Positions 1 through 64,000 of a stretch of 64,000 nucleotides of DNA are shown one piece after another. This stretch comes from Sphaerodactylus townsendi (Eukaryota). The number at the start of each line of letters is the position of its first letter. Position 1 is the first letter of the stretch. Made by a program: the position numbers and the translations under genes. Below the pieces are notes generated by a model, which saw only the letters and a program-made list of their open reading frames with translations, was not told the origin of the DNA and ran no database searches. Location of the stretch: contig NC_059435.1 in assembly GCF_021028975.2 (NCBI RefSeq), positions 2,294,001-2,358,000 on the forward strand, given 5' to 3'.

Positions 1-3000
1 CGCTGGTGACTCTCTCCTACATTCTCGGTCCAGGTTCAGTCTGCCTCTCTTTCCCTTGGGACCATCGGCTACGGTTCAGATCGTGGTGGAGATGGCATGA
101 AGACTTTTGGGGCTTATCTATGGATCGAGCCTAAGTTGACCGTTCATTTCCACCGCAACAGCGGTGGTGGGGATTTAAACCCCAGATGCAGCCAGTCCCT
201 GAGGAGTTTGGATTATCTTACCATTCGAAAATGCTGACACCCAAGAATCCATTGAAAGGTTCCTGGACAAATACTTCGGAGGACATTCCTAGAGATCAGC
301 AGTGGCATAAAGCACCGAGCTTTCGGCCCCAAAGTTACAGCTTTGAAGCAGGGACGATGATTTAGGGTTGGATCGGGATCGGAAGAGGGTTCCACACCAC
401 CTCGGCAGTACCAAACCCGGGAGCGAACGAACGAACATTTAACAGCATTTAATACAAAATTCGGGCAATATGAATATTTAATAATGCCCTTCGGATTAGC
501 TGGGGCCCCAGGGGCTTGCTATGGCCCTCGCACAAACGGCGCATTACATGACGTATTGTACAAGGGTAAGTAGCCGCATATTTAGATGATGTTTTGATTT
601 TACTCACAGACCCTGGAAGCAGCATGAGGCTTTTAGTCCGGGAAGTTTTACAACGCTTACTTGATAACTCCCCTAACTTTGCCAAGATTGTCAAAGGCAT
701 GCTGCTTTCACCAAACCTCCATAGACTACCTTGGGCTATCGAATATCCTCAATGGACGGTCTAGGAATGGACCCGCTAAAGTGGCCGCAGTGGTTGACTG
801 GCCTGCCCCCACCAATAGAAGGGAATTGCAATCTTTCTTAGCCTTTGCTAACTTCTATCAGACTTCATTCCCCATTTTGCCAAACTTGCCTTGTCAGCTC
901 ACTGATCTTTACGCACTAAAGGAGGAAAGGATCGCTTCTGCCGCCAAGCCCAGGGCCTCTCCCCTGGTCGCAGGTGAATGCCGAATTAGCCGCTCCAGCA
1001 GCTGAAAACAGCTTTCACAACTGAGCCAACCCTGACACATCCCGACCCTGAGCCTTCATCAAAGCCAGATTCACGTGGATGTTTCGGACAAAGGCTGGCT
1101 GCCCTCTTGCAGAAAAAAAATAAAGACAATAAATTGGTACCATGTGCTTATTTATCCAAAAATTTTCTTGGTTCGAACTAAACTGGACTGCTCGGAGATA
1201 AGGAAAACCGCTGCTATCAAACTTATGGCAAGTTGGAGCACTTCTTGGCGCCATTGGTTAGAAGGAGCCAAGCACCCCTTTCAAAGTCTGGCCGATCAGT
1301 ATCGCAAAATTTGGCTGGGCGCTTTTCCACACCCCTCAAAATGTCCGCTTAAACAATTACGCCGCTGGCTGATTTTTCTTCCTCGCTTTTCCTTTTACGG
1401 GGTCCATTTTTTTCCCCGTAAAAGCAATAAGCTGGCTGATGCGCTATCCTCCGCTTCTCCCCGGGAGGGGTAGACGCATCTATCCCTACGGGGATATTCC
1501 ACTTAATCGCCTTCTCTCCCTCTCCTCCTCCAGCTATAGGATTGGCTGTCACCCGCTCACAATCTCTTTCTATTACCCCCCCCCCCCCCACACCTATCCC
1601 AGCCATCGCCGTCCCTTCCCTTCAAGAACTCAAGGAGGCGGGATTACGCCGAGCTGCCAACAACAGAGGAAAAAAAGCATGCACAGCTACGCTTGGAGGA
1701 TGGTGTTCGGTGAAAGAGTGTTGGTATCGATTCCTATACCCTCCTAAAAGCAGGTTCTTCAAGCATGCCATTAGCGATGCTTTCGGTCCTGTGGCTGGAG
1801 CACTTCGGGTTTGTGAAAACCCTTTCATCGCTTAGCCCGCCAGTTTTGAAGTGGCTTCTATGCATAAGCGCGACGTTGAGTGCTTACATTAAAGGGTGCG
1901 TTCCATGTAATGTGCGAGGTACAAGTCAATAGCGGGAAAAGCCTCATGGGTTACTGAAAACCTATCCCCGCGTCTTGCCTCCCTAATCTCTGGCAGAGTT
2001 ATTTCTAATGGATTTTATCACTGACTTCTGGCTCTAACAGTCAATGGAACACTGTTTTGTGGGTGGTGGTGGATCTCTCTTTCTCCAAACGAAGAGCGAT
2101 TTCATTCCTTTTGCACCACCATACCTTCAGCTCCCAAACCAGCCCCGTTGTTCATTTTCAACACATCTACCGCCTACATTCCTCTCCTGGAGAAGGTGGT
2201 ATCGGATCGCGGGCCCTCAATTCATTTCTCGATTTTGGAAGGCTTTCCTGGAGTTAAGTTTGGGAACCACACCACAGCAAGTCAGCCAAATTCCCCTACC
2301 AATGCCGCGTTCAAAAGTGACGGGCAAAGTGAACAGGACGAACAGAACACTAAGAGCAATATTTACGCTTGTTATACAAACTACCATCAGGACGTAACTG
2401 GTGTGAATTGCTTCCCTTCGCAGAGAGTATTAGCTTACAATAATGCAATCTCATAAAGCAGCACGCCAGAAAACCCCTATCTCGGCGGAAGTCTCTGGTC
2501 GATCCTTCCGGCTAGTTGCCCAGCTGCTGGCTTTGAGGTATTGCAGCCACCAGAATTCAATCAATTGATTTTGTCACTAGCTGAAGGCTGGAAATCCGTA
2601 GTTCAGTCTACCTGTCCTAAAACAGAGGCTCTACAGGCCTAAAAGTTTCAGGCAGATAAACACACAGCTCAGAATTCCCCCCTTACGTGTTTGGAGCTTG
2701 GGTTTTATTTGTCCACTCAAAACCTTCCAGACGTGCATAAATACTCAAAACTTGGCAAGAAATTTGTGGGTCCCTTTCAGATAATACAAAAGTGATCAAC
2801 GATGCATTTCGCCACTGCTTTCAGCTTAGATCTCGCCTAATTCACTCAAGTAACATTCATCCCGCCTTCCATTCTAGTGCATTATCAAGGAGGCTCCCCG
2901 CTTCCAGCGATGCCGTACGGCACGACCTCGAGGAGACACCGGCCTACTAGTTATAATTGATGGACATAAAGCATTATGAGATAGGCGACGCTATCCTGGA

Positions 3001-3500
3001 CTCCTCGCTTTCGCAGCAACGCTTCTACAATATCTGAATTGTCATGGGTTGGCTATTCTTCTGGCCATAATCAATGGGTGTATAATGAGAATATGGGTGC
3101 CGCCTCTTTAATTGATGCTTTTCACCTAGCTTTTCGGGCCAAACCGGGGGAGGGTTAAAAAGGGTAGATTTCTTTTAGGGGAGGCAGAATGTAAGGGTCT
3201 CAGTCGTTCGTGTTTCCCTTACAGCCTAACCGCCTGACCTTGTGACGGAGAGATTCTTTTGGGTCCGGGCCCCGCCAGGACTCCGCACCAACCTTGTGAG
3301 AATGCTTATCTCGGCTGTTGCATAGTAGAATTCCGCTCTCATGAGAACGGGGCAAGGGGATGGGTTAGTCAGCATTATAACCTGCTGTTTGAGCCGATGC
3401 TCATTCCTGCCATGTCGTGTGTGTGTGCTTTCCAGGATGTCTGAATAAACGGACTTATAATCAAAAGCCTTTTTATTTCTGCTCTTTGGAATTCCTTACA
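1..3500 (+). mobile_element. Gypsy/Ty3 (chromovirus-type) LTR retrotransposon, 3' part: RT, RNase H, integrase, chromodomain, PPT and 3' LTR; heavily frameshifted
   Basis: Fragments read MPFGL..YLDDVLI (~486-600), KVAAVVDWPAPTNRRELQSFLAFANFY, WRHWLEGAKHPF, KSNKLADALS and DRGPQFISRFWKAFL. A chromodomain-like tail lies at ~2950-3150, with a purine tract before TGTAAGG at 3190. The element runs off the left edge. Confidence 0.9.
3190..3500 (+). repeat. 3' LTR of Gypsy element 1
   Basis: TGTAAGG...CCTTACA terminal inverted repeat; AATAAA at 3444-3449; 3' half similar to the solo LTR at 15383-15691. Confidence 0.88.
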
Positions 3501-6500
3501 CCCGCACTTTTTGGGAAAAGGTGGGAACCAGTGCATGTTGGGAGTTGCAGTCCTGACATCCCACTCCCTCTAAGGCCCCCCTCCACCTGGCCTGTCCGGA
3601 TGGGCACGGTGAAACACCCGGACAAGGCACGGAGCTGACACATGATGGCTGGCCACCCACTCGTTGAACCCAGAGGGGAGGTCCTTCCACTGGACCAAAT
3701 ATTGCAACCAACCCCTGTGCAACCGGGAATCAACGATGCCGCTAATTTCCCGATGCAAATCACCATTCACCTTGTACAGCTCAGCTGGGGGGAGGTTGGG
3801 GTGCCAAGCGTCCGGAGGGGCAGCTTTCTTTAACAGGCTAACATGAAAGACAGGGTGAACAAACTTAAAGTTCTTTGGAAGGTCAAATTCTACAGCTAAT
3901 GGACTGACCACACGGGAAACGCGAAAGGGCCCGATAAACTTGGCACCCAGTTTCCTGGTCCCTGGGAGCCCCCGTAAGTTTTTGGTGGAAAGATACGCCC
4001 AATTGCCCATCACATAAACGATTGGTTGGCGTTTGCAGTCTGCAAAACGTTTGTAATCTGCCTTGGCTAAAGCCAATGAGTCCTGTACAATCCACCAGGT
4101 GGCACGTAGAGAAGCAATCCACTCCTGAAAGTCAGCTGGCCCATCCGGAATAGCGCCCTCTAGGGAAAACGGGTTATTATCCTGGCCATACACCACTCTG
4201 AAGGGACTCTGCCCGGTACTAGTATGAACAGCATTGTGTATGCGAATTTGGCAAAGAGGAGTAGGTCAGCCCAATTATCGTTGTGCTGGTTAACATAGCA
4301 CTGCAGGTACTGTTCCAGAATCCCATTCACCCTCTCCGTTTGCCCGTCTGTGGCCACATGGTAGGCGGAAGACAACCCCAGTTCAACCCCCAGTAGCTTC
4401 ATAAACTCCCGTCAGAAACTGGAGACAAATTGGGGCCCCCGCTGAGGCCAAATGGCATCATGAGGTACTCGAACTGGCCTAGAGGGGTATTGAAAGCAGT
4501 GAGGTGTTCCTGTCCCTCAGCAATGTGGACCCAAAAATACGCCTCCTGCAAATCCAGTTCGGTGAACACCTTGCCATTGGAGAGGTGTCCCAACAAGTCT
4601 TTGATAAAGGGAAGGGAGTATTTATTGTTTAGGGACACTGCATTCAGGTCTCTGTAGTCCATGCAGAGGCGGAGGGAGCTGTCCTTCTTGCAGAAAAGGA
4701 CGGGGGCCCCCATGTGAGACTTGGACGTTCTAATGAAGCCTTGTGTCTGCTCGACTTAACTCCGTGAAAGCACCAGCTTGCGGGGGCCTCATCTGATACA
4801 GTTTCCCTTAAAGTTGGGCCCCTGACCAAGTTCGATTGAGCAGTTGGTACTGGCGGTGGGTGGCAGGCGGTCAGACTCTGCCTCGTCAAAGGCCTTAGTG
4901 AGATCACTGTGGGGCCCCGGGAGGGCGGAGGAGACTGTGGCACCATCAAAGAACCCGCCAAAAGTCAACTGCCATCACTGGAGTAGGCAGGGGGAGGAGC
5001 TGCGGGCTCTGGCAGGGCCCCACCAGGAGGGGCGGGGAGGCGAACGACCACCTGATGTCTGGGTCGTGGTGAGCTAACCAGGGTATGCCTAGCACTAGGG
5101 GGTAGCTGCCCCACTTGGCCACTACAAACTGCTGTTGCTCACTGTGCCCTGCAAATGATACGACCACCAGCTCCAACTTGTGGGTGGAAAGGCGCCCCCC
5201 CAGTACTGTACTGTCCATCTGCTTGAACCAGAGCAGCCATTTCAGTTTAACAAATCCAAGTCCTAATGCCGCCAACAAATCAGGGTGGATCAGGCACCTT
5301 CAAGCAACCCGAGTCAATGAGGGCCTCGGCACAGGTCTGGGTCTGAGACCCCGGGAGGGAGAGTGACTGCTATGACTATGGGCTCGGTGGAGAAAGCACT
5401 CACCCACTCCTTGGCGCCTCCAGGGATGACCTGGCCACCGACACTCCTTAAGCCAGGTTGTCATCATTTCCTGCTGGTGCACTGTAGTCCCGGTTGCCCG
5501 ACACCTCAGAGTCACTCGTCCCCAGCTTGGGCAGCCAGGTTAAGGGTGGCTCCAGCTGTGGCGGGGCGGGACCTTTGGGAACCTTTCATGGGGTTCCTGG
5601 CCGCCAGGACCCTGGGTCCTACAGCTGCTGGGGTGCACAATTGCGGGCAAGACGTGACGAGGTGGCCGCCTTCTCCACAGTGCAGGCACAGGCCCAAGCA
5701 GCGACAGCGGGTGTGAGCGGATTCGGAGGGCTCCTCTCATCTCTTCTCGTTGTCCACGGCCTTCTCTGGCATACGGAGCGGCTGGTGTTGGGCACGGTTC
5801 CACTGGTGTTCCGACTGCTCCACTTGCCGGATCCACAGATTGGCATCCCCTGCCCCTCTGATCCATTCCATCAATGTCTCAGGGTCACCGTGAATCAGGG
5901 CCCATTATAGTACCTTGGGGTGAAGAGTGTCCTTGAAGAGCTGGACCAGGACCAACTAGGCGCTACTCCACGCAGCCGCTGGCTAGCTTCCGCGGAAGTC
6001 AGTGCGGCTTAACTCACTGGACGGAGCAGTTCCTTTGACGGCTAGCGCTAGAAGTTCCCGGCCCCGAGCCTTCTCTTCCGCCAAAGGATCCTAAAACCTC
6101 TGTCGTAGGGCCAGCAGGAACTGTTCTAGGTTGTAGAGTTCTGGCACATCTTCCTCTACTAGTCCCATAAGCCAATTAGCAGCCTCTCCCCGGAGCCGGG
6201 TCCCAATCTCAAACACTCTCTCCCGGTCCGAGTAGAAGCTGCCGGACCTCCATGTACGAACCCACTTGGATCAAGAAAAAGGCAAGTTCATCTGGGTTCC
6301 CATCAAAGTTCACCTGAAAACTTTTCCGAGGCCCTCTTTGGGACATGGGGCCTTGTTGGTAGGTTGGAGAACTCCTCCCTGCAGCGACCGACCTGCCGTC
6401 CTGGTGGTAGGGACTGTGGTCCAGTGTAAGGTCGGCCAGCTGTCCCCAGAGGGAGCGCAGTTCGGCTCTCAGTTCACCTTCCATGTCGTCCCCCTTGACC

Positions 6501-7238
6501 CCCTCCTTAGCTGTGGAGGGCTCAAGGGCCGTTTTCTCCCTTTCTCATTTGGCCATCAGGAACACCATTTGCTGCTGAAGGTCCGAAAGGACAGATTGTA
6601 GCTGGTCCCTCTCCCAAGGGACCTTCTCTAACCAGAGTCGCAGTGCCCCATAAGTGCACCGTTGCTTGTCCGCCTCGCAGTTCGATCCACTCCCCAGCGC
6701 TTGGGATTTGGTTAGGAGTGTCGCCAGGCACGCTCGTTCCCCATCCACATCTTTGCAGAGAGTGCCAACCCCTGTCCAGGATGAACAGCGGGGGGGGGGG
6801 TCACCCGCTTGTTTGGGTGTAGGCCGTCTCACCAGGGTCCCTTGTCCTGCTGGGGAGAGTCCAGGATAGTGGGCATAGGTTTGTTCTCCTGACCCAGCCA
6901 TGTCTATAGGGGTCTGGGTTCGTGGTAGATCAATAAGAGTGAGTTCCAGCACAATGTAAGGCTGAACACACTCAGACAAAGCTAACTTTAGAAAAGGAAC
7001 TTTATTGATTTATGTCGCCCTAACTACAGGGTGCTGGAACTGAGGATTCTTGTCCTCAGTTCCAGTATTTAAACTATTTACAAAGACAGACAGCAACCAA
7101 TCAACTCTTCCCCTCCTCCCAGCTCCTGGTCTCCCATTGGCTCTGAAGCTCTGATAGAATGTAGCTTCTCAGTTTGTTTTCCTGTACTTTTTGGGAAAAG
7201 GCGGGAACCAGTGCATGTTGGGAGTTGCAGTCCTGACA
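3501..7238 (-). mobile_element. Gypsy/chromovirus LTR retrotransposon 2 (gag, protease, truncated RT, integrase C-half, chromodomain), internally deleted
   Basis: 5' LTR at 6955-7238 (TGTCAGG...CTTACA, AATAAA). A 3' LTR remnant at 3501-3558 is near-identical to 7181-7238 and is preceded by a PPT. Gag motifs FDGNPDELAFFLIQV and CLHCGEGGHLVTSCP; RT SLRLCMDYRDLN..MPFGLS; integrase TDGQTERVN, GPF, HPVFHVSLLK; chromodomain QYLVQWKD..NEW. Confidence 0.92.
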
Positions 7239-7338
7239 CCAGATAAGCCTCTGCCACTCAGGTGGAGGAGGTGGGAATCAAACCCGGTTCTCCAGATTAG
7301 AATCCACCTGCTCTTAACCACTACACCACGCTGGTCTC
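7239..7338 (-). mobile_element. tRNA-derived SINE head (Squam3-like), interrupted by Gypsy 2
   Basis: Reverse complement GTGGTGTAGTGGTTAAGAGC...CCGGGTTTGATTCCC (A/B boxes); matches the head of the SINE at ~32011 and breaks off at the LTR edge. Confidence 0.8.
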
Positions 7339-7522
7339 ATAGTCTACCACTATAGTCATCCCATCTCCCAAGGGGTATTGTAGAGCTTGAAAGAATACAG
7401 AAAAGGGCAATCAAAATGTCTGAGTGGCTTTCCTTGCAGCTCCTTGGGCGGCAGTGTGTGTGTGTGGTGGTGGTGAGGGGGGTTAGCTTCAAAAACACAA
7501 CAGAAACATGAGGGGGGACATG

Positions 7523-8468
7523 CACTGGCGTAATGCCCGTTGGGCAAGGTGGGCAGCTGCCCAGGGCATCACCTTGTGGGGGGCATCAAAATGCTGGGTT
7601 CGTTTTTGGGTATTTTAGTGGTTTTCCATTTTTGGCCTGCAGGGGGCGCAGTTATTAGGCTAGCGGCACCAAAATTTCAGCGTATCATCAGAAGACTGTC
7701 CTTATGCTACCCCCCAAGTTTGGTGAGGTTTGGTTCAGGGAGTCCAAAGTTATGGACTCCCAAAGGGGGTGCCCCTATCCCCCATTGTTTCCAATGGGAG
7801 CTAATAGGAGATGGGGCTACATTTTGAGGGTCCATAACTTTGGCCCCCCTAAACCAAACTGCACCAAACCTGGGGGGTATCATTAGGGCAGTCTCCTGAT
7901 GAGACCCTGAAAGTTTTGAGACTGTGCCTTCAGAAATGTGCCCCCCCCCCCCCCACAGCCTGCAACCCCCATTGACAGCAATGCAGAAAACTCAATGCAG
8001 AACAAAGATTCTTGGGCACATTTCTAGGATGTTCCTGCAGGGGGTGCATTTTTGGATGTATCGGCACCAAAATTTCAGGGTATCGTTTGGAGATGATGCC
8101 CCCCCCCAAGCTTGGTGCAGTTTGGTTCAGGGGGCCCAAAGTTATGGACCCTCAAAACTGTAGCCCCCATCTCCTATTAGCTCCCATTGGAAACAATGTG
8201 GGATGGGGCACCCCCTTTGGCAGTCGATAACTTTGGACTCCCTGAACCAAACCTCACAAAACTTGGGGAGTAGCATAAGGACAGTCTCTTGATGATATGC
8301 TGAAATTGTGGTACTGATATGTATAAAAATGCACCCCCTGCAGGCACCAATATCCTGGTGCAAAAAAAATTTGGGCGTGGTGGAGTGGCCGCCCATGGGG
8401 GGGGGGGCGTTCAACTCAGGTTTTGCCCAGGGCTACAGTTTGCCCAGGGCTGCCTCGTTACACCCCTG
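7523..8468. mobile_element. Non-autonomous hAT-type DNA transposon with internal inverted ~300-bp units
   Basis: Perfect 8-bp TSD GGGACATG (7515-7522 and 8469-8476); imperfect TIRs CACTGGCGTAA / TTACACCCCTG; unit ~7640-7945 recurs inverted at ~8035-8345. Confidence 0.85.
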
Positions 8469-8519
8469 GGGACATGAGGAAAGATTTAAAAGTGTGCAGG
8501 GTTGGGAGAGATCCATCTG

Positions 8520-8900
8520 TCCCTCTCTTCTCATGCAGCTTGTCCCTGGAGTCACACACAAACAGACAGGCAGGCGAGTCAGGACGGAAAGTCCTTTTGC
8601 ACACAATGCCTAATGAATGGCACTCACTTCCCCCACATGCTGTGATGGCCTCTGGTTTGGATTGCATTAAAAGGAGATTAGAAATCCTGGGGGAGGAACC
8701 AGCAGTGCTCAAAGGAAGAGCACATGACTGCCGTCTTCAGCTGGAGTGGGCTGTGCCAGGCCGGGCGGGCGAAGGACTCCGCTGCACTGTGCTCCAGGCC
8801 ATCGACCGCTCTGTCTCAGGCTTGGTGAGAGGCAGGAGGCAGAACCTGGAGAGGAATTCATGGGCTCTTTGAAGCCACTGCAGCAGCACACAGGACCATG
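8520..8900 (+). mobile_element. Old CR1 LINE 3' fragment
   Basis: WHSLPPHAVMASGLDCIKRRLE resembles the CR1 ORF2 C-terminus (WNSLP..VVMA..LDGFKRGLD). Confidence 0.5.
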
Positions 8901-9248
8901 GGGCACTTCTGATTTCGGATAGTGGAATTAGGTGTGAAGTATGCATGCATGGGGCAATTCAGTTGGGGTAGGGTCAGAAGCAGCCCTGAATGGGCATGCC
9001 AAGCGGAACCAGCCTCCAACACACGCAGGACTTCAATCACTGCAGAGTTTGTGGGGCTGACTCAGGATGCAGCCAAGGGCAAATCATATTTCTTATGGTT
9101 TAAAAGGGTTTGGATAGAAGCCATGGCATCGGATGCGGGCATCGCCCCCCACCCCCCACCCCCCACCCCTGTGCTACTCATTCTGCTGGAAAATCAGGCT
9201 ACCTAAATTCTTGTCAGCTGAGGGAGAAGACAAGAGTCTCCCTTGATA

Positions 9249-9253
<5 letters not shown>

Positions 9254-9319
<66 letters not shown>
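9254..9319. repeat. (AC)n microsatellite
   Basis: Perfect dinucleotide run seen directly. Confidence 0.98.
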
Positions 9320-9321
<2 letters not shown>

Positions 9322-11099
9322 GATTTCTACCAGGAAAGCAGCAGATAGGGAAGGATACCAAAAAGTAAAGAGAAGAATAGTAGTTGAAGACAGACAAGAG
9401 AAGGTGCCGCAGCCCCTTTGCACACAGTTCAGGAGGGCAGGGAGCGGATCTACCGCATGACACAACTATGCTCTGGGCTGCTCTTCTCCACATTTGGAGC
9501 TCTCCATGTAATCCACTTGGTCTCTGCATTACATCAGCCTGATATCAGATGCAGTCAAGAAGGGCAAACCAAAGCCAGCGAGAAGTGGTGGGTCTCTCCT
9601 CAACTTGTACAGTGACAGCAGAGCCCCCCCTCCCCCCAGGCCTGGAAATCAGCTCTGCTATCTTGGATGCTCCCTGAATCAACCAGTTGCAAACCAGCTT
9701 TTTATTGTGCCAGACATTTGGCTGGGAAACAGAAGTAAAGGCGGTGCCAGCCTCTCCCTTGTCTGGGATGGCAGATCTCCCTAAAGCCCCAGGAAGACCA
9801 AGAGCACCTGCTGCTCCTGGGGCTACTTTGTTCCAAGCAAAGTTTTTCCAGACATAAAATCCTGTGGAAAGAAACCTTCAAAGGGACATTTTTATGGCAG
9901 CTTTGAAATTCACGGCACACATCAGTGTTGTGCCGCTGACCCCCACAGACCACCCTCCACTCACCCAAGGGATGTTTTCTCACAGGTCGCAGGCAAAAGA
10001 CATCCACTGAAAGACTGTGGTCATTTTAGAGCACCACAATTCTACTTGGATGAACACATGCTGCCACCATGGCAGCAACTTTACCCCAAGGTTATCAAGT
10101 CTGGCTTGGGAAACTCCTGGAAATTTGGAGTAATGCCTAGAGAGAGCAGTTTCTGAAGAGGGAGGGGAGTTCTACAGGGATATGATCTCATGTCCTGTGA
10201 TGACACATCCTGTAATGCCATACCCTGGTCAAAGGTCATCTCCTCCAACATTTCCCCTTTCTTTGAGGTTACTTCCTCCTATCAAAATTTAAATTTTCCA
10301 CTTCATACTACGAATTTATTGTTATGGTTTTCAATCAGCAAACGGACAACCCACCCACCCTACTGTATGAGCTGTAATATTAATGTTAGAGAATTAGGAA
10401 CACTCACTCCCACCCCCCAAAAAGATATTTTAAAACAAGGCTTCCTAAAGCCTCTTTGGAGACTTGCCAGCTGCAGACTTTATAAACTAGTAGGCAGAAC
10501 TTTGCTACCTGCCTTCAGATTTGGGGGTTCTCACTGGAAAGAAGCCATGCCAAGCACTGCCTCCTCTGACTGGCCTGGGGACTTTTCAGGAATTGGATGG
10601 ATCAACTTTGACTGCACCTCCTTCGTGTCTACAACAAAAGACCAGGCGCCTCCATTGACTTTGCTTCCCCTGTTGGCATGGGCAGACACTGTCAGCATCA
10701 GGGACTTCCTTGAATCAACCCTCCAGGATTGCTCAGGGGAGTGAAAATCTTTCACCTAATATCATTTTCACTCCCCCCTCCCCTAACACACCTTTTACCC
10801 CCACCTCATCTCATTTGTAGGCTTCTGCATGTCATACTAAACCTTTGATCCTACATTTCTGGGTTGGTAAAACTGGCTGCTATCCAATTATATTTAATTC
10901 AATCTTTTAAAAAAGCATGTAAAAAAGCTCTCGGGACCGCCCTATCCCCAAGGGGTTCTTTACTGTCATTAGAAGCAACAATTGATCAATTGCTCCCAGA
11001 CTCTGACATACCGAAAGAAAAGACAAAGTCCAGACCTAGAGCTTTCATTCTCTGTAGTCACTCTAGGATTTTTTTCTCCTAGACTCTGTGGGATATCAC

Positions 11100-12692
11100 A
11101 GAGTCCACCCTAAGAAGTTGCCATAACTGCACACAAATACCAGTTGCCGGATCAAGTGTTCCCACGAAGGCCTTTGACAGACAGTATTCCAATTACCAAA
11201 GGGGTCAAACAGGGCTGCGTCCTGGCCCCCACTCTCTTCAATCTTTTCTTAAGTGACCTCCCCTCTGCCCTTTCAGCAATGAACAGCCATGCCCCAAAAC
11301 TGGGTACATCCATGTATCAATTCTGCTCTATGCAGATGACGCTGTCCTTCTCTCTCGATCCAGAGTTGGCCTCAGACGCTTAATGAAGCGCTGTGTGGAT
11401 TACTGTGAATCCAACAGACTGACACCACTTAATTATGAAAAAAACCAAGGTATTGGTCTTCTCTAGGAGCTTTAAGAAGCTCACATGGGCAATGAAAAGC
11501 ACCCAAATTGAAATAGCAGGTTAAGTGCTATAAATACCTTGGCCTTCTCATTCTCCTCTTCTTACTAACCTTTCATGGGCAAACTCCAGAGGAAGCGCCG
11601 CTCTCCTAGCTACAAAAGCTAATAGTATGTCAGCACTTCACTTCACGTTTCTTTTTACAGCAGTGGCCACTTTCCTTTATCCTCCTCACCTGCCCTCAAA
11701 TTTTTTTCAATGCCAAAAGTCTCCTAAAGAGATTGCTTCTAGAATTACCGGAGTACCAACTTGGATCCGAGCTATTAACTACTCCTTGAATTCTCTTCAA
11801 TCCATATTTTTCACAAGATAACTGGAATCCCAAATTAGCGTGCCCTATGCAAGCTCCTTTTTTTGTCTGGAGTTAGGTCAAAACTCCTCTTGAATCAGCC
11901 GCTTGGCTGAGGACTTTTAGATTCTGGCTCATGCCAATTCATTTTCTTCTCGGACTGTAACTCTCCCTGGATCCAATCCGTCTCGCTCGTTTCTGACACC
12001 CATTCCAACCCCTGGTTTCCATCATTGAAGAAAAATGGCCTCTATCAGACTGTCAGTGGATTCACTTTCGTGCCCTTTGTCCCTATTCATAGAAGCTTAT
12101 AGGAAATTAAAAAGCGGTCAACTATTGGATAGAGAGTTTCCTCCACCCTCTAATCACCGCAGCCAAGAAAATGTGTCTCCCCCCCTGTATTTTTTTCTCT
12201 CTCCCATTTGAACGGGGCCACTCTCAGTTAACAATTGCCACACTACCTGGTATTGGCTTGTAATGGGAACCCTGTTCAAAAGGAGAAAGCCTATAATGCT
12301 CGCCAGGTTTAATAAAGTTATGCCTCTTCTGCCTTGTTACATGGGCAGATTTAATAAGCTTTGAAGAAAAGGCTAAAAGATTGTGCCCATGTAACGAAGG
12401 CTCAGTTGAATCTCTGGCCCACCGATTACTTCACTGTCTCAGATTCAAGGAAATCAGATCCAAGTATGTGAATCTCACTCCTTTACATTTACCCTATCTC
12501 CCCAATTTAATTAGATTACACTACTTTTGGACAACCCTGATCCTTCTCTCTGTATGATAGTGGCAGACTTTCTCCTGGAAATTACTAAATGCCAGTAGAT
12601 TTCCTTCGTCCTAACATGTATATCCTGTATTGTATATGTTTTAATCTGTTTTTATTATTGTTGTACTGCTGTCTATGCCAATAAAGGCTTGC
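11100..12692 (+). mobile_element. 5'-truncated non-LTR retrotransposon (RTE-X-like), frameshifted
   Basis: IPITKGVKQGCVLAPTLFNLFL, LLYADD (~11325-11340), C-terminal Cys/His knuckle region (~12380-12440), and 3' end CCAATAAAGGCTTGCT. Clade assignment is from recall. Confidence 0.75.
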
Positions 12693-13195
12693 TAAAAGAA
12701 GAAGTTGCCATTACCTCCAGGTGAACTGATATCTGGAGATCGACCCATTGGAAGGGGTCTTCTGCTGGATGATGGGAGACTGTCTTGCTTGGGTGTTCAT
12801 CACCTTCTCTCAAGGTGGCAGGAAAAATTCTGTTGACCACTCCCACTTGCCCTGCTGATGTCATCAAGCTCCAGTATCTGAATGCCGCAGAGGGACTTAC
12901 ACAAAAAACGGAACAAACGACAACAAATAACTCAACAGGGCCTGAGACTCTTAAGGTCTAACTAAACTGACGTGGCCAACTAACAAGAAAATGTAGACTC
13001 AAGAGGAACCTAATGAAACAGTGAACCAGAGCACATTGTCGGGGAGACCAACAACAGGGCGAGTCAAGATGGTCTCCCATCATCCAGCAGAAGACCCCTT
13101 CATGGTGAGTATCCAATGGGTTGTTCTACTGGATAGTGGGAGACCGTCTTGCTTGGGACTTCCCAAGCAGTACCCCAATTATAGGGCGGGCCCAA

Positions 13196-14200
13196 TTAAT
13201 CCCCCACAATGTGCTCCAGGACACGCCTACCAAAGGAAGCCTGGACCGCATCAATGGAAGAGAGTCGGTAGTAGCGTACAAAAGATGGAGAAGCGGCTCT
13301 GCAAATCTCCTTGATGGGCACCTGCTTAACCAAGGCTGCGTTAGCTGCAGCACTTCTGGTTGAATGAGCGGTTAGAGCCACCGGGATAGGAAGGCGGCTG
13401 GCCTTATGGGCTTCTACAATGCAAGCTCTAATGTTTGAACTTACAGCTGCCGTGGACATGGCCTCACCCAACCTAGGAGGAGCCACAATGATAAAAAGGC
13501 ACTCTGACTTCCTGAAGGATTCAGATCGGATAAGGAAGGCCTTAAGGGAGCAGCACACGTCCAGGTGGTCCCAGAGATGCTCCCTAGGGTGTTTGGGATC
13601 CGGACAAAAGTTTGGAAGGACAACCTCCTGTCTAAGATGGAACCTAGAGTCCACCTTGGGTCTGAAGGATGGATCCAGCTTAAGAACCACCTTATCAGGG
13701 AAAAAATGGCAAAAATGTGAATTGGTGGAAAGCACCTTAATCTCCGAAACCCGTCTAGCCGATGTTATCGCCACCAGGAAAAGCAGTTTCATTCTTAACC
13801 ACCTAAGGTGGACTGGACGAGTTCGAAGGGAGACCTGGTGAGAGCATCCAACACTGAATGCAATCTCCAAGTAGGGAACCTATGAACCACGGGGGGCTGT
13901 GACAACTTAACCCCCTTCAGGAAGCTGACAACATCCGGATGTCTAGTGAGGGCTACCCCCTGCTGGGATAACCGTAGCCAAGGCTGCTAATTGACGCCTG
14001 AGAGTGGAACTACGGAGCCCGCTCTGGAACCAATCCTGAAAAAAACGTAGGATGTCAGCTAACAAGGGTGCCACTGGGTCTACCCTTTTACGTGAACACC
14101 AGCGTACGAAGGCTTTCCAGGATGAGTTATAAATTCTAATCGTAGACCCTCTCCTGGCCGCTAACATGGTGTCTACTACATCCCTGGAGTAGCCCTTGTC
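13196..14200 (-). pseudogene. DIRS-A tyrosine recombinase, disrupted
   Basis: Catalytic R (ARRVSE), HSTR and Y are present, but there are frameshifts and the TWS segment after ICRAA is missing (compare ICCAATWSTPS in DIRS-C). Confidence 0.85.
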
Positions 14201-15382
14201 TGTCATCCTGCTCCCCTCAATAGCCAAGCGGTCAGATTGAATCGACCTGGGTCTGAGTGAACTATGGTGCATTAGAAGATCTGGAACTACTGGCAACACA
14301 AAGGGAGAGGCACTGCAAAGCTCCTGGATCACTGAGAACCAAGGACGACGAGGCCAATTTGGAGCCACCAGAATCAGCAACCTCCTCTCTCGTTGAACCC
14401 AGTGCAGGAGCCTGGACAGCACCGCAAACGGGGGAAAGGCGTAAAGAAGACCACTTGGCCAACTGGTGGACAGGGCGTTGGTGTTTAGCGCCTGTGGATG
14501 GTAAAATCTGGACAGAAACGTCGGAACCTGTTTGTTCTCCTGAGAGGCGAAGAGGTCTGTCGTAGGAATCCCGAATCTCTCGGTGATCGATAGAAACACT
14601 GTGTGGTTCAGCCTCCACTCCGCCTCCCTGATCTTGGATCTGCTGAGCCAGTCTGCTTCCACATTCAAGACACCTCGAACATGCTCCGTTCGTAGGGAGG
14701 TCAGATTCGCCTCCGCCCATATCAGAATCTTGAAGGCTTCCTGGTGTAGATCAGACAATCTGGAGCCTCCCTGATGGTTGATATAACACTTCGCGGATAT
14801 ATTGTCCGTGTGGATGATGACATGACTTCGAAAGATCTTTCAGCAAAAATGTTTCAGAGCCAAAAAGATCACTCTGACTTCCAGGACATTGATGGGCATC
14901 TGTTGCAGATGTTCTGGCCAACTGCCCTGAGCATATAGGGATTCCAGTGTTGCACCCCAACCTATGAGGCTGGCATCTGTGAAGATGTGATAAGGCTCTG
15001 GAATTGAGAAAACCTTCCCTGAAGTCAGTTGTCGGTGCTGCAACCACCACTTCAGACTGACCTTCACAGTTGTGGGAAGACGAAGTGGCCTGTCCATCCT
15101 GAGGATGATCTGTGTGACAAAAGGGCGAAGCAGAGCCTGTAAGGGCCTGACATGGGCCTTTCCCCACTGAATCATGTCCATTGTAGAAAGTAGAAGACCC
15201 AGGAGGCTCGCCAACTGTAGTAAACTGCTCATGCTGCGTTTCAATGTCTGCAGTACTGCCTGATGGCTCTTCTGAACCTTGTTCTCGGGCACCGATAACG
15301 TGCAGTTGGTGGTGTTTACCTAGGTGCTCTATCATTCGAGACGGAGTTGTGGAGCTCTTTTCCTGATTGATCATGAACCCGT

Positions 15383-15691
15383 TGTAAAGATGCTGGTTGA
15401 GCTCACTCTTCTGATTGCCGTCCGGCCTTGACAGAATTCCTTCGGCCGGGTGAGGAGCCAGAATCCTCCATAGTAACCTTGTTTGTGGCCTTATCTTAGA
15501 TGTGTGAAACTAGCATTCCGTTCCCATGAGAATGTGACCGGGTGGTAGGGGGGGGGGGGACGGTTATAACCTGTAGTTTCGGAGGGAGCAGGCAGTCTTG
15601 CCATTCCGTGTATGTGTGCTTTCTGAAGTGTCTGAATAAACGGACTTTGAATCAATGCCTTTTATTTCTGCTTCTTTCGGAATTCCTTACA
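15383..15691 (+). mobile_element. Solo Gypsy LTR inserted in the DIRS-A RT region
   Basis: TGTAA...TTACA ends; 5-bp TSD CCCGT (15378-15382 and 15692-15696); AATAAA; similar to LTR 3190-3500. Confidence 0.93.
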
Positions 15692-18600
15692 CCCGTGATC
15701 CGACAGTATTTGTTGTACCTGGAGGACATCCCTTTTCGCTGACTCCCCTGACCTTGACCGAATCAGGATGTCATCCAGTTACGGATGCAAATGTATGCCC
15801 TGGCTCCTGAGAAGAGCTATAGGGGCCACTAAGACCTTTGTGAAGACACGGGGAACTGTCGCTAACCCGAAGGGAAGGGCTATGAACTGGAAATGACTCT
15901 GCCCGATGGCAAACCTGAGGTATCGTTGGTGGGCCCGATGGATAGGAACATGCAAATACACCTCGGACAAGTCCAAGGAAGTCAAGAAGTCTCAGTGTTG
16001 AATGGCTTCTACTGTAGAACGAAGAGATTCCATCCGAAATCTGAATCATCTGATATGTTTGTTGACATGTCTCAGGTTGAGAATGGCTCTGGTGTCCCCA
16101 TTCTTCTTGGGGACTGTAAAGAACAAAGAATATGTCCCTTTGAACCATTGATGCTCTGGAACAGGTTGGATGGCGTGAATGTCCACTAGGTGCTGAACTG
16201 CCAACCTCAACCGAGAGGCCTTGTTCAGGTTGGAACTGACCGGGGAGGGAATGAATCGGTTCTTTGGCCAATGCCTGAATTCTAAGGAGTAGCTTTCTGA
16301 AACAACCTCCCTGACCCAGGCGTCTATGTGTTCTCCTATCTACACGTGGCTGAAGGCCGAAAGATGCCCCCCAATGGGAAGGCTCTGGCAGTCATGTCTT
16401 GTTTCCGCCCGTCTCGGAACAGAAACCCTTACTAGCCTTGCCCTGGGATCTGAACTCCTGTCTTTTATGGAAGGATGACTGATTTTGCCAAGAGTGTCTT
16501 CTCCCATCCCTACTGGAACGGAAGGATGGGCGAAAAGATTGAAAGGACTGCCTTGGCACAAATTTGGGTTTTTCTGCACACACCAAATGTGGCATGGTCT
16601 TTTTATGGTCTTTCGTTTCTACCAGAATGTGGTCCAGTTCTGTGCCTAAGAGGATGCCAGCCTGAAAATCAAAGCTAGACACTACCGTCTTTGAAAGAAT
16701 ATCCGCCTGCCACGGCTTGAGCCAGATTAAGCGATGCACCACTGAGGCGGTGGCCATGGTGTGTGAGGAATTGAGGAATGCATCCAGCATGTCATCGGCT
16801 AAGAAGACAGAAGCCATTAGCACCTGCTCAACACCCCCCCCCCACCCTGATCCTCTGGGGGAATGCGTGCCAGCAGTCGCTGAAGCCATACGATGGCGGC
16901 TGGAGCCAGAATCTTGGCCGACATGGCTGTGCCCTCATGCACCCTGCGTTGTAGATGATCCGCCTTTTTCTCCAAGGGATCCTTCTTAATGGACCCCTCC
17001 CCGTCCCTATACACTAGGCCACCCGAATGCAAGGCTGAAACTGGCCCATCAACTAAGGGGGTCCTAGTGAGGGAAGTGAGATGGTCAGGAGTAAGATAAA
17101 GCTTCTTAAAGGCAGGTGGAAACCCCTTATTTTTAGCCTGCCCCATCCATTCTTTTTTAAACTTTCTCTCAAATATCTCAGGGAGTGGGAAATATTTTTG
17201 AGATTCCTCATCCTTGGGAAATATGGAGGCTAACCCCTTGGGACAACCCTTGATAGGTTTGGAGATATCCTTAGCACCGGGGTCCTCCGCATTTGCTGTT
17301 ATGCAATTCAAGCGCTGTAATGGTCTTTGACAATAGAAAAGAAATATCCTCAGATTTAAAAAGTCTATGAGACTGTTCAGAGGTTTCTGCCTGAGGCGAT
17401 TCTGGCTCTGATAAATGGTCAGAGTCCTGGTCTACCTCCCCCTCTGAAAAGTCACTCAGATCTGTACTAGGGGAAGAGTCTCGCCATAGCCTGTCCCTGT
17501 CAGATCTCCTAGGAGACCTGGATCTGCCCCAGGCTCTAACAGGCAGGGGTCTAGAAGACGAATGAGGGCTACAGTAACGCCCCCACCTCCTCCCTGATGG
17601 ATTCCTTCATCAACGAAACCAGGCGATCTGGGGTGAAATTAGCCCACTCGAAGCCCGGCCGGGTTGCAACGGGGCCAGAAACCGCCTCCCCTCCAGAATC
17701 TTGCCTGCGCACCAGCGCTGAAGACACTGTGCTCAGGACCACTGCAGAAGGTAGCTGACTCCACAGGCCTGCTCGCTGGTTCAGACGCTGCCAGCGCCTC
17801 AGAGCCCGTTGTCTCCTGGCCCTCGGAACGGCTGCGGCGTCAACGCAGAGGCCCGGCTGAGGACGAGCGCCTCAGACTGCCTTGCTTGCGGCCGTTCTCT
17901 CTCGACGGGGACCACTGGCCAAGCCGCTGGCTGCGCTGTGTCCCCAGAGCCTCTTCCTCTCTCCCAGCCCTCCGGCTGTGCGAGAAGGAGCCGCCCGTCT
18001 TGAACGCCGCTCTAGTGCTCTCCGTGATTGAGCGCACAAAACACTCTCATGGTGGAGAAAATGGCATCGACGCCATTATCACGAAGAACTTCTGGCGGGA
18101 AAATCCTCCAGTTTGTCCCCTCCTTCACACTCACCCCACAGACCACAGAGGAACAGGGGGGGAGGGGTGTGGGGGGGATTAAGGATGTACACAGGGGAAA
18201 ATCGAAACACACAAACACAAAAAACACTTTCCTTTGAAGAGCCTACAAAAGAACCTGCTCTCCCTGATCAAGGCAGGAAGATACTGGGGCTTGATGACAT
18301 CAGCAGGGCAAGTGGGAGTGGTCAACAGAATTTTTCCTGCCTCCTTGAGAGAAGCTGATGAACACCCAAGCAAGACGGTCTCCCACCATCCAGTAGAACA
18401 ACTATCACGCTGGGGGAACTCTAGGAATCTCTTGAGACTGGTAACCCTGTTCTTGGCCTCTACAATCTTTTAATCATGACTAGAGAACGGGAAACTGTAG
18501 GCTCCCTCAAATCCAGCTTGTTTCCTCATACCACAATTAAGGGTTACATTAGCACAGATCTTAAGCACTTTAACCAGCTTTAAACCACACCCTCTAACTA

Positions 18601-18883
18601 GGTTCAGAACCTGTTCAGAGGAAACTGGTTGGCATCAATTATAACAACACTGATGCTAAAAAAAAGAAGACCCAGTTCACAGGGTCTGCTCCTACCCTCT
18701 TAGTTAAGGCATCAGCATGGTGCATGTGCACTGTTCAACTTTTCCAGAACAGCTATAGAGCAAAAGCAACTTTCTATCCTGTGAAGAACAACTCTGGCAT
18801 CATCCCATGTATCAAATGGTGGCAGAACAAACAACCAAGACAATGAAGGACATCCCAGTTCATACTTCTAAAAAACATGGCTA

Positions 18884-19431
<548 letters not shown>

Positions 19432-19649
19432 CTGCAACAGAGAAAAAACTTCTAAGACTACAAAGTACAAACTGTTCAAATCAAATACTGGGATCAAACA
19501 ATGATATGAGGAACTGCTGAAAGAAAATCCGTTCTGACAAGATTATGACAAAATCTATTTTTTTAAAGCAGCAATTTCTGCATCATTGTCCCGCCAAACT
19601 ATATTGATAACAGAAGAGTTAGCTTATATTTCCCTAAAATCTTTTTATT

Positions 19650-20870
19650 CCAGACGTAGAGGACAGCCCATCAGCCTACCTTGTGCCTACGATCCCTCCC
19701 GATTCTATTATACGCAGATGATGCTGTTCTAGTATCGAGAACTCCAGTTGGGATGCGGAGGGCATTAGCTGCATTCTCAACTTATTGTGAAAAAGAAGAA
19801 CTGACAATTAACATAAATAAAACAAAAGTGATGGCATGTGGAAAGCGCCCTCCCAAAAGATCTTGGTCAATAAACAGAAACAGACTAGAACAAGTTGACA
19901 AATTTAAGTATTTAGGTGTCGTGGTTCAAGCTTCAGGGAGCCATGTTACTCACTGTAATATGATAACTGAGCGGGTAGAAAAGACAATATATGCAGTGCT
20001 GAAGTTCTTCCGTACTAAAGGGGGTTTCTATGTACCAGCAGCACTAAAATTATACCAAGCTAAAATATTGACACAACTTCTATACGGTGTCTATTTGGGG
20101 ATTGCACAATCGAGTATGATACAGCTAGAAAGGCTACAGTCCAAATTTTTCAGAGCAATCCTTCAGCTTCCTCCAGGAGTCCCAAATACATTTATTAGGC
20201 TTGAAACGGGAGTAATGAGCCTGAATGATAAGATAATGTAACAACGGTATATAAATGGATACAGTTACACACTAGTTCAAATGGTCTCAGCCCTTTCTAG
20301 CAAAAGATCCATATAAACCCTCATTAGGCTCCAAAGAGATGGAGAAGTGCCTTAATAAATGTGGCCTTCCATATAACACCCGTATGATCAAAAATTGGGA
20401 TCACTTTAAAAGTGAACTTGCAAAGAATCAAAAGATGTATCACGACAGTCCTGATCTGGCAAGATATTCAGATTTTTCCTCTATGCTATATACACAGAAA
20501 TATATCACTGCCCCTGCTCCTTATTTAACTTATCTGGATAACAAAGATCTAAGGAGAGCTTTTACTCTTGCAAGAAGTGCACATTTACCTTCTGCTGTCT
20601 TAGAAGGAAAATATCAAAAGATACCTTACGCTGCAAGGTTATGTTCTTGCTCTCTGAACTCTGTAGAAACTATAGAGCATATGTTATTAAAGTGTCCCCT
20701 TTATGAGGAAGCAAGGAAAAAATGCCTGTCACATCTACTACACAAAATGACATATTGTTCAAGTAAGTTTGTTGCCGAAGAAACTATTACAAGATAAGAA
20801 GGAGAATATTGCTAAATGGGTAGCAAAATTCTGTCTATTCATTATGAAAAAGAAAAAATGAAAAAACATC
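19650..20870 (+). mobile_element. 5'-truncated non-LTR retrotransposon (RTE-X-like) ORF2 C-terminal part
   Basis: ILLYADDAVL, ININKTKVM, FKYLGV and the RLCSCSLNSVETIEHMLLKC zinc knuckle. Confidence 0.8.
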
Positions 20871-21040
20871 AATAAGTAAAGAGCCTGTTGAATTTGCTGC
20901 ACTCCCTGACGAGGCAGGAAGATACTGGGGCAAGATGGCTATGGCCCGCCTACAGGAAGTGACCAAAGTATATTTCCTGCCTCCTTGATTGATGGTGGAG
21001 AATAACCCAAACAAGATGGCCTACACCATCCAGGAGAACA
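20871..21040 (-). mobile_element. Orphan DIRS 5' terminus (DIRS-B family)
   Basis: Near-identical to ~48234-48401, with no DIRS body adjacent. Confidence 0.9.
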
Positions 21041-21699
21041 ATACATTACTATAGTGGTCTTCAACTTTTGCAGGCAGGATAAACCCCACCCCCACAAGTA
21101 GCAGCATGGGACACACTGTGCAGCAAAGTCACCTGCAATCAGAATCACATGACAAGAAGCAGAAGAGGGTACAGCTTTAGGATGAACAAGAGACCTCAGA
21201 GATCTCCCCTCTTCTCCCCTCTCCTAGGCTGGGCCACTGTGGCAGTGAAATTCAAACACCCTCTCCAGCGCTTGTGGTATAGATTCCATCTTGGAAGAGG
21301 CAGGGCTGTGCTGAGTATTAGCACCTAGGGGTGGGGATCCCTCCCGAGCCCTGAGGGGGAAGCTGGTGGAAATTGGAAAAACCTCGTATTTGAGTACCGG
21401 CACATTTTTTGCAAAAAAAAGGCAGCCCTGGGAAAAGGGGGGGTGTCTCTCGCCACAAGGGCAGGCTGTGAATACTGGAGGACCAGTTGGTGCAGCCACA
21501 AGCCCAAAAAGGTTGCTCCATCAAGGACTCTGCAGGCTTTGCAGGACTCTGCAGCACACAGGCTGAAGGGTGCTGAGCTCTTCACACAGCTAAAGCCTTC
21601 CCATCACGGTCTGCAGATAATTACATTCCAAGAAATGCTGGTGCCTGTAAAGTGTTTGAGCTAGAGATTCAAAATTTGCAAAAATTCCAAATTCCTATA

Positions 21700-22860
21700 A
21701 ATGCTTAAATATTTAAAATATTTATAAACCCGCCAGGACCTAAAGCAGGCAATAACAATATAAAAATGATTTGGTAAAAAGCATTAGAACAACAACTATA
21801 GAAAGACCTTAAAACCAAAATACCTTATGAACCACCAGCAGGGTATGTATTCTCCCTTTGCCCAGGCTCAGACTCCACCCCCACCCCACAAAGTTCTCTT
21901 ATCGCCTTGCAGGGAAAAAAAAACACCCCTCATCTCTTCTGGAGGCTATTCCAGAGGCAGGGGGCCTCAGTGGAAAAAGCCCAGCCTGGATCAATGCAGT
22001 ACAGACTTTAAGACTACAGGGGTACTAATAACAGGCCTGGCTTGGAAGGACAGAACTGCTGCCTGATAACATGCAGCAAGAGGCGGTCCTTCAAGTATGT
22101 GGCCCAGGTCACCAGGGGCTTGAAAGGTAAACATCAGAACCCTGAATTGGAGGAAGGAGGGGGAGGAGGAGGAGAGGAGAGGAGAGGAGGGGGAGGAGAG
22201 GAGGAGTAGTTTGGATTTATACTAAACTTTCATCTCCTCTAAGGAGTCTCAAAACAGCTTACAATCCCCTTCCTTTCATCTCCCCACAGCAGCCACCTTG
22301 TGAGGTAGAAGAGGCTGAGGGAGTTTGAAGAAAACTGTGACTAGCCCAAAGCCACCCAGCAGGCTTCATGTGTAGAAGTGGAGATACAAATCTTATTCTC
22401 CAAATAACAGCCGCTCATATGAAGGTGTGGGACATCAAACCCAGCTCTCCAGTTTGGAGTCCACCTGCTCTTAGCAACTACATTAGTAGTGGACCCAGAC
22501 ACTAATTGGCATCCAGTGAAAGGACCTCAGAATAGGAATGCCATGCTTCTAAAGGCTGGCCCCAGGCTGCTGCATTTTGTACCAGCTCCAGCTTCTAGAC
22601 TATCTTCAAGGACAGTCCCACGTAGAGTAATCTAGCCCTGAGGCTACTGAGCATGGATCAGTGTGGCCAGATCAGGCATTTACAAGCAGGTACTGGTAGC
22701 TAACTTCTGAACTTGATAAGCTGGGGTGAAATAATTTCTCACTTTCACAGACACCTTTTTCCTTCAGCAAAAACTGAACACTGTCAATGGCAGGAATAAC
22801 ACCTCTATGTAAAGCAGTGGCCCTTCCTGCCAGCATCATGTCCATTTTATCTGGATTACC
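21700..22860 (-). mobile_element. Old L2 LINE 3' fragment, interrupted by a SINE
   Basis: Degenerate similarity to the reverse complement of the L2 ORF2 end (e.g. GGGCTTGAAAGGTAA..AGAACCCTGAATTG; TAATCTAGCCCTGAGG). Confidence 0.55.
22148..22490 (-). mobile_element. Squam3-like tRNA SINE with (CCT)-rich tail
   Basis: Reverse complement resembles the SINE at 32011-32324; GGA-rich run at 22148-22205. Confidence 0.8.
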
Positions 22861-24900
22861 CTCCAGTTTGGACTTCCTCCCTTAGTAAAGATGTAAATTT
22901 TCCAAAAATGTTTAAACCACAAAAATTGGGGGGGGGAGGGAAGAGAGCTTTTTCAGAACAATAGTATTTTTTTATCCCCCCCCCCTCCTGTTCCCACAGC
23001 CCTTCCCACTGCTACCCCTCAGACACTTGGCCCACAGCACCAAAACCCTGGGCCAGGACACGGGCAGCTGCAGCTGGCAGCTTATTCAGTCAGCTGTATT
23101 GATGCTCACCTGCCCAGAAACTTCAGATTATCTCATTACAAAGAAATGAAACAAAACATTAATCACCCATCCACTCCACTATATTACAGAGTGGGTACAT
23201 ATATCAAATATAACCCTATCTGAATCCATGAGTAGGTAAACAAACATTCTAGGATCAACAACAAAATACTTTTTTTTAGTTAAGCTTTCTCTATGCTCCA
23301 AAAAACATGGAGGTTGTAAATTAACCAGAGATTAATTTTTGAGCCATGTAAACAGTCCACATGCTTTCTCACAAATTAGCTTCCAAGCATGTAATCTTGC
23401 TTTAGGATTTCAGTTGGGTATCTGAAGAAGTTCTGAGAATGTGCCCCTGACAGATATTCAGCAGGTTCAGCTCATTCTGCAGTAAATACTTGCTACATAC
23501 GCACCTAATGAATTCAGCCTGATGCATCCATGAACCCATGTATCAATAATTTATTATGTCATGGACATAATAAAGAATAAAATTTACATTAACAGTGTCC
23601 CTTTTAATTAAGTGGTCCTTTTTAATTAAGATGCATACACAAACATATATATCAAAAAGAAAGCTAGGTCAAAAAGGAAGCTAAAATTCTTCTTTCTATG
23701 TGACGTTCCACATTGTAAAAGAGATACTGGAATCTCCCATCTGCTGTAGGACTGATGAGTAATAGAAATTATGCTATGGAGAGTGACAATGAAATTGAGG
23801 TGCCCCAGTGATCTCCATGGAAGAAAATTACATCCTTTTGAGTGGGCAGTCACTTCCACAGCATATCAGGCACAGTTTTCTGGATGTGTTGAAGCCACAG
23901 GACAATCCAGAGAAGAGTTACTCCACTCTAAACCTTATGGAAATGCATATGGGACTCTTGTTTTCCCCCCTGCAGTTGAAGCAATGTAAAAGAGCTGCTA
24001 CATTATCTTTAAATTACATTCCCTTTAATTTTTTTTAAGCATTATTCCAAAAAAAGCAATTCCTGCATAAAGCTTTGAATTGGTTTCAACATTTAAACTT
24101 ACTTGTTTGTTTTCTCCTAACGAAATATTTCAATTGAAGTACTTCTTGCTATGGGCTATACAATTTACACCAAGTACTTTTAAAATATGATATTTAATGT
24201 GTCAAAATAAACATACCGCTACTAAATCAGATTGCCGTCTGTGTAGGGCTTTGTAGAATATTTTCTAATTATTTTTTTCTGGAAAACCCTCATTACTGCA
24301 TAGGATTGTACATTTAAAAATGCCACAAAATTTACAAGCCTATTTTTATGTGTCAGGGGAATTGTAGGTGATTGAGATGCATTCCTAACTCAATGTAATT
24401 GCTACAAGATACATGTAACCAGCCTGCTACACATTACCACTTCCATTCTGGGGCATTCTTTCTTTGATCTTAACTTTATGGCTTCACACACTGAGTAGAT
24501 AACTAGGCTTTCCCCTGAAACTCTGGTCCCGTGAGAACCAGGATCGTTTGCGTTATCTCATGGGGGCAGGATGCCAGGTGGCTCTCTGTCTCTACCTGTT
24601 GCTGACCTTGGCGCGCTGCAGCTCCAAACTAATTTTTTCTCACATTTCTTGGGGAAATGGGACTAACATCAGAATAAAGTTTCGCCAGAACTGGCTTTAT
24701 CAAGCTGGGTTCTTCGATGTCTATCAATAAATGCTGCTGATCAACAATACAAAGACTGTTTATTGCTTCAAGGTTCAAGAACTAACATTATGAACATCAA
24801 CAAAAAGATAGAAATCTTAGAATACTAATGAACCATATAAATATGCCAAAGCTCTTAAACTATACTATTCCAAGGGCAGAGGGTGGGGGGGGAGCGCATC

Positions 24901-25121
24901 CAGAGGTGGGATTCAGGGGGTTCCAAAGGTTCTGTAGAACCTGTTGTTAACATTTAAAATATCACTTTTTAATACTTAAAATATTTTTATTAAGTATTAA
25001 TATTTTTAATACTTAAAATAAAAAGTGGTATTAAAAAATTTTTAAAATACTTTTTAACGGTCATTATTTGAATCCCACCACCATCGGAACCTGTTGTTAA
25101 AATGTTTGAATCCCACCACTG
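24901..25121. mobile_element. hAT-type MITE
   Basis: TIRs CAGAGGTGGGATTCA / TGAATCCCACCACTG; 8-bp TSD AGCGCATC / GGCGCATC (7/8 match); AT-rich internal region. Confidence 0.85.
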
Positions 25122-25245
25122 GGCGCATCACATGAACAGCCTGCCCTGAATCCATTGGCAGCTCTGAAAACCCCATAAACTTGCAGTTCTCCACTCTTAG
25201 GAGCACACTATGCTATAACGGTTTTACATTACAGAATGCTTTTAC

Positions 25246-25790
25246 ATTAATTAATTAATTAATTAATTAATTAATTAATTAATTAATTAATTAATTAATT
25301 ATTCCACTCATATACCACCCTCCCCCGGAGGGCTCAGGGCGGTTTACAACAATAACAACAGACAAGTGGATAGATAAAATACTGTACAGAGTACTGGTCC
25401 TCAAGTTAAAATACAGTGCTCAGTTACCATAACCATTTTAAATACAGATAGCGTCTGACTATTAAAACTCCTCTAAGAGGGGAACAGCGGGCCTTAGTTG
25501 TTAACGGGCACGTATATCAGCATCTGGCCTCCCCAAAAGCCCGGCGGAATAGCTCAGTCTTACAGGCCCTGTGGAACTCGTTAAGGTCCCGCAGGGCCCG
25601 GACAGCTGGAGGGAGAGCATTCCACCAGGCAGGGGCCTGAGCTGTAAAAGCCCTGGCCCTAGTGGAGGCCAGCCGCATCATGGAGGGGGTGGGGATCACC
25701 AGCAGATTGGCCAGACGGTCTCATAGGTACAAGGGTCCCAGACCGCGTAAGGCCTTAAAGGTTAACACCAGTACCTTGAAGATGATTCGG
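25246..25790 (-). mobile_element. L2 LINE 3' fragment with (TTAA)n tail, same family as 39567-44120
   Basis: PSMMRLASTRARAFTAQAPAWWNALPPAVRALRDLNEFHRACKTELFRRAFGE is nearly identical to the ORF2 end at ~43660-43834. Confidence 0.92.
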
Positions 25791-27555
25791 TACCTTGAAG
25801 ATGATTTACATTACAAAATGATTTACATTACAAAAGTACCTTGAAGATGATTTACATTACAAAATCTAATATTACTTTCTGTCCCTCATCATTTTGCATT
25901 ATTGACACTGTAAATCTTTGGGAAAGGGCTTGTTTTTCTCATACTACGCAAAGTGCTCTGTTTATTTTAAGCTCCATAAAAGTTCCACAAATTCAGACAA
26001 GCTTTGCTGAGAATTGTAGAACAGAAGCCAAGTAGAGGAGATCTTTCATTAAGACAAAATGACACTTTCAAGAAACCTAAGAAGTGTAAAACTGCACCAT
26101 CCTCTCAAACTGGGGAGAGAGATTCCGAGTTGACACACTTGTCCTCCTGACCCCCCCAGGAGGACATCCCAAGCCAAAGGGGAAGGGTTAAGTGGGGCAG
26201 CTGCAGAGCCAAGTTCAGAGTCCAAGGGAATGGCAGCTAATTGCCAACTAAGAGCCAAACGCCAGGCACAAAGGAAATAAGCAGGATGAGGGGGTGAATA
26301 TTAATGGTTTATCCTTAAATTTCCTCTGAGGGAATCCAGGGCAAACCTTACTAAATCACACAGCTTGTTTATATGTGGCAGCTTGCCTTTGCAGATCTTT
26401 GCTTTGAGAGAGCCCATGCTGGAAGATCTTAATTCCTATACTTTACCTGAAAGAGCCATGAATACTACTCCAAGTTGCAGCTGAATAAACCCTCTGGTAT
26501 TTATTACAACAAAATATCCAATGGCAAGGACAGTCAAACAAATAACATTAATTTCCTTATTTTTTTACACCATAATAATTGGCATTTATATTCAAGCATG
26601 ATGTAGAAACCTAATGAGAAATCACTATTAAGCTACAAAAATTAAGAAGCAAAGTTACAAATATGAACAAGTCTTCAGACCAAAGAAAACAACAGGGTTC
26701 TTCTTCCACTGCCAACCTCTAACCACAAAGAATAAGAACTGAACCCTTCTGCAAGCTGGAATTAAAATTGGTGGTTGTTTTGCAGCAGTCTGCACACAAT
26801 CTGTGCTTAATTTGGGTTTAATCAGCATATTCAAATATTACCCGTGTAATGTTTTCCGCTCTGTTCTAGTAGTATTAAAGATCTGGAGTCCAATGTCAGA
26901 CAATTATGTGGTCATTCTTTTTTTTTTTTTAGGAGGTTGGAGTCACAATAAAATATTTAAATTTAACACACCACCGCAAGTAGGGTAATTAAAATAGTTC
27001 TAGCCAAATTACATCTCTCTATGGTTTTTAATTATTTGCAACGACTACCAAAAACGATGCAAAGCTTAGCCTTAAAATGTAAGGAGAATGACATTAGTCC
27101 TAAAAAACCCTGCCAATTCCCAAGTTCATCTGTTCAGCCTCAATCGCAAAGCAGGACAAACACTGGTACATCGCAGTTTGAAAACTGAGACCTGCATTAC
27201 TATCGTCATCTACAAAATAATTTGGAGGAATGCCACCAGTTTCAATTGCCCAGCCTCTCTAACCTTCCTCAAAGTCTACACATTTTCCACATTTTAAACA
27301 TAGCCCTATATTGTGAGTCAACAATTTCTGTCCCAGTTTAGATGACACACGGGATTTACTTCCACTCGTTTGCTGAACTTCACGCTGCACTAAAAAGAGG
27401 TAAAAGTACTTTTGACATGTAGGAGATATTACCACCCAGTACATAATCTGAGCCCAAATCTTCATGATATTCCACTTCCAGTAAATATTAAAAACTCCAA
27501 GAGAAAAAAAACTTTTGATAAAAACGTTCTGAGTAAACAAATATGTCCAACTTAC

Positions 27556-27862
27556 TCTGTGCCTCATAGCTGTTTTAGACAGAGAAGAGCCCATTAAATT
27601 CTTCAAGCAACTCTGCTTTGCTGGTCACAAGTGCATTCCTCCCTCTAAAATAGACGTCCAATCATAAACAGCTCAGAGCTCACAAGTGGAGCAAACTTGT
27701 TCAGAGCAACCTGCACAAAACACCCCCAAGCAGAGACCTGCAAACAAGACAACACTCAAAAGCATCAAGCAGAGCTCTATATACACAAGGTGACGCTCTG
27801 CCAAGGGTGGGCACTGAAAAACACAGCGCAGCATCGTGATGACACGAGTTCAACCAGCCAAT
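27556..27862 (-). promoter_or_regulatory. Candidate alternative promoter and non-coding first exon of SLC20A2
   Basis: In transcript order: NF-Y box AGCCAATC (CCAAT 27858-27862), CCCACCC (27805-27811), half-CRE CGTCA (27791-27795), TATATA (27778-27783), then donor GA|GTAAGT at 27556/27555. The region is TE-free with retained CpGs. Motif-based inference only. Confidence 0.5.
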
Positions 27863-28184
27863 CCTAATGAAGCCTATTTTGAAGAGGGTGCTTGGCAGCC
27901 CTCTCCTCTCCTCCCCTTCCCTGACCTCAAGCTGGAAGCTGGTTTCTGTCTCTCAGAATCAATCATATTAAAGTCCACTTGCACAGAAAAATAGAACTGC
28001 CAAGACTGACATACAACAAAGCTACACAAGCAGAAAAGCAAGTTGAACGGTATACATTTTTGGTAACACTAAGAACAGCTATCTTTGTAGAAGATTCAGA
28101 CACACAATGAATTTTCAAGCTGAATGGGCAAAAGCTTCCAGATTAATAGATGGAATAAAATAATATATCAGGTTTGCAATTTTA

Positions 28185-28265
28185 TGGTCTGAAAAGAGAA
28201 CTTTTGATTCTCAAAAGTTGTACTTGGAAAATTTTGTTGGTGTACAAGGTGCTGCTGGACTTGAA
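28185..28265 (+). mobile_element. Probable Penelope-like terminal repeat remnant
   Basis: TCTGAAAAGAGAACTTTTGATTCTCAAAAG...TTGTTGGTGTACAAGGTGCTGCTGGACT resembles reptile PLE repeats (from recall). Confidence 0.35.
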
Positions 28266-28377
28266 TGCAAAATGTAAACTAGAAATCTTCACCTCTGAAG
28301 TAAATTGATACAGCTGGCTTCAGAAGTCATCGATGTCATTTAATTTAACATGAAGTGGAATTCTCCAGGACTGAATC

Positions 28378-28598
28378 TGGTGGTGGTGGAGAGTGCCAGC
28401 AAGTTGCCACCAACTCATGGTGACCATTATGGGGGTTTCAAAGCTAAAAAACAACGGAGGTACTTTGCCATTGCCTGCCTCTGCATAGCAACCTTGAACT
28501 TCCTTGGTGGTCTCCCATTCAAAGCGTAACAGGACAAACCCTACTTAGTTTTGAGAGCTAATGAGATCAAGCTCACCTGGTCAATCAGGGCAGGGCAG
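28378..28598 (-). mobile_element. 5S rRNA-derived SINE (5S-Sauria-like)
   Basis: Reverse complement GATCTCATTAGCTCTCAAAACTAAGTAGGGT...GAATGGGAGACCACC is a diverged 5S A/C-box region, followed by an unrelated body and (CCA)n tail. Confidence 0.75.
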
Positions 28599-29039
28599 GA
28601 CTAAATGTACTCAAGCAGTTTTCCAATACTCTGTTTCACAAACTCAGTATTTGTTGCAAATCTGACTGGATTGGCAATGAGGGCGGCGAAGAAGGCCTAC
28701 ATGTTCACCTCCATTGTGTCCCCAAATAGCCATCCAGCTGAACATTTCCAAGTAGTGAATGGGCTGGTGTCTGCCTCCAGGCGAGATGGATCAGCCCGGC
28801 CTTGGAAGTCAGCTGTGACGATTCTGCAAAACACTTTCAGGGCAAAGTTGCTCAGATTCGTAGGGATTTTGACTCCATGGTTCTGGATAATCCTGAGGTG
28901 GTCTCCAGATAAGACATCTTGTCAGGTTGTATGACAATTTTAATTGTTTTGGCCTGAGGACATGTTGCCTCCATGGTTGCAACTGACTACCTGTTCCCTT
29001 GAGCCTTGCCCATCAAGGCTAATTAAAGCTAGTTGGGGG

Positions 29040-29362
29040 TGGGGGGCGGGTTAGCAGGGTGAGTCCAGGAGGTTGTGAATGCTTCTTTAGGAAGTGGGGA
29101 GATGCCTCATGCCTTGAAAGAGGTATGCCCCTTTCTGAAGAGGTCAACCCTGGACCCAAAAGATCTCAACGACTATCACCCAGTAGCTAACATCCCTTTT
29201 TTGATAAGGTCTTAGAGCGGGTGGTGGCAGCTCAACGGCAGGCACACTTGGATGAAACTGATTTTCCAGATCCATGTCAGTCAGGGTTCAGGCGGGGGTT
29301 TGGAACAGAGACAACATTAATCACTCTGATGGATAACCTACTCAAGGAGAGAGACAGAGGCA
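29040..29362 (+). mobile_element. Old L2 LINE RT fragment (left part)
   Basis: DPCQSGFRRGFGTETTLITLMDNLLKERDRG. Confidence 0.8.
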
Positions 29363-29599
29363 GCCCAGCACAGGCAGGCCTGTTCTCCAGCCTGCTCAGT
29401 TTGCTAAAATAAGTGTGGGGGGGGGGCGCCGCGGGGGGAGCGCCACAGGGGAAATCACACCCGCCCCCCGCGACACCCTTCCACACTTACTTTAGCAACC
29501 CGAGCAGGCTGGAGAACAGGCAGGCCTGTTCTCCAGCCTGCCTGGTTTGCTAAAGTAAGTGTGGCGGGGGGTGCCACAGGGGGGTGCAGGGGAAGGGTC

Positions 29600-31088
29600 G
29601 GGGATTTTCCACACCCCATGTGACCCAAAGCCATGTGCTTAGTGCATGGCACACCCCACTTCCCCTCATAGCTCCGCCACTGCCTGTGGCGTCCAAGCCA
29701 GCCACAAAACCACCCACATCTAAAGCTCCTTGTCCTAAATGTGGCAGCACCAAATCAGTTGCAATTGATGAACCCAACTTGGCCGATGCAGAAGATGAAT
29801 CTGATTTGAGTGCAGGACTTACCGCCACAAGCCTGGAATCAGCCAAAGCTCCCAAGGACAGGGTGAGTGAGGACAGTCGACCCGTTACACTTATAACAAC
29901 TTTAACTAATCTGGCCCAGCACACCCGTATCATCGCCCGAGCCCTAGTGGATTCAGGTTGCTCTCATTGTCTTATGAGACCTGCTGAAGCAGAGGAATTG
30001 GGGCTGCAGGTCCTTCCTTTATAAAAACCCATTTCGTTCACTCAAATGGATGGTAGCCCGTTAGGAGGGGTTCCAGCGCAATACAAAACCGAAAAAGTTC
30101 TACTAAGTTGTGCAGAGCATTGGGAGCGCTGTAGTTTCATAGTGGCTCCCACTGCCAAACACCCAATTTTATTGGGAATGGTCTGGTTGGAGGACCACAA
30201 TCCTTCCATTAACTGGTCAGAACGGATTATCTGTTTTACTGACCCACCCTGCGGGAACCATATGCACAACAATCCACCAGAGAATCACTCTGAAGTGACT
30301 TGCATAGCCTCTTCAGCAACTGACCAAGATGACACTATTGGCATTCCAGCTCCCTACCAAGATTTGTGCAGGGTATTTGAGGAACCCAAAAGTGATCAAT
30401 TAGCTCCCCATCGGGCTACTGACTGTAAATAGAATTATTACCAGATGCCAAACTTCCCAAAGGCAGACTGTATCGTATGAGTCCCCCTGAGGACGCAGCC
30501 CTCCGGGGCTTTTTGGACAAGAATCTCCAACAGGGATTCATTTGGAAAGCGACCAAAAGCACATTTGCAGCCCCTGTTTTATTTGTGAAAAAGAAAGATG
30601 GAGGCTTACATTTATGTACTGATTATCAGGGTCTCAATGCCATCTCTGCTTCCAACAAATATCCCTTACCATTGAGTAAGGACCTGCTGGATGCACTTGG
30701 TTCTGGTAAACTGTTTACTAAGTTGGATTTGCACGAAGCTTATTATCAAGTGAGAATAGCTTTGAACATTTAACTGCCTTTAATACCAAATATGGCCAAT
30801 ATGAATATCAAGTGATGCCCTTTGGATTATTCCCCCCCCCCCCAGTGTTTTCATGTCATTAATCAGTGGTGGTTTATTTAGATGATGTCTTAATCTATTC
30901 CCAAAATGAGGAGAAACATATTCAGTTGGTCCGCAAAGTACTTGGAAGGTCTGCTGGATAACTCGCTGTATGTCAAATTGTCTAAATGTGCCTTTCATCA
31001 GGAAAAATTAGACTTTCTGGGGTACAGAGTGTCGGCAGCGTGTTTGGAAATGGACCCTAAAAAAGTGGAAGTGGTCATTACTTGGCTC
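29600..31088 (+). mobile_element. Internal Gypsy fragment (gag end, protease, RT), no LTRs, inside an L2
   Basis: ARALVDSGCSH protease motif; PILLGMVWLEDHNPSINW; APVLFVKKKDGGLHLCTDYQGLN; YLDD (~30876); KLSKCAFHQEKLDFLGYRVS. Confidence 0.88.
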
Positions 31089-31089
31089 T

Positions 31090-32010
31090 AAACTCTACTT
31101 CTGGAGCAGCTGCGAGGGTTGGAACTGGGGTCCACTGTAATGCAATGGTTCTCGTCCTACCTCAGTGGCAGGCTCCAGAAAGTGCAAATGAGGGGAGGGG
31201 CAGGTGGTCAGGTCCCTGGGAGCTCTCTGGTGGAGTTTCCCAGGGCTTGTTCCTGTCTCCTATGTTACTTAATATCTACATCCTGCTAGGGGAGGTCATC
31301 AGAAGATATGGCATGGGTTGTCACTAACATGCAGACAACACCCAGGTGTTCCTCTCAGTTTCATTTGCATCACGTGAGGCAGCCCATGACCTGAATCACT
31401 GCCTGGCAGCTGTCATGGAATGGATGAGGGTGAATAAATTGAAATTGAATCCCGATAAAACAGAAGTGTTCTTTGTATTGTCAAAGAAGTGTTCTTGTGT
31501 GCCAAGCTCTCAAGTCCAGGGAATCGAGGGACACCCGGTGCTGGAAGAGATGGCTTTACCCCAGATAAACCGGGTGAAGAACCTGGGGATCATCCTGGAT
31601 GGGTCGCTCTCTCTGGAAGCCCAAGTGGCAGTGACAACCGAGAGGGCCCATCAACAACTCTGGCTGGTGAGCTAGTTCTGTTTTTTCCTGGACCAGGAAG
31701 TCCTGGACACAGTTATCTATGCTCTGGTAACCACCAAATTGGATTATTGTAATGTGCTATACGTGGGACTGCCTTGAGGAAAGTCCAGAAGCTTGAGCTA
31801 GTGCAGAATATGGCAACTCACCTACTGATCAGTGCTTTGTACAGGGATAGAATCACCCCAATTCTGCACTGGCTTTCGCTGCATTTCTGGGCTCAATTCA
31901 AAGTGCTTATTAACCTATAAAGTCCGAAACAGCATTGGTCCTGGATACTGGAGAGAGTGCATCTGCCCATGTATTCCTTCCCTGACACTGAGCTTGGAGG
32001 GGGAGGCCTA
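31090..32010 (+). mobile_element. Old L2 LINE RT fragment (right part)
   Basis: GVSQGLFLSPMLLNIY, WMRVNKLKLNPDKTEV, VKNLGIILD and KLDYCN. Confidence 0.85.
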
Positions 32011-32324
32011 CCTGGTGTAGGAGGTTAAGAGCTCGTGTATCTAATCTGGAGGAACCGGGTTTGATTCCCAGCTCTGCCGCTTGAGCTGTGGAGGCTTATC
32101 TGGGGAATTCAGATTAGCCTGTACACTCCAATACACGCCAGCTGGGTGACCTTGGGCTAGTCACAGCTTCTCGGTGCTCTCTCAGCCCCACCCACCTCAT
32201 AGGGTGTTTGTTGTGAGGAGGGAAGGGCAAGGAGATTGCAAGCCCCTTTGAGTCTCCTGCAGGAGAGAAAGGGGGGATATAAATCCAAACTCCTCCTCCT
32301 CCTCCTCCTCCTCCTCCTTCTTCT
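32011..32324 (+). mobile_element. Squam3-like tRNA-derived SINE, near full length
   Basis: TGGTGTAGGAGGTTAAGAGC and GGTTTGATTCCC pol III boxes; body GCTGGGTGACCTTGGGCTAGTCAC; (CCT)n tail. Confidence 0.88.
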
Positions 32325-33383
32325 GGATGTGAGGACTTTCTCAACAGTGGACCCTGCACTGTAGAATGTAGAATGTCCTTCCACTGGAGGCCTGTCAGGC
32401 ACCTACTCTTCTGGAGATTTGGCACCAGGCAGCAACTTCACCTGGGCTTTCAGCTGATTCCCCCTACTGGGATGGGGGTGGACTTGAGGAGTCCTGTACA
32501 TTCCACCCACTTTTGTGGCAGCTTGGGGTGGGAGTTTTAGAACTTGGAAAGTTCCATGGTTTGGGGAGTTTTTATATGGTACTGAATGGGATTTTATTAT
32601 GCTTTTATTGTAACCCATCCTGAGACTATTGTAAATGGCAGAGAATAAATTATCATAAACACTACGATGCTTTACCTTTTAGGGTAAAAACCTTTTTAGA
32701 CCTGGAACCTAATTTAGACATGGCATTCACATTTAAATTACCACCACATTTAAATTATGACCCAGTTCTCTGTCCATTGCATTATGTGCAGATGTTCCAA
32801 TGCACACACTAGTAGGGCCCAGAGATGCACACCTCAGGAACCTGGTAAGAAAAAAGGCGCAGAACCATGACTGGCACAGAGATGACCCTGACTCTTATTT
32901 TTGTCCATGCATTTTTCACTCCATGTTCAGGGCAGCATACCTGCCCTCCTCTATTTTATCTTCCTACATGTTAAAAAGGTCACTAAGAGTGTGACTGGCG
33001 TACCCAGTGCGCTTCATGGCCAAGGGATCATTAGGACCTGGATCTCTCCTAATAACACTGGCTCAATTATCCTTAACAGGTGTGTCGATTGTAGGGTCAA
33101 CTGCCTGAAGCTAAGAATGGGTTAGTTGTGAGTCAGGTTACTATACTTCAACCAAACAAGACTTGAGTGACATTACTTGTCTATGCAATTTATTAAGGAT
33201 TAAGGCTCTGTCCTGTTTAAGACAGAGTTACTCTTCCACTGAAGGTGTTCAGTAGTGCTATTAGATCTTATGCCTACAACTGGATGATCTGGCCTCCTTT
33301 CACCAATTTTAGTTAGTGCACTAACTACAATCTTTCCTTATGAAGTGAAATTTGTCCCCACCCCATTCACATCCAGTTTTGAT

Positions 33384-33384
<1 letters not shown>

Positions 33385-33431
<47 letters not shown>

Positions 33432-33450
33432 GATGATGATGATGATGATG
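33385..33450. repeat. Compound (GATT)n(GAT)n microsatellite
   Basis: Seen directly. Confidence 0.95.
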
Positions 33451-34149
33451 GATTCTGTGTGGAACTGCTTTTGAAAAATGTTCAAAAAAAGTGTGGAAAA
33501 ACTATTTAAAGCAGCAGGGTTTCTCAGTGGCATGAGGTACAGGGCATCTTCTAGTTTTAAGAACTATGTTGGCAGCCAATCCATTTCCAGGCAGAATTTG
33601 AAGTACAGTTTTAACCTTTAAAGCCCTAAACAGCCAGAGAACAGAATTCTGGAAGGACCTCATATTGCCCACCAGTTCAGATCAGCACTTGAGACCTTGG
33701 TGTGGACTCCTTTTTTCTTAAGGTGAGATTTGACCTTTCGCATACTGGCACTTCAACAGTGAAATGCTCTTCCATAGGGGTTTGCCTGATGCTTACCTTT
33801 TTATAGTGAAAAAGGAGTCCAGTAGTACATCAAAGACTAAGTGCTACTCTGGGGTAGCATTACTACAAAAACCGTTCATTTTTTTACATTTTACTATCAT
33901 TTTACATTTTTTACATTTTACTATCAGAGGAAACCCTTTTAATCAATCCTGGTAGTATAGTTTGTTTAAGTTGCTGTTTACTCAGTTGAATCTTTTCACC
34001 ATTATATCAAGTAATTTCAATAGTTCATAAATTCTATGTATTGACTGTGTTTCAAGATTCTTTGCAATAGATAATATGGTTTACAAGTAAAGTAAAGTAA
34101 AGAATATGGTTTACAAGTAAAGTAAATAAACCATTCCAAGGAATATGAC

Positions 34150-35740
34150 AGTGCTCTCTGCAGCTCATGTCAGGGAGAAGCATAGCAAAACCGCAACACT
34201 CCTTTTGTTTCTAAGTCTTAAGGTTAGCATCCAGGTCTTCAACAGTGGTACCCAACATTAAAACTACCTGGTGGAGATTCTAGGCCCCTCCAAAAATCTC
34301 CAAAGTGCAAAGCTAGAAGAATATCTGGGCCAATCTGTCCACCACCCTGAATGCTTTTGACTCACAGCTTCCCAACTCCCACATTGTTCTGTGTGGAGAC
34401 TTTCACATGAAGATTGGGATGGGTTCTCTTCGTGATTCCATTACTGTAATCAACCAGGTCGCTTTACATGTATGTCATTTGGCTAGGCCATTCCTGCATA
34501 AGCTTTTACATAAATCTTGCATGAGAAATAGTTTCCTCTCATCCCCTACACTGACAGCCCTGAGAAGCCATCACAGCTCCTTAAGCCTGGCCTTCCGAGA
34601 TGCAACTTTCTCAATAACCTTCCGGAAGGGGTCCAACAGAAGAAGCAAGGTGAATTAGATGATAAATCTGCCAGCATCCTCAAACTGCACAAACTCTGGA
34701 GGACAGCACCTTTCAATCTTTACACCAAGAATTGTCTGTCATCGCAAACCTTCATTCTCCAGAGGCAGACCTTTAGGATCTAAATTACAAACTTTGCAGG
34801 CTGGTTTGACCACAGTGCAGAGTAGCTTGGATGGAGCTTGTCCACTATACATGACTGGGTGTGCAACTGTAAACTGTTTACTGTGTTTTTAACTGTTGTA
34901 ATCCTCCCTGAGCCCTCTGGGAAAGGGCAGGATAAAATTAAATATATGGTTACATACATAAATAAAATAGTGTCTCTCTCATCACTCTTCTGTCTCTTGG
35001 ATCAGCCTACAAGAAGCTTTAAAAGCAAAAGACACGTGGTTTTTTTTACCAAACCTCAGTAGAGGAGCTGGCTCTGACCATCTTTGAAAAAAGAGAAAAA
35101 TCTCTACTCTGTTGGAGGCCCAGGTCTCAGCTAAAGTCTGGCACCCACACGTAAGTCAGATCTTTGGACCCCTTTTGCTTCTGCTAATGGGCCCCCTGAG
35201 CAGACTTCTCCTACTGATTTATCCACCTTGCCCCAGTAGCCTGTTGATCAGCCTTATCTAAAGTAAGAGCTGGCAGCTCTGGATCCCCAACTAAGAAAAT
35301 CCCATTTTAGAGGGATAAAATGGAAACACTCCGGCTCCATGGCTTTTCCATCTATATTTCAACAATACAGCAATGAGATTATCAGGCCTAGAGCTCTTTC
35401 AGCACTCACTTGGTCAATATATTTATTCTCCTTGAATGCTGATGACCTGATTCTATTGTCTCTTACTCAACTTGAACAGGTTATAGCAACTTTTGTAAAG
35501 AAGGACCATAATGGATCAACTAGTCTAAGACTAAGGCAATGGTTTTCAGAAAGAAGTCTCTTAAGCTCTGGTGGCAAACAGATAATATCCCTACAGGCCA
35601 GTGTAGAAGTTTCAAATACCTTCAGGTCATATTCTCTGAAACCCTTTCTGGAAGGCCCATCTGACCACTACAAAGACTTCAGTCACAAGAATGACTGGGG
35701 CTGTTTTGAAGTTTTATCATTCAAAAGGTGGTTGGTTGCC
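34150..35740 (+). mobile_element. Old RTE-X-like LINE, left part
   Basis: Endonuclease-like IVLCGDFH (~34383), LNADDLILLS, and AVLKFYHSKGG at the break (compare AVLKFFRTKGG at ~19995). Confidence 0.6.
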
Positions 35741-37513
35741 TCTATACAATGTGTCATTTTGTTTGTTCAAATTGATTTTCAAATATTTAACTCTATCTAA
35801 AGTGATATCCTGTAATCTTACCAATATCACGTCTTCCTGATGTGCTAAGTATTTCTAAATTACCTTTGTTGTGTTTTGATTAATTCTATATTCTGAAAAC
35901 AATGCTTGTGAACTTACAATTCTTAGAATTACATCATCTGCATAACTTTTAATCTTAAACTTTTCACCATCTACATTCAGTCCCTTGATTCTTATATCCT
36001 GCCTGATTTTAGTTGCTAAACCATCTAGTTCCAAGATAAATAACTGTGGTGATAATGAACACCCTTGGCATGTTCCTTTTTCAATCGGCAGCTCCTCGGT
36101 TAGGATGCCACGTATTAATACCCTTGCTTTGTGTACAAGCTCTGTATCCAATTAAAGAATCTTGAACTACACATTGAATTTTCTAATGTCTTTAATAAGA
36201 AAGTCCAAGAAATATTATCAAATTATTCCTCTGCATCTAAAAATACAAACACAGCTTTCTTCTTTGTTTAATAAACTCAACAGCATTTATTACAAAACAG
36301 ACATCATCCTTCATGAATTGATTTTGTTAAACATTTTCTTAATCTAGTCACCATTATAGAAGTAAACAATTTATAATCCACATTTAATGATGATATTGGT
36401 CTATAAGATTGTGGCAGTTCTGGATCATTTCCTTCTTTATAGATAAGTGTTATATATACTTCTTGCCACGATGTTGGTAAATTTTTCTCTTATTTCAATT
36501 ATCACTTCTTGTAAGGGTAAAATTAACTTTTCTTCTGCATAATATTCTGCTATTAACCCATCTGGTCCTGGCACCTTATCATTTTTCAGTTCCTTAATAG
36601 CATGTGATAATTCTTGAATTGTAATGATTTGGTTTAATATTTCTCTGATGAGAATTTTTCAAGGTTTTTTAAAATGTATTCACTCATTGCCGCTTCTGAT
36701 TAACTTCCTTTTTTATACAATACAGCAAAAAACTGAACAACTTGGTCTTACATTTCCTTTTCCCTTCTTTATTCCTGTGATCGTCTTTTTCAGTTTCCTA
36801 TCTTAGATAGTGTGCTAAAAATCTTATTTGTATACTCTAAATTTCTTTGTTTCAAAAATTTCATTTTTTTATTTCTTGTTTTTTTCTTTTTTGCATTTTT
36901 TCTGTTTCAAACATATTCAATTGATTTTTAGAAGCTTGATCTCCCTCAGAATCTCCTTGTCCAGAGAACATTTATGCTGAACTTCCAATATTCTCCTTTT
37001 TTCTAGTATTTTATTTATCTGAAGCAATCATCCAAAATATCTGTCCTAATCTGTTTTTTCCCATTTTGCCCTATTGCCCTATTTTCCCTCTCATATAAGC
37101 TTTACTCATCTCCCAAATCATTATAACAGACATGTCTTCAGTCCTAAATTTTCTAAATCTTTCTTAGATTTCTTCTCGATATCTTCTTGTAAGAAAAGGC
37201 TATTGTTTCATCTCCATCTTCTTCGGTTCCTATCCCATTGCCATATCACTTCTATTGGATTGTGATCTACAAAGATTTTGGCTGCATCTTAGCATTCTCT
37301 AAATTCATAGTTAAGATTTTTGAAATCCAACATATGTCTATCCTTGATGTCTTTCGGAAATAAAGGTATAGTCTCTTGTGCTTGTTTTTAATTCACTGTG
37401 CATCCATTGAATTCAATATTTCCACATACATAATCACATTTCTAGAAAGTCTGTAACTTTTTTAGATCTGTCTTTTCAAGGTCTATAACATCATTCATAT
37501 CACCAAACATCAT
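35741..37513 (-). mobile_element. L1-clade LINE, inverted 5' segment (endonuclease end to RT)
   Basis: KVPGPDG, YRPISSLNVDYK, LDAEE, KGTCQGCSLSPQLFIL and SYADDVIL on the minus strand. Confidence 0.85.
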
Positions 37514-38097
37514 CATTGTATAGAGACAATTATAAAGCAACATTGAAGAACATATAAGAAAATTTACAAAGGTGGACTAAGTTAAAATTTTCAGAATTGC
37601 TACTTTTAAAATGCATATTTTACCATATTTTTTTATTCCAAATGTTACCAATTCACCTACAAGATAAAACCTTGAAAGAATGGCAAAATCCGATAAATCA
37701 CCTGGAACAACAACAACAAAACAAGAATCAAGTTTAAAGTGCTACAGGATTACAAGAAAAGAGGTCTACCGAACATTAAGTTATATTACCGGGAGTGGGA
37801 CTAGTATGGTCACAAATTGGATTAAAAATCCGGACCAAAAAATAATAAAATTGGAAACAGACAATTTAAAAGCAGGTATACATAGCTATTTATGGACTGG
37901 GAAATCAAAGAAGAAATATATAAATCAAAACAATATGCATGTAATGAAAAATGGGCTTTTGGAAATCTGGGCAAAAATACATAAAAGATTCAGCCCTCCA
38001 ATATCACCATGAATGTCTCCAATGGAAGCCTATTATAGTAGAACCGTAAATAAGATGATACTATAATCTACAGAGAAATGATGAGTACCCAAGGGAA
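37514..38097 (+). mobile_element. L1-clade LINE, sense segment left of DIRS-B
   Basis: DNYKATLK..LQRWTKLKFS..FKMHILP continues ORF2 from where the inverted segment stops. Confidence 0.8.
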
Positions 38098-39566
38098 CAA
38101 CCCATTGGATACTCACCGTGAAGGGGTCTTCTCCTGGGTGGTTGTAGGCCATCTTGTTTGGGTTGTTCTCTACCGTCAATCAAGGAGGCAGGAAATATAC
38201 TTTGGTCACTTCCTGTAGGCGGGTCATAGCCGTCTTGCCCCAGTATCTGACTAGCCGAGGATCAGACTCACCACAATGAGACAAGAACAATGGAACCACA
38301 ACCAAACACACAATAACATGTTGAAAAAACAAACCTAACCTAACAAGTCTGGAAGGGACCAAAGCTCAAAGGAATTCTCACAGGCTCTGAAACTCTATCT
38401 TGGAATGTTAACATTGCAGTTTTATATATGAAACACATTACCGGAGAAGAACAAGAACAGGGAGGGCCAAGATGGCCTACAACCACTCAGGAGAAGACCC
38501 CTTCACGGTGATATCCAATGGGTCGTTCTCCTGGATGGTGTAGGCCATCTTGTTTGGGTACTCCCCAAGCAGTGACCTGTAGGGTGGGTTCTGTTAATCT
38601 CCAATAATGTGCTCCAGGATTTTCCTTCCAAAGGAGGCTTGAATGGCATCCAGAGAGGTCAACCTACAGTGCCTCACAAAGGGAGAAGAGAGAGGCCCAA
38701 GTGGCCACCCTAAATATCTATCCTAGGGACACGTGCTTGACCAAAGTCCGGGTAGAGTGGGCCGTGATGCCACTGGGAACCGGTAGACAGCTGGCCTTGT
38801 GCGCCTCAATGACGCATGTCCTAATGCTGGAACTAACGGCCACAGAGGACATGACCTCACCTACCCTAGGGGGAACCATGTAAATAAACAGGGACTCACA
38901 TTCTCTGATATTTTCCTTGCATATGAGAAAGACCCTTAGGGACCAATGCACATCCAGGTGGTGCCATAAACGTTCCCTGGGATGGGTAGGGTTGGAGTAT
39001 AAGTTAGGCAGAACCACCTCCTTGTCGTTGGGTGGTTAGAACATAAAAATATTTATTTTTGATAATAAGGATAGTGGATTTAGGCTTGTTGTTCGTATCC
39101 CACTGGGATACGATGGGATACGACGTCACCACTGGGATACAATGACGACTTGTCACCATTGGGATACGATGACGACAGAGAGTGAGGGTCATCTTGATGG
39201 CGCCCTACTGGCCTTCCCCATGGTTTTAGTTATTCAAGGATTATCAGAGACACCGCTCTTAATCCTTTTGACGGTTCCAGATTGGTTATCCCAGGGTCAC
39301 TTGTGGCATCTGGTTCAGTTTGACCGCATGGTTCTTGAACAGAACAGTAGGAGAAAAAAGAGCTATTCAAACAACGTGACTGAGACGTTGCTAGCCTCAT
39401 GTTGTCCATCCACCATCAGGATTCACAGATCTTCCTGGAAAGTGTTTGTTCGCTGATGCAGGGGGAAGCTAATCACACCAGAGACTCTGTCACTAGATGT
39501 CATCCTAGATTCTGTCACTAGATGTCATCCTAGAGGATCCTAGATCCTCTGTCACTAGATGTCATC

Positions 39567-42500
39567 CTTCTTCTGCCGCGCCGTGCCTGCTTCCTTCTTC
39601 TGCCGCGCCGTGCCTGCTTCCTTAGACCTGGTGGGTGCCTTGGCAAGCACCCCCGTTTCTACTACTACCCCCTTCGCCGCGCCTGCTTTTTCGATCCTGG
39701 CGGGCTGGCGCTTGGGGGAGGCCGGCGGTCAACTGTGCGGCCGGGAGCCGACGACGACGGGGATTCCCCCTCATTGTTCCAGCGGAGACCCCGCCGACCG
39801 AGGGGCCTGCACTGCGGTTGGGGGTGTGGTGTTTGGAGCCAGAGTGGTCTGGTGGCCGTACTATCAGGGGTTGGTGGCAGAAACCCCTCCCCACCCCCTA
39901 ACATGGATCTCACAAACTGAAGTGCCTAACGGGTTAACAGTGTTGGGAATAGTGAAGTCAGCGCTGAGGCTTGCCGTGGGACGTGGAGATGCGGCCGGCC
40001 CCGCGGATGCTTCTGGTATTGCGGGGGCCGTGCTGAGGACACGATCGCTAGTTCTTCGTCCGCGACCTCCGCCGTTCCCCTTGTTGCCTTGGAGACCTGT
40101 TTTGCCGTGGGGCAGGCTGATCTTCCATTTATGTGAGAGGTGCTTCGGCAGAACGCCAGGAGGCGGGACGTCCTGGGGGAACGGAGTGTGGAGCTTAAAA
40201 ACTCCAACCACGTTACTATCTGCGCTACTAAGGAAAGGCGAAGGAGTACAGGCATCTGATGACATCATCGTCTTTTTTGCAACGCGTGAACCAGTCGTGA
40301 GAGGGCTGCATAGATCACGTTGCAAAGGGCAACCTCTGGACGTGGAGCTTTTGATCTCAGGGCTGGCCGAGGTGACTGGTGGCAGCAGCCCCTCGATCGT
40401 TGCCCCGACCATAACTCCAGACTGTCGCGACGAGGCTTTCTCTGACTTGGATAATCTGCACGTGATTGACTGGCCTGGGTGGTGTGAGCCCCATGCCCGT
40501 CATCTGTGCAGTGATATTACTATCATTACCCCTAAGGGGTCCAAGTAGTGTCACCGCCCATCAGAGAGCTGAGGGCGTGGGTGGCAGTTCCTTTTCTTCC
40601 GCCACTCAGTATCCCTTGGTGCATACTTCCACTCTCTAAAATCTTGATGTATTATATATCCAGCTGGCAATAGCTGTAGTACATTAGTTTAGCATTAGTT
40701 GTAGGTCAGTTGAAATTGCATTGTACAGTTAGCTTTACCCAGCCGGTATTTATTGTATTTGTAAGGTTTAGGTTAGGCTGGGATTATTTACTGTCAGTTG
40801 AGTTAGACCCACTTCGGTGGGACATTTGTCAGGCTGTTGAGTAGAGAGAGATCGGCAGAGTCATGGGGGCACCAATTTTGGGGCTGGGGATCCCTGTGTT
40901 GATGGGACGGGGTAGATATTGCGGTAGGCGGCGGCCATATGATAAAAGGCGCATGAGATATGGGGTTGCTCGTCCGCCTTCTGACCTCCGACCTATCCCG
41001 AGAAACGAAGGTGGTTGGGTTCGGGGAAACTCTGCTTCGTCTTTGGTGCTATTAAATGCCAGGTCCATCAATAATAAGACCATGGTGCTCCGGGATTTTC
41101 TTGGAGCCCAGCAGATGGACCTGGCATGTGTCACCGAAACCTGGGTGCGCGAAGGTGAGACCGTCGCCTTGGGCGAAGTCGCGCCCCCGGGTTTCGCGTG
41201 TCTTCATCAACCACGAACACAGGGCCGGGGGGGCGGGGGGCATTGTTCGTCCGTGAGTCTATTCCCTTCAGGGCCCTCCCCGTCCCGGAGATCGCCGGCA
41301 TGGAGTGTGTCGGCCTAGAGTGGTTGGCCCTGGAGAGGTTGGCTGTTCTCCTGGTGTACCGGTCGCCTAGCGCGCCGGGAAGCAGCCTGCTGGAGGTGGT
41401 GTCGGACTGGGCGCTGCGGTTCCCCAGACTTATTGTCTTGGGGGACTTCAACGTCCACGCCGATGCCGCCTCATGTACGGCGGCGGCGGACCTGGTGTCA
41501 TCCATGGCGACGCTGGGCCTCTCCTTAGTAAATTCGGGCCCTACTCACGAGGCTGGGCACACGCTGGATTTGGTCTTTGGGTTGGGGATTAATTTGGTCG
41601 TATCCTCTGTTGACAGAGTGCCATGGTCCGACCATTACGCCCTGTCGGTCCGGATGGACGTGCCCCACCGCCCCTGTCTAGGCGACGGGCTGATTTACGC
41701 CCGCCCGCGGAGACTTATGGATCCACTTGGTTTCCTGAATGCTCTGCGGGACCCTGAACCCGCCGGCACACTCGATGAGCAGGTAGAGGACTGGAATTCC
41801 CGGCTCTCTGATGCCATCGAGTTCGTTGCCCCCCGGCGGCCTCTACGCCCCCACTCTCGGCGTGCTCCATGGTACACAGAGGAGTTACGCCGTATGAAAC
41901 GGGCGCTTAGACGCCTAGAGCGAGTATGGAGGAAATCTCGTGACGAAGCTGCGCGAACATCTTATAGGACGTTTATGAAAGCCTATGAGATGGCGACGAA
42001 GGAGGCGAAGAGAGCTTTCTTCTCCTCCTCTCTCGCATCTGCTAGCTCCCGCCCGGCACAATTGTTCCGTATAATTCGGTCTTTAACCTCCCTATCGGAG
42101 GGTTCTTCAAATTCTCAATTGAGCATTAGCTGCGAGGCATTTATGAGCTTTTTTGCGGATAAGGTCGCGTCGCTCCGCCAGGACCTTCCCCCTACGTTGG
42201 ATACAATTAGTGAACTGGAGGCTCCCTTGCCGTCTTCAGGCCCTTGTATGGCCCAGTTTTCCCTGCTCTCTGAAGCCGCTGTCGACAGGGCCTTAGCTGC
42301 TGTTAGACCAACTACCTGTCCTCTGGATCCGTGCCCTTCCTGGCTTGTAAAAGCCTGCCGGGAGGAGCTACGACCCCATCTGTTGAGTATCATCAATGCC
42401 TCCCTTGAGCAAGGAGTCTTTCCGGATGGGTTGAAGGAGGCAGTGGTCCACCCACTCTTAAAAAGACCACCGTTAGATCCAAGGGATCTGGCCAATTACC

Positions 42501-44120
42501 GCCCCGTCTCGAATCTTTCGTTTCTGGGGAAGGTAATTGAGAGAGTGGTGTTGGAGCAGCTTCAAGGCTTTCTGGATGACACATCGGCTTTCGACCCCTT
42601 CCAGTCCGGCTTCCGTGCTGGGCATGGGACGGAGACTGTTCTCGTCGCCGTCACAGATACACTCCGTATACAGCTTGACCGAGGCGGATCGGCGCTGCTG
42701 GTATTGTTAGATCTTACCGCAGCGTTTGATATGGTCGATCACGACCTTTTGACCCACCGCCTGGCCGCCTCCGGAGTGCGGGGCACGGTCCTTCAATGGA
42801 TTGCCTCGTTTCTCCGGGGTCGGAATCAGCAAGTGAGGTGCGGGGATCAAGCCTCCCGGAAGTGCCCGCTTTCTTGCGGTGTACCCCAGGGGGCGCTATT
42901 ATCCCCGCTATTATTTAACATCTATGTACGACCCCTTGCTCAGCTGGTACGGAGTTTTGGGCTGGTCTGTCATCAGTACGCGGATGACACTCAGCTCATT
43001 CTGTCGATGGAGGGGGGAGCAGCCGCCGCCCCTGCGGCTCTACAGCATTGTCTGGAGGCGGTTGCTGGTTGGTTGCGACAGAGCAGGTTAAAACTGAATC
43101 CATCGAAGACGGAGATCCTTTGGCTTGGCCGCGAGGGGGGGGGCGGGACTTTTCAGCCGCCGGTGTGGGAGGGGGTCACATTGGCGCCGACCCCCTCCGT
43201 GCGCAACCTGGGGGTCCACCTGGATTCGTCTCTTTCTATGGAGACCCAGGTGGCCCATATAACCCGGGTTGCTTTTTTCCACCTTCGCCAGGCCCGACGG
43301 CTGGCCCCCTTCCTCTCCCAAGCGGACCTGGCCGCTGTGATCCATGCAACGGTCACCTCCAGGCTAGACTATTGTAACTCGCTCTACGCTGGCCTTCCCT
43401 TGCGCTTGATCCGGAGACTGAAACTGGTCCAACATGCGGCGGAGCGCTTGCTCACAGGCAGCGCCAGCTGGGATCACATTCAGCCTGTGTTGCGCCGACT
43501 GCATTGGCTTCCAGTAGAGTTCCGGATCGTTTTCAAGGTGTTGGTGTTGACCTTTAAGGCCTTACGCGGCCTGGGACCCTCGTATCTTCGAGACCGCATC
43601 ACCCCATATGTTCCCACACGGCCTCTTCGTTCAGTAGAGGCCAATTTACTGGTGGTCCCCAGCCCCTCGATGATGCGGCTGGCCTCCACACGGACCAGGG
43701 CCTTCACAGCTCTGGCCCCGGCCTGGTGGAACGCTCTTCCACCAGCTGTCTGGGCCCTGCGGGACCTTGGTGAGTTCCGCAGGGCCTGCAAGACAGAGCT
43801 GTTCCGCCGGGCCTTTGGAGAGACCAGCCGCTGACGGTGCCCCCCCTCTCTGGCCCTACATCTGGGCCTGTAACATCTATCAAGACCTGCCATTCCTCCC
43901 TGGGGGAAGAATTTAATATTAGGTACCGGGCGCCACTTACACCTATGCTTCTATTTATTCTACATTTTAAATGTTAATGTTTAGCTAGTTTTCGCTGCTT
44001 TTATAAGTTTTAGCCTATTTATGATGTTTTATGACTGTATTCACTACATGCTGTACGCCGCCCAGAGCCCTTCGGGGACGGGGCGGGATAGAAACCTAAA
44101 GCATAAATAAATAAATAAAT
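39567..44120 (+). mobile_element. Young, near full-length L2-clade LINE
   Basis: CpG-rich; long 5' ORF; ORF2 with APE and RT domains; 3' stem-loop GCCGCCC...GGGGCGG; (TAAA)n tail. Confidence 0.95.
40863..43834 (+). CDS. L2 ORF2 (APE endonuclease and reverse transcriptase), ~990 aa, one frameshift in the G-run at ~41227-41240
   Basis: LLNARSINNK, VTETW, GDFN and SDH (APE); NYRPVSNL, QSGFR, GVPQG, YADD and RLDYCN (RT). One added base restores GRGGGVALFVR and joins ORFs 40863 and 41198. Confidence 0.9.
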
Positions 44121-47100
44121 TACTCTCAAGTTGGTCTCAAGCCCAGGCTTTATAGAGCCACTCTACAACGCCAGGTGGAGTTAGACTGAAACTTGCCTCA
44201 TGCTGTAATGCTAGTTAGTTAACTAACTGATTCAAGGAGAACTAACATTCCTTTTGGAATTGAGAATTAATTATTATTACTTCTAAAATCAGTTCTTTAT
44301 TCTATAAATGAATGGCTGCCAAAGGTAACCCATTCTCTCTTGCTCCCCTTTGTGAAAGATTCCAGACAAAGTCTGAATGTATTTTTAAGAGTGTGGCATA
44401 TAAATATTTGAAATAAATAACTCCGGTTAAAATGTTTAGTGCACCAGAATTGTGATTTCACTGGGGACATCCCCGTTTTTCTTAGGGGTTGTGAAGAAGT
44501 GGGAGTATACCCCGCTTCCCACTTGGTCCAACAGCACGGACTCTATGGCCCTGATTAAGGTAAGAAGAGAGATTTCCCACTTAAGCCTGTCCCGTTTTTC
44601 TGGGGTGAAGCTGCTCGGTGAAGGGAGGAACCTGCCTTGTGGCAACAAATGGAACTCTAAGGAGTAACCGGAAAAAACTATGTTCCAGACAGACTGTAAG
44701 GTTGCTGCTTAGCCTTGGAAGGTTTTCGTCTGACAAGGTTGGCGGGACGCCCAGATTGAGGAGTGTTTCCAGTATCTGCAGTTGCTAGTATCTGTATCTT
44801 CTGTTTCTCTTGCCTGTCTGTGTGAAACTGTTTCAATGTGGTTTCGGATGGGAACTACAGGTGTTTATCTAACTTTGGCGGGAACTGGTGGGGAGCCCGT
44901 AAAAGAGGCTGTTTGAACGTTGGGAGGCCAGTTCCCGCATTGCTTGTGATCGACTTAGAATGCCAGCTAAATAAAGAACTTGAAAAGTTACTTTTGGTTT
45001 GGACTTTACTGGTTCCTTACACCCACTGGGCAGAATGGGTTTCCATCCACTTTGTGTCTGCCAGCTTGCTGTCCTTCCCTCCCGGTAGGGGGGAGAGGAT
45101 GAGGGAGAGGCCCTAAAGGCCAGCTTGGGTGTAAATCTGGTCAATTCAATATTGACAGATCCGTAAAGCGGCGCTGACTCTTGTTTTCAAATCCAGGATC
45201 CTATCGTTCCTCGAACTCAAAAAGGAAAGTACCCCCCCTGAGAATCCCAAAAAAACTGGAACCACTGTCTCGGAATGGGTCTCCGCCAAGTGGCTTTTAA
45301 ACCAAAGTAGAAAGTGTTCATCAAGGATGCTGCCATTATACGTCAAGTGGTCAAAAAGGCATCTAGGGTGGCATCCACTGAGAAGGCGACAGCCGCGAAT
45401 ACCCTTTCGGTACCCTTTCTGAGGCCCTGGTCCTCAGGAGGAATGATTGCTAGAAGGCGCTTTTGCCAGATGATAGTAGATCTAGTCGCCGTCGCAGAGG
45501 GGGCGAGGATCCTAGAAGCTATAGCGGTGCCCTCATGGATCCTGCCAAAGGCTGGGAAGTCTTCGCCTTTTCTATCCAGGGGATCTCTTTTATTTCCCCC
45601 TCTGTCCTCTCCGGTGACCAGGTTCCTGAGTGGAACGCATACTGGCCTCTTCTTCACCAAATCTGGATAAGAACGGGTTATAATGATCAGGAGCCAGGAA
45701 CAGTTTCTGAAAAAAAAAAACTGGGGAAAAACTTTGTTTTACCGCAGTTCTATCCCACTGTCTATGAGCTTGCCACAGGCAAAGGGTAAATAGGAGACTT
45801 CCTCCTCCACTGGGAAAACCGCCGAGGAAAGGCCCCTAGGGGCAACCCTTTGATGGCTTTCGCTGTACCAGTAGTAAATTTGGGTCCTCAGCCACCTGTG
45901 CAATCCTGGCTCTTCCGGCTCTGAAAAGCTATCGGAGGCCAGACTAATCTCCTCCCTCACTGAGGTGCTTCAAATGTAACCCCATAGGATGTTACAAATG
46001 CTCCTAGTAGATGTCCCTATGGAAGCCTCTCCCAACCGGGGGGACCGGTCTCTGTATGAAAGGGGAACATCAAGGACACCCCGGAGCAGCGTTCAAAGGT
46101 GTCCCTCAGAAGTACCTAATGCACAGCTTGCCTCAGTGCCATGCAGAGCTCTTGTCCTGGTCTCTACTCAGTGCAGTCAGGGCAGAGATAAGCTGGATCC
46201 AGAGGGTCCTGGAAATGCCTCCGTTCGCAGAATGCAAAGGGGTTCTGCCTTTATACTTTGGGCCAGCTCCACCAGCTGGTCACGTGAGGACAGGATTGCA
46301 GAATTCACGGATGTCCTTCCCCATTGTTAGGTCCATAAATTATATAGTAGCTTGCTGCCTCTAACGGCTTCTGCTAATGCCTAAGTGGGCTGATGACATT
46401 GTGGTTCCAGGCAAGTTAACTCTGGGACAGTTGCATTTAACACTTCCTGGGAGCCGACTAACTGACCGTAGCCTCCTAAACATAGCGCACCTTGTACTCA
46501 TAGACACTCTGTATCACTTCTGGGAAGCTGCGGTTTGCCTTTCTGCCCTACGACTAAGAATGATACTCAGTTCACTTCTGCATTCTCCTCTAGGTGTCCC
46601 TGTTCGGTCTCCACTGCACTGTCGGAAATTTGGTCCTAGTGTTAACTGAAGCCTTCCTAATTTGTTATGGCAGAGATTTCGCTTCATAGATTTGTAGCTT
46701 CAGAAGTTGGTAGCATTCCCAATGGGAATAATCTATAGACCTCCCCCTCTCTTGTCCAATTTCCATGAAAGTCCTTGTATGTTATTGGGCTTCAGCCAAT
46801 TTCGCCCCAGGGCTAGGCTACTGATCCCTCAGACCTTAATTGTTTGGTCTAGTCACACTCTGATCTTCTGTACAAACTGGGGGTTTATCAGAGTCACCTC
46901 GGCCCCTGTCACAGGCTCCATAAATCTTACTAATTCCTTCCTGAGCTGTTGAGACCTGTAATACGTTAGCTGCACCGACAGTTTGGGCCTCCTGCATTTT
47001 AGCGACTGGCTTCGGGTCAGAATCAGCCCATTTGACAGTTTGGACCTTTTTGGTTGGGGACTGAGTGTGAGGTTTCTGAAACCTGCGACACTGATATCTG

Positions 47101-47560
47101 AAATGTCCTTCCTGAACAGTAGAAACAGATTACCAATCCCTAGCATGTTGTGAGGGGGTATGTCACTGCCCTCTGAGTTATACACAGGAGTCAGCCAGTC
47201 CCTATCCCTCCTATGGGGAATGGGGGATCTGGATCTAGAGCGAGGCCTTTGCCTGTAAGGAGGGAGGGCAGGGGATGGCTGCAGCTGCTTAGAGACCTCC
47301 TCCCTGATGGAGGAACGCATTATGGCTTCCAGCTGGTGAGGGGAGAAGACGCTCCACTCCGAGGAAATGGCACCTGCCATGTTGCTTTCCCTCCCCCTCC
47401 TCTCCCCCTCTTGCCTGGAGAGTCCAGCTGGATTGGAGGCCTCTTCCGCAGAGGCATCCATCGGCTGCAGAGTTGGGACACCGGCAGAGGAAATGGGATC
47501 AAGGCGGGAAGATGACCCGCCGTCCTCTCAGTGCCTCCCCTCGTCGTGGCTGCAGTTGCA

Positions 47561-47942
47561 GCTCTCACGCCCAGACGTTCCTGGCGCCCTGTGTAGGGGC
47601 TGGTCGAGCGTGCGCGCCGACCTGCGCGCCGAGAGGGCTATGGCAAAAAGGCCCGCTGGCTAGCCCCACAGCTGCTCTGGGACCGTGGCTCTAATGCCCA
47701 GACACCCCCTGGAACCCTGTACAGGGGCTGGTCGAGCATGGGCGCTGACCTGCGTGCTGAGAGCGTGATGGCGAAAAGGCCCACTGGCTAGCCCCACGGC
47801 TGCTCTGGGACCACGGCTCTCACACCCAGACACTCCCTGGCACCCTGTGCACAAGCTGGTCAAGCGTGCGCGCCGACCTACGCGTTGAGAGGGTGATGTT
47901 GAAGAGGCCTGCTGGCTAGCCCCACAGCTGCCCTGGGACCGG
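47561..47942. repeat. Three tandem ~127-bp units inside DIRS-B gag
   Basis: CCCAGAC...GCTGGCTAGCCCCAC.GCTGC.CTGGGACC units start at 47570, 47697 and 47825. Confidence 0.92.
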
Positions 47943-48401
47943 CCGGTGCACACTTCCCTCTCAGCCACAGGGCTGCGCGGGGGAGAGCGGGAGGCTCAAC
48001 TGGCAGACCTGGTCACTGCCCTCTGTGTTCTCCACTGCCAAGCGGCAGAATCCCTCCATGTGAGGAGAAAATGGCGCCGACGCCATAGCCACTGAAGGGA
48101 AGACTTTTTTGGCGGGAAGAGGGAAACACGAGGAGGGCAGGGACCACAGACACAGAGTTACAAGGAAAAAAGACTACAAACTCTCACAGACACAGAAAGG
48201 AGTTGTGGGGATACAAAGGACACAAAGCCTATCAATAAGCAAAGAGCCTGTTGAATTTGCTGCACTCCCTGACGAGGCAGGAAGATACTGGGGCAAGATG
48301 GCTACGACCCACCTACAGGAAGTGACCAAAGTATATTTCCTGCCTCCTTGATTGACGGTAGAGAACAACCCAAACAAGATGGCCTACACCATCCAGGAGA
48401 A

Positions 48402-49890
48402 AATTAAATTCTGGCAATAAGTAAAAGATGAAGGAAAGAAATGGCTAACATATTTTCAGCTAGTCTCAAGATTAAGGAGAAAACTAAATTCTGAAGGTGG
48501 AAGAGAAATGACAAAATTTGAAAAAGAAATCGCTCAATAAAAGAAGCATTTACTAGGAAGAATATATATACTTTTACTTAAATATGATACAGAGATGGAA
48601 CAAATGAAGGAAGGGATACAAAATGTGAAATGGATGCAAAATTTTCAAGAAGAAATATCTTTTCAACAATGGGACCTTCTATGGACAAAAAGTATAAAAT
48701 TCATAACTTGCCAGACCGTGAGAGAAAACTGGTACGAGATGTTTTATTAATAGTATATCACCCTGAAACATATTGGGAAGATGAATAGAAATTTTAAAGG
48801 CACCTGTTGAAAATGTCACGAAATAGATGAATCTTTTTATCATATTTTTTAAAGTGAAAAATTAGGGAAAGAGATACATAATGCAAAAAATAGTGAAATG
48901 CAAAAATATTGCAATAGAGAAATGCGAAAAAAATTGAAAATCAACTTTAATATATACCCTAAGATGATGTTACTAGACATTTTTCCGAAGAATCTACAAA
49001 GGAAATTGCAAGAATTGTTTCAGTACTCGATAACAACAGCTAAATGGAAAGCAGAAACATGACCAGATCGAGAAAACTGGGAAGAGAAGATCATACAGTA
49101 TACTACAATGGCAACACTAAGGCGGATTCTGCATGGGCCAAAAACAGTGGTGTGAAAAATGGTTTAAAACGGTGTAAAAGGATCACTTATTTCAAGAGAT
49201 CACTTATTTCAAGAGAAATGGAAGTTGTATTTTATGTATTATGCCTAAAAGTTAAAAACTGTGTTTATTCAATGCGGATTAAGGTTATAACTAAAGACAA
49301 AAGATATATTGTGCTTCTTTAATGGAAATGGAAGTATTAAGATGGAGTTGTTAATCAGTTTATATTATGGTTAGTATTTATTTATAAATAGTAAAAACAG
49401 TACTACACAATAATAAGAACATAAGAAAGAGCCTGCTGGATCAGACCAGAGTCCATCTAGTCCAGCACTCTGGCCCGTAGTGGCCTACCAGATGCCTTTG
49501 GGCGCTCACATGCAGGATGTGAAAACAATGGCCTTCTGCTGCTGCTGCTGCTCCCGAGCACCTGGTCTGCTAAGGTATTTGCAATCTCAGATCAAGTTTG
49601 GTAGCCATAGATCGACTTCTCCTCCATAAATCTGTCCAACCATAATAATGGTTAGTAGTAAGTTATCTATCATACTAAGGATTATTTTTAAAGTATTATT
49701 TCAATTTTGTAAGCTTTGTGGTAAATTAGCAAGAAACTTTGAAGGTTCTCTTAAGTTTTAAATGTTATGTCAATATCCACTTTAATTAATAGTGCTTAAC
49801 TGTATTCCTTATTTCTCTATCTTTGTACATTTTGTTTTTCTTTTTTCTTTTATTTGTTATAAAGTTTGAAAATGATAAACTTTTTTTTTA
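48402..49890 (+). mobile_element. L1-clade LINE 3' part (ORF2 end and AT-rich 3'UTR)
   Basis: Reading frame continues across DIRS-B; LGRIYILLLKYDTE, RENWYEMFY and the C*KCHEIDESFYH knuckle. Confidence 0.8.
49414..49641 (-). mobile_element. CR1 3' tail fragment inside the L1 3'UTR
   Basis: AAGAACATAAGAA tail repeat, CTGCTGGATCAGACCA..CCATCTAGTCCAGCA and CTCCTCCATAAATCTGTCCAA. Confidence 0.85.
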
Positions 49891-50700
49891 AGTGAGTTGG
49901 TTACCTGATAGATCCAGCTTTGAAACTGTTGCAGAGTAAGGTTATTACTCAACTTTTATTGAGATCTGAGGTTGGGATGACAGCACAATTACAAGTTTGG
50001 AGATAATACAGAATTCCTTTTTAAGCAGAACGTTGACTCTGCCGCTCAGTTTGCCAGCTGCCTGACAGTTGGCTTGCCCACCATTAATGCTCATAGCCAT
50101 ATTGCTTTAATTAACAGAAAAAGTTGAAGAACTCTCTAGTCACCCATCAGCACTGTGTTTTAACCAGTCACAGAAAACCTCCTGGGGGTCGCTGGTTATA
50201 GTAACATTCCTGGCACTATATGTCACCAATTGTCTCCCAGGGTTTTTCTTTAGACAATCCTAAAACTCACAATTAAATATTCTTATTTACATTTGATAAA
50301 CCGCTCACCCCCAAATGCCACTGATGACAAATGAGTTATCATGAACTCCAGGTTTTCTTTTTGGTTTAAACTGATCAAGCAGGACTACACCTGATCTTAT
50401 TACTGGTGTAGTTTAAACTTTCATAAACTCAGAGAAGCCTTTACTGTAGTTTTGTTTCAAGCAATGCCAACTGCCACATTAGCCGGCTGCTTTTTGGGAA
50501 AGACCCGTCTTTCAGTGAGTGTGTCTTTGTGGAGCTCCAGAACTGGAAGACCTCCTACATAATGCCCTGTTGTGCCATCTTTACTTGGCTTCCAGGTCTA
50601 GGTTTCTTGCAGCCATTTCAATCCAGCTAGCTTCACACTCAGTGGTTAGTAGATTATGCTATCGTCATTCTGATGGCAACTAGCATATTCCTTCTGATGT
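49891..50700 (+). mobile_element. Old RTE-X-like LINE, right part
   Basis: YLIDPALKLLQSKVITQLL (compare YVPAALKLYQAKILTQLL at ~20030), LREAFTVV.F and a knuckle remnant at ~50510-50580. Confidence 0.65.
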
Positions 50701-51932
50701 CTCTGTATGAACTGACTGCTAAAAAAATCCACACCCTTGGGAATTGGGCGGTCTATAAATTTAAATAATAAATACATAAATAAATTTTTGCACAATATTT
50801 AGTGTGCTGTAATTTATGTTATATTTTGGTCCAAAAACTTTCAATTGTATTGTGCTTTTACTGTTTAATTTATCACTACAGTAGTTTATCACTGCAGTTG
50901 AACAGTTGTTAAATTGCAATATTTTTAAGCCATACACAATACATTTTTACCTACCTACCACTGCACTGTGGAGAGATACTCATTACAAGATTTCCTGTTA
51001 TGATGCAGAGGATAATGAAGTATGTTCTGGTATAATGAAGTATGTTCTGGGATTTATGCTAGAATGCTTCATTTTAGAGACTGCTATACAAAAACTCAAA
51101 ATTAGTGCCTTGTGGTATATGGCATAAATTGATTCTTCTACAGGCCTGCTAAGAAATGATAATAGTTATCCAACTAACCCTAACCCTAACTTGATTCTAA
51201 ATCCCTGATAAAATCACCCTTCCATCTGGGAGTGAGAAAGCCTTGTCCTAACCCTAAATTTCCACAGGCCCCAACTCACCATTTGATAGTTAAACCTAAT
51301 GACTAAATCAACAACCACAAGAGATAATGCTGCCAGAAAAACATTTGTTTGGTTTGGAAAGGTGTGTTTAATGTAAACCAAACAAGTCAACTTTCAGCCA
51401 CATGAATCCCCTGAGTCCTCTAATAGCAGTACTAAGAAAAGGTTCTTTCAAAAGTTCCCACAGCGAACAGCCATCAAGGGAGTTTTATCCTCAAATTATT
51501 ATATGCCCAAGCAAACAAAAAACAACAGAGGATGCAAATGTTTTAGAAGTTTATCATTATCACAGACCCCAGGGCATGGGAAAACTACTTTCAGGATAGA
51601 ACAGGTAGCAATTAAATTTGCTACTCTAGAGAACATACAAAAATAGTAATCAACAGCTGATAATCTTGTGCATCCAATTCAAATTTTGGTATATTTAACT
51701 GTCGGGGAATTTATACCACAATGATATGCCATTTTCGAGTAACCAGAAGTCAACATGAGTCACAACATACAGTTTCATGTTATAAACCACCCATTATGGT
51801 AGTAGTTGGTGATACTGGTGACAGATTTCACAGAAGATATAGTAATATAATTTCTAGATGCAGGGAAGAAGATTCAAAATGAAGAAGCAGGAAATTCCCC
51901 CCTTCCCCAAAAGAAAAATCAGTAGAAGGGGG

Positions 51933-52085
51933 NNNNNNNNNNNNNNNNNNNNNNNNNNNNNNNNNNNNNNNNNNNNNNNNNNNNNNNNNNNNNNNNNNNN
52001 NNNNNNNNNNNNNNNNNNNNNNNNNNNNNNNNNNNNNNNNNNNNNNNNNNNNNNNNNNNNNNNNNNNNNNNNNNNNNNNNNNNNN
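51933..52085. other. Assembly gap (153 N)
   Basis: N run seen directly. Confidence 1.
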
Positions 52086-52165
52086 GAAACAGGCAGTGAT
52101 ACTTTAGGTACTAAATCTGAACTTTGGGTTTCCAAATTGGTGTTCCCGAACTTAGACACATCTGA

Positions 52166-52337
52166 ACTTTGTCTCACCAAAAGACAGAAGCTCAATTGTG
52201 ACCAAATATCCCTCTTCTTGCTATGGAATGCTCCGCTGTGGGCATGGCTCTTCAGGAGCAGACCTACAAGCAGAGCATTCCACAGGAAGAAGGATATTTG
52301 GTCACAAATGAGCTTCTGTCTTTTGGTGAGACAAGGT
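52166..52337. repeat. Long imperfect palindrome (MITE-like hairpin)
   Basis: TGTCTCACCAAAAGACAGAAGCTCA.TTGTGACCAAATATCC...GGATATTTGGTCACAA.TGAGCTTCTGTCTTTTGGTGAGACA. Confidence 0.92.
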
Positions 52338-52479
52338 ATAGCCTGGTATCTTACTAGTTTTAGAACAGGCACAGCTATGTCTCAAGATTCAGTGCAACAA
52401 CTCCCACAGAAAACAGGAATTACCCATCAGGTGAAGGGGGAGGGGGAAAAAGAGACACCATGTGCATACACATAAATCT

Positions 52480-54030
52480 GCCTCTGTACCAGAGGATCAG
52501 ACAGTGACAAATGTCATATAATGTTTTAAAAAGGGGTTCAGAGGGGATCCAGGGAATTACTGAACAAACAACTTAATGCCTGTCCCAGCTGAATTAGTAG
52601 AAACTCTTGTTAAAAACAAAATTATTAAACATATCAAAGCCTGATGAGGAAAAACAGCCTTTTGGAGTTCTTTGAGCAGGTTAACAAGCATGTGAATAAA
52701 GGTCACCAGGTAGACACAATATATAATTAGACTTCCAAAAGGTTCCTGAGAAGGCACCTTACCAAAGATTCCTGAGTAAACTTAACAGTCATAGGATTAG
52801 AGGATGGGTCCTCTTTTGGATGAAGAATTGATTAAACTACAAGAAGCAGAGAGTACAAATAAACAGACAGTTCTTGCAGTGGAAAGTAATGAGGTGTTGA
52901 GTCCCGCAAGGATTAATACTGGGACCAATGCTATTTAACTTGTTCATAAATGGCTTGGAATTGGGGTGAGGTGTGCAGTGTAGTAGCCAAATTAGGAGAT
53001 GATACCAAAATATTTAGAATAGTAAAAACCAAGGTGAATTATCAAGCATTACTGGAAGAAGAAGAAATTTGGTGAGGGGGCAAATGAAGTTCAATGCTGG
53101 TAAGTATAAAGTGATGCACGCTGAAGCAAAAATTCCTATATGTTGATGGTGTCTGAACCAACTGGAAACAAGACTGAAACAGATCTCAGCTTTGTGGTGG
53201 ATGATGTCAAATCATTGTGAGGCAGCACAAAAAAGGCAAATGCATGCAAGGGACTGAAAATAAAATGGTCAATATTGTAATACCTTGCATAGATTTATGG
53301 TGTTGCCTCACTTGGAATACAAATCTGCTTTTTAAAAAAAGCATTAAATCCTAATTTCTGATCTTGACAACTCTAAATGTTTAACATGAATTTGTAACTA
53401 GTACAACAGACTTAAAGTGCAAACAAATTCGGGGTTAATCCGGTTTAAGACCTTCATTTTAAGAGATTCCAACAGAAGTGGGATCACACTGCTAAACTGT
53501 CTGCATATTTTTGTCATTGTATCTCAAAAAAAAAGTTAATGCAGAGCTAGGGAAAGGACAGAAAAGGGCACACAGGATAATTAAGAAAACCTTTCCTGTG
53601 AGAAAGTCTACAGTGAGACATTGCAGCTTTCCAAAAAAGACAAAAGGGACACCAACGTGACAGAAAGAGACCCAATTATGCACAGGGTAGAGAAAGAAGG
53701 GACTTTTTCTCCCTCTTCCATAATACTAGAACTCAAGAGCACCTAAACTGATGGTCTGTAATTTCTGTAATTCAATGAGTAAACAAACTGCAGAATTCAC
53801 TGTCAATCGACATAATGATTGCCATGAGCACAGACAAGTTTAAAACAGGATAAAACAGATGCATGCAGGAAAGGTCCATCAGTGCCAGGAGAACTAACGA
53901 GAGTCTCTGCATTCAGAGGCCTCTGAATACTTGTGCTAGGAAGCAGTAACAGGGGAAGGCCTTGGCCTCTATGTCCTCTTTGGGGCCCTTTAGGGTAACT
54001 GGCTGACCACTGGGTGAAAGAGTATGCTGT
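52480..54030 (+). mobile_element. Degenerate CR1 LINE (RT to 3'UTR)
   Basis: FKKGFRGDPGNY, LDF.K, VPQGLILGPMLFNLFIN, GDDTKIFR, PHLEY and a 3'UTR segment GGGAAGGCCTTGGCCTCTATG. Confidence 0.85.
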
Positions 54031-54109
54031 TCACATTCCTCTCAGAGAAAACTGAACATGAAAACAAAAGAGATCAATTCATATCCAAGTTAACCTATCA
54101 CAAGAGAAC

Positions 54110-57100
54110 GGTCCATTGGTTACTTACTGAGAAGGGGCCTTCTACTGGAAGGCTAGGAGGACAGCTTGATGGGTGTTTCCCAACCCGTTCTCAGGGAGGC
54201 AGGAACTTGAAGCTTGTCACTTCCTGGGAACTGCCTGGGCGCCCATCTTGATCTCCAGTAGGTGACTGCCAAAGCAGTGAGAAACTTTGCTCTGCATATA
54301 ACTAGGAAGCGATATGGTTAGAAACAGAAGAGGGATTGTGAGTCCCAGGATGTTAGTGGATGGTGTTATGGTCCTGGGTATGTGTTGGATTATGTGAGCT
54401 TGGAGCTGATGATCGGAGACTACTGCTGAACCGGGGGGGGGGGGGGGGGAAGATGTCATCCTAGCCTTCCAATAGAAGGCCCCTTCTTGGTAAGTAACCA
54501 ATGGACCATTCTACTGGAGGCGGAGGACATCTTGATGGGATCTCCCAGAGCAGTCCCCAAACAGGTGGGTCGGTCAGTCTCCAATGATGTGCTCCATCAC
54601 TCATCTACCAAATGTGGTTTCTGAGGCCACTAAGGAGTGTAGTTTGTAGTGTTTGATGAACATTGATGGTGTTGACCACGTGGCAGCGCAGCAGATGTCT
54701 GTCAGGGGTACCTGTTTCCTGAATGCTATGTTAGTGGCTGCACTGTGCGTGGAGTGCGCCATGATCCCTTGGGGAAGCAGGAGACCGCCGGCTTTATACG
54801 CCTCATTATACAGGCTTTGATGGTGCGGCTGATGGCCGCCTTTGACATTTGGTCTCCCACGTTGGGCTGTGAGATGTATGGATGGCTTCCGTTCTGATGA
54901 CGAATGCCTTGAGGGCTCTTCTGGCATCCAGGTTGTGCCATAGTCATTCAGTAGGATGCTTTGGGGTTGCAAAGAATAAGAGGATGACTATCTCATGTGC
55001 AAGGTGGTATTTGGAGCAGACTTTAGGCATGAAGGAGGGGTCCGGCCTGAGTACCACCCTGTCCTTGTGGAAGGTGCAGAATTCCGATTGAACCAATAGT
55101 GCCTGGATCTCGGAAACTCTTCCGACCGAACTGATGGCCAATAGGAACAACACCTTCATGCGTAGCCATTTTAGGTGTATGGTTTGCACCAGCTTGAAGG
55201 GTGACTTGGTTAAGGCAGAAAGAACCAAGTGTAGATTCCAGGTGGAGAATCGATGCACTGTTGGGGGCTGGAGCTGCTTGACCCCTTTTAGGAATCTGAT
55301 AACATCCGGGTGTCTTGACAGCGGTACTTCCTGTGTGTGCGGTAGGACAGTTGTGAGCGCCACCACTTGGTGTTTTAGTGTGGCGCTGCGTAGGCCCAAG
55401 TTGAAGCCCTCCTGAAGGAAGGCCAGCACCTGAGGTAAAGATGGAGTCGGTGGTTCACCGACTTCCTCCTGCACCACCAAACAAAGGCCTTCCAGGAGCA
55501 GTTGTAAATGTTGTTTGTGGATTTTCTACATCATGCTAGGAGGACCTTGGTGACCTGCTCTTAGTAGCCTTTTTCTCTCAGGATCCGCCATTCAACCGCC
55601 AGGCGGTTAGTTTGAACCATTGGGGCGATGGGTGGTGGATCAGGCCCTATGTCAGCAGGTCTGGTGGAGTGGGCAGTTGGAGGCCTCGGGACATAGCCAT
55701 CTCCAGGATGGAGGAGAACCATGGATGTCGTGGCCAGTGTGGGGCCAGGAGGATCACCATGGTTTGTTCCGCCGCTATCTTTCGCAGGACTTTGGGCAGG
55801 ATAGGTACCGGTGGGAAGGCGTAGAGGAGGGTCCTGGGCCATCAGGTCAGGAGTGCATCCACCCCTGAGGCATGGGGGTGGTGGAACCTGGATATGAAGG
55901 TTGGTAGTTGCTGGTTCTCCACGGATGCGAACAGGTCCACGGTTGGCTCGATGAGCTTGGTCATGATGAGGTGGAAGATGGATGGTTTGAGTTTCCATTC
56001 GGCCTCTGCTATAATTTGGCGGCTCAGCCAGTCAGACACGGTATTCAGTTGGCCTCTGATGTGTTCCGCTGACAGTGAGAGGAGGTGCGATTCTGCCCAG
56101 TTCAGAGTTATAATTGCTTCCCAATGCATCTAGGAAGACCTTGAGCCCCCTTGGTTGTTCAGGTACGCTTTGGTCGTGATGTTGTCTGTGCAGACAAGGA
56201 TGTGGGCCCCCTGTATCTCTTCCTGGAATTGTTGGAATGCTAGGGAGACCGCCTTGGTTTCCAGGATATTGATGGGGAGGGTTGCCTCCTCTTCCGTCCA
56301 AGTCCCCTGGATGAATTTTTCCCCCAACGTGGCTCCCCAGCTCCTGAGGCTGACGTTGGTGACCACTTGGACCCTTTTCCGGTGCAGGTACACCTTCCCC
56401 TGCGAGAGGTTGTGGTCGCAGAGTCACCAACATAGTTCTTTTTTCAGTTGTACTGTGATGGTGAGTAAACGGGTCCTGTTTTGCCATTATTTAGTATCGG
56501 AAGGGCCAAAGAAATCGTTGTAGTGGTCGTGTGTGGAGCCTCCCCCCCATTGGACCATGTTGAAGACTGAAACCATCAGACCCATCAGACTGGTTAGGAG
56601 GAGCAGCGAGACTTGCCTTTTTGTGGTGATTGAGTTTACCAGCTGTCGGATCTGCTGTCTCTTGTCCTGGCAGAGTGTTTTTGGTGGTGTCAATAATCGC
56701 CCCCAGGTGCTCCATGGTCTGTGATGGCGCAAGTGTGCTCTTTGCCAAGTGTGCTGTTGATCAGGAAGCTGTGCTTTGAAGAACCTCCCTCACCCTCTGG
56801 ATGTCCCGTATTGCTTGTTGTTCTGACTTGGATCGGATCAGTAGCGAACACGTGCATTGCCTCCCGTCGAAGTTTAGTGAGGGGGGCCAAGAGGACCTTG
56901 GAGAGAACCCTTGGGGCTGTGGCCAGCCCAAATGGGAGGGCTCGGAATTGGAATTGGTTTGACCCTACTGTGAACTTGAGATACTTCCAATGAGCCAGAT
57001 TGATGGGGATATTTAGGTAGGCTTCCGTTAGGTCCAGAGATGTTAGGAAGTCCCCTGTGATGTTAGGAAGTCTACTATTGACCGGAGGGTTTCAATGCGG

Positions 57101-60100
57101 AAACTCTGGAGCTTGGTGTGTTGGTTGATGAACCTGAGGTTGAGTATGGCTCGCTAATCCCCACTGCATTTTGCACTGTAAAGAAGTGGGAGAAAACTCC
57201 TGAGGATATCTCGTATTCTGGCACTTGTTCTATCGCTCTGATGCTGATGAGGTGTGGATTGCCTGTTGGGTCCTCTGTGCTTTGACCAGGTTGGAATTGA
57301 TCGGAAAGCTGCGAAAATGCTGGGGGGGTGGGGGGATGAACTTGTTTAGGTAGCCGGATTGAATGACGACCTGTGTCCACTGGTCAACGTGGCCATCTGC
57401 CCATTGATGCTGGTACTGTTACAGGCAGTCTCCGACTGGCATTGTTTGGCCGTCATTGCTTATGTGGCCCTCCAGGTCGAAAGGGCTTACCGTGTTTTGG
57501 ATTGGTGCAAAAGGAATTGGAGGTAGTCCCGGAAGGTCGCTGGAAACCCTGTTGTGATTGCCACCTTCTGCCATCTCTCGCCAATCTGGAGAGGGTTTTG
57601 TGTGACCTAAAGGTGGTTGTGGATCTGGCACACTGATTGGAGAATTCTGTTCTGATGTTTTTAGGCAAGGCTTTTTTCTTGTACCACGTTTCCACGAGGA
57701 TTTGGTCCAGCTCTTGACCAAAGAGGATGCCCCCCTGGAAAGACTAGGCAGCCACCAGTTGTTCTGAGGTGAGGTCTGCCTGCCACGCCTGATAGCTTTA
57801 GGGCCAGGGATCACCAGAAGGTCCTCCTCCGATGAACGGAGGAGCCTAGCAGGGCGATATGGGGAGAGGCGGTCTCGTAGGTATGCAGGTCCAAGGCCGT
57901 GAATGGCTTTGAAGGTCAAGACCAACACTTTACACATGACCCAGAACTCGATCGGCAGCCAGTACAGCTAGCACAGGACCAGAGTAATCCGGTCCCTGCT
58001 CAACGCTCCCATAAGAAGACTGGCTGCTGCGTTCTGTATCAGTTTCAATTTCCGGTTTCAAGGCTAAAGGCAAGCCCGCGTAGAGCGAGTTACAGTAGTC
58101 TAACATAGAGGTGACCATTGCATGAATCACAGTGGCTAGATCAGGACGGGAGAGGTACGGGGACAATAGCCATGCCTGCCGCAGATGGAAAAAAGCTGAC
58201 TGAGCCGTTCTGGTGACCTGGGCCTCCATTGATAGTACTGGGTCCAGAATCACCCCCAGGCTTTTGGCGGATGAGGCCAGCTGTAAAGCCTCAATATGTA
58301 CATTAGCAAGAGCCAAAGGACACTGGAACCTCTTCCCGACCCAGCCACAGGACTTCACGTGCTGTAGGATTTTAATTTCAACCCGACTCGCACTCAACCA
58401 ACCATGGCATTCCGTGCGCTGGAGAGGCTCAGAGATCAAAGACGGGCTGCCCTCCATCGTGAACATGAGCTGCATGTCATCCGCATATTGATGACACTGC
58501 AGTCCGAAACTCCAGATTAAACTTGCCAGGGGGTGCATGTAGATGTTAAAAAGCATCGGGGAGAGGATCGCTCCCTGCGTCACCCCACGAACTATGGGAT
58601 GTCGCCTGGAGTGCCCCGACACCACCTGCGGTGCAATCACCGAGAAGTAGAGGCCCACAGCCAACACAGGGCTGACCTCCGAACCCCAACACCAGCGAGG
58701 CGGTGGACCAAAAGGTCATGATCTACAACATCGAATGCTGCGGTGAGGTCTAATAACACCAACAACACCGAACCGCCTCTGTCCAAGTGAAGCTGGAGTT
58801 CGTCCATGACGGTGACCAACACCGTCTCAGTCTCATGGCCAGCGCGGAAGCTGGACTGGAAGGGATCCAATACGTTTGCATCATCCAGGAACTGCTGGAG
58901 CTGATCAGCCACTGCTCGCTCAATTACCTTATCCAGAAACAGGAGGTTCGAAACTGGGTGGTAATTGGCCGGATTCCTAGGATCTAACAACGGTCTTTTC
59001 AGGAGTGGGCAGACCACTGCCTCTTTAAGCCGACCCGGGAAAACTCCTTGCTCAAGGGAGCTGTTGACTATCTCCAAAATGTGGCTCTGTAGCTTCCCTG
59101 CCAGCTTTCACCAACCAGGAAGGGCACGGGTCAAAAGAACAATTGGTAGATTGTACAGCATCCAGCGTCCTGTCCACACCCATCGGGTCGAGTAGGCTGA
59201 AATAGTCCAGACAAGGACCCAAAGACGGCCAAGGGGCCTCTAGTTCACTCACTGTATCAATTGTAGCGAGAAGGGATTGGCGGAGGGTCAAAACCTTGTG
59301 CATGAAGTAGTCCGCAAATGCCTCACAGCTTAATGCCAATTCATTATTTTAGGACCCATAGCTGAGGTCGTAAGCGTCCGAATCACACTGAACAATTGCG
59401 CTGGGCGCGAACTAGCCATTGTGATAGTGGAAGTAAAATACATCTGCTTCGCTTCCTTCACCACACTCTCATAGGATTTCATAAACGATCAATATGAGTG
59501 TCTTGACCCCTCGTCAAGAACCCGCCGCCACACTCGCTCTAGCCATCTCAGATCCCGTTTCATCCTCCTCAGCTCCTCGGTATACCAAGGGGCTGGATTG
59601 GTACGGGTACGGAGAGGGCGTTTTGGAGCGATAGCCTCAATGGCTTCAGAGAGCCTGGTATCCCAGCTCTCTACCAGCTCATCAAGGGTACTGCCAGTGG
59701 GTGAGGTTTCCCGCAGAGAATCTTAGAACCTCTCTGGGTCCATTAGTCTCTGCGGGCGCCTACACAGTGGGGTGTATTATGTCCAGAAGCCACCTGAGCC
59801 AGACCACGGTGGCTCTAGTTACGGTGGCCGAGACTGCCAGGCTGCCAGATGATGGCTGCCAGACCTTCATGCACCCTTGTTAGTATCCGGTCTGAACGTT
59901 TGTCCATTTGGTCTTTAATATTGCCCACCCCATTCTTGGAAACCAATCGTAGTGCTACAACCGGGGCATCCACCAGAGGGGTCTGAAGCATGCAATTGAT
60001 GTAGTCAGGGATGGGGTACAGCTTCTTGAAGGAGGGGGGTATTCCTTTACTAGAGGCTAGGGTTTCCCATTCTTTCTTAATGCATCTCTGAAAGTACTCG

Positions 60101-61475
60101 AGGACAGGAAAGAACTCCCTATTTCTGTCTTTCTGTGGGAAAATGCCCTTTTTGCCTTTGGGGCAGCCTTTAATGTGTTAGAGAAGCTGAATAGGTCCTC
60201 TGCATCTGCGGGGTTTGTCAGTTCTAGGGCCGCTATGGTCTTGGTGAATGGGAAGGAGGTGCCTGCCTGGGCCAGGAGTCGAACAGATTGAGCCTGGTTT
60301 TCAGGCTGGCTCCCTCTTTGTCTGAGAAATGGTCAGAGTCCTTTTCCAATTCCCCTTCACTGACTTCCTCCTCTCCTGGAAAGGACAGGGGATCCCTCGG
60401 GCGAGGGGTAGCCCCATTCCTGGCCCTGGGGGTGGGGGAGAGGCTGGGAGGAGGGGGGAGGGCAGTCCTCACTCCTGGAGGGATGGTGCAGCTCATGGTA
60501 GGCTTGTATTTTCTCCCTCATGGTGTCCCTAAGGAACTCCACCAGCTGTCTTTGGGATTCAGAATGCAGGCTCTTGTGGCTAGATCCTCCCCTGGATTGG
60601 CCAGATGATCCCTTCCCCGCCCTTCCCCCACCTGTGCGATCTTGCCTGGTGCCTTGTTAGTCCCTCGTCTCGACCTCCTCCTCCTCTGCCGTCTCTGCAA
60701 AGTCTTCCATTGTGGAGAGCTCTGCCTCATTTCCAGTCAGGGGGCTGGCTCCACCACTCGTGTCCTCCTGGGCCTCCGGACCCTCTGTGCCTTCCAGTAG
60801 GAGGGGACTGGGTGGATGCTGATGAGGTCTGGGCGAAAGTGGCGCCAGGTGTGCCCCTGCAGGGGCTGCCGGTGTCTGCTGCTTTACTCCACGTTCCCCT
60901 GCCCTCTTCCAGAGTGTGTTCCAGCAGCCGCGGCTTTATTGAACGTGGCTCCAGTGCTCCCTGGGCAGCCAGCAGTTGTTTCCTGACCAGGTGCTGGACT
61001 TCCCCGGTTTCTTCTGGCTAGGTGCTATTTTGCTCTTCATGCCCTTACAAACCACCCATGTGCATTCTGCTAGTGAGCAGGCGAAGGCTTGCTTGTCGGG
61101 TGAAAAAGAAGCTGCCGCAATTGAGGAGCCTCGTGGCGGAAAGTTTTCCTGCCGTCTGAGGCTTGGATCGGGGGGAGGAGGGACGGTAGGGAGGAGATAA
61201 AGGAATGGAGCCGAATTGGAGGCAAGGGACAGGGGTATTAGTAAGGCTGAAGAAGGAGCGAGGGAATAAGGAAAATGTCAAGAAAAATAAAGTAAAAAAT
61301 AAAGATTCTGCAGAGCCTTGTAAAAGGAGCTGCTCTCTCTGTTGAGGCAGGAATTAAACTGGAGATCAAGATGGGCACCCAGGCAGTTCCCAGGCAGTGA
61401 CATGTTTCAAGTTCCTGCCTCCCTGAGAACGGGTTAGGAAACACCCATCAAGATGTCCTCCGCCTCCAGTAGAAC
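54110..61475 (-). mobile_element. DIRS1-type retrotransposon C (full-length layout, mutated, carries an L2 insert)
   Basis: ITRs ~54136-54260 vs ~61359-61475; ICR ~54450-54545; recombinase SVGRVSE..AHSTHS..TW..KHY; methyltransferase-like DLFAS..YAFPP; RNase H INILE..TDN; RT LDLTEAYL..LPFGL. Confidence 0.95.
57790..59760 (-). mobile_element. Internal L2 ORF2 fragment (no 5' end, no tail) within DIRS-C gag
   Basis: DPCPSWLVKA, LKEAVVCPLLKRP, HQYADD, LDYCNSLYAGLP; stops at LLVIPGPKAIR. Confidence 0.92.
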
Positions 61476-64000
61476 GGTCCATTGGTTCACTTACCATGAA
61501 GGGGCCTTCTCTTGTAGGCGATGGGGCATCTTGGTGGGTGATTCTCCACCCCATTTCAGGGAGGCAGGAAACAGAATTTCGTCACTTCCTGTCCAGGCTT
61601 GGCATCCATTTTAGCCAGTATTCGACTGACCGAGCAGTCCAAACAAGAAAGAAAGAAAAGCTTCGAGGAAAAGAACGACATCTCCAAAAACAGAGAAATA
61701 ACAACACGAATGTAACGTGAATTGTAACAAGAGAACCTGAACATACAAAACTAGTATGACACAGGAAAGGTTCCTGGAACTAACTTCTCCTAATCATAGG
61801 ACTAGATATTGGTGGAAGATTTAAAGAACATGATAGACGCTAACGACACACTGGGAGGGCCAAGATGCCCCATCAAGGCAGTGACTATACAAGGCCCCTT
61901 CCGATGCGGTGGTTGAACCAATGTGACCGTTCTCTTGCGAGCCTCAGAACGTACCTGGTGGGGCCTCCCAAAGAAGTGTCCCCAATAGGGTGGGCTGTCG
62001 TTAAGCATCTATAATGTGTTCCAGAACCCTACGTCCAAACACTGTGTCAGCTGCCCCCCATTAATTAAGTTTATAGTGCTTAACATATGAGGAGGGGGTC
62101 TACCAAATAGCAGCCTTGCATATTTGTTCTACTATGGCACTATGCCTAAACGCTGCGTTGGTGGCTGCTGACCTGATAGAGTGAGCTGTGACTCCTGATG
62201 GAACTGGAACGTTCATGGCCTTGTGTGCTTCCACAGTACAGGATTTAATATTTGCGCTAATGGAAGCTGCCGACATGGCCATGCCTAATTTAGGCGCTGC
62301 AGTGTTAATGAACAGAGTTTGTGTCTGTCTAACCGATTCAGTACGAATAATAAACGCTTTGAGAGCCCGTCTGACATCTAGGTTGTGCCATAATCGTTCT
62401 TTTGGATGGAAGGATGGAAGGACGATGGAAGGATGGAAGTACAATGTCTTGCTGTAAATGAAAATTGGATGAAGCCTTGGGTTTAAAAGTGGGATCTGTA
62501 TGGAGGATCACTTTATCATCAAGGAAGACACACAGGTTAGGGTCTATGGAGAGGGCCCTTAGTTCTGAAACCCTTCTAGCAAACGTGATGGCCACCAAGA
62601 ATAAAACTTTCATCCTGAGTCAATGTAAGCGTATGGTTTGCACGGACTTGAACAGCGATTTCGTTAGAGATGTAAGAACCATGTGTAACTTCCACCGAGG
62701 GAACCGATGGCGGGTTGGAGGTTGTGATTGTTGCACGCCTCTCAGAAACCTAAGGACATCCAGATGTTGCGAAGTTGAGAAACCTTGAAACTTATGCCAG
62801 ACTGTGGATAAGGCAGCAACCTGTCTTCTTAGGGTATTACAGCTGAGACCTGATTGGATCCATCTTCCTGCTGGAGGACCATCTGACAACAGTCTTCCAT
62901 GTATAGTTATAGCTACGTAGAGTAGCAGGACTTCTGGAAGCTAGGAGAGTATCCGTTACTGCTGCAGAGTAACCCTTGGCTGTCAGATTATGCCGCTCAA
63001 CCACCAAGCGATTAGATGAAACCATCTCGGGTCTGGATGCAACTGAGGCCCTTGATGGAGCAGGTTCGGTAAGACTAGAATTTGGAGTGGAGGGCAAATG
63101 GACAGTTCTTGTATTGCAGAAAGCCATGGTCTCCTCGGCCAATTGGGTGCTACTAGTATGATTTGAGCTTTGGTCCAAAGTAGTTTTGGTATAAGAGAAA
63201 TGGAAGGAAAGGCGTACAGAAAACCTGGAGGCCAAGGACTCACCAGGGCATCTACTGCAAGGGCTTTTGGATGAAAGTACCTTGACATGAACAGTGGTAA
63301 CTGTGTGTTTTGGGCCGTCGCAAAGAGATCGATTGATAGAAGACCGAACCGTCGCGTGATGTTCCAGGGCACCTTGATGTTCAGTGACCATTCAGCCAGA
63401 GAAACGGTCTGCCGACTCAGCCAGTCGGCTTGCAAGTTCAGGGTTCCTTGTATATGTTCTGCCCTTAGGCTCTGGAGATTGTTTTCTGCCCAGGAGATGA
63501 TCTTGGAAACCTCTCTGTACAGTCGTGAGGATCTTGATCTTCCTTGGTTGTTTACATGGGCCTTGGCTGCTATATTGTCGGCGCAGATTAGGACATGCCG
63601 ATTGGTGACAGATTTTTGGAAGAATCGAAGAGCTAACAGTATTGCTTTTACTTCTAGAACACTGATAGGCAGTCTGGACTGGTCGTCGGACTATTTGCCC
63701 TGGCTGTATCGATTTCCGAGACTAGCCCCCCAGCCCTGAAGACTTGCGTCTGTGAAGATTTGTAGCTGGGACGGATGCAGATACTGTCTGCCCTGCATGA
63801 TATTCCTTTTGCACATCCACCAACGAAGCTGAGACTTCAGGGATTGTGGAATCTGCAATCTCCTGTCTCTTTTTAGGATGATGTCCTGTGGTACGGACAG
63901 AGAAATTATTGAAGGGGGCGTGCGTGGAATCTCCCGGAAGTAAAAGGGCATTTGCGTTGGAGTCTATGATGGCTCCGAGGTGAGTCAATCGTTGAGTAGG
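61476..64000 (-). mobile_element. DIRS1-type retrotransposon D, 3' part (RNase H, methyltransferase-like, recombinase, ICR, right terminus)
   Basis: IFTDASLQGWGA, DLFAT..YAFPS, FARRVSELRAL, VTAHSIRS; ICR at ~61860-61960; runs off the right edge. Confidence 0.93.

Follow-up and report, generated by a model that had tools for sequence, protein, structure and literature searches.

A zero-gap, head-to-tail join of two different DIRS1-like elements in the Sphaerodactylus townsendi assembly

To our knowledge, the integration of DIRS elements has never been shown directly, and the model in which a circle is inserted by a recombinase is built on sequence anatomy. For DIRS1 this circle-integration model is reportedly also owed to Cappello and to Goodwin and Poulter. 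Piednoel et al. described in 2011 that in DIRS1-like elements the two halves of the internal complementary region (ICR) overlap on a 3-bp circular junction, which recombines with an identical genomic trinucleotide without giving rise to a duplication (PMC3266345). NTT stands at both ends of most DIRS elements, with GTT as one of its variants (PMC3266345). According to Malicki et al., the trinucleotide borders the integrated element at either end and one of the two copies stems from the target (PMC7192593). The same authors note that DIRS-1 of Dictyostelium preferentially inserts into DIRS-1 sequences that are already present (PMC7192593), and Auvinet et al. cite "homing" into pre-existing copies in zebrafish (PMC5941688). 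Cryptons are tyrosine-recombinase DNA transposons with a proposed circle intermediate and short direct repeats at their ends as recombination substrates (PMC3212892).

The window, i.e. the whole stretch of 64,000 nucleotides analyzed in our study, contains two DIRS1-like elements, here called C and D, which directly adjoin each other. In line with the DIRS1 model, they have inverted terminal repeats (ITRs), a right extension and an ICR in which the end-to-end junction is recorded, and C has GTT on both sides without a target-site duplication. They differ from the model in that the target of C would be the border of a distantly related DIRS copy and in that the identity between junction and target covers 17 bp instead of 3 bp. 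As in DIRS homing, a new copy appears to lie at or in an older DIRS copy, an arrangement which leads to clusters. However, the cases described in the papers searched are nested or clustered copies and not a zero-gap head-to-tail join of differing families. A terminus-precise join of different DIRS families was not described in the literature searched, which excluded Goodwin and Poulter 2001 and Poulter and Goodwin 2005. With Cryptons the elements share the proposed circle and the short direct repeats at both ends, but reverse transcription, ITRs and the ICR set them apart. In bacteria, integration by tyrosine recombinases regenerates the border site and elements stack head-to-tail, as known from tandem arrays of ICEs and from the Xer-dependent CTX and TLC elements at dif. 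C and D likewise are different elements stacked head-to-tail at a border site. Unlike these arrays, which rely on host or phage recombinases and defined att sites in bacterial chromosomes, they are eukaryotic retroelements in which the role of the recombinase is putative. That a DIRS border is used again is a natural consequence of the published circle-integration model. The heterologous, zero-gap and terminus-precise join is a modest extension of this model, a new example and not a new kind.

Anatomy of the two elements and of their join

Listed by position in the window, the features of the locus are as follows.

54098-54109, minus strand: 12-nt flank beside the 3' end of C, TCACAAGAGAAC on the plus strand, read as the original 3' flank of D
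54110-61475, minus strand: element C, DIRS1-like, 7366 bp, degenerate with broken ORFs
54110-54262, minus strand: 3' end of C, consisting of the right extension of about 30 nt (54110-54139; the plus strand begins with GGTCCATTGG) and the 3' ITR
54450-54539, minus strand: ICR of C
54583-55453, minus strand: tyrosine recombinase remnant of C, frameshifted
55581-56408, minus strand: methyltransferase-region remnant of C, frameshifted
about 57801-59767, minus strand: LINE fragment nested in the RT region of C
61358-61475, minus strand: 5' ITR of C, the plus strand ending in ...CCAGTAGAAC
61444-61487, no strand: the join (44 nt), 5' terminus of C and then 3' extension of D without a spacer
61476-64000, minus strand: element D, DIRS1-like, with only its 3' 2.5 kb inside the window and extending past the window end
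61476-61633, minus strand: right extension of D (about 30 nt, 61476-61505) and 3' ITR, from an ITR profile match
about 61858-61960, minus strand: ICR of D, 88% identity to the D extension, with indels
62010-63151, minus strand: recombinase remnants of D
62992-63864, minus strand: methyltransferase region of D

DIRS1-like elements are recognized by ITRs, by a right extension and by an ICR that lies between the recombinase ORF and the 3' ITR, and these hallmarks were found in C and D; the 5' end of D including its 5' ITR lies beyond the window edge. The minus-strand orientation of C was read from its ICR, which sits near the low-coordinate end. The ITR pair of C (54156-54259 and 61358-61461) is 94-95% identical in inverted orientation, and the right extension beyond the 3' ITR is matched by the ICR only. 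Within the ICR, positions 54450-54507 are complementary to the 3' extension and the ITR, and positions 54509-54539 are complementary to the 5' terminus of C (31/31). When reverse-complemented, the ICR at 54490-54520 reads CCTCCAGTAGAAT followed by GGTCCATTGGTTACTTAC.

Coding remnants of both elements were located by tblastn with the ORFs of intact DIRS copies from a lizard (locus L004) and a snake (locus L002) as queries, with E values of 1e-55 to 1e-74 for the recombinase and methyltransferase remnants of C. RT and RNase H remnants were placed in C with the same ORFs. The recombinase and methyltransferase remnants of C and D are collinear, lie on the same minus strand and are all broken. RVT_1 matches in C were rejected as DIRS RT, as their source is the nested LINE fragment. 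This fragment interrupts the RT region and thereby accounts for the length of C. Both C and D are old and clearly different DIRS-type elements.

At the join, CCTCCAGTAGAAC occupies positions 61463-61475 and GGTCCATTGGTTCACTTACC starts directly at 61476. In element orientation the 3' end of D is directly followed by the 5' end of C, which corresponds to a head-to-tail arrangement. A repeat search revealed an inverted repeat between 54496-54539 and 61444-61487 (44 nt, 98% complementary), so that the match to the ICR of C crosses the join and continues 12 nt into D. A second inverted repeat (54105-54167 versus 54450-54512; 63 nt, 90%) shows that the ICR match also reaches 5 nt into the left flank of C. 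The sole mismatch at the junction is AAT in the ICR against genomic AAC before G, which is a CpG transition. Accordingly, the ICR carries ATT as junction trinucleotide (54508-54510) and AAC is present at both genomic joins, consistent with CpG decay. AAC on the plus strand, i.e. GTT in element orientation, is located at 54107-54109 and 61473-61475 as part of AGAAC on both sides of C (54105-54109 and 61471-61475). Both ends therefore carry the same trinucleotide.

The initial annotation had reported a transition from the C terminus to the D terminus without a spacer, a near repetition of the junction from the ICR of C and AGAAC on both sides of C, all of which we found in the sequence (61475/61476 for the transition). 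It had also argued against a tandem duplication, and we agree: where the 3' 2.5 kb of C and D can be aligned, their nucleotide identity is about 56%, with 69% for the terminal 200 nt, and their ITRs differ, which rules out a local tandem duplication. Besides, the join was considered as a mere ICR on the opposite strand; this was rejected since full ITRs and element bodies run on at both sides. The exact adjacency excludes a chance match at the level of a motif. The join is a genuine feature of the assembly and a single instance in this window.

Target site of element C

From the ICR of D, the 5' terminus of D is predicted to be GTTCTCTTGCGA. The 12-nt flank left of C matches this terminus at 11 of 12 positions, and the one mismatch is a change from CpG to CpA. 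At the five positions that separate the termini of C and D, the flank agrees with D at four, and the fifth is a CpG transition from the D base; we estimate the chance of the flank following D at these positions to be about 0.016. The circle junction of C that is predicted by its ICR reads, in element orientation, ...AACCAATGGACC plus (A/G)TTCTACTGG..., and the site which is now occupied by C reads ...AACCAATGGACC (D extension) plus GTTCTCTTGTGA (flank beyond C). This junction and the presumed target have 17 identical bases in common (AGAACGGTCCATTGGTT). Moreover, when the 5' flank of C is set against the 3' extension of C, 12 of 14 positions agree, compared with 2-7 of 14 in 11 ordinary insertions. 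By these measures the presumed target of C is an outlier that resembles both halves of the junction. In att-like sites, inverted binding arms enclose a spacer of 6-8 bp. Possible arms of this kind in the junction are weak, as the best of them (CCAATGG / CCAGTAG type, with a spacer of 6 nt) agree at 6-7 of 9 positions and do not exceed chance.

The D-like flank left of C suggests that D was inserted first and that C was then placed exactly between the 3' end of D and its old flank. Two age proxies, CpG depletion (observed/expected 0.40 and 0.32 in C versus 0.55 in D) and ICR-to-terminus identity (90-100% in C versus 88% with five indels in D), did not separate the two elements in their order of insertion. 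The locus itself shows the anatomy, the sequence identities and the signature in the flank, and from these we infer a circle, an enzyme and an order of events. D would have come first and entered a site similar to its own terminus. In element orientation, ...AACCAATGGACC and then GTTCTCTTG... would have stood at its 3' border, a sequence close to a DIRS circle junction. This border would later have been met by a double-stranded circle of C, an unrelated family, with the junction ...AACCAATGGACC plus GTTCTACTGG.... A crossover inside the 17-bp identity, presumably carried out by a DIRS tyrosine recombinase, would have left C between the 3' end of D and the old flank of D, with GTT (AAC on the plus strand) at both sides of C. 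We assign a probability of roughly 0.5 to this reading, in which the circle of C was integrated at the D border by a recombinase with D in place first.

Under the circle model, the reuse of an old border is predicted to leave a terminus-precise join of unlike families as its footprint. Such a join suggests a recognition which extends beyond the 3-bp motif and which is common across DIRS families. According to the initial annotation, the end of one DIRS served as an att-like site for another family. This proposal is plausible and agrees with the accepted DIRS model; the anatomy, the 17-base identity, AAC/GTT on both sides and the far flank (11/12) speak in its favor, and the action of the recombinase stays putative. 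As one unverified instance, the join is supporting evidence for the circle-integration model and not a new principle. If such joins were frequent genome-wide, they would offer a mechanistic account of DIRS clustering ("homing") as well as natural substrates for recombinase tests.

Alternative explanations

Public runs under four organism labels, stored as short Logan contigs, were mapped to positions 59500-63500. In runs of two organism labels, contigs cover unique C sequence up to 61466 and unique D sequence from 61563. Among the contigs listed, none bridges 61475/61476, and the contigs break in the high-copy termini. Terminal k-mers are present at about 600-1600x single-copy depth, and the depth is high (hundreds to more than 1000x single copy) across 61376-61509, the terminal 130 nt or so, partly because every related ICR holds the same junction sequence. 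Such coverage, together with a sized N gap at 51933-52085 which shows that the assembly is not gapless, would fit an artefact in which two unlinked copies were fused through terminal sequence common to hundreds of copies and their ICRs. We nevertheless consider this very unlikely, because it would leave the D-predicted terminus in the far flank of C as a coincidence, because unique sequence of C and D was found on both sides of the join in the runs of both labels and because the high-copy stretch to be spanned measures only about 270 nt. According to another explanation, the same integration chemistry acted without any preference and the AAC/GTT beside D happened to be used. It would be compatible with the trinucleotide being kept at the borders of every integrated copy (PMC3266345) and with a window dense in DIRS copies. 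However, we roughly estimate that the window has about 2000 AAC/GTT sites, of which about 4 lie directly beside a DIRS 3' end. For five insertions this gives a probability of about 1% within the window and a far lower one across the genome, so that we regard this explanation as highly improbable.

The two elements may also have been joined before integration. The cDNAs of C and D could have been linked, for instance, by the ICR of one element splinting the 5' end of C to the similar 3' extension of D or by template switching, and a C-D dimer circle would have entered as one unit via a junction of the D 5' end and the C 3' end. Such trans-splinting is conceivable as C and D agree at about 85% of the first 35 nt of their 3' extensions. 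The likeness of the flank to the D 5' terminus is predicted here as well, and the age proxies fail to separate C from D. On the other hand, a hybrid cDNA requires two trans events and two families of 56% identity that are expressed together, a second copy of the C-D unit is not known, and the DIRS-1 cDNA intermediates described to date are single elements (PMC7192593), which makes this route unlikely in our view. Host repair, in turn, would have captured a cDNA or circle of C at the D border by homology- or microhomology-mediated recombination via the 17 common bases. The perfect 17-nt identity at the crossover, 8-10 of 14 flank matches in some of the insertions other than C and the linear single-stranded cDNA intermediates reported for DIRS-1 (PMC7192593) are consistent with this. 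Yet each end of C lies at precisely the base which its ICR predicts, without deletion or filler, as in conservative site-specific recombination, and most insertions have only 2-3 bases in common with their target. A capture by repair therefore also appears rather improbable.

Other DIRS copies in the window and in further squamates

Further DIRS sequences are present in the window at the following positions.

about 12743-18399: DIRS copy A1
about 20868-21040: solo 5' ITR
about 38100-48401: DIRS copy B

None of these three adjoins another DIRS. Flanks were compared with termini both in the copies of the window and in nine elements that lie at eight loci of Ahaetulla prasina, Pantherophis guttatus and Hemicordylus capensis. 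At these nine elements, no zero-gap DIRS neighbor was found. An apparent junction in one of the loci (L008, about 15445-15545) was traced to an ICR belonging to a minus-strand copy. In this comparison, the 3' flanks resembled the own 5' terminus of the element beyond the 3-bp core, with 49 summed matches versus 32.8 +/- 5.0 (p about 0.001; p 0.0065 against shuffled pairings). The signal is carried by D (8/11), one Pantherophis copy (8/11) and B (6/11). As the summed matches exceed chance, extended junction-like targets seem to be used. For the 5' flanks of ordinary targets, no significant likeness to the 3' extension was observed (p 0.12), which gives no sign of a preference for this half-site.

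The initial annotation had further proposed that such events build cassette-like DIRS arrays. This was not borne out, as there is one join only, no third unit and no comparable neighbor at the elements of the other squamates. With two units, the locus falls short of an integron-like array of at least three cassettes at one dedicated attachment site: no ITR remnant was found left of 54097 and no other joins in the window. A search for a further, decayed DIRS copy to the left of C gave no support for one, as the 5'-ITR profile had no match there at E up to 50 and, among the pairwise scores of this region against four ITRs, a single one stood out, at the 1.6% level. A wider reading would see DIRS borders as self-renewing attachment sites recognized by the recombinases of distantly related DIRS families. 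Mixed-family head-to-tail arrays would then arise by site-specific recombination, with internal joins that are true circle junctions and units that can be re-excised as DNA. We consider this reading tentative and rather doubtful. With regard to the enzymes encoded by the copies of the window, the sister copy A1 contains a recombinase ORF with homologues carrying PF00589, and a Dam-like match below the Pfam cutoff.

Flanks beyond the 3' ends of DIRS copies

In several DIRS copies the similarity between the flank directly past the 3' end and the 5' terminus of that copy extends well past the 3-bp motif. The likeness outside this core was as follows:

Window 54098-54109 (flank beyond element C, read as the original 3' flank of its neighbour D): 8/11
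Window 38086-38099 (flank of copy B): 6/11
L008, a comparison locus, ~11816-11833: 8/11
L005, a comparison locus, ~11140-11153: 5/11

In most other copies TT plus C or T was the sole match between the 3' flank and the own 5' terminus. As some flanks match past the 3-bp motif, the sequences suggest that a subset of DIRS integrations uses extended homology.

A splice-donor-like motif in the right extension

Nearly every examined squamate DIRS copy carries a consensus-like, putative splice donor in the right extension, the stretch beyond the 3' inverted terminal repeat (ITR), where some 12-17 nt separate it from the end of the element. It was located at:

Window 54117-54126, minus strand: motif at the 3' end of C
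Window 61484-61493, minus strand: motif of D
L001-L008: motif at the 3' ends of the comparison copies

The motif reads GGTAAGT, or GGTAGG in some copies, and its counterpart in the internal complementary region (ICR) of B is GGTGAT instead. In the copy A1 of the window the motif was lost through a deletion and is still present in the ICR of that copy.

Nested LINEs and further features of the DIRS copies

Two DIRS copies of the window harbour LINE sequences:

Window 57801-59767, same orientation as C: LINE fragment inside the RT region of C
Window 39559-43834, plus strand: LINE inside B with open 329-aa and 878-aa ORFs

The two LINEs share 67% DNA identity. The LINE in B encodes an endonuclease plus an RT according to Pfam and looks comparatively young.

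Within C, a run of 17 G (window 54433-54449) lies immediately ahead of the ICR. Moreover, at window 60245-60312, 66 nt were swapped for 67 other letters in contigs from three runs, owing either to polymorphism or to a difference between assemblies. The 5' region of B contains a 128-nt unit repeated three times in tandem with 72-84% identity (window 47580-47963). A solo 5' ITR fragment without an element body alongside (window 20868-21041), located close to the noted SLC20A2 5' UTR, is 96% identical to the 5' end of B (48231-48401). Besides, a young DIRS copy of Ahaetulla prasina carries an extra block (L001 11311-11487), in which a full ITR complement is joined to an additional right half of the ICR. 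This block probably arose when the ICR and the 3' ITR underwent unequal exchange.
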